A program made the position numbers and the translations under genes. Below, one piece after another: positions 1 through 64,000 of a stretch of DNA of 64,000 nucleotides. This DNA comes from Antedon mediterranea (Eukaryota; Animalia; Echinodermata). Position 1 is the first letter of the stretch; every line of letters starts with the position of its first letter. Below the pieces are notes generated by a model that had not been told where the DNA came from, ran no database searches, and worked only from the letters and a program-made list of their open reading frames with translations. The stretch covers positions 37,458,304 through 37,522,303 of the forward strand of contig NC_092671.1 of the NCBI RefSeq assembly GCF_964355755.1. Reading direction: 5' to 3'.

Positions 1-251
1 TACGAACTGCATTTGATAACGTAATAACATCTCGACTAATTAAAGATATTTGACGGACTAAATTACAACTATCCGAAATACAATGATGATTTACCCAAAG
101 TACAGAAATAATTAAATTGTAAACTATATAAGACAAATTCAATCAACGCCATGAATAAACTTGCGTTTACATTAAGTGAACTTCAACAAAATGATGACAA
201 TCACAAACGATGACGTAAGATCTGTAATTTGTTATTGCCATTTTAGGTTCA

Positions 252-579
252 CACTATTAAAAAAGGGTTTAGATCTTAAACATGTATTTTGTACTCACTT
301 TTTCCACACGTTTAGCCATAAACATGTTTAGGTTCTAAATACATTCTAAACATGTAGTATGTATCCAACTCAAGACATCAGTCGTGTTAATTGTTAAACA
401 TGTGGAGCAATATAAAGACACGTTTAGGTTTTAAACGTGTTTAATTTTCCATGTGTGGAGCTCATGTGTGGAGCTTTTTTCCGCCATAGTAAAATCATAT
501 GCACGCAACGCTAAACATGACCTAAACATGTTGACTGAAAATAATAGATGTTTAAGATCTAAACACTATTTTTACAGTG
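252..579. mobile_element. Non-autonomous CACTA/EnSpm-like TIR element
   Basis: Imperfect ~32-bp TIRs: CACTATTAAAAAAGGGTTTAGATCTTAAACAT at the left end, and reverse complement CACTGTAAAAATAGTGTTTAGATCTTAAACAT at the right end. Many internal TAAACATG/CATGTTTA subterminal motifs. No ORF. Confidence 0.6.
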
Positions 580-1361
580 TACTTTTATTTTATCTTGGAT
601 TGTTATATTACAAAAAAAAATGTCGTTTTTGATCAAGATTCTCGCAAGACTGAAGAAGACTAATTATGATCTATTTGACGTTTGGCAGTATAAAGACATT
701 TTTTTTACGAAATTAAAATATAAAATGAAGATCACATCAAAACAATTCTAACCTTGTCAAATCCACCGGGTGTATGATAACTATTACAGGTAATATATAT
801 CAAACGACGTCGGCAGACTCGGTTCATAAAGTCGGCTAATACTTTCAATCTAATCTACAGAGAGACGGTATGTACATAACTTGCTATTTTATTATTTACA
901 TGACATGACACATAACAATGACATACGGACAAGACACAAAAAACTGTATTTGTCTAAGTGATAAAAACAAAAAGAAATGTCGGTTGTCAGCAAATCCGAT
1001 TAAAAGATACATATATAAAACAGACTAAAAATGACAAAAAGTGTAAAAGTACAACAAAACAGTAACATTAATAATCTTTAAAAAGGTTAAAAAGGTATTG
1101 TTACAAAGTACATTCTAGAGACACCAGTGTTAAAATATGAAGAGTTTGGCAAAAAAGAATTTCTAAAAAGACATCGCACATTTACTTAGGTTATAACAAC
1201 AATGGAACGGATGCGTCTGAAAACGGTTTTGGAAGCCGAACATGGTTGAATATATATTTCATGCCAGTTTCAAATATATTTCTATGTTTTATTTTTATGG
1301 ACAATAATAAGTATCTGTATCAATGTTTCACAATCGTATCATAATAAGATCATGGAAAATA

Positions 1362-1635
1362 AGTCCTTCGGATGGGACGTAAAGCCGTGGGTTTCGTGTA
1401 ACTATACATTTAATGTGCATGATAAAGAACGTAAGCTCTGTCTTCACTATCAAACTAGTTTGACAAAAAAAAAGTGTGATGTGCCCAAATATGGTAGTGA
1501 TATGCCCAGATATGGTAATGATATGACATGTCCATATATGGGCACATCAGATGTTTTTTGTCACAAAAAGTTTGATAGTGTAGACAGAGCTTTAAACTAT
1601 ACGAAGAGGGTATTGTCTGATGTGCACGATGGAAA
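1362..1635 (+). mobile_element. Deu/Nin-domain-like SINE fragment interrupted by a Harbinger-like MITE (1434-1591)
   Basis: GTCCTTCGGATGGGACGTAAAGCCGTGGG...GCATGATAAAGAAC resembles the conserved DeuSINE central domain (recalled, not searched). A related sequence lies at 20570-20800. Confidence 0.45.
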
Positions 1636-2255
1636 TTAGGCCTACAGGTCTTGAAGAACAGACGTGTACTGAAGAAATCACCTATTATATAAAAAAAGAT
1701 ATACAAAATGTAGGCCTATTCACGTAAAGAATAATATAATGTTAAATTTTGTCCGTAAATAAATAATAATGTAAAATTTAAGACAGCGAGTCACCGGACT
1801 GGTCAAGAAACCGGTCAAGAAACCGAAAAGACATCATTTATTTATATTACAGTGAATGATTGCGTTAAATAAAATATGATACATGTCCAAGATAAAGCCA
1901 TTGGATTGTACATTGATAAGCCTGAATCCAATGACAAGGTAAGCTGTATAATACTAGGGCACGGCTTAATAGACGTTGCAATCCATTCATTTAATCCAAA
2001 GTCAATTTAAACATTAATAATTATAAATTTCACATGGCAAAATATACACACACTGTAAATAAACAATAAACCTTCCAGATGCTTGCTATTACTTTAATAA
2101 GTATTACGAAAAATAATACATTTTCAACAATATTTATCATATTATTTATTACTAATTATATTTATTTACATATTTAAATCTATATGCAGTACTGTAATCT
2201 TGGTTTTTCAGGTTTTCGGATATGTTATTTTGGGTTCAGAAAACTTTCTCAGTTC

Positions 2256-2475
2256 AAGGCAATCTAACCACTGGATGTTGAATTCCGGAGATCAAAGAGT
2301 TTATCTGTGGCTGTGACACAGTAAATTCCACACACCTTAACAGACTCGAATATAATGTGCATAGTACAGCACTGTTGGTGTTTAAAGTGTTGCAGCCAGA
2401 CATAAAATCAAAGGGCTGTTACAAGTTCTTATGTTGGAAAGACGAGCTCTGTGTCCTGTTGTTAGATTGTCTTGC
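2256..2475. mobile_element. MITE family B, copy 1 (second copy 14743-14966)
   Basis: TIRs CAAGGCAATCTAAC..GGA / TCCTGTTGTTAGATTGTCTTG. The body aligns along its length with 14743-14966. Confidence 0.7.
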
Positions 2476-2715
2476 TCAGATGATGATATCGAACAATTTG
2501 AGATATAGTATAGTATTATTGTTGTATAAATGATGAAGGACATTTTCTTTATAATATAGTACCTTGTCTTGTTTTTTTTACCAGTTTTATCTTCAATAAA
2601 CAATAAATAAATGCTTTCCATCAGCCTTTTGGTCCTGCCTTGTATTATCATGGCCGACCTCTCAAACAACTCGTCAAACCCCCTTACTTACAACAATCTA
2701 ATATTTAATCTATTT

Positions 2716-2880
2716 AATAATAATAATAATATCCTGGATTTATATAGCGCCTAATGTAATGAAACCTCTAAGCGCTGAACATTATTACCCCAGTCATTTT
2801 TTTGGATCAAACACGTATGGAAACATACTTCCATAATGCAGCTAGCAATCAGCGCAAAGTTGTGTCTTGATCTAACCGGG
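2716..2880 (-). mobile_element. SINE/L2-type 3' end with (TTA)n tail
   Basis: (AAT)n tail followed by TATATAGCGCC...AAGCGCT, the same 3'-end pattern as the L2 fragment at 26441. Confidence 0.45.
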
Positions 2881-3733
2881 TTAAAAAATTCCAAAATTAC
2901 ATTGTTGAAATCGTACAAGAGTATACATAAATTAAATATGTCTAAACAACCGACCTTACTACATATATTTAATAATTCAGTAATGTACATTAATTATAAA
3001 TACGATAATTGCCTGTTAGTTATATTGAAAAGAAAAGTGTCTATAAATGCAAATTTACCCTTGAAAACTAATATTGCACTATAAGAATCACACACACTAA
3101 CATTAAGTTTTGCCTGAAATATATAGTTTACATCTAATTTTCTTTCATTACTTACCAATACAATCTATACTTAAGAATATATCTTGTGTCTATACCATAT
3201 TACAACATTGAAACTAAACACTAAAGCATTTTTATATTTGCCTCTGAAATGACATCAATTTCTATGGCATACCCACAATGCAGCAGAAAATATCATTCAT
3301 GAGTTAAATATCTTTGTTTTCTTTTGTCTCTGTTAATTAAGTATATCATTTTTAAGTACTTACATTAAAATTACAAATTCTCATTTATATTTTTATAAGT
3401 TGTTCATAAAATGCCCACAATTTTAATATTGTATTAAAATTTTAAAAAATATATTAAAAATATGTGAAAATAAATTTAATTGACATTATATCCTATAGAT
3501 ATTATAGAAAATAATTGTTTATACTATCATAAATAAAAATATAGTACTTTTAAAATAGTCTATTATAGTAACTTTTGTTAGAGTTTATCAAATCTAGTTC
3601 TGATTGCCTCTACCAGACTAATAACAAGATCTGAATAAAATTTGTTTAAAATAAATTGTCTTTGAAACACAACCTTGTTATTTCATTATTTCAAGGTAAA
3701 TTAATAGTCATCTATCTTGTCAATATGGCATCT

Positions 3734-6700
3734 TTAGTTTTCACCGCCAACCAGATTCAAGAGAAGTTTTTTATAGTCACCAGACGTATCACCCTGCAAA
3801 AAAAATCCAACTGTAACTTTTTAACTATATCTAAAAATATAAATACAGTCAACTCTCCCAGTACCGGACACCTTTGGGCTGAACAAATATGTCTGGTTTC
3901 CAGAAAAATCTGGAGAGTTTCCGGTTTTCAGAGTCCGGTATTGGGAAAGTTGACTGTAATACAGTCAAGCAAAGTTTTACAAAAATTCATCATCAGGTAC
4001 TTATAAATTAGATATGTCTTTATGACCTGTTTTCAATTTGAACATAGGCTGTCATTTTTGAAATGCCAGATGGTTAGATTCAAGCTTGCTTAGGATCAAT
4101 TACTGATTTTCTCCTTTTATAAATTATTATTTATTTCACTAGTAATATCAATATCACTGAGCAGCTCCTCTGTTTTCATAAACTTTTTGTTTTCAGGTCA
4201 ATTAATAATAACTCACAGGTAATTTGTTTGGAGGTCAAATGTCAAATTTACATGTTTCTATAGAATTTGACACATAAAGCTGCTTGGTTACTTATGTTGT
4301 TGCGCTGCGTTCAAGTTGGAACCTAGCTTTAAATATATAGGGTTTAAGATTATATATCTGTTTATTGCAATGACAACAGTTAAGAACGAACCTTTCTACT
4401 TAATTATTTTATCATATTTTAGTAAAATATAATATATACTGCTATTAATAGCAAAAATAATGCACAAAGCAACAAACACATATATATATAGATATATATA
4501 TATAATTACACATTTTTGCTTCGCATGTATATATTTTTCCCTAGCATAATATTTCCTACAATTCCCTCTCATTTATCGTTATCGTATGTCATTATTATCA
4601 TCATAAAACAATTGTATAGCAACGAAATAATATATGCCATATTGAGACCATCAGTACAAAGAACACATTAGCCCACCTACACTACTCATGCAAAATAATC
4701 CATGTCGATATAGATTGACTAACTACAATGACCCTCATATTCAGGCAAACAAATCACAGTTTATGATAAGAGAACTTAAACAGAAGTAACGCCTGGGTGA
4801 CATTCTCCCCCTTTTAACAACTATGATGACATTAAAACCACTTTTTGATATCTGTTTTTTACTAATAATGTTATATATTAACATACCCCCATTTAAAAAT
4901 TCCTGGATCCACCCTATGATAATCATCTATATTATAAGTGAGAGATATTGTTCATTTATTTGTTTGTTTATTATACATATTTTTGTTACTGCCACGTAAC
5001 CACACATATAGGTTATCAAAATGATTGCAATTGTACTGGGAAAGTTCTAAACTATATTTGAACATCATCCGACATCTAGGATCAAAATTAGGGGCCAAAA
5101 ATGCCCACTTTTCTCCACTTTAGATGTCTGTACTGAGAAGGATTTATTTTTTCAAGATCACCTAAGTGTAGGATGTGATTGAAGAGGGGTGTAGATTGGT
5201 GAATATAGGGAGATACTGGCATCCAGGGGTTATGACACCTATCAAATTAATCGGAATTGTACAGAAGGTTTTGAAATACATTTAAATTGCTAATAATTGT
5301 ATAAGTAGAAATGTCAGCTATACTTACAGCAATTGTTTTCCCAAGAGATTCCGAATAAGCCTTTTGATATTCACCCTTAATGTTCACCATATCAACCTCA
5401 GAACGTGATATCACAATCCTCATCAATTTATCATCATCTGTGCCGGCTCCCTAAACATATCAAATTATATTAATAACAAAAATATAACAAAATTATAATT
5501 TAAACATATCATTTAAACATATCAGCATTTAAACATATCAGCATTTAAACATATCAAATTATATTGAACAAAATGATCTAACTTTCTAATAAACAACAAA
5601 GATTTTACTCTTAAGCTCTGTTCTGTCTGTTATGTGACAAAAAAATGTGATGTGCCCATATATGGACATGATGATGTCATATCACTACCATAATTGGCCA
5701 TACCACTACCATATTTGGGCACATCACACTTTTTTTGTCAAACTAGTTTGCTTTAGATTATTCTGAACACTATACACTATAAGTTTTGTTTTACAACTAA
5801 CTAGTTTGATGCGCTTAATTTAAATAGCTGAAAAAATCCCCACAAAATCAATCGGGTATTTCAATTTACACATAGTTCCTAGCCAGTGGCGTAACAGCTA
5901 TTAGAGCTCACTGGCTAAACCCAGGGGCCACAGAGCTTAAAATATGTTTAAAAAATACTGAAAACCTCTAAGGCCTCCAGCGTTGCAGGGCCACTTAAGG
6001 TTCCTGAACCAGAGGTCTTAGGCCTCTGTGTTATTCCACTAGCCTACAAAAAATGAACAGTATAAAAACCTTCATCGTCTTGTGCAGTTTGTCGCTGAAG
6101 TATTTGTGTTTGTTGCGGACACATCTCACTGAAAATACAAAAGAACACAAACCATCAATTTATTTTGTTTTATATTCTGGGAAATAAAAGGCATTGGAAT
6201 AAACATGAAATGGAAACCCTTGAAAAAGTATATAAATAAATGACATTACAATAAAATTTAATGACAAAAAACAAGAAGATCGACGTTTCGGAACCATCAT
6301 ATAGTAAGCGTCTATTAATTCATAAATGACATTGTTAAATTAATTCTTTATGGTAATGAGCCTTAGACTAGGGTCACATTTATCAAACATTCTTAAGCTC
6401 TGTCTACACAATCAAACTTTATGTGACAAAAAAATGTGATGTGCCCATATATGGACATAATGATGTCATACCACTACCCTATTTTGGTATATCACTACCA
6501 TATTTAGGCACATCACACTTTTTTTGTCAAACTAGTTTTATTGTGAGAGCTGGGGTCAAATTTTTCAAACATTAGACAAAAAATTATCTTAACTTTGATT
6601 TTTAAGTCTTAGTTTTCAAAATAACTGGTTTGATGAAAGCTTTTTATCACTTTACAAGCTTTATTGCAAGTGGTATTGCAAGAGACATACGGAAGCAGAG

Positions 6701-9700
6701 CCACATTTAATTGTACTTACCAATAGTAAGCATACTGTTTTTAAGATCTCCAGACATCTCTTTCTTAATAGCGACTTCAATATCGTTCTTGGAGATCTTA
6801 GAATATTCCTCAAATGTAGCACGTAGTTGAGCGTAACTGCGAGATGCCAGTATAACGTTGAAGCGAGATTCATCAGTTCCCCACTTATCTTCACCAGCTT
6901 TGAATAAATCCTAAACAAAAGACAGTGAGTGAGAATTTTGTTCATCAATTTGAGAAGCTTAGTGGTGCTTTCCTCTCCAGTAGCCACAAGAAATAAAGTG
7001 GTCCGGTTTTCACAAGAAAAGGGAACAATCTTTGGGTTGTCAAAGGCTTCTGTGAAAAAGTGGTCTTGTTTCCAATCCCAATTTCCTGGGTTCAAATCCT
7101 CTATGAGTCGCATTGTTTTCTAAAACCACACAAACTCAACTTCTCCAAATCAAGAGTTCAATTTTAATTTAATGTTTGCAGCCATGAGCTTTTTCACTTA
7201 AAATCGCAAAATAAAAAGAATTATAAATCTTACGTTGGCATCATTCTTGGCTTTGTCGGGGTCAACGACATCACCTTCAGGACGACTTCCTTGCAAGACT
7301 GACATCAAAATACGTCCAAAGTTGCCTGATGTATCATCTTCAACATCCTCTTCCAAATCTTTGTCATATTCTATAATAATCAAAATATGACTTAAGGTCT
7401 GTCTACACTATCAAACTAGTTTGAAAAAAAAGTGTCATGTGCCCAAATATGCTAGGGTATGACATCATCATGTCCATAAAGTCACATCAAGTTTGATAGT
7501 ATAGACAGGGCTTTATAAACAAGATTGAATTGATGCATGCATGGCATAAATTACTGTATGCACTTAAATACTGTAGTACATAATGTATTACAGTATACAA
7601 CAACATTTATTCAATATTCAATATTTTACAAAGTTTATGGGTTAAGATACACAGAAGCCAAAGTGGCTTGTCTTTGTAGTCCTAAGCATAAACATAAAAC
7701 ATATTATACGGACGCATTACATTAACAAAAAATGACATTTTGAGACAGAAAAAGAAAAAAAAAACACAAACACAACAAAGTGATATTAAGCTAAATGTTT
7801 ACAACCCCAATTTTGCAGTAGCAATAGTAGCTAGCAATATGTTTCAAATATCATCTTTTTAATATTGTACTTTAGCATAGGGAGTGAGGTCATGTGATTT
7901 TGTTCTAGGGTAGACTGGAGTTTATTCCAGTATGTTGGTCCTTCAATAAAAATTGATCTTTTATTAATTTCTAGTCTACTGTGTGGAATATATATCTTAT
8001 TTGCGTTTCTTAATGTCTTTAAGCGATCAGTTTTAGGGTTTAAATCAATCAAGTTGTTTATAGGGATGGGAAGTTCCTGGAGATGATATTTGAACATAAA
8101 GCATGCAATTTGAATTTTATTTATATCGTATATATTTAACATTTTTAAACTTTGTAATAGTGGTTTGGAGGCTGTTCTCATCGGTGAGTTTGTAATCATT
8201 CTAGCTATACGTTTTTGTAATTTATGTATTTTTTCTAAGTTTGTTTGATATTCATTTCCCCATATTATATTGCAGTAATAGAGGTGTGGTAAGCTAAACG
8301 CATTGTACAGATTTAAAAGAATATGTTTAGGAAAGACGTGTTTTACCTTGTAGATGATACCAATGGATTTAGCGATTTTATTTGAGATGCAGTTTATATG
8401 GGGTTTCCAACATAAATGTTCATTTATATGTATTCCGAGAAACATAACTGTGTGTTCTCTTTGTAATATTGATTTGTTAATTTGGATTTGGGAAGTAATT
8501 TCAGGGATCTTTTTTTGCCGAGGTCTAAAAATAATGTAGTTAGTCTTATCGATATTTAAAATAAGTTTGTTTGTCATAAACCATTTATTAATTTTTGAAA
8601 GTTCAATATTCAATGTGTCTATAAGATTGTTTATATTATTATCACTCATGAAAACAGTGGTATCATCCGCAAAGGAAATCACGTTTATTTTATCACTTAC
8701 TCTAATAATATCGTTAACATAGATAAGAAATAACAAGGGTCCAAGGATGGACCCTTGCGGTACTCCACATTTAATATGTTGGAGTGATGATTTGGTTTGA
8801 TTTATTTGTACAAATTGCAGTGGGTCTATTGCATATATTCATAGTGAAAGATATACTGTTTACACACACCTTCCTCATAAGCTTCTTTGATTGCCTCTAT
8901 TGAGCTGTTTGTTCGAGTACAGAGAATCTCAATCAGTACATCTTCATCTGTACCAAGTCCCTGGAAAGAGAACAAAAAATAATCATAAAATCAAAACTCT
9001 ATTGAGTGACTATAGAAACTCTTATTGAGTTACTGTAGAACATCCATTGAGTAACCATGTTATAAAATGTGTTACTTACTTTGATGGCTTTGTTGAGTTC
9101 ATGCGCATCATACTTTTCAGGAGTCATCATCAAACCCGTCAACATTGTGAGCAACTTACCGCTAACCTCACTCTTAAATTCCTTCATCAAATCCTATAAA
9201 TTAAATATCGGACAAAATCAGATTTTACAGGGCTTAGGTCTACATCTTTTCCATTTGAACAATACGTTGATTTATTAATACTACCGTATATCTTCTGGTA
9301 TTATCTCACCCTCTAGAATACAATATTAGGCTGACTTTAGGGGGTGGGACTATACCCAGAGAAGCCCTGGTTCAGGAACAAAATGATTGGTAAGCATTTC
9401 TTGTAAAAACTTATCTTTACTGGCTGGAGAGGCCTGTGAAATCAGACATAAAGTAGGTGGGATTATACCCGAGGATATACGATATTATCAATAATTTTAA
9501 AACCCATCTTGAAACACACTGGAAAACCCACAACCTAAAGTTTGAGCCATATAACCAAGATGTTCAAAGACGGACTCACAAACCTTAACAGGTATATAGT
9601 CTAAAGGTCAAGGTAAAATTATTCTATCAAAGTAACTGACCTTGCCAAACATTTGTTTGAATTGTTTAGCAATCTTCTGACGTTGATCATTTGACCTTTG

Positions 9701-9817
9701 ACTTATAATATCAATGATTGTCTTTTCATCAGTACCAAACCCTTTCATGGCCTTACGCAGCTTTTCAGCATCACCCTGGGGGTCAAAGTTCTTTACCGGA
9801 GTTACTATTCCTTTATC
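3734..9817 (-). CDS. Annexin core module (4 repeats) of the fusion gene
   Basis: [10 protein letters not shown]...KSEVSG, IKGLGTDE...[15 protein letters not shown]...KKEMSG, MKGAGTDD...GDTSG: four type-II Ca2+ sites, each with its acidic cap residue. Exon sizes 114/91/59/123/60 nt are typical of animal annexin genes. Confidence 0.97.
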
Positions 9818-12800
9818 CTACAAAAAAGAATTGATGTTCTATTTAATAATAGTTTTGGTTAAATATTTACCTTAAACAGAATAAACAATTTTATATTTTA
9901 CTCTCGTACTGTAATCATAATTATTAGCAACAAATTAATAGATAGTGTACCTTTGGCAACTTCTCTTTGCATGACCTCTGACCTTCTTTTAGTCTTCCAT
10001 TTTCCTTCTCCTTCTTGTTTTTACTTTTATCTTTATTATCTTTCTTTCCTTTACCTTTACTGGTCATTTTGTCCAGCATCTCCTGACCCATGGATGAAGC
10101 AAACAATGATACTGTACTCTCATAACCACTTTTGACAGCTAGGTCATAGGGCGTGTCACCCTTAGCATTCTTGACCTTAGGGTTGGCATCATTCTCCAAT
10201 AACATTTCAACAAGCTCTTGTCCATCTGGTCCAAGAAGAACAGCTTCATGCAGAGCAGTGTTACCCTTCCTGTATATAAAAAAAATGTACAGTTAAAACA
10301 TCTATAAAAACAAGCCAAACCATTCAAAGAACATATACCTAGACAAAGACAGTTTTCAGGGTATAGTTCACTTGAATCTAAATTTCTGTCTACACTATCA
10401 AACATTATGTGACACAAACATGTGATGCCATATACTGTATGGACATGATGATGTTATATCACTACCATATTTAAGCATATCATTACCATGGGCACATCAC
10501 ACTTTTGTCAAACTAGTTTGATAGTGTAGACAGAGCTTTAAGCTATAAACACTTTGTTGAAATTGTTTATGTGGCTTTACCTGGCAGGTGCCTTGGTGTT
10601 GACCTCTGCTTCGACATCAACCAGGATAGCAACAGCATCTATATGGTTGTTCATTGTGGCTAGGATTAAGGCAGAGGTGCCATCTTTGTTTTCACAATTA
10701 GGGTCTGCTCCCTAAAAACACAAAATTAATCAATTCAATTTAAGTAAAATTGATGTTTCAATCTATATATTCAAGAACACATCGTAATATCAAATATAAG
10801 CACATGCTCAAATCTTAAGCACATACAGTACATCTAAAATATAATTTAAACACCCTAACGTTGTCATACAGGTATATAATGTGTACATACTAATGTTTTG
10901 TATCAATGTGCAAAGTCTAAAGCTTTGTTTACACTATCAAATTGGTTTGACAAAAAAAGTATGATGTGCCCAAATATGGTAATGATAGGCTCACATATGG
11001 TAATGATATGACATCATCATGTCCATATGGGCACATCACATTTGTTTTGTCTCATAAAGTTTGATTGTGTAGACAACTTCAAGGCTTAAGAAAAATATCA
11101 AGAGAGTCTACTATGGTAAAATATACTAAGCGGGGGAAAAAAATACAGGAAACTTACTTCGTCTACTAAATCCTGAACAACCTCTTCATCACCATCTCCG
11201 TTAGGTCCGACCTCTTTAATCAGTTTACGATCTTCTGGGGTCAGTTTGTCATTATTTTGTGATGACAATAACTTTTTCTTCCCAGTTTTCTTGGTTCTTT
11301 TTACCTGTTTGTATGGTGAATCTGCAGAAAACAAATTAAATTTATTAAATTTAAGTCAGGTTTTATTTTGAGAGAGACTATCACTCTAAAATATTTTGCA
11401 ATCGTTAATTAAATTAACTTATAGAAAATAATGTATTTATTAAATGTTCTGTTGAATAAAAAACAAACATTACCTTCTTCTTGTTGAGCCAGTTGTTTAG
11501 CAAGTATTGCACCTAGAAATAAAAATTAAAACAATATGTGGTAATGATTTTAATATTTTCACTAGGTTTTTGTAGGTTAGGAGTATGTAAATTGAATTAT
11601 TTTTATTATATTGTTAATGTTTTCTACTGAACCAGTTTGAAAAACAATGCTTTAGCACTGAAAATGTCATTCAGTATAAAGACAGAATAAATAAATAAAT
11701 AAATATATTCTGAAGAAAAGAAATGGTATTTTGTAATAAATATATAAAATACTGTAAGTAAAAAACCAAATTCCATACTTTTTCTAACTTGTGATGCCCG
11801 AGTGGCTTTTACATTGTTGTCACCTCCTCTGGATTCAAAGCTTAAGACCAGAGTTACATCAACGCCATCATCATCAATCTCCAATGATGTGATCTGAAAT
11901 GCAGGCGAAAATATTAAACGGATGTTCACTTGATGGTAACATTATGTCTAACATCTTACAGAGGTTGAGTGTTAAGAAACTTTCAGAAAGTTAAGCCTAC
12001 TAAAGCTCTGTCTATCAACTTTATGTAACAAAAAATGTGATGTGCCCATATGTGAACATGATTATGTCATATCACTACCATATTTGGGCATATCACTAAC
12101 ATATTTGGGCACATCACACTTTCTTTATCAAACTAGTTTGATAGTCAACTTTGCATATCTCAACAGCTACATTGTTCAAGAGGAGTACAGAGGCATACAA
12201 TTTTTTTTTCAAATTTGTATTGAAACCTCTAATATTGATTAAACCCATTATTAATCATCATGTTACTAACGAGAACAAGTGGTTATGATGACAAGACAAG
12301 TTCTAACCTTTCCCATTCTCGGCTTCCCAACTTCAGCCCTAAATTCCGAGCTTTTCTGAGTGTACGCTTCTAGATGAGCACATATATGAGCAATCTGTTT
12401 TTTCCAGTAACCTTTCCCTGGGCTTATGTCAATCAAGTTAGGCATCATCTTAGTCTGACTTGGACTATCTTGTACCATTCTATCAACATTGTCACGTTGT
12501 TGTTTCATCACCTGCTCTTGAGTTGGATAGAACAGACCTACAGTCTGCGTACCGGTCGACTGATTTAGAACGGCAGGTAGCGGCAGTGAAAGAGGGCGCC
12601 ATCCATTTACATCCAATGACTGGAAGTATATCAGAAGCATTTCAATTCATATTATTGTTGTCATGTAATTTAATGTACTGTACTGACTACAATAGGCCAA
12701 TTAACTACTGTACTTTCTTCAAAAGCAGTTACCAACCGTCTCGCATTGTGCGGGACGGTCCTGCATTTCAAACTGATTTTTAATAAAAGACGCATTTTTA

Positions 12801-15800
12801 ACAAACACATGCATGACCACATATTTGTTACGCATTTAGCATAAAGTATATGCATGATCATTTGTTATCACTATTTGAGAGGAAAATGCATTCAAATTAA
12901 ATAAAACAGTTATGCGAGTATAAGTTAATAAACACCACCCATAACAAATAATTTGTGTCTGAACTCCCCCCCAACCCCGTACAAAAATGGTGTAGTCTGT
13001 CATGCATTTCAAATCTCTCGGGTTGGTAACTATGTCAAAAGCAGTTTGTTATGGTTTTACCACATAATGAGTTAAATACACTTACGTTGACTTGGACTGG
13101 AGGCTGTACCATTTGATGCTGAGGTTGCTGGCTGGCACGAGGACTAACATGAGGCTCATGCATATGGTAACTATTAAGAAAATATAAACAGTTTATTTAA
13201 TAAATATAATAAATAGTTTGTTGGAAAATGCACATTTTTAAGCTCTGTCTACACTATCAAACCTTATGTGACAAAAAAATGTGATGTGCCCATGATGATG
13301 TCATATCACTATCATATTTGGGCATATCACTACTATATTTTGGCATATCACTACTATATTTCGGCACATCACACTTTTTTTGTCAAACTAGTTTGATAGT
13401 GTAGACAGCTTAAGCAAAAATTCACAAATAAGTATACTTACTGGAACATATAATCTGTACCAGCGCCTCTGGTCTGCATAGGTGGTACGGGACTCGTACC
13501 TCCCCATGCTTGGTATGGCATCATAGGGGCCTGTGTACCCATCATGGGGCCTTGTGTACCCATCATAGGGTTGTGCGAACCCATCATAGGCTAAAAACAA
13601 AATTCAAATTAGTTATTACAAATTTGCACAATCTTCTCAATACATATTATTGATACAAACATATGTTTAAACACTATTTAAATGACATTAATAATAAAAT
13701 AGAATTTTGATATAAGACAAACGCAATATAAATACTTACATATGTTTTTGCAACTGGATATTTGTTTGTAGATCTTGACAAATCAATAACACCGTCAATA
13801 CTTTCATTCAATCTCTGTAAAAACCAAAAGTAAAGCTCTGTCTACACTATCAAATATGTGATGTGCCCATAAATGGACATGATGATGTCATATTACTACC
13901 ATATTTGGTTATAGCACTACCATATTTGCAGATGTTTGATGTGCCAGCCAAACCATGGGCTTGCAAAACAAGGAAGACCAGCACTCACATACATTGATGT
14001 ACTAGAGATGGATACTGGTATGCAGAGAGATGAACTGTTACAATGGCAGATAGGAAGTTATGGAGTAATCTAGTCATATAAGTTGGGGTATGTCCCGGAC
14101 TAAGTAATGCAGAGAGATGAACTGGCTGTCACAATGGCAGATAGGAAGATATGGAGTAATCTAGTCATATAAGTTTGGGTATATGTCCCAGACTAAGTAA
14201 TGCAGAGAGATGAACTGGCTGTCACAATGGCAGATAGGAAGATATGGAGTAATCTAGTCATATAAGTTTGGGTATGTCCCAGACTAAGTAATGCAGAGAG
14301 ATGAACTGGCTGTCACAATGGCAGATAGGAAGATATGGAGTAATCTAGTCATATAAGTTTGGGTATGTCCCAGACTAAGTAATGCAGAGAGATGAACTGG
14401 CTGTCACAATGGCAGATAGGAAGATATGGAGTAATCTAGTCATATAAGTTTGTCCCGGACTAAGTAAGTAACAGATGCTAAGTGATGTATTAACGCACCT
14501 TTGATTGGTTTCTGTGACTTCTCCTTGAGTCCATGATAAAACTCTGATCATCATCCTCGTTGTTGTACTCCGTATCAGGAGATACATACTCCACCATGAA
14601 TGTCTTGCTAACGACATCACTTTCTCTTAGACCATTGCTGTAAATACACATTAAATAACATTTGTAAATACTGTGTAGTTTTCGTATCTGTCTGTCTTAT
14701 TGAGTCAAATATAAATATAATCCTGCCTTAACTTGTGTTAAGCAAGGAAATCTAACAACAGGATGCTAAGCTCCTGAAATCAAAGGGTTTATCTGTGGCT
14801 GCGACACGATCAGTTCCACACACCTTAACAGACACCGCTCGCCGCAGAGAATATGTACATAGTACAGCACTGTTGGTATATGTCGCAGCCAGACATAAGA
14901 TCAAAGGATTGTTACGAGTTCCTATCTTGGCAAGGCAAGCTCAGTGTCCTGTTGTTAGATAGCCTTTGGGTTAAGTAAGAAGCTGAACACTGTTTATAAA
15001 TATTAACTGAAATTTATATTGTATCTTAACCTTCTAACTTTAAATATTTTTACATTTTAATATTTGTATGTGTACTTTACATGTGTACAGTAGCATCTTT
15101 TAAACATTTATGTAATAAGGCTTTATTGTTTTACATTTTGCTCTGTTCATGTTTTTTTTCAGGTAGTTGGTTGCATTTATTTGATTTTGACATATTTTTA
15201 TTTTATTTTATTTTATTACCATCTTTACTGAGGGTAGCCTATCCAGTTCCTAATAGAACTGATCATTCAGGGCCCATGATAAAACATACATACAGTACAA
15301 CACATAAAATATTAAATATTCAAATGACATAAAATATATATAATAGGCCTATAAATTTACAATGATTATATAAAATTCATATAGAAGTTAAAATCGTTGA
15401 CAGATAAAATATATATACATAGTACAAACAATATTAACTGGAAATAAATTCTTTAAGTTCACGTTTAAAGGAAATAATATTTTCAGATTGTCAAATGATT
15501 TTAGGAATCATATAAATCAGCATTGGCTACCAGTATGATATGAGGCTGCATAGATCCTAAAAGAATTGGGTATAAAAAATAAACTATCCTGCCAACCTTG
15601 ACACTGCAATGCTTTTAATGACTCGTTTTCCTTTGTTTAGCAGGAATGGTCCCTTGTAGCGAATTGTTGATTTGTCAGATTTGTTGAAAGGAGCTGGTTT
15701 ATTTCCATTTGTGGTGAAGTATACAATAGATCCGGATGTATCTGTAAAAAGCAACAGTAAAATTGTTTAAAATAATCTAAAACTAAATTAACTTTACGAC

Positions 15801-16455
15801 TAGTGACCTCTGTATACATCTGACGTCTCACTATCTTAATATTAATACTAATTAAGACATGGATTCACTAAAGCTACACTATCAAACAAGTGACAAAAAA
15901 GCATGAATGTGCGATACACAGGGTACAGCAGCAAAAGAAGCTGTAATGAAGTCATAAGACCGGATGTAATGTCACATACATATCAATAACCTCGCTACCA
16001 AATACGGTACCATCTTCGAGACGCGATATGGCTGCATCCGGTTTGAAATTTAGCTTTGAGGACGTGTCCCTGTAGTATATTCATGCCAAATCCCAGCTCA
16101 ATACTACAACGAATAAGGGAGGAGTAGTACTTTATAAATCACACTTTTACTCAATTAGTGTCCAGATGGAAGAAGAAGAGAAGATGAGAGAGTACTACCC
16201 CCTACCCCGAGTAAAAAGTGTGATGTGCCCAAATATGGTAGTGATGACATCATCATGTCCATATATGGGCACATCACATTTTTTTGTCACATAAAGTTTG
16301 ATAGTGTAGACAAAACTTTATTTTTAAATATTTAATTTTTTACCAGATTTTATTTCAATCAAAGTGTTGGTGTCAATTTGGTTCCCACTTTGTCCTGAAT
16401 GAGGAATACGCAGGGGAACGATTGTTGGCACAGAAACTCCTCCTGCAGACGGCAT
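3734..16455 (-). CDS. DZANK1-like / annexin fusion protein, 20 coding exons, ~911 aa
   Basis: Exons 5'->3': 16344-16455, 15597-15741, 14499-14637, 13740-13814, 13442-13590, 13086-13170, 12308-12619, 11779-11893, 11474-11512, 11158-11321, 10581-10711, 9951-10269, 9641-9817, 9080-9193, 8870-8960, 7234-7370, 6721-6910, 6070-6128, 5328-5450, 3734-3793. All junctions are GT-AG with compatible phases and total 2736 nt without an internal stop. Starts [18 protein letters not shown], ends [20 protein letters not shown] non-coding first exon has its donor at ~16891. Confidence 0.8.
3846..3956. mobile_element. Tc1/mariner (pogo/Tigger-like) MITE
   Basis: TA|CAGTCAACTCTCCCAGTACCGGAC ... GTCCGGTATTGGGAAAGTTGACTG|TA: 24-bp TIRs and a TA target duplication. 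Confidence 0.75.
7590..8815 (-). mobile_element. 5'-truncated CR1/L2-group LINE (C-terminal half of RT plus 3' UTR) in an annexin intron
   Basis: [20 protein letters not shown]...FADDT...FLGIHI in and just upstream of ORF 7831-8736, which is open to its stop. The 3' UTR has a stem-loop (~7650-7690) and an AATAAA. Confidence 0.9.
9284..9483. mobile_element. TACCGTA-type (Tc1/mariner-like) MITE
   Basis: CCGTATATCTTCTGGTATTATCTCACC ... GGTGGGATTATACCCGAGGATATACG inverted ends. Similar style of element at ~38080-38260 and ~43697-44055. Confidence 0.55.
9951..16455 (-). CDS. DZANK1: DZANK1-like module (N-terminal Fn3-associated/CHB_HEX_C-like domain, conserved middle block, C-terminal ankyrin repeats; zinc ribbons absent)
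   Basis: Blocks recognised as DZANK1-like: [128 protein letters not shown]. Confidence 0.9.
12727..13034. mobile_element. hAT-like MITE with 8-bp TSD
   Basis: Ends AGTTACCAACC / GGTTGGTAACT, flanked by TCAAAAGC at 12719-12726 and 13035-13042. A 5'-end fragment of the same family lies at 36423-36505. Confidence 0.7.
13935..14471 (+). mobile_element. RTE-type LINE 3' end whose last ~91 bp is repeated 5 times in tandem
   Basis: Translates [34 protein letters not shown]([10 protein letters not shown]), an RTE C-terminal motif. (TAAG)n tail. CAGATG flanks both sides (13929-13934, 14472-14477). Units start at 14020, 14107, 14200, 14291 and 14382. Confidence 0.75.
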
Positions 16456-17014
16456 CTTTCTTTTTTCAAATATAATTTAAGTCCTAAATAAAAGAAAAAT
16501 TGTAACCAATAAATTACATAATTTTCTGGAGCCTCATTGCTAAATATTATTATTTAATAAATGTTAATAATTTTTTTTTCGTCTTTTCACACAACATTCC
16601 TTCAGGCAATTTATATTTTCAACATTTAGTCATAATCATAACATACGAATTAAATTTAATTAGCGGCCTGTGTCTCCGTTTATCTAAACAAGCATGCTTA
16701 CTCGTCAACAGCAGCTATGCTGTACTGGCGGTGGCTAGCCAGGTCTATCAACTGCACTGACTGAGCGGCTTAGCATCTTAGCAGGTTGAGCGTACTCAAC
16801 TAACTAATCATGGATAGTGAATAAGTCCGCGCCTACCTCAATCAATAAACATGACTTAAATATAATAATTAAGGTAAAATTAAATACTTACAGCCGTCTA
16901 GTTTTCACACTTAAAGTTAACAAACACACCTAGCTAGGCCTAGCCGTTCACTTTGGTTCGTACTCAAATAAAATTCCACTAAATAATCTAACACACTTCG
17001 TGAAAGAGGACAGA

Positions 17015-17028
17015 GTTACCATAGTGAT
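17015..17028 (-). promoter_or_regulatory. Candidate RFX X-box upstream of the DZANK1-annexin gene
   Basis: Minus-strand ATCACTATGGTAAC fits the X-box consensus RTHNYYWTRRNRAC. It lies ~125 bp upstream of the donor of the non-coding first exon. Confidence 0.55.
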
Positions 17029-17617
17029 AAAAAACACCAATATAAATACATTGGAATAATACATTCAAATCATAGGGGTGTATATTATCTACTATATTAA
17101 TATATTCCGATTCCGAATTAAGCAAAAGTATAATGAAGCAAAATGTGACATACAATACAAATATGCCAATCGGTTTAATTGAATAATACACTACTTTACT
17201 TTACTTTAGGAAATTTTTTAAAAAGATAATTGTCTTGACTATACCTCCTACATGCATAGTGTGTGCCATTTATCATTAGTTCATACATGGCTTATCCAGA
17301 TCGATCGTATACGATATCTGCTAATGATACTATTAGACGCGCGGCAGTCCAAATGATGAAACAACAACACTGAACATGTGTACAATAAAATAGATATATT
17401 GGGACAGAATTTAAAAACAAGCTTCTAGGATACATTAATGTTTATAATATAATGCTAAAACCAAGTAATATAATACAAAACGTCTAATTCATTACAATGG
17501 TACAAAATATAATAATTAAAAATTATATAATAATACTATATTTCGAATACTTCAGACAGCTGAGGCCTGCCATAGATAAGTCTGAAAATTGGTTTCATTT
17601 CTATTAATATATTGTAC

Positions 17618-17666
17618 CATGGAGTTTACTCCATGATTGTCATGGAGTAAATATATTTACTCCATG
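17618..17666. mobile_element. Two tiny CATGGAG...CTCCATG palindromes with a 7-bp TSD (P-element-like mini-elements)
   Basis: ATTGTAC|CATGGAGTTTACTCCATG attgt CATGGAGTAAATATATTTACTCCATG|ATTGTAC. Confidence 0.55.
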
Positions 17667-18984
17667 ATTGTACTTGTGAATATGTTGAACTTTTTATATA
17701 GGAAACTCTCTAGTTCCTTCGTTTAAATGGAGAGCTAATAACCTAATAAATATTATAATTTACAAATATGGTTTTGAACATTTTTAGAGTTTTTTACATT
17801 GTTTTCACATCCGGATAAAACAACCTGTTTTCCACGTGAGGGATCATTTAAAATAAGTTTATAAATATCATTTTTTCCATTCAACATTCATAAATCAATT
17901 AGATTAAGCATATTTCTTTTTAAAGGGTAGTTCACACAACGCATACACACAGCAAAATACCCGGTATCGAAAGTTATATAATCATAACAATAAAACGTAT
18001 GGAATTTATGATATATACGATTTTATCTTTTCATTATGCCTTATACACGCGAATTGATAAATCAGTACCGGTAAAAAATGTTCACCGTATGGTCATAAAA
18101 CATACTTAACATGACTGACCGATATAGTAAGCCTATGAAAAGCAGCCTTATAATATTATTATAATCATTTAAACATTATCGGAGAGCTAGGGGCGGTCCC
18201 AATAACTGCGTCATCATGATATGGAATGTTTTTAATTGAGGGTTTTAGCTATACAATCGTATAATTGGGTAGGAATTATCATTATTTTATTATTGTTAGT
18301 GCAAAACCATGCTCACGTCGTGCTGCAGGTTTGTGAATCTATTGACAATCCAATTGTATCTAAAGTATCTACAGTCTACACATGCACGAAATAGTTACGG
18401 TCCTATTTGTAAGTTTCAAATATTATTCGAATGTTTTTTATTTATTTGTTGCTATTATTTATTTATTTAAATAGGTCTTAAGTTATCTATTATCACTTTC
18501 TTCTTGAAGATTTCGTTTTCTTCTTATTTACCCCATTGTGCAAGTGCAAATTTTTATCCCATCGTTTTTATTAGGCCACTTTCAAATTTATCCAATTACC
18601 GTAATCAAGGTCCTCACGGATTCATTTCAGATTAACTACTTTGAAATTGTTTAATATAGGCTTATTAGTTGGTGGACATTACAATTATAGTTTCTTTGTT
18701 CTTATTATTATTATATACATACTATGTAAACCTACGCCTCACTGTCCTCTATACTATTTTTTGGATTCATACCTGAGTAACCTGAATAATTATAAAGAAC
18801 CGGAACAAATATTATGATAATTACCGGAAGCGAAAATTCAAAATGAATATTCATTATTGTTAAAAGGGTGGCGCTCTTTGATATTATTTAAGTTATCGAG
18901 CGATTACTCACGTACACCACTTCTGATGTTCATATTTACAACGTACACCGCGTTTTTAAAATTTGCATTAATGTACCGGTAACC

Positions 18985-21900
18985 ATGATTTACACAATAA
19001 CTGTTCTCATTTGGATGGTCGGACGCTTCCTGGGAAGTTTTTGGCCAAAAGATGACGAATCTGCAATAGGTAAACATTTATAAATACTTAAAATGTTGCA
19101 TTTTATGTTCAGTCTCTTGCAGGCGGCGTACCTGGATAAGCTTTGTGCAGTATACTCGAAGTAGTTCAACCCAACTCAGCTACTTACCAGGTACAGTATG
19201 TGATGCAGAAACAGATCCCGAAGGGGGAGGGTGGTGCCACACTGAGGCAGAGGTAGATCAAGAGGGGCCCCATTTGGAAAGTTAAAAGGTTGCAGGATTT
19301 TTTATTTCAGGACAGCTCGAGTCCCATCCCATATTGATGTCGCCTATCTATTCCCAACATCATTTTTCCTGGTTCCTGGTTCGGTCCTCAGGGATGTCGA
19401 TGGGGAATTGACATCATAATCAGTTGCACAATTTAAAAGCCATCTACCAACCCCTATAATCAACCTAATTCCTATACCTAAATAAACTGAACCAATTATC
19501 TCTAAATAATTTTCTACTCAACAAAAATCGTTTTTTGTTTGTTGTTAATCACCTTGAAAGATGTCAATGTACATACAGAAATATGGATCCTCTGTGTCAT
19601 GCACAAAATGACATGAAATGGCCATGTCAATGGGTATACCAAGTTTTAAAAATGTGACATAAATAATAAAACTAGCTCATTTGTAATTGCCTAATTATGT
19701 GTTTTTTGCTAGATAAAATAGAAAGATATCATCCTACCAGAGCAGAGCAACCATTGGCCGGCAAATTGCCAGATGAAGCGGCAACATGCAGCAACATAAA
19801 AGTGACTGTGGTTGGAGTAGGACAAGTTGGAATGGCATGTGCCTTTAGTCTGATAACTCAAGTATGTAAGGCTTTATATCTATCACACCTGAATAGATTC
19901 TTGTCATTTGATTGGATGCTTGTGGGTCACATGGAGTTTAATAGACATACTATCAAACTCTGATGTCAGAATTTTTCTGGGCAAATTATGTTTAATATTT
20001 GTGCAATAGGGCAAATAATTTCACTCGATGGAACATAAAATTATCTATTTTTATGAGGCGATTGAAATTATTTGCCTCATTGCACTAATAAACATATGAT
20101 TATTTGTATAATATACAACCTTATTGCTGCCAATGTTCAAATTTAACATGGGGCATCATTCTAAGTTAAATCTTTTTTTTTTGTATTCACTTCTTAAAAT
20201 GGACTGTTTCTAATTTATTGACCCAAAAATTTATGGTTTTCATGATTTCCTTTTGAAAATCCTTAAATATTCTGGCTTTGAGAGAATTTCCTGTCTATAC
20301 AATTATCTTTTACAGGGTGTATGTAGTGAACTTTCTCTTGTTGATGTGGTTGAGGATAAGTTAGAAGGAGAAGTACTTGATCTACAACATGGCTTAGCTT
20401 TTCTTAAAGGAGTCAAAATCAGTGGAAGTACAGGTCAGTAAGTGTCTGCAGTTGCAAATGATAACAGAAGTACTGGACAAATAAACAGAAGACAAAAGAC
20501 TAATCCTTGTAGCTCAACTACTGTAAATAGCAAAAAGACAATGGATCTGTGGTTATTCAAAATAAGTAAGTGAGCGGTTAAGACAGTGGAACTGTCTCAC
20601 TTGCTCCATATTTCTTGTGGTAGAACGAGTCTTCTTGGATAAGGACTATAAACCATAGGTCCAGTGTACACATCTAGCTCTTGTGCACTTTAAGAACATA
20701 GCACATCTTTCGAGATGAGTAGGGGGTTACAGCCACTGTCACTCACACATACTGGGCACCTGTGGGAGAACTACTGAACAGGCTTCCCAGTATAAAGAAA
20801 TAAAATAATTATAACTTGGTTTATATTATTTGCAGACTATCGAGTGACTGCTGGCTCAAAGTTGTGCATAATCACTGCAGGTGCTCGTCAGAAAATTGGT
20901 GAGAGTCGCCTGAACCTTGTGCAAAGAAATGCAGATATCTTCAAATGTAAGGACATAGTTGTTTCAAATTAAAATAATCATTAAAAAGTTATTAATTATT
21001 ATATTAATTCAGAGTAATTTAAAAAATGTCTATAAAATGTGTAAAATTTGCATTTGCTCAATTCAATCAATTTGTTTTTGTCTTCTGTTTAAAGGTATTG
21101 TTCCCCAGTTGGTGAAGTACAGTCCAAACACTTGTATACTAGTGGTCAGTAACCCAGGTATGTAACAGTAATGTTTTTTATTTGTGTGTTTACTTAGGGC
21201 TTTAGAACTCTGATAATTGACCAAAACCAGTCATACAATTCTTAAATCTGCATTGTATCCATTTTATTTACTAAAAATCTTTTTTTTTGTCATCACAAAA
21301 GTTGACATTTTGACGTACATTACATGGAAGTTGAGCGGATTGCCTAGTAACCGTGTGTTTGGGAGTGGTACCAACCTAGACACGGGTCGTTTCCGTTTTT
21401 TACTTGGAAAGAAGCTCAACATTTATCCGACAAGCTGTCATGGGTGGATCATCGGGGAGCATGGTGACTCCAGTGGTAAGAATTTATTTTGTCCTAAAGT
21501 TCTGTCTACACTATCAAACTAGTTTGACAAAAAAGTGTGATGTGCCCAAATATGGTAGTGATATGCCCAAATATGTCCATGTATGTGCACATCACATTTT
21601 TTTGTCACATAAAGTTTTGATAGTGTAAACAGAGCTTAAGATTAGAAGGTTGGACTGTTTTCATCGGTGTTGGTAAAAATTCAATTTTATATAACTTCTT
21701 TTTGCTTTTGATCAGTTCCTGTTTGGTCGTCTGCTAACGTAGCTGGGGTGCCGCTTTCTTCACTCAACCCCCTAGTTGGTAGAGAGGATGATGACCAAGA
21801 TCATTGGTATGGCATCCACAAACAGGTTGTTGAAAGGTAAATTAATTTAGATATGTAGATATTAGATATGATATTAACCATTTCACTGAATTGGGGTTTT

Positions 21901-23062
21901 TTGTCATGCCTTGATAGATTTTATTATGGAAATAATATACAATGCATTATCAGCCACAACTTATTTACTCCTTGGCTTGTCTTTTAAGCCCTAGAGAGTG
22001 CTTTTATCTTCAATGTTACGGCCAATTTACACAGACGAGCAGTAACGGTAATAGAAACATAGAATCTATGTTATTCCTGTTAACCATTTATGCACAACAC
22101 GGAGCGGACGGTCAGTTTCCGCTCAGATTAGATACAGATTCCACTCGACACAAGCTACATGGTTTTCCGCTTACCATTACCGCTCATCTTTGTAAGTTTT
22201 CCTTTAGTGGGCTTGTTATAAACATATATCATTTCTATTTAATTTCTTTTTTTTTAAAGTGCGTATGAAGTGATACGGCTAAAGGGCTACACATCGTGGG
22301 CTATTGGTCTGAGTGTTAGTAGGCTTGCTGCCTCCGTTATGAGAAACGAACGAAGTGTCTTTGCCGTGTCTACTATAGTCAAGGTACAGTAATATTGTTC
22401 TAAATCATTAAGTAAACTTCTGTTTTTTAGTACTGGTTACCCGTTTGGTTTCTACTCTAAATTCAGAAATCAAGTTCTTACTTCAAGCACGTAGCCATGA
22501 TTTTTGCATGTGGGTTCTTTTTTCCTCCTGCAAGCATATGCAACTGAACAAAAAATAAAATGTAGGCATTTGTCCAGTAATGTGTCTGCTTAATATAGTA
22601 TTTGACAAAAATTGTCATGAGTTAGGCCTATTTACTAGCACATTTCACTAATGTTCTCTCTTTGAAAAGGGCACTTCAGGAAAAGGCGGGTTCTTTCCTA
22701 CGAACCCCCCTGTCTACGGGCTTGTACTTCTTACCTTTCCCTACTAACCATGCAATACAACTGCCATAATTGCCAGAATTAAAGTACTGTATGGATTATA
22801 ACATATTGTATAATAACCAAAATATTTGACAATACTCTTTGAGAGAGACAGAGTTGTAGTATAGTATACAAGAAATTCACTATTTTTACAGAATTACCAT
22901 GGAATTGAAAATGAAGTGTTTCTTAGCCTACCCTGCATTCTTGGCAGCGATGGCGTCGACCATGTTGTCAAGCAGAACTTGAATTCTACGGAACGTCAAC
23001 AACTGCAAAAAAGCGCTACTACATTATGGGATGTACAACAGGGAATAGATCTGGGGGAATGA
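18985..23062 (+). CDS. LDH: L-lactate dehydrogenase, 9 coding exons, ~371 aa, with N-terminal extension
   Basis: Exons 18985-19069, 19713-19861, 20316-20433, 20836-20946, 21095-21157, 21302-21475, 21716-21836, 22260-22383, 22892-23062 (1116 nt). Motifs: VVGVGQVG (NAD binding), TAGARQ..GESRLNL (Gln at the LDH specificity position), [17 protein letters not shown], catalytic [15 protein letters not shown]. Exon 1 is the least certain. Confidence 0.95.
20570..20800 (+). mobile_element. tRNA-headed Deu/Nin-domain-like SINE in an LDH intron
   Basis: GAGCGGTTAAGAC head and GGATAAGGACTATAAACC..GGTCC...TTAAGAAC..TTCGAGATGAGTAGGGGG body. Confidence 0.5.
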
Positions 23063-23309
23063 ATATGCCGCAGTCTGTATTGGTACTTTATACTTGTTAG
23101 TAGTAGTGGGATGGCCTTATTGAACATAATTTCCCCATGCTCAGAATAATTGTGCAAAAAGCCCAAGTGTTGGACAGAAACATCACAGTTAGTTGATTGA
23201 TAATCAATGTATGTGTGTTTTGGCATTGTTGTGAAAATTGTATATACAATATACTTACATACTAAATGTAATCTGTTTGGCCACTGACATCTTAGGTCTA
23301 AATTAATGA

Positions 23310-23731
23310 ACACTTAGAATTAAATGCGTTACTAAATTTGAATATACTGGACCTAAACTCTGGAATTCTCTTCCTTTATCTCTTAAAAAATCTCATAACT
23401 GTGCTTTATTTAAACGTCAATTTAAACTATTATTGGTTGAAGGTTCTTTGTAAATTCTTTTATTATTGATATATTTGATATTTCTTAAATAATTTATATA
23501 ATCTATTTTTTACTTGTTTTTTTAGTTTTAAACATGTTAAACTTATGTGTTAGAGAAAAGATATTAGTTTAATTGTTGTTTTTTTGGAGTTTCTAATTGT
23601 GTTATATTATTAATATTTTATTTGTTTTGTTTTGAGGAGCCTATTCACCACAAGCTTTGCTTTCTTTTAGGCTCCTCCACTTTATATTTATATATTTGTA
23701 AAGTGAAATAAATAAATGAAATGAAATGAAA
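23310..23731 (+). mobile_element. LINE (CR1/L2-group) 3' fragment downstream of the LDH stop
   Basis: Translates YTGPKLWNSLPLSLKKSHNCALFKRQFKLLL (RT C-terminal motif). Followed by a GAGGAGCCTA...TAGGCTCCTC stem-loop, AATAAA and a (GAAAT)n tail. Confidence 0.7.
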
Positions 23732-24039
23732 TAGTAAAATAACAGGGGTTGAATTAGCAATACCCAATTTAGAAATTGCAATTTACTAATACTGTAGCAT
23801 AGCAACCAAAAATATGTTGACCTAATATTACTAGTGTAACAATATTGTATTCTTAACCTTTTTTTATTTTATGTAATTTTGGTAAAAAGTATGCAAATGT
23901 CTTTCTAATTCTTCCCACCACTGCAATATTAAGGTGCTATATATTATTGTTGAAAACTATTGAACACAATGAATGTAGATAGACTAGAGAGTACACTAAA
24001 ATAATATTTGAAATTATTGTAATTGTAGGAAGGCTCTTA

Positions 24040-24197
24040 AGCTCTGTCTACACTGTCAAATTAGTTTGACAAAAAAGTGTGATGTGCCCAAATATGGTAG
24101 TGATATGCCCAAATATAGTAATGATATGACATCATGTCCATATATGGGCACATCACATTTTTTTTGTTACATAAAGTTTGATAGTGTAGACAGAGCT
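24040..24197. mobile_element. PIF/Harbinger (Tourist-like) MITE family A, representative full copy; more than 20 copies in the window
   Basis: TTA|AGCTCTGTCTACACT(A/G)TCAAA ... TTTGATAGTGTAGACAGAGCT|TTA: TIRs with a 3-bp TWA TSD. Other copies, some partial, at ~1434, 5613, 6396, 7395, 10386, 10921, 12004, 13241, 13834, 15870-16318, 21498, 24215, 28077, 28121, 28801, 29162, 31288, 31932, 38790-39090, 39136, 39712 and 53501. Confidence 0.9.
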
Positions 24198-24546
24198 TTA
24201 GAGTTGTAGTGTTAAGCTCTGTCTACACTATCAAACTAGTTGGACAAAAAAGTGTGATGTGCCCAAATACGGTAGTAGGAGCACATCACACTGTTTTTTG
24301 TCAAACTAGTTTGATAGTGTAGACAGAGCTTAAGAGTAGTGTTACTATACAAATAACTGATTGCTGGATGATCAAACAGGATGTAACATTATTAAATTAA
24401 TCAAGGTTTGATTATTCACGATCTTGAAAATAAAGCTAAATAAGTAGAACATTTTGACTTTGACTTTGTTAATTGTTATCGTAGTGAAATACAACACAAA
24501 CTCTCATGTGCCTAGCTATAATTCTGAAATAAATAACTTTGTATAT

Positions 24547-24762
24547 AAGGGGCGGATACAGCATTATAGATCAGTGGGGGGGGGGGGGGAGCTAAATATT
24601 TCATAAATGATGATTAAAACGATCTGTCGGGTTGCATAAAAATAGGGATATAAATACTCATTATTTTACTTTAAAAAGATATGGCTGTTAAATTTTAGGT
24701 GGGGTGGGGGAGGGAGCTAAAGCCTGTATTCCCCCCCCCCCCCCCCCGCGCCTAAATCCGTG
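24547..24762. mobile_element. GC-ended MITE (AGGGGCGGAT...ATCCG type) with poly-G/poly-C tracts
   Basis: Inverted ends AGGGGCGGATAC / AATCCGTGCC with internal G and C runs. Relics of similar style at ~4740-4915 and 22485-22725, plus the related pair 5884-6045 / 24890-25032. Confidence 0.45.
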
Positions 24763-25369
24763 CCAGTATATACAGTAGGTAAAGGCGAGACTTATATTCA
24801 TTGTGAGGAGAATGAGCTGGCATTGGTATTGTATCTAGTACTTTTCAACCAGCTACTACTCCGCTCAGTCAACTGGCACAGTGTAACGCATAGGGCAAAG
24901 GCCCCTGGTTTAGCACTCCTAAGGGCCCTCCAACACTGGGTAGTTACATTGAGACTGCTCATGCTCTGGGGCCCCTAAAGCTCTGGGCCCCTGGGTTTAG
25001 CCAGTGGGCGCTCATAGTTGTTAAACGTCATTGTCTTTTTTTTCTATAAAATGAATTACAATAAAACACAATTACAAAAACAAAACGTTTATTAAATATT
25101 ATAAATATGTATAAAACTAATGCTGACCATTTTTTAAAAAGTAACCACAAAAGGGTATACCTGCCATGGATGCAAACCTGTGACCAATATTTATGAATAT
25201 CAATAATAGTCTTTAACTTTAATTTACATACATGTGACTTCAAACAATCTCATGAAAATAATGTTTGGTTACTAAATATTTTGTTTAAAGGCACTAGAAT
25301 TAAATGGAATGCTAACTTACAAATCTTTTTAAAAAAAACATAAATTTATATATATTTTTCATCAAGGTA

Positions 25370-27099
25370 TCTATATATAAATTTACGTAAGGGCAAAATT
25401 CGGTAAATCGCGCGTTATTTCTAGAATGTTTACTCGATGGTATATAAAGTTGGTTCGTACTTTCGGTACTGATTTTAACCGCCTGATGTAACCCTGTTTA
25501 CTAATTAAATTGAGTTCGATAATTAGTTATTGACGATTAAAACGAATTTAGGTTCAACGATTTGCCCCAAATAGGGGTGTTTTTCGATCGTGGTATACAC
25601 TGTCTAATGGATGTCCGTCTGGAAAAATACCCGCAGACGATAATACGAGGATGCTTCGCATTTTCCTATCTCCTCCTACGATAATTGTTTTTAATGGCTG
25701 AAAACCGGTTGAACAGCTCGAGTACAGCATCATAATGTTGAAGACAGGCCGATTTTCTTTAAAAAATACTATTTTGATAGATTTAATATACGTTTATACA
25801 AATGTATTGATTTGCGATGAATGGAACATTCCAATCTCTGTTCCACAAGTGTCTATTCCCTCAGGCGTCGTAAAGGCAAGTACTGTATACTCATAACAGA
25901 AATTCGATCCATTTTTTTTTTCAATCTGTGCTGCAGAGGTTGGATATAAATTTTTTTTAAACGGATAAAGAGCTAGCGTTTTCACTCGCCGTATATTATG
26001 TATAAATCTTTATTATTGCAGTTAAACCACCCACATCATCACCCTTCCCTCACTGGCATGAGTAGCGTTGTAAAACCAGTAGAGGATAGGCCTACGGTAC
26101 ATCACATGCCCTAAACGCAGAACAACTTTGGTGGGTAGGGTAGGAACCAACTTAAGTATGAATTGGCTCTAAGAAACAATTGAAAACCATTAGGCCTACT
26201 AATTAAGTTGAGTTAGATAATTTAATATTTATTGACGATTAAATCGAATTTATGATTTTCCCGAATAGAGGTGGTTTTCACAAATTGTTTTACATTATAT
26301 AAACATATACACGTAGTGATGTATCGTTACATGTAGGGCCTACTGTACTATTTCAATCGACTAGGACGGTGATAGTTTCAACAAAGTATTACATCGCAAT
26401 GTTTTACTGTGTTTAGTGGTATATTATTTGTAAAACATGAAAATAATAATAATAATAATAATAATAACTGGTACTTGATATAGCGCATTATGCTGAAAGC
26501 CTCAATGCGCTTTACAAAGACAGAACAATTTAGAAATTTACAAATTAAAAAGTCGGTTTTGAGGAGAGATTTGAAGACACTGGTTTAAATAGGCAACGCA
26601 TTCCATAGAGAAACAGATGCCGAAGAAAATGAACGATTTCCATAAAACTTAGTGGAAGGATGAAATATATGGGCAAGAAGAGACTCAGATCTAGATCTCA
26701 GAGACCGCTTAGGAACATAAGGTTGAATAAGTTCAATTAATATTTCGTTACTAAATGGATAAAGAATAATATTTAAAAATTGTTCCTCTTTGCACCCATC
26801 CTCTTCCCCATCCCTCAACCCTAATGTTACATACAAAACACAAATTAAGTTTGTTTAAATTTGACTTCAACAATTGGTTTCTCTTTCGGAAGTAATTCCC
26901 ATGGTGCTAATTTTAGTTGAGTACATAAATCACAGTGTCTATTTATTCGTTCCTGTAGGCTGTAAACGACATGTATTATTGTCCTGCGGTACGTACATTT
27001 GAAATCGCCAGTTTTTTAACGCTGAAATTATTATGTATTCGAGAACCATCTGTGGGCACGACCTAGATGGTACGCGAGCGAAGCGAGCGTACCATCTAG
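25370..27099 (+). mobile_element. Non-autonomous Helitron-like element
   Basis: Begins A|TCTATATATAA. Ends in the hairpin CTAGATGGTACGC-GAGCGAAGCGA-GCGTACCATCTAG|T, so it sits between A and T with no TSD. Contains an internal duplicated block (~25500 / ~26197) and an L2 fragment. Confidence 0.65.
26441..26760 (-). mobile_element. L2 LINE 3' fragment nested in the Helitron
   Basis: YVPKRSLRS...STKFYGNRSFS...LWNALP..FKSLLKT motif, an L2-type 3' end (AAAGCGCATTGAGGC..TGCGCTATATCAAGT) and a (TTA)n tail. Confidence 0.8.
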
Positions 27100-27219
27100 T
27101 AGTTTACAAAGGACACATTATTTAGTAGTCTCAAAATACCCTAAATACCATCGGTGGTGTGTGCGCTATTGCTCCAAATTAATGTTTATACTTAATATTT
27201 TTAAATTAACAATCCTCCG

Positions 27220-27480
27220 ATTTAGAACAGAGATTGCAATAATAGCAATACCCCTATTTAGAACAGCGATGATTGAATTAAACCCTATTTAGAACAAGGG
27301 TACATTAGCAATACTCCTATTTATAACAGGGGTTGTATTAGCAATACTCCTATTTATAACAGGGGTTGTATTAGCAATACTCCTATTTAGAACAGGGTTG
27401 CATTAGCAATACTCCTATTTAGAACAAGGGTTGCATTAGCAATACTCCTATTAGAACAGGGTTTACATTAGCAATATTCC
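27220..27480. repeat. ~30-bp minisatellite (~8-9 copies) just downstream of the FN3 receptor stop
   Basis: Unit TAGCAATACTCCTATTTAGAACAGGGGTTGCAT. A single related copy lies at ~23740-23773. Confidence 0.85.
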
Positions 27481-27514
27481 AGTAAGTTTCTTAATTTATT
27501 CTTTATACTTAAAT

Positions 27515-30500
27515 TTATTCTATATCGATAGTAGATTTAGATATTGCAACTGATGCATCTTCCTTCTTATCTTCATCCTCAATAAGTTCCTCAGTTTTTG
27601 CATGACCATTACTCATTTCTATGTTGTTTTCTATTAAAACATCCGTAGAATCTCTATTATCTTTCTGTTGAAGTGTAAATGATGTTTCCCCAATTTCAAG
27701 ATCACCTTCCATACCCGCAGTCCCTACATGACCGTTGCTCATTTCATTTTGTTGAAGTGTAAATGATGTTTCCTCAATATCAATTTCATTTTCTATACCC
27801 CCAGGCCCTACATGACCATTACCAATTTCTACCAAGTTTTCAATTGAGGTATTTGCGGATCCTTTTCTTTCTTGAATGAAATTTGATTCAAATTGTGCAA
27901 AGTTCAGATCCCATCGTTCTTCTGGTTTCATGATCTTCATGCTCACAAGATTAACATCTGCACGTGTCGTTGGAGCCTCACGGAATGTTCCATCCTTGCC
28001 CACAATTGTTCGCAGTACTTTATTCCTTTGTGAAGTAATAACAAAGTTTATATTAATAGTAGGAGGAAGGACTTATGCTCTGTCTATTATCAAACTAGTT
28101 TGACAAAAAAAGAAAAAAAAAGCTTTGTCTACACTATCAATCTTTATGTTCCCATATATGGACACGATGATGTCATATCACTACCATATTTGAGCACATC
28201 ACACTTTTTTTGTCAAACTAGTTTGATAGTGTAGACAGATGATGGGTGACGAGTAAAATGTGGAGCTGTAGCTTGGTGGTTAAAGTGCTTGCCTTCCAAT
28301 CCTAAGGTCCAGGAATAATTCTGACCTAGTGCCAGTGTTGTAAGTCATGACTCTTTCAACTCCACTCCCTAAGCCTCAAATGAGACTTAGTTTATAAGCA
28401 TGATAAAGTATAAAATAGTTTATTCATCCTGTAATTGGCGAGTTTGTGCTCGCTGTTAGATGTGTATGAAATAAAAAACTTAAGTATGTACTTACTTTGT
28501 ACGATAACTGTAGACCAATATAATCATAACACCAATGAGAAGCAAGATAATTAATCCCAGTACAATGGAAATAATGACAACTTCTTTATCTTTCTCTTCA
28601 CTATCACCTTTACCATCATTTTCACTATCTGCTAAGAAAACATACCAAAATAGCTGTATAACATGCAGACATTTATAACACATAGAGTAATAACAGTCCA
28701 TTCAAAGATCATGAACTTAAGTTTATTTTGATAAAGTTTATAAATATGACTGATACAACGTATTTATTATTAAAAGTTAAAATAATTTGTACACTTCTAA
28801 AGCCCTGTCTACACTATCAAACTAGTTTGACAAAAAAAATGTGATGTGCCCAAATATGGTAGTGATATGACATCATCATGTCCATATATAGTCACATCAC
28901 ATTTTTTGTCACATAAAATTTGATAGTGTAGACAGAGGCTTACAGTGTTATCTGCCATTACATCTCTCAATGAAAACAGAAACTAACTTACTAAGTGTAA
29001 TAGGTTCAGAGTAGAGTGTATCTGAATAGTAGTCTGTGTTGTAGTAGCCTCTGAATTGGTATCTAAAACAAGAAAACAAAATTTATGCAAATTACAATAT
29101 GAACTATTGACAAACATTTAAACTGAATATTGTTGCTTGTTGGTTTTTATGGAAATCTTAAAACTCTGTCTACACTATCAAACTTTATGTGACAAAAACA
29201 TGTGATGTGCCCATATATGGTATCATATCACTACCATATTTAAGCATATCACTACCATATTTAAGCATATCACTACCACATTTGGGCACATCACACTTTT
29301 TTTGTCAAACTAGTTTGATAGAGACAGAGCTTTAGGGTTTTAAAGTTTTTTTAAATTAATAAATAAATAACTGTTAATTTTAACAGTATGAGCAGTGCAT
29401 TTTGTCCACTTACAGTACTGTACTAAACACACAGCACATAGGCAGAAACAAAAAGTAGTAAATTGTTCTAGTTGGAACGATATTTCTTTTAATTTAAACC
29501 ACAATTTGAATGAACAGAAAACTTACACATAAGTTTTTCCTGGCTTCAGTGGTCCATTACAGAAGGTAGTGGCAGATGCAGCACTGCAGTCAACAGAGCC
29601 AACATTTATGGTAACATCTGTAGCACGTTTTTTACGATTACCAGCTAATAAAAAGGAAAAACCAATATATATATATAAGTGCCTGTTTTTTTAGGGAGAC
29701 TAATTTAGGAATAGTTGGCTGTATCATTCAACACTAGGAATACTAACAACATAGAACTAGAACTAGAACTTGAGGCAATTAGACTACATCACCATACTAA
29801 GTGAAAATAAATCGTCCATTTTTTCTTATAAGTTTTACATACCATTTCTTACAATGCTGTAGTCAATGGGTTCACTTGTCTGATATCTTGGGGTTGGGTT
29901 ATTGTTGATTACCTGGCCCCAGCTTGGTAGCGTTGCATCCTGGTATGCCCCTGTTTCACCCCCTTTTGAATCACCAATTGCTTTAAGAAAATATATTTAA
30001 ATTAATTTGATCATTCCAATTATATATAAGTAGAATTAATATTGTGTAAATACTTTATTTGTCACTCTCATAACATAATATAAAAAAACTTCATTAACAA
30101 ATATGACAAAAAAAACCAAAATAAATCAGCTTTCGCTAATTGAGATTTGGCCTTTAACGTAAAATGCATTAATTATTTATGGTAACATTTGTTCTTTTTA
30201 GACATTAGTGCCATGACTTCAATTACCGTCATTGAATATATATATGCGCTATATGCGTAAATTGTATTACCATGTGATGAAATATGACCAAATTTGGTTT
30301 AATTATGATATATGCTTGTGAATATGATTCCTAACTTGATTTCATTAAATTTTTGATTGCGCACCATGAAAATCTAACCACATTGATTCCATGGTCATAA
30401 GGAATATACTCTGAAAAATTGACATAACTAGATGAAATTGATTTCAAGATAATTGACAGACAATATAAACATTAAGCAAAGAATAAATAAATAAAGATTC

Positions 30501-33500
30501 TGACAAAATCAATAAGGTCTTATAACCTTTAAAATATGTAAATAGAAACATATACCTTGTTGTTCAGCTACAATGATAACAAATGTGGAAACAGGCCCAT
30601 TATCTTCGGAAAACAGTAAGTCATTTATAGACACAGTGAAAGATGAATTAGTAATGGAATTTTCTGCAACCTTTTCTGGTTTCATTGTACTGGGCTCAGG
30701 TTCTGCAAAAAAAATTTGTTTAAAACCTCTACTAAAAATTATTATTTGTTTAAAACCTCTACTAAAACATTATAATTTGTTTAAAACCTCTACTAAAAAA
30801 TATTATTTGTTTAAAACCTCTACTAAAAAATATTATTTGTTTAAAACCTCTACTAAAAAAATAGTATTTGATTAAAATCTTTACTAACAATTTGCTCAAG
30901 ACATGGTTAAACTTTCCAAAATTCCTTTAGAAGTAATGCTAAGAAAGTTAAGTTGAGAATAATATTATAGAGAAAATCTAAATTACCATTTGGTGGAATA
31001 ACACTAGAGATATATGCTGAAACTCCAATATTGTCAGCATTTTTGGCCTGGATCTGTAATGACAATGACAACTTATTATATTTTAGATGACAATTTCAAT
31101 ATGACAATAACAAATAAAATTACTGATTTAATTAGAGAAAAGGGGAAAATTCCAGAAGCAAATGCTTATAAAAGAAAGAACCCAATAAATATACACATGA
31201 GAAAAGACAATAATAAAAACTTTTATGAAAATGAAGATGATTTTTATTAGATAGTAGTAATGATGATGCTAAAAATTATGATTATAAAGCTCTGTCTACA
31301 CTATCAAACTTAACAGGACAAAAACATTTGTTGTGTCCATATATAGACACGATGATGTCATATCACTGCCATATTTGAGCATATCACTGCCATATTTGGC
31401 CACAATTTTTTGTCAAACTAGTTTGATAGTGTAGATAGAACTTAAGGATAAAAATGAAACAGTGAAGGTTCATATGAGAATAATTTCCACAATTATAATG
31501 ATTGACACCAAATATGAATTTGATTATTGATACTGCATACATATATTGTTTAAAGGTTTGCATGGTGAAATCATATGTTGATATAAGTTAGTGCAGTTAG
31601 AGAAACTCAACAGTTCTTTTCAAAACTAATATACGTGATGTACCGCAAACTTATATCAACAAATACTGCATGCAATTTTTTTTAAAGTGTTTTTAACTTA
31701 CACCTTGATTAAGATATTGCATAAAATAAAAAGTGTTTTTAACAAATGTATTTCACTTACAACAAATGTATAATTATAACCAGCAAGAAGGTTTTCATAC
31801 GCAACCACTGTTTGATGAGCATTAAGTAACCTCACATCCGAATCACTTGGTAATCCCTGTAAATAAAAAATAAAACTATAATATAACTATAATATATAAT
31901 AAGTATAACAAATCACTCTTTTGCACTCTTAAGCTCTGTCTACACTATCAAACTGAATGTGACAACAAAATGTGATGTGCCCATATATGGACATGATGAT
32001 GTCATATCACTACCATATTTGTGCATATCACTTCTATATTTGGGCACATCATAATTTTTGTCACATAAAGTTTTATAGTGTGGACAGAGCTTTAAACACG
32101 ACCATGCTACATATTATTCGGCATCAAAGTAAATTTGTTTTTCCTGTTGTCGTGGGACAACTTGTCATCGCAATGGAGACAGCACTTCGTATAAAGTTTT
32201 TTCTGTGTTTCGTATTGTTTTGCTATTTCACAATTATAGTGATAACATGAGTGCTTTAGAAACAGATATTTTTGTACAAGAAACAGAAATACTAACTGGA
32301 AATTCTCCAATTTTGTTAATAGTGTAGGCCTCTATAACCCCAAATACTTCCAGTGGAGGATTGAAAGTTACGACTATTGTTGATTCTGATTGTTTTGCTG
32401 CTACATTTGTCACTGGTCCTGGAACTGAGGGTAAAATAATTGAAAAAGTAAATTTATGTGATAACTTTTTTATATGTGCAATATTTTGTAAAATTTTACA
32501 CAATTTAGCCTTTGGCTACAATGTAAATTTTCGTTTTATTGAATAAAACCTTGAATCCAAAATCCCTTTTGTTTAACAGTTTGTATGGCGAATAAACTCT
32601 AGTATTAGTAATTAAGTTTTCAGATTCAGATTCAATTTATTAAGTCATTCATACATAGCATAATTACTAACTTATTGTTGAGAAAGTTTGCTTACACCAT
32701 GTTTTTCAAAAAGAGTGCTGTACTGCTTACCTAACTTTACTACGATCATAATACTTGTATGTATGTAAAAACACAAGTTAATACATTCTAACTATATATA
32801 ATTATTATGTAAATAAACCTTGTGGAAAAAAATACAAATTATACCATAAACAGAGAGAAAATTATGATTAAAGGTTGTTTGACCCTTGGAAAAAGAAAAC
32901 AATTATACCATGTCTTTCAACACTACCTCACTAAACTACATACTAATTTGCATACAATCACATTTACATATGAATGAATATTCATGATGTTTAATTTACA
33001 TATTCATTTTTATACTTACTCCCTTGTGAAGTGGTTATGGTTCCTACAGTGTCAGCACTTGGACTTGTTCCCGCGACAGCAGCCAATGTCACTGTGTACT
33101 CCGTGTAAGGTAGTAAATCTTTAAATGTATAATACGTTGAAAATTCAGATAGAGTTGGTATCTCAGAGTCAGACGGTTGAAGGGTAATGACGTATCCATC
33201 AAAGTCGCCCTCGGGTTTGTCCCAAAACATCGTAAAACCGGATGAGGTTATCTGAGAAAATCGAATATCCTCAATCGCAATTGGAGCTGTAAAAATAAAT
33301 GGTATAAATTGCATTAATTTAAATCTGCTTGTTGATTTAAAAAAATTATTACAGCTTGAACAAGCTGTAATACGTATCAATCTCTCGATATATTACATGT
33401 TTTTACTCACACATACCCAACCTGTGAGAAATCTCGAGAGAAAGCATAATTGGTGAGCTATTTGATTACTATGATTGGTCAATTTAATACCATGGGCAAT

Positions 33501-36500
33501 ACATGTGTGCGCAATAACAACTCGAGATATCTCGTAACAAAAACAGGCCTCTCATTGGTGTGTTTTTTCTCCCAATTTACAACAAAATTGTAGTCACACT
33601 ATGCAAACCTGGTTACAAGTTGTTAAATTTTGCAGATGTTCAAAAGGGTATAGTTTTAGTCTGTATAATCTATAGTAAATTTGAATAAATGGCAATTGTT
33701 GTTAGCAATTCATGTTATTGATTTTGTACTTTTTTCTAAAGGATTGTAAAGAATTAAAGCATGAAATATTGTTGCTTACTTGTCGTTGCTGTTATGTTAA
33801 AAGGTGAACTCCTAAGGCCTTCAATTTCTGCTACTACTTGTATGAAATACTCTGTACCAGGATACAGATCAATCAATTCAACATCAAATATTGAGACTGA
33901 GGCTAGCCGGTCATGCATGACAACTGTATGGTTGTCCAAATCGGATGACATCGCTGTTACATGGTAAAAACATCCTGTACAGTCGTGGTCTCTGATTTGA
34001 ACGGTGATAGAGGACGTTGTAACATGCAAAATGTTAACGTCTTCTGCTGGTTCGGGAACTAAATAAATCAATTTATTTTTCGTAATCAAATAGAAACATG
34101 TTAAGGAGCCTTACCAATACCAGGGTTCAAATCATATCAAAATCCCAGGATTTCTCTGATGGCTAATCCTATAGCCAGGGATTCAAAGAGCAAACCACAT
34201 TTTTTTCTGGTGCACTTTTTAAACTAGAGACTATACAGTAGCAGCAAATATGATAAATATATGCTTAAAACTAGCATAAAGGCCAATTAACACACACAAT
34301 GAGTAACGGTAAGCGTAAAACCGCGTAGCTTGTCCTACATAGTATCTATATCCTCAGCGCAACCTGCCTGTACGCTCAAAGTTGTGTGTGCTAGTCATAA
34401 GGAATATAGATTCCATATTATTATTATCGTTACCGCTCATCAGTGTAATTGACCTTTGATAATTAATTTTTTCATTTTTTTGGGAAAAGAGAAAGCCCCT
34501 ATAGATAATGAATTTCTTACCAGTGTATATAAGGAATATCTCTTTTGTAGAGTCCTCAAACCCTTGTCTTTCAGTGTGTACGGTTACAAATTCTGAAGAA
34601 CCTGAATTCAATTCACTAAAAACAACCAATTGTTCAGCATCACTGGTTCTGGTATGTGTTACACCACAAAAGCAGGATACAGTAACCATGTCATATAGGC
34701 CTTGAGGTGGGGTCCACGACAACATGACAGCAGTGGTGTTTGCTTTCTTTATAATGTTTGTAGCCTGTGCTAAAGCTGTTTACGATAAAAATATACAGGA
34801 AATTTAATCCAAATCCTAATATAGGTCATTCGGCATTTCTGAGCCTGTTACTAACAAACGGGTTATTGATATTACATGGTCTCATACAAAGCGTATTTGT
34901 TGATAAAAAAAAATGTAACATATAGCCCATAAGTATCTCCGGACACCTGACCAAATTCAGGGTCAGCGTGATCAATTAACAGTGTTTTCAAAATGTCATA
35001 ATCATAGTATCTTTAATTTAATATTAAAAAGAATTAACAGAAATTTGTTTTAAAAACTGGCATATCATATATAAATAAAACAGTAAAATACACAAAAAAA
35101 GTGCACCAATATAGATTAACACTACAACAACACAAAAACAACACAATTCTCAAATTTCTCTTGTTTTTTAACAGTTTGTATAACTAATTTATTTTTTTTT
35201 TTTTTGAAAATTTATTATGGTATAAAACAAACTATGATGATCAACAGGCAGCCGAAAGCTGAAAACGTTGAACTTACAAAAATACAATTGGGATAAAAAG
35301 TAGAGACTATACAGTATATATAAAAATATGTTCAATTAAAAATTCAGTAAATATAAGAAAATGATGTAACAATCAATTAATCAATAGAAACTTACTTGTC
35401 TGTTGAACAATCTCAGCTGGTAGGCTAAGCACTCCATTTCTTTCAGCCACGACACTTATATTGTATCGTGTACCAGGTTGTAATTGATCAAATCGCATGT
35501 CAAACGTTGTCTGTGAGCTTTCAGGTTCAATTGTAACAGAGCCTAGCGTTTGGCCTAGCTCTGATGTTGGTTGTCCTATGTATTTACAGCTCGTACACGT
35601 TGCATCACTCAGTGTTACGACAATAAAATCAAGTCCTGCACTGTTTGCGGATTCAACAGTAGGCGTGTCTGGAACTGAACAAAAATAGTAGTTACAACAT
35701 AAATTAATGTTACAAACTCAGTCATGTGTGGACCAATATGTTGACCCCGTCATCTGGAGGTCAACGGTGACATATTCCCCACTACGCTTTGAGAAAGCCA
35801 ACTGATAGTTGGCGAAACGTTATTTTTACTTACTGTTACAACCTGCAGTTGAGATATAATTAACGATTAAATTTTAAATTAATTTATATTTTGTGCTTGA
35901 GAACTTGGAATTAAAATAAATTATATACATTAACATTTCAACAATTATAATATATTTACTTACTTGTTGAGGGTAGTAAAGCAATTGTTTCTGAAATACT
36001 CTCTTCATTTAAAAATGTTTCAAAAGTGATAAAATAAGCTACTCCGGGTGATAGGTTTGTGTATATGCAATCAGGTACGTCATTGGTGTAGAAATCCTGT
36101 ACTTTATCATTACTGCAACTTCCACAAGTAACTCTTACTAAGGTGTAGGTATCGGTAGGAGGCGTCCACATCAGCCTTATGGATGTCTGATTCACTTCAT
36201 AAACAATATCCCCAACCGATGTGGTCACACCTATAAATGATGAATATCAATAATATATAATTTTCAATAATGAGATCAAGTTCGTCGGTAAAATAACTTG
36301 CGTGTCAAGACAGTTTCACCAAGCTGTCAGCTAGACTTTGTAAGTTGTTGTGTGTATAATTTTCAGTGATTTAATATATCTATCTAGCAATTACAGTGTG
36401 TTTTTACGAACAAATTCAGTAGCATAGTTCCCAACCGTCTCGCATCGTGCGGGATGGTCCAGCATTTCAAAGTGATTTTTAATGAAACACGCATTTTGAA

Positions 36501-39500
36501 CAAAGCTTGAACAGCTGTGGCTCAAATGCTTCATGTCTGAACGAACTTTGTAATTGTTAGTTTTTCATTTATCTGTTTTTGTATATATTTTCTAAGTATA
36601 TTTTATATGCAAATGACAATAAATGGAAGTAATTTTCTACTGATGAATTAATAAAAACACTGACCATTTCGAGCGAATTTTTGAATGCTTCTTTCGCCAT
36701 CTTTTGCTAAAACTGTAACATACACTGTGTACGTCTCTTCTGGGTCTGGATCAAAATACTCATAGCCGTTTGCATACGTTGTATCAGTGATCACAAGCGA
36801 CGTTGAATTGTGTACTTCTACTTCATAGTTTTCAAAAAACCCAACGGAAGGGGCATCCCAATCAGCTCGTAGGTGACCCGTTTCGTTGAAAGTCACTACT
36901 AAGTCTTCCACAGGATTTGGTGCTGAAAAACATTAAAAGTACAAATTCAATTGTAAAAGTGGCCATTTGTTTTAAAAAAAACTATCCTCACATCACATGA
37001 CACTGAGAATGACAATTAAATATTTAAAGAAATATTCATTCTTTTGTGTGTTCATTCCATACATATGTTCCTCATCTCTTTACAAGTTTATTTTTCTCTA
37101 AAACACATTTTTATTTCAGTACAATATACATATTAGGGAGCCTGTATTTATACAGTCGCGATTTAACACAATGTTTTGTAGTGCCATCGTGATGACATAC
37201 CGATGACATCACATTGTCAAGACTTCAATGTTTGTTTTTGTTTTCTGTTTACAAATATTTCTTTTTTGTCTTTTTTAATATTAAGGTAACTGCTATTGTT
37301 CATATTGAGATAATAAGAATGCTGTTACCGTCATCCAATTTATTGCCATACTATATTTCGACGATATATTTAAATATATTGTTAAAAAAACAAGACACTT
37401 TTTCTAATACATACTTGTTGATATACGAATAGTATCAGAAGGGCTGAATTGATTGTTGCTATAAGCAACTATTTCAACTCGGTATTCAACACCAGTCAAC
37501 AATGTCGTAATTGTAGTTTCAGAATCACTGCCTGGTACCGTTAAAACCTGTTGTCTTGTTTCTATGTCCACGCCTTCATACGTTAATACGTAGAATTCCA
37601 CAAAGCCATTATTCGATGTCCAACTTAATGTAAAGGTGGTTGTCGTCTGAGACCGATTGTTAAATGTAGGTGTACCGAGAGCTAAAAGAAAAGAATAAGA
37701 ATCAGTTTAATTTCTAGATAATTTATAATTTTTGAAAGGGGGAGAGGGGGGAAGCAATATAAGCCATAAGATTCAAACTAATTAACAAATCTAAAATTGT
37801 TGTTTTCAATCATTTTACTGGTTACCGCTAAATACATTCTGACAAAGGTAGATACAAATTAACCTTAAGCATGGTTACCACTAGAACACAACACAAGGAT
37901 GTAGATACAATGTATCAATGACGGTCAAGCTTGGTTCCCACTAGGATGCAATGCAAACGAATTGACCAATGACAAGTGACAGTCGAATAAATCCATCACT
38001 TGTGATTGGTCAAATCCCTTACATTGGATTATGTGTTGCGTCTCTAGTGGGAAGAAATTAGCCTTGCTTTAATCTTCACATACTCTTTATTTCCGAAATA
38101 TCATAAGAATATTTGGTAATACATCATCTCATTTATATCACATGTGGTGCCTGTATCGTGTAAGGTTAAGTTGAGGGTTAGGTTACTACTAGATACATGT
38201 GAAACACATGTGATGTTGTATTACCAAATAATCCTATGATACTTCGGAAATAGATACAGTACCAAGAATTGGCTGGCTTTTCACCAGTGAAAACTGCCCA
38301 CGTAAGCATGATAGTATAAGCAAAAGGATTGCAAACTGGCCATTTTGCTTCGCTTGCATTTTAACGCATCTATTAATTCAACTTACCCGTTGTAATATAT
38401 GTCAAATTACTCGTTTTTGTTGACACTCTTGTTGACATGGAAACTGTAACGACGTAGGTTTCGCCTGAAATAAGCCCTGTGACATCCGTAGATCTGTCGT
38501 TAGCATCGACAGTTATATTTCTATTCAGGGTATCAATGTTTTCACCATAATATTCAACAAGGAATGGACCAGCTAAATACAACAGATCTTCAGCCCACCA
38601 GTTAATGGTGAACTGTGTATTGCTTATAGACACGACACCTACACGAATATCAGGAATATCTACAAAAAGAGAAAATAATTAAAAGAATTTCTTATAAATA
38701 TATGAAAAAAGTGATTATGATACATTGTATCATTGATACATTTGCAGAGGCAACACGTCCCATGTACAGTACGTACTGTCGAATTACTTTCACTATCAAA
38801 CTAGTTTGACAAAAAAAGTGTGATATGCCAAAATATGGTAGTGATATGACATCACCTAGACTTACCCCAAGTCTGTATTGTTTTTTTGTGTTATTTAGTT
38901 GTTTTTATTTCGACTGCGATTTTTGTCTGAAACAAACTCAAGTAATACACGTATGAAACGCCATATGTGCAAAAATATTTCTATTTTTACTAATATTAAG
39001 AAAAAACTCCGTCTGGAGCCCAGCTAGACATCACCATGTCCATATATGGGCACATCACATTTTTTGTCAGTTTGATAGTGTGGACAGAGAGTTATTGAAA
39101 TCACACCTACAGTAGAAACTAGTTACGCCTGGTTAAGCTCTGTCCACACTATCAAACTGTATAGCATGTGACAAAAAAATGTGATGTGTCCATATATGGA
39201 CATGATAACTACCATATTTGGGCACATCATACTTTTTTGTTAAACCAGTTTGATAGTGTAGATAGATCTTCTTAAAATTTTAAAGAAATGTTTAATTTTT
39301 AAAAATTAGGATCATTACCTGTGCTATAAAAAGCAGATGAAAATATAAACTCGTCATTGTAACCAACGTTGAAGACTGAGATTTCATAATTACTTGAAGA
39401 CGACAGATTATAGTAGGTTACATCAAAGGTATTTCCATCTAATTCCTTTTGATCAAAATTTAAGACTCCTTCAAGACTGAGATTTAAATTAAATGACTTG

Positions 39501-42500
39501 GCCATTTCTCCATCTGGTAGGCTCCACCGAAAACTTAACGTAGATAAAGATGATGATACTGTTTCAATCTCCGGGGAAAACACCACTAAAATAATAAGAA
39601 ATTGAATGAAATAATTTAATAATAATAATAGTAAGAAATTGAATGAAATATTTATAGATTGCTTTGACGTTTTCAATACTGTATACTTTTGATTACTAGT
39701 ACTATTGATTAAGCTCTGTCTACACTATCAAACTTTAAAAAAAAAAATATCATGTGCCCATATATGGAAATGATGATGTCATATCACTACCATATTTGGG
39801 CATATCACTACCATATTTGGTCACATCACACTTTTTTTTGTCAAACTAGTTTGATAGTATAGACAGAGCTTTAAGCATTATCTTTTTAAAAAAAATCTTG
39901 TTTTCACTCATAATTAGTTTTTATGGATTTACTCACGACCAAGACTTACAATGAATGGAATATTGTCTTAAATGTTCTAAGTTTTTAGGGGGGGGGGCCC
40001 TGCAGGTGTAGTGGCTTACTGTATGGGTGTTTAAAAAAAATGAAAATGACTTACTTGTATTAACTTCTATCTCTCTGCTTGTAGAGTTGTCAGTCCCATT
40101 TACAACTAATACAGAAATTGCATATGTTTCTCCAGATTTTAATTCAGTCAACAACAAACTACGACCACTGGCCTCTATCGTTTTCTCACGGGTAACGGTA
40201 TCAAAAAACTTTCCGGTTGCCATTACGATGAAATGACTTATTGGTTGTGCACTGGCGTCAAATTGCCAATCAACTTGAATTGCAGTTTCATTTTGAAATG
40301 TGGAATCTTCAAGAACAGGAGTTTCTAGCACAGCTGAAAGGAAGAAAATAGTTTGGTAAATTTAAAAATGTTGAAGTTTGCAGTACACCATGTATATTTC
40401 GCCATGCAAACCTTCAAACAATATATTAAATTTTTAAAAATATTCAAAATTAAAGTGAGATGTACAGTAGCTCTGGTTACTGCAGTACTGTATAACTATA
40501 CAATTTAAGTTGTGATTGAATATTCTGTTAACTGGTAAAAAACAACTATTTTTAATTTTTTTATTTTAGAGGGTTCTTAATCGTTGGGACAATCATTTCT
40601 TTATAGTTTGACTTTAAAGATATATTGTCCCTCTAAAAAATTTTTTGTTGAATATGCCATTTGATGTCACTTAATAGTTAAGTGAATAACTTTATTATAA
40701 CTGCAAAATGGCCTTTTTAAATTTGATTTTATTAATCTTCATTTTTCATGTTTTTGGGAACAATACATCTTTAATGAATTCTTTTTAAATGTTAAAATAT
40801 GAAAAAATGTGACTGTAATAATTCAGTATTGCAAACATTTTGGTTAGGCCCCTATTGTTTTTACTTTAATTGATCTACAATATTTGAATTACAGATACAG
40901 TTTGTAGGATAATAATAATTAATACTAGCTGTCTTACCTGCTGAGCATGTGCAAACCAAACATAATAAAGCCGCAACCTAGAAAAGAAACATAAATACAG
41001 TATTAATATAAAAGAAAGAAAAGAGAAATAAATGGAAAAAGATGTTGATGATAACAATTTTGGAAAAAAAGTTTGTTTGGATGATAAAACTACATTTACT
41101 TATAACTTATTTAGGTCTATTTAGGTTTATAAGTTGGCGGAGTTTTGGGAATATAGAAATTCAATTTTTCAATGGTCTCAAAATTGTCACTAAAATTAAA
41201 TCTTTTTAACATCAAATATTCCAAACTTTTAGACACTGGAAGTAGACACTGAATGTAATTTGTTTTATAACACATAACTGTAAATTTCAAAATTGAAGCC
41301 TGGGTTAGAATATACTGCACAATGTAACAAAAGTTGGTGGTCATTGGTAAATATCTTAATATAATCCACTAAATAACTTAAGAACAGCACAAAATACAAT
41401 TCAATTTTCAATTTTCCCAAAAGTGTCACTAAAATTTAGTCGTTTACTGGAAGGTTTACTGTAAATTTCATGTCTGCTTAAAATACTGTACAATGTAACT
41501 GGTGGCTGGTGGTAAATATCAATAATTAATCCACTAAATAACTTAAGAACAGCACAAACTACAATTACATTGTTTAATTTTTTTAATGTGGACCTACCCA
41601 GTACTTGAAATGATACATCCTATAGTAGAAATATTCACTAAACCAAGTGGGACAATGTAATATTATAGTATACAATGTTGGTTAATACATCGTAGGCTTA
41701 CAAAGAAAAGAATACGCTAAACGTAGGGTATTGTTGAGGGCCGCATTGTGGTGATTCATGGACCTACCCAGTATAAATATGTAAATCCTGATCCAGACAA
41801 AAGCTGGGAAGATTTTCTGCATGACTTGTGATCCTTAAAAGACTCCAGTAGCCTAAGTAAGCCAGAATACTGCAGTCTGAGTAGGTTTGGAATCATGACT
41901 AAACTGTAATTTGTACATAACAAATTAATAATAATGAATCTAAATTATGTGCTAAATAATTTTTTTTTTCTGGTTCAATTATAACAATTCTTTGATCATG
42001 GTCGAGCTATCTAATAATTAGATTTTAATTTTAAAATAATTTAATTTTATAGCTCCATGCTTTGATATGCAAATAGAGGGTCCTGAATATCAACTGACAT
42101 TATATTTTGTCCACTTTTAAATAAAAATAAAATCATTTAAAAATTGTCTATATTAGAAGGCACTGGTATGAAGTATACACTAGGCCTTACCATTAAATTT
42201 GTCAGCAGCTGCACCTAGAAATATAGCAATTATTACAATTAATGAAACTCAACATTTTCACCAAAGAGAACTTTTTAGGCAATATCCTATCGTGTCTGTC
42301 CTTTACTACTACAGTATAACTGAAATTGACAGTAACACTAGTTCTTGAAATGTCCTTTACCTCATTTTTCTATATACATACAACGTACATTTCTAGTCTA
42401 ACAAAAACATTTTTCTAAACTTTCTATTATTTAAAAGTCGAAGATAGCCAGGTCTCGGGTCCATTCTATTGTCGCCACAGATTGATATCTTCATCAGTAC

Positions 42501-43345
42501 TTCTATGAATGGATGATTAGGTGGGAACACGAACGCTAGTTGATCATACCCAGTACCGTTTTGATCGTACGATTAATCGGGAAACCATTTCACGACGAAA
42601 TTTTAAAAAATACAACAATCCAAAGTGAGAAATATATACACTGCATCTTGTAATTAATATGTTAATCATATAATTATTAACATTAATATAAGCTGCAAAA
42701 TAAACGCTTACATTTAAACCAGATTTTCCATCCGGACAAGGCTTAAAACTCAGTTTATTGGGTAGATAATTATTATATGTGATTAATAACCAAAAACCAA
42801 CATTTTTGGATATTTTTCCTTAGGTAAATAATTTGTTTTCTTACTAACTTTTGTCAAATGAATAATTATTATGTGACATAAATGGCCTATATTAAAAAAA
42901 TGTTGTGTTTTTCATATCATTGCTGATATCATAGACTATATTGTTCCACTGGAAAAAAAAATATTTAAAACATAATTTTGTTGGTGAATATGCCATTCAA
43001 TTATCAAATAATTATTTTGACCAAAAAGTTGGTATGAAAACAAATTATTTACCTAAAGAAAAATATCAAAAAAATGTAGGTTTTTGGTTAATCATTTATT
43101 TTTGTCTTTCCTTTTAAGAATATTAAATTTTATTTAACTAAAACTGCTTTTCAAGTCTGATTTTATTAATCTTTATTTTTTTATTATAGGCCTACCAATT
43201 CACTATGTTTTAAAAATTAAAATCAAACACAGTAAACAACCAAAGAAAATAGATGTTATGTAAACATAATATTTATAATATCACCTGCCACAACCCAGTT
43301 GATAATCCGTATACTATTACTCACCGAAAACACAGTCGGAATCAT
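27515..43345 (-). CDS. Type-I membrane protein: signal peptide, 11 FN3 repeats, R3-RPTP-like membrane-proximal stalk, TM helix and a ~170-aa acidic tail with no phosphatase domain; 22 exons, ~1395 aa
   Basis: Exons 43325-43345, 42191-42214, 40938-40977, 40055-40333, 39319-39585, 38387-38659, 37415-37681, 36665-36922, 35964-36230, 35396-35674, 34521-34775, 33780-34058, 33020-33286, 32297-32424, 31761-31856, 30987-31053, 30556-30702, 29843-29980, 29527-29644, 28992-29062, 28496-28631, 27515-28025 (4188 nt, phases consistent). Ten symmetric phase-1 FN3 exons carry W...L.PG..Y motifs. Stalk FSEDNGPVSTFVIIV...FCNGPLKPGKTYVYQFRGY...YSDTLYSEPI. TM VVIISIVLGLIILLLIGVMIILVY. Confidence 0.88.
30715..30888. 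repeat. ~30-bp intronic minisatellite, 6 copies
   Basis: Unit TTTGTTTAAAACCTCTACTAAAAAATATTA. It abuts the acceptor of exon 30556-30702. Confidence 0.9.
38857..39026 (-). mobile_element. Internally deleted Academ(H)-like non-autonomous element nested in a family-A MITE
   Basis: TAG...CTA ends and a 9-bp TSD GACATCACC (38848-38856, 39027-39035). Both ends match the ends of the 50643-51588 element in reverse orientation. Confidence 0.75.
40614..40773. mobile_element. Kolobok-like MITE (TTAA-flanked)
   Basis: TTAAAGATATATTGTCCC ... GGAACAATACATCTTTAA, the same TIR as 61345-61867. Related fragments at ~42780-43170. Confidence 0.65.
41160..41575. repeat. Degenerate direct duplication (~165-240 bp) in an FN3-gene intron
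   Basis: GGTAAATATC...ATCCACTAAATAACTTAAGAACAGCACAAA occurs at ~41346 and ~41511. GTCACTAAAATT occurs at ~41187 and ~41425. Confidence 0.65.
41997..42059. mobile_element. 63-bp CATGG...CCATG palindromic mini-element with a 7-bp TSD
   Basis: CTTTGAT|CATGGTCGAGCTAT...ATAGCTCCATG|CTTTGAT. Confidence 0.6.
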
Positions 43346-44746
43346 TGTACGCCCAGCCGAGAGTGTTGAGAAGAGATCAAAACCAAACAGCAATGTTCCA
43401 AAAACCAGTTGTAGGCCTACTTCTGACTAAGAACACCCAGTAAACAAAATGATTGATACGATATGATTTTAAGTCGACATTTTTTCTGTAAACCTTATTT
43501 AAGCAGCCTACTTAACCCACTAACTAGATTCAGTGTGCGTTTAATTGCAGCCTGGTACTTGGTTCGCCTATTGTTAAAAAACAATTGTCAAAGAGAAATG
43601 CACGCTTCATTGAGTCCATGACAACGAACTACTGAACATGCGCAAGTAAATTTTTTCTTTTTTTACAAAAAATTACAATTCTCAGTTACTACTAACTACT
43701 GTATTTATTCAAATAAATACCCCTCTTTGAATAAGCGCCTCTCTCGAATAAAATTCCCCCATAGAACATCATGCTCCGCCCCGCCACATGCAATACACAA
43801 TTTTGTATTAGGTAGGCCTAGTAGAATTCATTGATTGACATGATCTACATTACCAAGCATTTTAATACACTTTTTACTGTATATTATTTTTACTCGGTAT
43901 TAATTGTGTTGTATTTTTTCATATCTAGGGCCAGGGTATTTATTTGAATTATACATCCATTTACACGCAAAAAATAAACGCCTCCCTTGAATAATAAAAC
44001 GGCCCTCTAAAAACTCTCCTGATTACAATAAACGCCCTGGGGCTAATAAATACGTTATTTATTACACTATACCATTATTAAAATAAAATGATGAGTAATG
44101 GTACCTAGAAAAAAAAACATATACAAGCTAGAATAGTCACATTACACATCTCGTCTGTTCCAGTGGAAGCCGTAGATTTGCATATATCATTTTTTCAAAC
44201 TTTTTATTTCCCGAACGTAATTTTGAAATGATATTTTATCTGAGATTTATATGTATATGAATATTTTATAGAGGTTGGTGAGCTCTTTTGAATTTGATCA
44301 GTCAAATTTAGGTATTTGTATAGCGCCAGTATAAACTAAACCGAAGTAAAAATCAAAGGCGCTTAATTGTATTAGATGTTAAAAAGATTTTTAAGTTCTT
44401 TAAAAAAATAGCGATGAGATGTTGATTTATAGTAATCATAATGTAAAGGGAGAGAATTCCAAAGAGTTTAGAGAAGCAGCAGAGAACATAAAAGACCTTA
44501 TTCTAGGAACAACCAGTATTTTTGATGAATGCGCTTCCAACACTTTACAAATCACTTGAGAAACACTCTCTTCTTGTAATGTAATGGATTCAGGCCTATA
44601 ATATTTAGACAAACATTTCGCGGATGCAAAAACACACGATTCACTATGAGTGGAATTAGCCATAGATTTTGATTGCAAAAATAAATCTTTCAAAATATGT
44701 TTATTACCAAAAATAAATTGTGTAGGTGATGTACTACTAGTCAGTC

Positions 44747-44776
44747 CATGGAGGAAAAAATAAATTTTCCTCCATG
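44747..44776. mobile_element. 30-bp CATGGAG...CTCCATG palindromic mini-element with a near-perfect 7-bp TSD
   Basis: GTCAGTC|CATGGAGGAAAAAATAAATTTTCCTCCATG|GTCAGCC. Confidence 0.55.
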
Positions 44777-44850
44777 GTCAGCCTGAGCAGGGAGGGAGTT
44801 GTTTATTTAAATAAACTCCTGGCTCTGAGCAAAGAACTTATCTTTGGTCT

Positions 44851-44884
44851 GACACGCCCTCTATAAACGAAAAGGGAATTTCCC
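44851..44884 (+). promoter_or_regulatory. Promoter cluster of the ROCO gene: GC-box-like, TATA-like and a canonical NF-kB site
   Basis: GACACGCCCT-CTATAAA-CGAAAA-GGGAATTTCCC (kB site at 44874-44884), ~110 bp upstream of the non-coding exon donor GGCAG|GTAC at ~44996. Confidence 0.6.
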
Positions 44885-45358
44885 AACAATTCTTCAATGC
44901 TGATTCGTGATAAACTAATCACAAACGCAAACATTCTTTTTTACTTCCTTCACTACGGATCGGACGTGAGTTGATCTAGCAGTCTTAGCTTGGCAGGTAC
45001 CGTATCTCGAATTATCTTCATTATCATTAGTTATCCCTCCTGTAATAAATAGTAAACGGTTCATGTTGATCTTGGCCTAAAACTAGAAACGTAGAGTGTA
45101 GGCCTAGCTATGCTATTATAAGTGGACAAAGTGTCGGTGTGTGTGGGGAATATATTGTATCTTTCGGTGTGGTGATCTACTAACTAGGCTAGGCCTAGGC
45201 CTACTAAGCTAGCTAGGGGTAAGCCTAGATAAGTGGTACTGTAGTGGAGACAATTTATGAAAACTGAATATATACCTACATAAATTAAATTTAGTTTTTT
45301 TTTCATATTAATTTATGCAGCCTTTTTTTTAAAATGATGATTCAGTCAATTAGACAAG

Positions 45359-48300
45359 ATGGCTGGAATTAGGTAAGTTAACCAATAATATATTATATTA
45401 TATATACAGTAGTAATGCTGTAGGCACACTCATTGACTATTATTATGAATATCTCTTAATATGTAGGCCCTACCTTGACCTGGACTTACTAGATCCTCTC
45501 TATCTGTTCCATACAATCACTCTCCTATGCTGTTTGTTTTTTGTGTTTTTTTTTTCATTTTCTTTTCTATTTTCCCCCCCAAGAACCTCTTATAAACCTG
45601 AAGAGGAAATATTAACAGAACCAAAAGAGAAATTGTTTCATGCTGCGAAAAATGGATGTTTAGAAATCTTTGAACGTGAATGTGAACAAAATCAATCGCT
45701 TTTGAATACCGAAGTAGGTTGTTTTTTGTTGTATTATAAGCATTTTGTCATGTTATTATGATAACAATTAAAACACAAATTATTGTTGTCTTGTTTTTTA
45801 TTCAGAAAGAATCAGATCTACCAATTCATGTAGCAGCATCCAACGGTAAACTTGAAATTGTAAAATACATTTTAAGTAAAAATAAAGAAGATTTTCTTCA
45901 CAAAACAAATAAGGTTTGTCATTTGTAATCTTTTTGGCAAAACAATACAGTTGTTCTGAGGAAGGGTAATCACTATCAGCGGCAATGGTGTGACCTTCGA
46001 CCTCCAATAAACATAAACATAAGTACAATTGTTAATACTCTTAATATCAGTTACTTTTCCTAAGAGTTCTAAGAATTCATTACTAATCATGGAACCTCCC
46101 TGTTTAATGCATTTTAAATGTTTACTTTACAGCATCAGCAAACACCATTACATTGTGCTGCTAAATTGAATAGAATTGACACTATTTCATATCTATTGAG
46201 GGAAGGAGCTGATCCGAACAAAAAAGATAAGGTATGGCTATAATAATAATAATGGTAAGGAAAATGATAATAAATTGAAAACATTTAGGTCCACAGCAAT
46301 CTTTGGAATCTTTGGATGCTATATATAAGGACACATTATCATTGTAACTGATGTAAAAAGTAAATATGACTTTGGACCCATGCATAGATAATAGATAGTA
46401 GTTAGATTGAAAATGTAACATACAATGTAAATGTAGAAACAAAGAATGTGCATGACAAATTGGAATACAAAATACTTTCGGTTTTTTTATCTCCTAAGTA
46501 AAATAAACATTCTTTCTCTCTTCTAAGTAAAATAATCCTTGAATGTAGCAGAACATACTATTTCTAATATTAGTCAACTCCACAATTTTCATCTTTTAGT
46601 ATGGAAGAACTCCTCTTCGTCTTGCTATTGAAGTACAAGCCAAGTGGGAGACCACTGAAGAACTTCTGAATTGCGAAGGAACACATTTTGATACAAAGGA
46701 TGAAGTATGTTGAACTGTATTTGTTTTCAAAGTGCTTAAAGTTTGTTATTATATTGCTATTTTCATGGTTATATCGCCTACTATTTGTGTGCCATGTTGG
46801 ACAATGTTACCCCCAGTTGTCAACAAAGTATAATAATGATATTTAATTTTTAAGTAACTCGAAAATTCATACTATTTTAAACTAAAATAAATGTAAATTT
46901 AAGTGACGATTGATATTAATGGGTTTCTACGTAATTTATGGTTGTTAATTTATGGTAAATTTGATTTATGAAAATTTATAGAAGGACAACTCATTGTTGT
47001 ACACAGCTGCAGCAAAAGGCTTGCAGAAGGTATGTGAGACACTCATCAAAGAAAAGAAGAGAAAGGTTGCTGAGATTAATGAGGTAAAATTTGGATAGGA
47101 TTGGTTCACATAACATGGTTAAAGATGCTTGGTATCAATCATTGGGTTCTTTTTACTAAGAGCCTGTTCAGACCTACAGAGTTATGCTTTCGTATTGTAC
47201 GCGGTGGTACGGAAAAGATAAGTGGAAGCCACCTCTTATGACACTGATCTTTCGTTTGTTACGACAGCTTAAGGTACAAGTGAACTCCGCTTATTATACA
47301 AAAGTTATGCATCAACGATTTTGACCTCTAACCAATCAAATTTACTCCTGCATACCAGATGTCCGTCCAAATCGGTGATACGTACGTTAAGCATTAGTTA
47401 AGCAAATCTGAACACTTTGCTGTTACAACGCTAATTATAATATGACAATGCTTGCGATACGAAAGCATAACTCCATGGATCTGAACATACCCTTACCCTT
47501 TTTTTCTCATGACAAATAAAACCAAAAGTATTAAAAAAAATTACACTTGTGCATAATTAAATTACTCCTGACAATTCTTGACAGTACTGATATAAAACAA
47601 ACAATGTTAAAATTACTATTAAAGTCCCTCAACTATGTCAAATTAATTCTAGAACATTGATTAATGTTCATGTATTGTTCATATTAATGTTTTTACATTA
47701 CTTTTGTTCATTTCAGGAAAAAGAAAATGCTTTGTTTGCCGTTGTACGTAACCTAAATGGCAAAGATGCAGCCAAAATGATACAATGTCTTTATAAATGT
47801 ACAGATGAAGAAGACAAGGAGAAGATACTCCTCCAAGAAAATGTATGAAATTATATAAATGAATGCTCAGTTAGTCAAGAATTTTACTTGTTAAATTTAA
47901 ATAGTGGTCCAATGGGAAGGTGTCCTATAAATAATAAAGAATGACCTTTTAACCCCAACATATTGGTTACACTGGCTCTTGCTTTAGTTCCCTTTTGTGT
48001 TTTCTGCCACTTACTTACTTTTTAGTTGTTTGATATAATAATAAGAATAATAACTGTTAATAGAGGATTATTGAATACAACTAGCTATATCCTACAATAC
48101 ATTTATTCAAAATGAAATTAAGCAACACCCGTTTCATGTCTTTATTTGGAGTTACCTTTTCTGATTTAACAGAAAGATGGACAAAATATCATAGCAGTTG
48201 CTGATGGCAATGAAGAAGTTGTTGAATTTCTGAAGACACAACAATCGGTTTGTACTGTTTTTTTAAATATTATGAATGTTTTTTCACAGGATTTTGAGCT

Positions 48301-51300
48301 TCCAAAACAGGGAAAGACAATTATGCAATTATGCTTTTTTTTCTTTCTGATGAGCAGAATGATTCTGTTAATAGCCATGACAGAGATTAAAATATTTCTT
48401 AAATTCTATACAAAAATCAAGAGAAAAAAAAAAATTAAGATATCAATAATTTTTTTATGTGTTATATTTCTTTTATTTAAGAACTATTACTGTTATTTAG
48501 TTTAATGTTTTTTTTTAGAAATTTGAGCATAATATTGTGTCTGTACATGAACATGATAAACTAAATCAGGTTAAGTTGTATGTTCTTGGACCGGAAAATG
48601 TTGGCAAGACTACCTTGATTGAGACTCTAAAAAAAGAGGTAAGACTAGTCCATGATATTAAAACATTACATTGAAATTATATACTGTATTTATAAATTCA
48701 ATTTATTCAAAAAGTTTTTAAAAAGTGGTGAGAAGGAAAGAGGAAGAAAAGCAATAAAATCCAAATCAAAAGAAATATTTTTATATAATTTATGTTTGCA
48801 ATATTCTGATAAATATTGGATTCTGTGGTACCTACTGTATTAAATAACACAGTATAATAATAATTATACATTCTTTGTTTTGTTAATTTATTTATTTTGT
48901 CTCTCTTGCAGCAATATTCATTTTGGAATATATTTCAGAATGGTAGTAATATCCAAACAAAACCTGGTATCAACATTCAAACTTGTAGCATTCCCCAAGC
49001 AGGCTTTTTTAGTGTCCGGAAATTTGGGAAAAAATACTTAACAGATCCACTGTTTACAGATGTCCATAGTTCTGTCATCCTTATTGCTTATAGAATTGTG
49101 ACAAACATTGAGAAGAGTCAATTTGTTTGTCCTCAGGTAATAGTTTTGCCTATATTTTATCAAATCATTGTTAACAATTGTCATTTATATCAGACTACAT
49201 ATACAGTCTTTCATTTGAAAAAAGATAGTGTATGTAAAAAGTGGAAAAAATAAAACTATGTTCACACAAAGCCTGGATTACACTCCAGTGGCCAGATTAA
49301 AAATCCTAAAAAATTTATGATACAACCTGTTCATACTAATGTATTCCTTATTCTATTCAAAACGTATTTGTGATATAACATAAATGGACCATAGCTTAGG
49401 CTGTGTTTGGATGTAAAATCAGTTTACATGTGTAACTGTGGAATACCCTTGAGAGCTAAACCAGTGATCGTTTCGGACGATGAAAAATGTACACATGTAA
49501 ACTAAAAAATTTACCCAGCAAAGGTCATATTTCGTGCATTTTTTTACACTAGTAAGGTCAAATTGCTCCTTATCTTGCTGTTAATCAGCTTGTGGTTAAG
49601 GTGTAATTGAACAATCCACCTCATGAGTTTGGTTTTTTAAACAGCTGGTTTATCTAAAAATTTACACAACACACGACCATTTCATATGTGTAAATTGTTT
49701 CGTCCGAACGGGCTCCTAGAGTTTTCTTTTGCCAGCAGACTGAATTTGGGCTAAGTCTGAACGTAGCTTAATGATGTATAGTAGGTCTATTTTACATGGA
49801 ATGAAACGTCAGATTCTCATTGGAATAATATGCTAGAAGCATTATTTCCATTTCTTATGTTAATAAATACTAAAAAATTAATAAAACATGAGATGTCCTT
49901 ACCATGTATTGTATGCATAAACATTCATAGTATAGTTACTAATCCAAATGTATCATTTGTTTTGAAATAAGATTCAAGATTGTTTACGGTTCATTATGAG
50001 GTCATCGACCAAGGGACCTAGAATCATTCTTGTTGCAACCCACTCTGATGAAGCAAAAAGTACTGATTGTAAGTAAAATGTGTGTTTATTAGTAGGGACT
50101 TTACGAAAAAGGACCAAAAGCCACAGGGCATTACTAATAAATAATTATAAAAAAATAATACAGTAGTATATAAATATAATAAAAAATAATCAGCTTTAAC
50201 AAAGTGGGTGGAGCTTTGCATGAAATTCTGACGTCTTAACTTTGTGAGGACGATAAAGTTGGCATTTTCCCATTTACGACTAGAAATATGGTACTGTACA
50301 TGTAGCCTTAAATACACAGTTCAAATTAAACTTGAAACTTGTAACGTATTAAATGAGCACATCGACGATCACGTTGTAAGAGGAATTTATTGAAGAACAA
50401 ACAAACTGAATACATAAGTATATAGAGAGCGCAGCCCATAAATATCTAACATCTTCTTTTCTCAGCTGAATTTGTTCAAAATGTTGATTAGTAACTTTAT
50501 ATCATTTAGATGCTTAAGATATCAGATTTGTTAAACTATGTACTGTTTCAATAAAGTTCTTCTACAGTATTATATATTTTAAAGTTCCATTTTATGATTA
50601 AATGTATATCTTGCAATTTGTTCTTTCTTTAGTCCTTTTGTTTAGTCTGGGTTCCAGACGGAGTTTTGTCTTAATATTAGTAAAAAGATAAATATTTTGG
50701 CACATATGGCGTTTCATACGTATACTACTTGATTTTTGGATATTCCGTCTGGGGAAACACGCACAAGTCACGTGGTTTGACACCAAGAATTCTTGGTGCA
50801 TACGATTATCCGGTTGACTAGTTTCAGCTGCATGCGATTGGCTACTCACTCGTACACCGTTTTAATATTCATATTTCAGAAGTTCAAAGACTCAACAACT
50901 AAGATGGTGTTACGTTTAGACAACGTGTACTTGGTACATTGATGAAAGTTTCTGAAGGCTAGAAATGATTTTATATGCCTAGTAGTTTGGTAAACATTTG
51001 ATGGGATTTTTCCCAAGAACATGAAAACTCGTCTTGATAAGATAGGCTAGCTTCTCCGCAAATCAAACATTGAATATGGATCATTTATTACGCGGAGATA
51101 ATTTGATTTAATTCCCACCAGACCCTGTCCTGTTCTGTGTAGTGGTGTAGCTTTGTTGTGTGCCGGTGGCATGTAGGCCTACTGCCTACTTTATTGGCGT
51201 TTTATTTGGCAGGTCATACGTGCGAGTTGAGTAGGACCTACGAAAGAGGCCTAGGCCAATGACTAAACAATTAATAACAAAAAACAACTTGGAAACACGA

Positions 51301-54300
51301 TTTTATCAACAGTCTCGACCGTACATTCAGCACTGTACGTACTCGATCTTTTTCATTTTGAAACAAGATGATCATTGGTTGATTCGAAATCCATATTTAC
51401 ATACCGCCCGCCCCATATAGCCAAATACGGTATGATCACCTACGTCATTCTTACCGGATGTTTGCAGTCTACAAATCGATTTCTATACGCGTTTCACAAG
51501 TCTGTATTTTCAGACAAAAATCGCGGTCGAAATAAAAACAAATAAATAAAAAAAAAAAGACAATAAATACAGACTTGGGGCAAGTCTACCTTTTGTTATG
51601 TTTTAGAGTTCTTTTTTTTTTCTTTTTTTTTTTAAAACAAAATATTTACAGGTCCAACCGATTAGGTGGTTCGTTGGTATCAGGTTTAGCATTGGTTGGT
51701 GTTTTCTGTTTGGGAATGGTTGTTTCCGTTGATGAATGTTTGGTCTTGGTGGTTGTTGGATGGGTGTTATAATCATATGTGAGATCTGGTTCAAAGTATC
51801 TGTTTGCTGCACTTGTTGCTGTTTTAAGATCTTTTCTGTTTCTGCGATATTTCTTTCCATTGTGTTCTACTACATAAGATCCTGGTGTATTGTGATGTTC
51901 AATTACTGTTGCTGGTTGCCATTGTTTTGATCCTGGCAGGGGTGTCATTCTTACTGAATCTCCTGGTGCCAAAGCTGGGAGTGAGTTGCCATGTTTTTGA
52001 TCATAGTAGTGTTTCTGTTTGCTCTGGTCTGCTTGAAATCGTTGCTTGATGTCTGTTGTATCATATGACTTTGGCTGTAGTAGTGTTTTGGCTGTAGGAA
52101 GCAGGTTTCGTGGTCTTCGTCCCATTAGTAATTGAGCGGGTGATAATTTACAGCTTGCTAGTGGTGTTGTTCTGTAATCTAGCAAGGCTAGATTTTTGTC
52201 ATTGCTTTTCTTCCATAGTCGTTTTACTGTCTGTACAGCTCTCTCTACCTCACCGTTTGATTGTGGGCAGTATGGTGAAGAAGTGCTGTGCTGTATATCG
52301 TAGTCTTTGCAGAATTTGGTAAACTCTGCTGATGAGTAGTTTTCGGGTATCCCGTGCCGACTGAATTGTTTTCTTTAAGAATTGATTATATTTTTTTTAT
52401 TTATTTATTTAATCACACTCTTGGAGCTATCAGTTTTCTGCAAATGTTCTACTTCGATGTACTTTGAGTAGTAATCAATGGTTATTACGTAGTCTTGTCG
52501 TTCAAACTCAAAGAGGTCACTTGCTACTTCATTCCATGGTAATTCTGGTAGTTAGTTAACGTATTAAATGAGCACATTGACGATCACGTTGTAAGAGGAA
52601 TTTATTGACAAACAAACAGACTGAATACATAAGTATATAGAGAGCGCAGCCCATAAATATCTAACAAAACTCTAAATAACATTTGAACTTTTAATTTAAT
52701 TGTTTAACAAAATACATTTGTATTGTTTTAAAATTGCTGTGTTAAAAGCAATACATTTTACACAGCGTTTGAATACAAGACCTCTAGCTAGGAAGGCTAG
52801 GCCTATGCTGTATCACCATAGGCATGTCGAACACAGGATATCTGTCGTCCTTCCCCCTACCGTCGTGTTTCTTAAAACCCCTAATGAATCTTTAAAGTGG
52901 AGCAGTTACCAAAATGTAGCAAATAAAGTTTAGAAATTATCAATACTAAATTCACCTTTTTCTACTATTTGTACTTGTATATTATGTACCGTACTACTGC
53001 AATCTAATTTGTTGTGTCTACCCATATAATATACTACTAGAATAAATTATACAATATACAAGACACTAAAAAACAATACACACTTCAAACATCATTGGAC
53101 CAACACAAAATGCTTAGTTTTAGGTCTGAATCTCAGAATAGTAAAACAAAATTCACCTTTCATGACAGTTTCTTGTAATTTCCCATTAGTAGTATATAAT
53201 CTGGTCAACACCACTATGTTCAACATTAACAATTGATTATTAGACATAATCCTTTGCGTACAGTATAACCATGGACCTAGAAAATATTGGTATGTTATTA
53301 TTTGAATCAACAGTTGCTAGAGAAAAGGCAGAACAAATTTTGAAACGGATGAAAGAACAATTCAAGGATTTGTATATTGTAGATGTGGTCATAGCTGTTG
53401 ATGCCAGAAACAAGAATGGAGTGGGCTTATTGAGGAAGACTCTAAGAGCCCAGAGAAATTCTCTTTTGGGTGAGGTAAGTAAACATTCTTCTGAAACTAA
53501 AGCTCTGTCTCTGTCACTATCAAACTAGTTTGACAAAAAAAGTGTGATGTGCCCAAATATGGTAGTGAAATTCCCAAATATGGTAGTTATATGACAGCAT
53601 CATGTCCATATATGGGCACAGCATATTGTTTTGTCACATAAAGTTTGATAGTGTAGACAGGGATTTACAGATAATACAAGTGATTGTATATAACAAACAT
53701 TCCATTATTAATGGTGATTGTAAAATGCATGTGAGGGATTTAAGTTCAAAGGTCTTTCTGAAGGTACAGTAGTATGTCCATTCATGTTTATGAAAGTTTG
53801 TCAATAATGCTTAATAATTATGAAGTGTAACCCAAAATTATAAGAAATAATGTTTTCAAAAAGGCTTAATAATAATAATATAATAATAACTTTATTTAAA
53901 AACGGATGTAACACTTGGATCACCAGATTGGTGTTTTTCACAAGGCCGTTACTTACTATAAAACTACTTTACACATGTTATCATTTACAGTAAATATGAT
54001 TAAAAAACTATACAAAAAATGATTTCATGAAAAACATAGAGTTTCAAGTATATCTTATCTTTGGTCATTTATTATTTTTTTTAATAGATGTATATTAGGA
54101 GCTGTAATTGCATTTGAGTTTATAGCATTTAAACTATTTCATAGCTTTCTGATTCAATTTTTATCTCATTTGAGATTCATCTACTTTTATACCCGCAGGC
54201 GTAATATTTCTTTTTCAGTAAAAGTGATTTTCTGTTTTCAATATTAATCTATAGAAGGAAGGCCATGTACCAGAAGCATGTGAAGAAGTCTCAAAATATT

Positions 54301-55990
54301 TGGCAATGTGTAAAGACAAGTTTCCCGTCAAGTCATTGACAGAGTTCTACGACTTGATCAGGACGGAGGTCAATCGCAAAATAAAGAAGAAACATTTACA
54401 TAAAGCCAAAGATTATCTACTCAAAACTGGTCAGGTAATTACTTAAAATATCGGTATGTGTATTAAATGTGTATATAAAAAACTAATTTGTCTAAAGTTT
54501 ATCAAAAACACTAGACCTACCATTTTTGACGCAATGCTTTAGCTAAGTAGCTCCCGTCAAATTTCGTCTCATGGACGGTCTTTTTTGTAGGCCTAGCTGG
54601 TAAATATCGTATGCTAGCTATTGGCCTAGCATGACGTCTTGTTGCTAAATTGTCTTTCCTTTTTAGGAAGAATTCAACTAAATTTGTAAAGATATATTTA
54701 TTCTGTCTGATGTCTTCATATATAAACAATTAATATAACTTTTTACAGATCTGTGTTCTGAAAGATGATCAAGTTGTTCTTTCACCTGAATGGCTGTTCA
54801 ATAAATTATTGGAGCGTCTTCTGGCACCAGATCCTAAGATTCAAAGGGCAGAGGAAGACATATACACAAAACATGAGATATATGAACTGTTTCAGGACAT
54901 CGTGACTAACACAGATGAAGTGATTAAATTGCTTGTGAATTTGGAATTCTGCTTTAAGATCAAGAAAGATGATGAAGAACATGTTAAAGTGTTGATTCCT
55001 TGTAAGCTGCCAGCAAAAATGCCGTCAGATGTGTGGAAGCCATCAATGAAAAGTTCTGAAACAGAAATTGTATCTTACAGTAGAAGAATATCTTGTGAAA
55101 ATACGTTCCTTGACAGATTCCCAAGCAGTTTCTTCCCAAAAGTTCAAACTTTTCTGGTAGTTACGTCTGAGACGAGTGGGAGGAAATTGAAATTGTGGAG
55201 AAATGGACTGAAAGGAAGCGATGAAAAGGTAGACTTTATTATCCAGATGTCTCCCAGTCTACAAGCAGTGACCATTTCTGTGCAGGTCACTCTCAAGCTT
55301 GTTTGCAAATTTCAGATTGTAAATCAACAACTCCTTGAGAAATGTCACAAAGTTCTTCTTAGATTAATCAATCAGGTGAATGATATCAAAGCTAAGACTT
55401 GTCCAGAAACATACACATGCCTAGAATATGTAAGTGGTAAATGCCTTAAGGAATGTGAAGATCCGAGTGAAATCACAGAAGTTTATTCACAAGATGAGTT
55501 GATAAAAGCAGAAGAGAATAACAATGGTTTGGTAAGCAAGAGTTCTATTCAAGATCGAGTTGATGACATTCTTATTAGGGGTTGCAGCCGTGAAGTCCTT
55601 GACAAGCTTAAATGGGAGAGTAGTGTTAAGTGGATTCCAACAGACATCCTGATAGGTGTTGCAACAAAAATTGACCAATACCTGCCAGACGGACATGACT
55701 ACCGAGCATTTGCTGCAGCTATTGACTTGGATGAAAAGTGCAGGTCTTTTGAGGGCAAATGTGAAAGTACTACAATAGCTCTTCTGGATGAATGGTGTAA
55801 GATAGATAAGAAATCTACAATTAAGAATTTGAAGAAAATATTAGAAAGAAAACCTATTGTTGATGGATTATCTAAGAATCGGGGAGATGTGGCAGAAGTA
55901 CTTTATAGGATATTCCCACGGAGACCTCAAGTTCCAGTTAAACAAAATGGTGAGCACAATCCACTTTGTAACGGAAAACCCCAGAATTGA
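45359..55990 (+). CDS. Kinase-less DAPK-like ROCO protein: ~6-7 ankyrin repeats, ROC, COR and a C-terminal death domain; 14 coding exons, ~927 aa
   Basis: Exons 45359-45372, 45584-45713, 45806-45913, 46133-46231, 46600-46704, 46982-47083, 47717-47842, 48173-48247, 48519-48638, 48912-49136, 49972-50068, 53314-53474, 54255-54434, 54749-55990 (2784 nt). ANK: TPLHCAA..LLREGADPN. P-loop VKLYVLGPENVGKTTL. G4 IILVATHSD. COR: VVLSPEWLFNKLLERLLAP, FFPKVQ..LWRNG. Death domain: DGHDYRAFA..TIALLDEW..STIKNL..RGDVAEVL. Confidence 0.88.
47160..47494. mobile_element. Harbinger-like MITE (other family) in a ROCO intron
   Basis: Long imperfect TIRs GCCTGTTCAGACCTACAGAGTTATGCTTTCGTAT / ATACGAAAGCATAACTCCATGGATCTGAACATACC. 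Further TIR elements at ~22018-22205, 34280-34455 and 49255-49770. Confidence 0.6.
50340..52666 (-). mobile_element. Internally deleted Gypsy (Mag-like) LTR retrotransposon in ROCO intron 11
   Basis: ~112-bp LTRs at 50340-50451 and 52557-52666, 5-bp TSD AAACT on both sides, and a polypurine tract (GAGAAAAGAAGA on the minus strand) next to the 3' LTR. Degenerate integrase: PELPWNEVASDLFEF..YVITIDYYSKYIEV, SSPYCPQSNGEVERAVQT, LDYRTTPL..SPAQLLMGR, YRRNRKDL. gag and RT are missing. Confidence 0.92.
50643..51588 (+). mobile_element. Academ(H)-like non-autonomous DNA transposon nested in the LTR element
   Basis: 9-bp TSD CCTTTTGTT (50634-50642, 51589-51597). TAG...CTA termini, each folding into its own hairpin: GTCTGG-GTT-CCAGAC and AGACTTG-GGG-CAAGTCT. 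Confidence 0.78.
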
Positions 55991-56578
55991 TTATATTTTT
56001 TTAATTTATTTATTTAATCACACTCTTGTTTACAAGACCAGCCAATTATGGCTTATGAGTGAACAAATATTTAATATAACAATTAAAATAGACACAGATA
56101 AAAACATCAAACAAAATAACAAGTTTTAATAGTCTTACAACACCAAATAAATTAGGACCAAACAAGCAAAGGATTCAACATTTATATATATAAAAGTATT
56201 TCTTCTGAGATCCCGGTTCGTGAATAGATACTGAAAGATGAGGGTGTATCAATTTGATCTCTGGTGCGCGTGCGTACAATTGAGGGACTTGTGCTATTTC
56301 GTCATACCACGCCAAGAGTGTTAAAGAGTCGCTATCCAATCGGGTTTGAACAATACCATGAAAGCCCCAGTGGTCTAATGACAAGGAAATGTGCATATCA
56401 AGCAGAAGGTTGTGGGTCTGAATCTCGGTTGGGTGAGATTCGCACAGATTTCCTCCTATAGTTTCAAATTAATTAATAAATTGTCAGTGAGAAATCTACA
56501 ATTTAAATGTATTCTCTAAAGTGCTTGAAAAATTATATTGCAAAAAAACACATTTTGACACTCTCAATTTGGATTCAG

Positions 56579-58753
56579 ACAACACCACTCCACCAAACAT
56601 GCAATCGCAAAAGTGTAAACGATATTACTTCAGCACTCGAAGTAACTAGCTATATGTTGAGCATGGAGATATAAAATTGTAGAGGTGAAAATAACGTGTT
56701 TAGGAGTGGTAATAAAAGTAATAAGACATGAGCTTTCCCACCAGATATTTGGTAATGCCTTTGTTATGTACTGTGTGCTATCATGCTACCATGTTTGAAC
56801 AAATTTCAGTTCATGGGTTCCTTAAAATTTACACTCCTTTTTTCAAAAACTTTCAACAGCTAAACCAACATCACAAGCAACACCACTGATAAGTACAGGT
56901 AAGTTTAATTAGCAATACATTACTACTATTTAGTATAATATTAGAATATTTATTTTTTATCTTGCCTACAGTACAATGAAATACCAATTTTAGTTCATAG
57001 ATTCCTTAAACATTATGAGTCTTATACACTCTTGTTTTTAAAGGAAAAGATTCAAATCCTAAACCAACATCACAAGCAACACCACTGATAAGTACAGGTA
57101 AGTTTAATAGCAATACATTACTACTATTTAGTATAATATTAAAATATTTATTTCTTATCTTGCCTACAGTACAATGAAATACCAATTTCAGTTCATAGAT
57201 TCCTTATAAACATTATGAGTCTTATACACTCTTGTTTTTAAAGGAAAAGATTCAAATCCTAAACCAACATCACAAGCAACACCACTGATAAGTACAGGTA
57301 AGTTTAATAGCATGCCTTTGTTATGTACTGTGTGCTATCATGCTACCATGTTTGAACAAATTTCAGTTCATGGGTTCCTTAAAATTTACACTCCTTTTTT
57401 CACAAACTTTCAACAGCTAAACCAACATCACAAGCAACACCACTGATAAGTACAGGTAAGTTTAATTAGCAATACATTACTACTATTTAGTATAATATTA
57501 GAATATTTATTTTTTATCTTGCCTACAGTACAATGAAATACCAATTTTAGTTCATAGATTCCTTAAACATTATGAGTCTTATACACTCTTGTTTTTAAAG
57601 GAAAAGATTCAAATCCTAAACCAACATCACAAGCAACACCACTGATAAGTACAGGTAAGTTTAATAGCAATACATTACTACTATTTAGTATAATATTAAA
57701 ATATTTATTTCTTATCTTGCCTACAGTACAATGAAATACCAATTTCAGTTCATAGATTCCTTATAAACATTATGAGTCTTATACACTCTTGTTTTTAAAG
57801 GAAAAGATTCAAATCCTAAACCAACATCACAAGCAACACCACTGATAAGTACAGGTAAGTTTAATAGCAATACATTACTACTATTTAGTATAATATTAGA
57901 ATATTTATTTCTTATCTTGCCTAGAGTACAATGAAATACCAATTTCAGTTCATAGGTTCCTTAAACATTATGAGATGTATACACTTTTTTTTTAAAGGAA
58001 AACTTTCAACAACTAAACCATTGTCAAGTACAGGTAAGTTTAATTAGTGGACGGCCTACACCATTATTTCATAATGATAATATAAGAATGCTTATTTAAT
58101 CCAACCTACAGTATACAATAAGTTACAATCTCAGATAAATGATTGGGTCAGTAGTAGACTATTCTTTATACCTGTGTAGTACATTTATATTTTTAATTAT
58201 GTTGTATGTAAAATAATTTGTTATATCTAAAGGATATTCTACAAAACACTTTAGAAAGTTCATTGTTGATGCTAATTTATTCTGGAAAAAACATGGAAAT
58301 GTTAATCAACTGAAATTATTGCTAAATGAGTTCCAAAGCAAAACAACCTTAATTTAAAATTGAGAACGGAAAAGATGCATATGGTCTGTTCCAGCTACTT
58401 TTTGGCCCACCGAAAGTGATGTGACTGTTCTTATTGAAGCTGTCTATTTGTGTGGTTTAGATGGCTTTGAACAAAAGCGGTACCATCATTTGTAGGATTC
58501 AAAGATAAATCCAATAAATTCAAGATTTGTGAATTCTCAAAGCGCCAACATTTAATTACATTTTGTTCTGAAATGAGCAATGACATAATGGAGTGGAGTG
58601 GATTAAACAGTTGTACCGTGTTAGGGAATTGATCTTTCAAATTGAAAGATTGGGTGAATTACAATCCTTAGCTAATTATCTTAAAGAAGATAAGGAAAAG
58701 GAGTACATGTATAACGTCTTATTTTTCCAGTCAGTAAATTTTGTGCCAGTGTA
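56579..58753 (+). pseudogene. Decayed ankyrin-like exon, 7 intact Ser/Thr/Pro-rich microexons and a frameshifted DED-like exon
   Basis: Ankyrin-like relic 56579-56751 (TTPLHQTC..., ends at a phase-1 donor). Microexons 56860-56898, 57044-57097, 57244-57297, 57417-57455, 57601-57654, 57801-57854 and 57998-58033. Terminal exon from 58233 reads GYSTKHFRKFIVDANLFWKKHGNVNQLKLLL..., with a stop at 58355-58357 and coding-like continuation in shifted frames. Confidence 0.55.
56755..58050. repeat. Higher-order tandem repeat: ~200-bp monomers inside a recent 557-bp duplication
   Basis: AAACCAACATCACAAGCAACACCACTGATAAGTACAGGTAAGT recurs at spacings 199/200/158/199/200. 56755-57311 is nearly identical to 57312-57868. 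Confidence 0.92.
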
Positions 58754-59289
58754 ACAAGATGATACACATTGAACAACGGTACTATTATGATATTATGGCC
58801 TTATTGTACAAGATTCTTTTGGCTAGTCATATGTTAAACGTTGTATACAAGATTACTGTACTCCCCAAAACAAATTTCTAGAAGCCTCTTTTCCTTTTTA
58901 TATATATTTTTCAAAAGTTGGAATTTCAGCCAACTTTCCCTCCCTCTCTCACTTTAAATTTGCTTTTAGTTCCAGCCGATGATGTATTATACGTATAATA
59001 TTGTTTTTTTTAACACCTTGATAAAACAAAAATGCCAATTTTTTTCATTACTGCTTGATAATTCCATTTATTCAATACAAAGGAACATTTTGAAAGTACT
59101 GTACAGTAAGAGTTTATGAAAGTACATATTCTGAACAATGAAATACACATTTTGTCAAAATTTAAAACTGAAATGACACAGCAGATGGGTACTTAATTCA
59201 AGTTGATATTGGACTTTTATTTAAACTGTAATAGTCATGGCTAATTAAACCATAATTTTGAAGTGATACACATTTTGTTGATGGTCTTT

Positions 59290-59500
59290 AAAAACCACAG
59301 TTTAGTATTTGAGTTTGGAAACATGTTGAACGTTTTGCAATTTTTAAAGTAGTTTATATCAGCTGCTGCTTTTACAGATTTTTTTTCTAGAGCTTTGGAT
59401 AAAGATATTATACTAGACCACCGAAGACCATATTTCATTGCACTGATAATGTTGTTCGGCGTAACAACGAAATATTTTGTTATCAAATTCAAGTTTGTTT
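59290..59500 (-). mobile_element. Possible Penelope-like element N-terminal fragment
   Basis: KYG...KALEKKSVKAAADINYFKNCKTFNMFP resembles the N-terminal motif of Penelope-type ORFs (recalled). Short and degenerate. Confidence 0.35.
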
Positions 59501-59609
59501 TAATTGTATTTACTCTAGTAGCTAGATCAACTTTCGTATGCACTTTGAGGTCCAGACAATTTGACTTCAGAAATTTGTTTAGGGTGGTCGTCAAACAATC
59601 AATTTTGGC

Positions 59610-60235
59610 TTGGTTACACATTTTGAAAATGTGGCAAAAGGTCAGGGTGAAAGGTTATAATACCAAACACCAATAGGTCCTTAAATCTCGACAACCACTG
59701 GTCACAGCAAGGTAATTTTGGTCTCAAATTGATCAGAAGGTATACATTTATATTCAGTCTAATGGGACATTTAAAAAATGATCGGAAATGCCATTTCTGA
59801 CCTTTGACCCACACCCCATGGCATGTATGTATCTTTGTAACTACTGGTTGTAGACACTTGAATTTGGTCTTAAATTGTTCGAAATATACATTTTGTTATT
59901 TGTTACACATTTTTTTAAATGTTACAAAAGGTCAAAGGGTCAGGGTCAAGGGTTATATGAAGAAATATAAATAGGTACTTGTATCTCGGCAACCACTGGT
60001 CGCAGCAAGTCAATTTTGGTCTCAAAATGTTCAGAAGGCATGCATTCATATTCAGTCTTGGGGAATTTTAGTCAAAAATGATCAGAAATTCCATTTCCGA
60101 CCTTTGACCCACATACAAGGGCATTTTCATGTCTCTCTAAGTACTGGTCGTAGAAACTAAATTTTGTATCAAATTGTTTGAAATATACATATTTACATTC
60201 ATTCTAATATAAAATTTGGTTAAGAGATGACCAGA
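59610..60235. repeat. ~290-bp tandem duplication rich in GGTCA/TGACC motifs (Helentron/HINE-like internal repeat)
   Basis: GTTACACATTTT...AAAAGGTCA..CAACCACTGGTC.CAGCAAG..AATTTTGGTCTCAAA..TCAGAAGG..CCATTTC.GACCTTTGACCCAC occurs at ~59613 and ~59902. Confidence 0.7.
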
Positions 60236-60366
60236 AATACTATAAATTACTAACGTGATTGTTTCAAACAAAAAACATATCTCTACACAACTTATCCTTG
60301 GACAGTATGTTATGCAATAACTTATGCTTTAAATTGTTTCATTATAGGATTTAAAACAAATCCTTT

Positions 60367-62127
60367 ACATTCATTCATTCAATATTTTATTTCGGAAACT
60401 CTGGTCCATAGAAAGTAAATTACATATAAATGAAATAAATAAAATAAACAAAATTACTACTACTCATCTCAGGATGGCATTCCATCTGGAGAGCATCTTC
60501 GACTTAACTAAGACATTGCTTATAATCGTTGAGATTAAAATATTTTTGCTTGCATTAAGTCTACATATCAGGCCATATATTGATATTCTTAACAATTCAT
60601 AAAAAGAGGGAATTCTACATTCCGTAAACATGAGGCTGGCACTGCAATGTCGAGGCCTTTGCAACAACATTCTTAAACCATTATTGTAGCATACCTGGAG
60701 AGATCGCAAGGTACCTTGATTATAGTTGCACCATAATGTAGCACAATACATATTTACACAATATGTTCTAAATAAAACACATTTCACATTGATAGAACAC
60801 ATACTAAATTTTCTGACCAAGGAGCTCGGATACACAAAGATCTGTATTGCCGCTTTATATCAAACTCATCACATAAATCCAAGGATATAACATGACCAAG
60901 ATATGTGGTTGAGTCCACATAAGCTTTTGCCATTAATGGTAATAATAGGTTTCAATTGAATCCTCCATGACTTAGGACAGATTATCATACAAGATGATTT
61001 CTTAGCATTGTAAACAATATCATTTTTGGCCGCAAAGCATTCAGAAATTTTAATTAGATGTTGCAACCCTGATGCAGAAGGTGATATAAGCACCATATCA
61101 TCTGCATACGATAGGTTGTTAAATTTAATATTATTTAACTCACACCCTTCTTTGCTGTTGCTAAGCTTAATGATAAGATCATTTATATATATATTATACA
61201 GATGGGGAGACATCACTCCTCCCTGTCTAACACCATTTGATACATGAAAGGGCTCCGAAAAGGATTTGCCCCATTTAACAATGAAACACTGAATATTATA
61301 CCAAGCTTTTAGTACTCTAACAATTGGACATGGAGTATCATTAAAGATGTATTGTCCCTTGAAAAACAAAAAATGAAAAAAAAAATATTCTAAATTTAAA
61401 TTGGCCATATCAAACTAATATTAAAGTTATTCACTTTAAGTCGAAAATTTGAGCCAAAAACAACAATTTTACGTAATTAACAGGTAAATTAATTAGATTA
61501 CATTTCATCTGGGAAATCGTCGCAAGCGAAAGTAAACAAAGATTTCAAACCATGAGTATGCATTATGCATGATGCTAATTAGGATTGTTTACAACTTGTC
61601 ACGGTTGAGAAGGTGTTTTCACACAGATCGCGAGGAAGTTTTATGATTATGCATACAGAGTAGCCAAATAAGTGCGTTGCATTATGAGATATGTTTTGAT
61701 TGATTTTTTGAACAAAAAAACAACTGTATTTTGGTTAAATTATTTGTTTTTTTCCGACTAATTTTTGGTGAAAGTTAATAGCTATTATGATACTTCAAAA
61801 TGACCCACTTTTTTTCAAAATTTAAAAAAAAAAATTTTTTGGAATTAGTCAAAGGGACAATACATCTTTAATAATTAATTTCTTAAAAAGTGTCCAATGG
61901 TTCACCCTATCAAAGGCTTTAGAAGCATCGAGGTAGCATACATAGACAGGGCTACCATTACGATAGTAGTGATCAACTATTTGTTTAAAAACAAAAATAC
62001 AAGTTTCTGTACCATGGTTAGATTTAAAGGCAAATTGTCTGTCATCAGAAGTTATAGTATCACCAGATAATTCGATAAGAACATGTTCTAAAACCTTAGA
62101 TATTACACAGGCTAGGGCCTGTAATTG
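60367..62127 (-). mobile_element. 5'-truncated RTE-X-like LINE split by a Kolobok-like MITE
   Basis: YLDASKAFDRVNHWTLFKKL | INDTPCPIVRVL..SNGVRQGGVMSP..YADDMVLISPS joins across 61345-61867. Frameshifts are present. The 3' end reads ATGGACC..GAAATAAA with a (GAAT)n tail. Confidence 0.85.
61345..61867. mobile_element. Kolobok-like MITE with TTAA TSD
   Basis: TTAA|AGATGTATTGTCCCTT ... AAGGGACAATACATCT|TTAA, perfect 16-bp TIRs. Removing it restores the LINE reading frame. Confidence 0.85.
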
Positions 62128-62185
62128 TATTTTTGCTTATAATATTGCTAGAAAGTATTGTTCAAGTTTTCAAGTTTATTGTTTC

Positions 62186-64000
62186 ACACAATACAATACA
62201 ATAGAACAGTAACATAAATTAATAAAAAACAATTGTGTGAGGAGGACGCATTAAGCCAAGGCTTTAAGTTTGGTCCTCCAGATAATTAATAATTTAATTA
62301 TTTAATTTAAGTGAGAGAACAAAAATAAACTTCTTTCTTTTGTCAAATTGACAAATAAAATTAAACAAAAGGCACAAAAAAGACAAAAAAAGGCAATTGT
62401 GAATTACTAATGTTCTAAATAGTTTGAAATAAGTGTTTGTTTGTATTTTGTTTTAAATGTATTTATGATGGTTATTGCTTTTAGATTGAGCGGTAAGTTG
62501 TTCCATATATACGGTCCATTGTAAATAAAAGATGTTCTTCTAAGTAATATGGTATGCTTTTCGTATATCAGATTTTTTGCAGTTGAAGATCTGGTGTTGT
62601 AAGAATGATTAAAATTTTGAAAATAGGAGTAAAATTGAGTTGGTAATTTATTATGATTTAGGCGGAACATGAATAAAGCTGTTTGGAGTTTATTTATATC
62701 AAATATATTTAAAGTATTGAGAGAATAAAAAAGTGGTTTAGTATGAGATTTTGGAGGTGCTCCCGAACAGATTCTGATAGCCTTTTTTTGTAATTTAAAG
62801 AGAGAATTAATTTTCGTGTTATCAGAACCTGTCCAGGGGCAGCATCCAGTAAATTTATCTACAGTTGTAGCCCAAGCAACATTGCAGTATGATTAATAGG
62901 GTAAAATAAGAGTATTATACAAGGAAAATAAGATGTTTAAACGAAGTATGTACTTCAATTTACTTAAAATTCCAACGTTTCTCAAGATTATTTTAGTTAA
63001 ATATGTTATGTGAGGTTTCCAATTTAGTTCCGAGTCAATAGTGACTCCAAGAAATTTTAAGTTTTCTGTTCTCTTTATTTGGTTGCCATTGATATATAAT
63101 TGCTCTGTTAGCTTTTTTTATTAATATTAAAATAAAAAAATAAATAATAATAGTTTTTGAAATATTCAATGATAACTTATTTGCTTTAAACCAAAGAGAC
63201 ACTTTGTTAAGTTCATTATTGATTATAGATACAAGATTATTTTTGTTTTCGTGAGAAATAATAACATTTGTGTCATCTGCAAATAAGATAAAATTAAATA
63301 ATTTTGAAACATTTGGAAGATCATTAACGTAAATTAAAAAGAGTAGTGGGCCAAGGATTGACCCTTGTGGTACCCCACAGGTAACATGCAAGAGTTGAGA
63401 ATTGGTTGAGTTTATTGATGTATATTGTTGGCGAAATGATAAGTAGTCTTTTAAAAGTAGTAGTGGAAGACCTCTGACACCATAATTCGATAATTTAGAA
63501 ATAATAATGTTATGATTTATGGTGTCAAATGCTTTTGACAAATCTAAAAAAATACCGATAGTATGGTGCTTGTTTGCAAGTGATTTAGTTATTTTTTCAT
63601 ATAAGTGGAGAAGTGCGAGATCTGTGGAATGTGATTTTCGAAAGCCATATTGATTGTTGTATATAATATTATGTTTTGTGAAAAAAGAAATTAGACGAGC
63701 ATATATTAGCTTTTCAAATATTTTTGAAAAACATGGAAGTAAAGCAATCGGTCTATAATTTGAAAATTTATGGGGGTCATCTTTTTTAAAAATAGGCACA
63801 ATTTTGGCAACTTTTAGCGCATTAGGAAATTTCCCACATTTAAATGAAAGGTTAAAGATGTGACATAAAGTTTTAGAAATAAACGGAGAAATTTGTTTAA
63901 TAACGTTGGAATGTATTTCATCTACACCAGGACTTTTATTATTTTTGAGCTCTTCGGTTGCATTAATTATGTCTCTTTCAGTGATTGGTGAAAGGAACAT
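62186..64000 (-). mobile_element. CR1/L2-group LINE, RT region with frameshifts, running off the window end
   Basis: [41 protein letters not shown] and FADDT in ORF 63035-64000. C-terminal GPYIWNNLP in ORF 62407-62670. 3' stem-loop GGAGGAC...GTCCTCC and an (ATTGT)n tail. Confidence 0.93.

Follow-up and report, generated by a model that had tools for sequence, protein, structure and literature searches.

A spliced gene of Antedon mediterranea joins a zinc-ribbon-less DZANK1-like protein to a four-repeat annexin

Introduction

What is the protein encoded where a DZANK1-like reading frame runs, through a single short intron, into an annexin? The locus lies on the minus strand of a 64,000-nucleotide stretch of Antedon mediterranea contig NC_092671.1 (the window, to which all positions refer). 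A sequence-only reading had described it as DZANK1 fused to a complete annexin and proposed a Ca2+-dependent link between membranes and a dynein-associated scaffold. We ask whether the fusion is real, what its two halves are, and what it might do.

Results

We rebuilt the gene model from the sequence. It has 20 exons (16455→3734), GT..AG borders in 19/19 introns, and a coding frame of 2736 nt (911 aa) with a single, terminal stop. The computed mass of 101 kDa agrees with the ~100 kDa predicted earlier. The translation is identical, letter for letter, to the RefSeq Antedon mediterranea protein XP_071943392.1 (P0001), on which Pfam placed Fn3_assoc at 33-99, Ank_2 at 434-523 and four Annexin repeats (E 4e-92), and found no DZR (PF12773). 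Exon 1 (16344..16455, aa 1-37), with the start codon at 16455, encodes an N-terminal DZANK1-type segment, matched in tblastn by the canonical DZANK1 XP_071963794.1. A Fn3_assoc/CHB_HEX_C-like domain occupies exon 2 (15597..15741, aa 38-86; Pfam E 7.7e-07), and exon 3 (14499..14637, aa 86-132; exon model and Pfam) holds the end of the Fn3-like domain and an acidic patch. Exons 4-6 (13086..13814, aa 133-235; singly 13814-13740, 13590-13442 and 13170-13086 in the exon model) encode a Pro/Met/Gln-rich low-complexity region with 0 CxxC and pLDDT <50. Alignment and model place a TQT motif (aa 259-261, an LC8-type anchor), a helix and the first part of the DZANK1 core in exon 7 (12308..12619, aa 236-339). 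Exon 8 (11779..11893, aa 340-378), with an in-frame donor at 11779 in phase 1, adds a core beta-hairpin in the structure model. By the exon model, a basic linker and the start of the ankyrin region follow in exons 9-10 (11158..11512, aa 378-445; singly 11512-11474 and 11321-11158), an ankyrin repeat in exon 11 (10581..10711, aa 446-489; Pfam Ank_2), and the last ankyrin repeats with a charged linker in exon 12 (9951..10269, aa 489-595; Pfam, tblastn), inside which DZANK1 homology stops at ~aa 557.

The fusion intron (9818..9950; 133 nt, GT..AG, phase 0) comes next. Exon 13 (9641..9817, aa 596-654; Pfam Annexin 4e-18) opens the annexin core with the Ca2+ loop of repeat I. Exons 14-20 (3734..9193, aa 655-911; singly 9193-9080, 8960-8870, 7370-7234, 6910-6721, 6128-6070, 5450-5328 and 3793-3734) complete the four-repeat annexin and end in the stop codon, according to the exon model, Pfam and Foldseek. 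The rebuilt model thus bears out the proposed passage from 12 DZANK1-like exons through this intron into a complete annexin, encoded by the remaining 8. The Lys-rich linker of that proposal maps to aa 560-578; it is disordered in the model and poorly conserved, its basic, charged composition alone being kept. GT-AG introns occur in both halves (7 inside the annexin half, 11 in the DZANK half), as expected of the genomic fusion inferred from the sequence. A retrocopy or processed chimera was rejected, no donor half being intron-less.

Reads across the 9951→9817 junction had been named as a check, and a spliced contig from one run bridges it. Contig 1 of X1 (1336 nt, depth 17; one public run, RNA status computationally guessed) matches 9079-9192, 9640-9816, 9950-10268 and 10580-10705 at consecutive record positions 601-1336. 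Exons 14, 13, 12 and 11 are therefore spliced together across the junction, with the fusion intron skipped; read-derived splice support covers exons 11-14, in this single contig of this single run. Genomic contigs of X2-X4 span the intron. Six of the seven tabulated exonic differences between the X1 contig and the window are synonymous, and the seventh, C589Y, is the Tyr found in orthologs. The fusion is a real spliced gene. That annotation or assembly merged adjacent genes is a reading already largely refuted, and we consider it extremely improbable. The orthologs are, it is true, all computational gene models, but an artefact is contradicted by the spliced X1 contig, by the genomic contigs across the intron and by the recurrence of this join in assemblies made independently for five echinoderm classes and two hemichordates.

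Two separate products could arise by an internal start, by early termination after exon 12 or by cleavage of the basic linker. In-frame Met549, Met553 and Met557 lie in exon 12, read-through into the intron reaches a stop after 8 codons, the linker has the disorder and poor conservation noted above, and contigs lose rare variants. Yet X1 depth is zero in the intronic bin 9848-9904, one unbranched contig runs over the junction, 28/28 annexin-bearing database records are fused forms, and 15 species of echinoderms and hemichordates retain the join in frame. That the locus works mainly through two products we regard as improbable.

The fusion is no local oddity: in the search across taxa suggested earlier, its architecture (Fn3-like domain, TQT and core, ankyrins, four annexin repeats) recurred in every one of the five echinoderm classes and in two hemichordates. 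The domain search returned ankyrin plus annexin in 13/16 matches, with DZR in 0 of those 13, and no annexin-bearing relative was found outside Ambulacraria in the protein databases, from which the paralogs were drawn. We found no description of the fusion in the literature searched, whose coverage of atypical annexin architectures is incomplete. It already stands in public gene models as 'Annexin', 'Annexin A7', 'DZANK1-like' or 'uncharacterized', names that amount to mis-annotation. The fusion thus combines known families into a new domain architecture that databases already contain.

The 5' half shares with DZANK1 the Fn3_assoc-like N-terminus, the TQT motif with its core, and the ankyrin repeats, which place it in the DZANK1 family. 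It lacks the double zinc ribbons: CxxC motifs number 0 in 13/13 fused proteins versus 10-11 in 28/28 canonical DZANK1 proteins. A separate canonical zinc-ribbon DZANK1, whose presence beside the fusion was another suggested check, exists in the same species. The Antedon copy, XP_071963794.1 (P0126), lies on a different contig, has 10 CxxC and is 44% and 37% identical to the fusion in two shared blocks. DZANK1 (752 aa in human) ends in a short C-terminal tail, whereas the fusion carries the linker and annexin there. In the tree the fused clade (100/95) stands apart from the ambulacrarian canonical DZANK1 clade (99/93), and this, with the separate gene, contradicts orthology to vertebrate DZANK1. 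Judged by sequence and tree, the 5' half is a zinc-ribbon-less DZANK1 paralog and not an ortholog; the earlier identification of it as DZANK1 itself does not hold. Exons 4-6 occupy the place of the zinc ribbons in canonical DZANK1, an absence that the sequence-only reading had missed.

What remains of this half is well kept. TQT is retained in 13/13 fused proteins checked, and its T, Q and T occur in 118, 120 and 124 of 125 aligned rows. The Fn3-like, core and ankyrin parts are 63-70% identical across echinoderm classes. The Fn3-like domain is missing from some isoforms, among them those of 770 aa (S. purpuratus) and 745 aa (Ptychodera). The monomer model of the core (aa 241-395) reached pLDDT 72 and pTM 0.38; Foldseek gave no match for it at E<=0.001, and the best VIA score, Z 3.1, which included cyanase C-terminal regions, is too weak to use. 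ESM Atlas returned DZANK1, ankyrin and annexin clusters only (first match 0.89), small clusters not being listable there.

A candidate intermediate comes from the hemichordate Glandiceps talaboti, whose unfused paralog XP_078000769.1 (P0200, 628 aa) the tree places as the sister of all fused proteins (99/99). Like the fusion it lacks zinc ribbons and retains TQT; it differs in having no annexin and in its acidic-Phe tail. A C-terminal Phe is found in 19/27 canonical DZANK1 proteins. This paralog may preserve the pre-fusion state. A duplication of DZANK1 in the stem of Ambulacraria would have been followed by ribbon loss from one copy and by the capture, via a phase-0 intron, of an annexin with introns of its own. 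An origin of the fusion from the ribbon-less proteins of the snails Nucella and Batillaria was rejected at p-AU 8e-5, with groups chosen after the first tree was seen. The contigs of the Glandiceps unfused paralog and of the canonical Glandiceps DZANK1 are equally long.

The annexin half has a complete core with PF00191 four times, and its model superimposes on the top solved four-repeat annexins with Foldseek TM by target of 0.93-0.95 and rmsd of 1.6-2.0. It is the best-conserved part of the protein, at 74-77% against echinoderms other than crinoids and 67% against hemichordates. Type II Ca2+ sites are defined as GxGT-(38)-D/E (as quoted in PMC3487801). Repeats I, II and IV have canonical sites; repeat III has KWGT instead of GxGT, with its E cap at the canonical 38-residue spacing. 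All four caps are kept in 14/14 orthologs, repeat III of Apostichopus having been read from a separate analysis. The claim of four intact GxGTD sites with acidic caps therefore stands for the caps and fails for the repeat III motif. A11/A7-type annexins and Hydra annexin XII share the complete core at about 50% identity; rat A11, A7 and annexin XII give TM 0.94-0.95, and each of the four repeats of the fusion bears a type II cap. Scores for the donor subfamily are nearly tied (A11 339.9, A7 335.1, 6b3i 332.5 bits). Unlike A11/A7-type annexins, the fusion has as its N-terminal tail a 595-aa multi-domain DZANK1 derivative. The annexin half is intact and a predicted Ca2+-dependent binder of anionic phospholipid.

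Discussion

The links that join doublets to membrane in the transition zone of cilia have been described as structural, and the assignment of their components has only now begun. A natural fusion that unites a transition-zone scaffold family with a membrane binder responding to Ca2+ suggests that a link of this kind may be regulated. In line with the Ca2+-switched tether first suggested, we tentatively propose as the likeliest role, at somewhat under an even chance, that the protein is a Ca2+-switched tether from transition-zone doublet microtubules to the membrane. Through its TQT motif the protein would bind LC8, as the human DZANK1 does, in the form of a dimer that pairs two chains. The segment following TQT (helix and core) would dock on the outer A-tubule surface, at the site assigned to DZANK1/LC8 in bovine cilia. 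Two annexin cores would be held outward by the ankyrins together with a pair of flexible linkers (about 55 and 40-50 aa). As Ca2+ rises, the cores would grip anionic lipid, whether in docked vesicles or in the ciliary or periciliary membrane, and they would let go as it drops.

Human DZANK1 binds DYNLL1/2 and is located at the ciliary base (PMC4617706). A TQT anchor alone is insufficient for LC8 binding (PMC6607443). DZANK1 with LC8 dimers has been assigned to A06/A07 of the bovine transition-zone doublet from AlphaFold3 fits at 4.7-5.0 A, the accessible part of the preprint naming no tubulin-touching DZANK1 residues (bioRxiv 10.64898/2026.06.11.731632). The NINL interaction of human DZANK1 maps to its zinc-finger region (aa 244-317; PMC4617706). 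With the ribbons gone, this published binding region is gone too, and the NINL/dynein-1 link is probably not carried over. Of the scaffold role first suggested, the NINL site is thus lost while the LC8-type motif is kept; the retained TQT and core fit the doublet-scaffold preprint better than the NINL/dynein-1 reading.

The same loss bears on a cargo adaptor, the reading towards which the sequence-only proposal leaned. Here the annexin would grip vesicles when Ca2+ is present, and the other half would connect them through LC8 to cytoplasmic dynein-1 for transport to the ciliary base. Vesicles build up in zebrafish dzank1 morphants and DYNLL1/2 co-purify with DZANK1 (PMC4617706), and TQT is retained. 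We nevertheless think this adaptor unlikely: the NINL-binding region is absent, DZANK1 association is limited to dynein light chains (PMC4617706), and LC8, according to abstracts, is a general dimerisation hub and no proof of a dynein link.

Against the tether itself, the lost zinc ribbons may be needed for targeting, canonical DZANK1, still present, could fill the ciliary site, and some isoforms are without the Fn3-like domain. Another reading is a non-ciliary protein in which LC8 and core do no more than dimerise it, the ankyrins recruit partners, and the two annexin cores cross-link membranes in repair or exocytosis. The annexin is better conserved than the DZANK half, and ribbons were lost while canonical DZANK1 remained for the ciliary job, but 63-70% identity in the Fn3-like, core and ankyrin parts seems excessive for a bare dimeriser; this reading, too, is unlikely.

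For the tether, ANXA11, which links RNA granules to lysosomes, is a precedent (review PMC13341712). By analogy the design is alike, an N-terminal part serving a non-membrane partner and a C-terminal annexin serving the membrane in Ca2+; in the fusion, by difference, the partner-binding part is a folded ciliary scaffold, with LC8 and microtubule doublets as predicted partners. A broader and rather doubtful extension is that a Ca2+-switchable Y-link-like protein evolved in echinoderms and hemichordates. In a DZANK1 duplicate the annexin would replace the zinc-ribbon partner site, and on a Ca2+ signal the protein would clamp transition-zone doublets to the ciliary membrane, possibly bracing the base in ciliary reversal or sealing it at shedding. 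The Glandiceps paralog would then survive from the stage before fusion, and the fused gene would serve as a molecular marker of Ambulacraria. A further hint from the arrangement is that in vertebrates DZANK1 may work in trans with free annexins. The link is testable in sea urchin and sea star embryos, whose cilia can be stripped and regrown. Function aside, this is a rare domain fusion, so far found in echinoderms and hemichordates only, with a candidate intermediate.

Sea urchin AnkAT-1 (SPU_024961) resembles the fusion as an ankyrin-type protein linked to apical tuft cilia; its listed 57,228 Da and pI 8.69 fit no sea urchin fused record, and it is probably a different gene. A sea urchin ciliary proteome contains five annexin entries (PMC3812683 Table S2), and SPU_019139 is an apical-organ annexin; neither these nor SPU_019139 could be matched to LOC587473, and they count neither way.

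Gene structure and transcript evidence

The fused gene was rebuilt from the minus strand as 20 exons (16455 to 3734) with GT..AG at every intron, exon 8 being the sole doubtful boundary, where the donor at 11779 keeps the frame. The frame encodes 911 residues (101 kDa) with a single stop at its end, and the translation is identical to the RefSeq protein XP_071943392.1 of the feather star Antedon mediterranea. Pfam assigns Fn3_assoc (33–99), ankyrins (434–523) and four annexin repeats. The junction proposed in the sequence-only reading was borne out: 12 exons precede a phase-0 intron of 133 nt, and the annexin core begins in exon 13, whose earliest Met (M619) lies already inside annexin repeat I. 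A strong splice donor 5' of the start codon (~16893–16930, minus strand), together with an acceptor at 16484, suggests a non-coding first exon.

Five public sequencing runs contain the stretch, none recorded as RNA, and four of the five were compared over 9050–10750. Runs X2–X4, from one sample, cover the introns of this interval and look like DNA. Run X1 contains 0.26 of the words, close to the share of wholly exonic 31-mers (0.31), and its depth is zero in three intronic bins. The check for sequence spanning the junction succeeded with an X1 contig of 1336 nt, in which positions 601–1336 are exons 14, 13, 12 and 11, contiguous, with more than 31 letters on each side of the fusion junction (9951 to 9817). 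The other 600 nt equal, by arithmetic and not by alignment, the summed length of exons 15–19. The contig has eight exonic differences; among the seven listed, six are synonymous, and the remaining one, C589Y, gives the amino acid found in orthologs. This splice support comes from one run, as a contig and not a long read, and covers 15 of the 146 rows of the joint table; that the locus yields two separate products appears rather improbable, and that the fusion is an artefact, scarcely credible.

Distribution and novelty

The fused gene is real and ancient. With exon 7 as the query against longer proteins, 16 matches were obtained among 47 candidates. Ankyrin and annexin occur together in 13 of these: 10 are from named echinoderms, each a different species, one is a partial record, and two are from hemichordates (Ptychodera and Glandiceps). 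One fragment, one snail protein and one fluke protein without annexin make up the remainder. Cluster look-ups added Strongylocentrotus purpuratus (LOC587473), Lytechinus variegatus and Asterias amurensis, for a total of 15 species representing all five echinoderm classes; protein database searches found no fused Saccoglossus record. Among 50%-identity representatives phmmer found 197 matches, and in the 150 listed annexin occurs only in the Asterias fusion. For zinc-ribbon DZANK1 there were 820 matches, and no annexin occurs in the 120 that were listed. Because representatives conceal members and the matches seen are the listed ones, absence of the fusion outside Ambulacraria is only suggested. 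Annotated isoforms in S. purpuratus (P0019 and P0021, 770 aa) and Ptychodera (P0013, 745 aa) are without the N-terminal Fn3-like domain and keep core, ankyrins and annexin.

The earlier statement that no description of this architecture was known holds for the papers listed in searches of open PMC and bioRxiv full text. The databases carry the gene models: RefSeq and UniRef name them "uncharacterized", "Annexin", "Annexin A7" or "DZANK1-like". No description of a DZANK1-annexin fusion was found among the papers listed, where those naming both are, by title and abstract start, unrelated omics studies; nor did five locus and accession identifiers of the gene occur in any paper listed for them. 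Fernandez et al. in 2017 reportedly treat atypical annexin architectures and may list this one. The fused gene is a new domain architecture from two known families, with a putative function.

Origin of the two halves

The assignment of the 5' half to DZANK1 stands as family membership and not as DZANK1 itself, since it is a paralog without zinc ribbons. CxxC motifs number 0 in 13 of 13 fused proteins versus 10–11 in 28 of 28 canonical DZANK1s, and a disordered Pro/Met/Gln-rich stretch takes the place of the ribbons. A separate canonical DZANK1 was indeed present in at least 12 echinoderm and hemichordate records among those listed, including Antedon P0126 (XP_071963794.1), on a separate contig from the fused gene. 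A phylogeny based on the blocks in common (Fn3, core and ankyrin; 41 rows and 366 columns, LG+G4) recovered a fused clade (100/95) and an ambulacrarian canonical clade (99/93). It placed the unfused, ribbon-less Glandiceps protein P0200 next to the fused clade as its sister (99/99) and did not resolve the base. Topology tests were run without five rows that were distant or had long branches (P0209, P0212, P0221, P0251 and P0268). Keeping the fused proteins, P0200 and the ambulacrarian canonical proteins together was not rejected (p-AU 0.65), the likelihood being 3.97 higher than for the free quick tree. A topology that unites the fused group with ribbon-less snail proteins was rejected (p-AU 8e-5).

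P0200 (XP_078000769.1) is a third DZANK1-family gene in Glandiceps talaboti, with neither zinc ribbons nor annexin. Its C-terminus is an acidic-Phe tail, and Phe is the last residue in 19 of 27 canonical proteins; the tail therefore favours a protein that was never fused over one that lost its annexin. P0200 is a candidate pre-fusion intermediate, and we infer the order of events, as it is a single predicted sequence whose branch is long (0.67). Also ribbon-less are P0015 (Nucella), P0196 (Batillaria), and P0251 and P0268 in a clade grouping with Ciona; the proteins compared suggest that caenogastropod snails and that clade each lost the ribbons independently.

The annexin is the most conserved part of the Antedon protein: identity is 74–77% with echinoderms other than crinoids and 67% with hemichordates, compared with 63–66% and 45–47% for the DZANK1 core, and linker identity outside crinoids is 4–27%. 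Acidic caps at 38-residue spacing are present in each of the four repeats in 14 of 14 orthologs, and the predicted annexin half resembles rat A11, A7 and Hydra annexin XII (TM 0.94–0.95). Its exons measure 177, 114, 91, 137, 190, 59, 123 and 60 nt; those of the human ANXA5 core measure 85, 95, 114, 91, 80, 57, 94, 96, 59, 123 and 60 nt. Taking the latter lengths as right, all seven annexin-half introns lie where vertebrate annexins have theirs, and the fusion intron is at most one codon from the phase-0 intron preceding the annexin core. On these positions, a genomic annexin would have been captured through its own acceptor.

Putative function

NINL binding was mapped to the DZANK1 zinc-finger fragment 244–317 (Dona et al. 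2015, PMC4617706); compared with human DZANK1, this site is gone from the fused protein. The same paper reports that DZANK1 binds DYNLL1/2 and localises to basal body and microtubules. A dynein cargo adaptor seems an unlikely role for the fused protein. The TQT motif is kept (residues 259–261) and is near-invariant in the family (T, Q and T in 118, 120 and 124 of 125 rows); it is the usual LC8 anchor, yet insufficient alone for binding (PMC6607443). Pairing away from cilia would make the protein a non-ciliary dimeric annexin, which we hold to be similarly doubtful. A preprint of 2026 (10.64898/2026.06.11.731632) places two dimers, one of DZANK1 and one of LC8, on the outer A-tubule surface (A06/A07), by AlphaFold3 fits in bovine transition-zone doublets, and PDB 11XU contains a 752-aa DZANK1 as four chains. 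In the model of the fused protein, ankyrins and annexin are predicted with confidence, and a whole-chain pTM as low as 0.39 fits separate modules. The core, in a model of its own (residues 241–395), is predicted as helix, helix, beta-hairpin, helix (pLDDT 72, pTM 0.38).

The lost NINL site, the kept TQT, the doublet assignment and the modular model led us to choose, tentatively and at somewhat under even chances, an LC8-paired tether between doublet and membrane. The TQT motif would pair two fused chains via LC8, the pair would dock on the doublet, and two annexins would be presented to the membrane when Ca2+ rises. The two linkers (~55 and 40–50 residues) could reach roughly 30–35 nm fully extended, as estimated at 0.35 nm per residue. 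ANXA11 is a precedent for an annexin acting as a tether (review, PMC13341712).

Repeats and neighbouring genes

A MITE-like element of 150–190 nt, with inverted ends and short repeat units inside, occurs in the introns in both orientations (~5630–5750, 6390–6550, 7395–7500, 10375–10540, 10910–11075, 12015–12150, 13235–13410, 13840–13960 and 16210–16320). Summed contig depth at 10361–10588 reaches 1e5–1e7, and the element is therefore very high-copy in the genome. Annexin intron 15 holds a LINE-type reverse transcriptase fragment, open for 335 codons, on the gene's own minus strand (7831–8838; RVT_1, E 2e-14), and intron 3 a tandem repeat of about four copies of a 91–93 nt unit (14035–14457).

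Lactate/malate dehydrogenase exons (~19680–21520, plus strand; Ldh_1_N weak, Ldh_1_C E 4e-06) stand in head-to-head orientation to the fused gene. Many fibronectin-III-like exons (~27500–40400, minus strand) likely belong to a gene of the receptor tyrosine phosphatase type. Exons of a likely ROCO-type gene follow on the plus strand (~45350–55990; COR-A and COR-B weak, sub-cut-off at 54734–55990), and an integrase-like fragment lies within its span on the minus strand (51646–52374).
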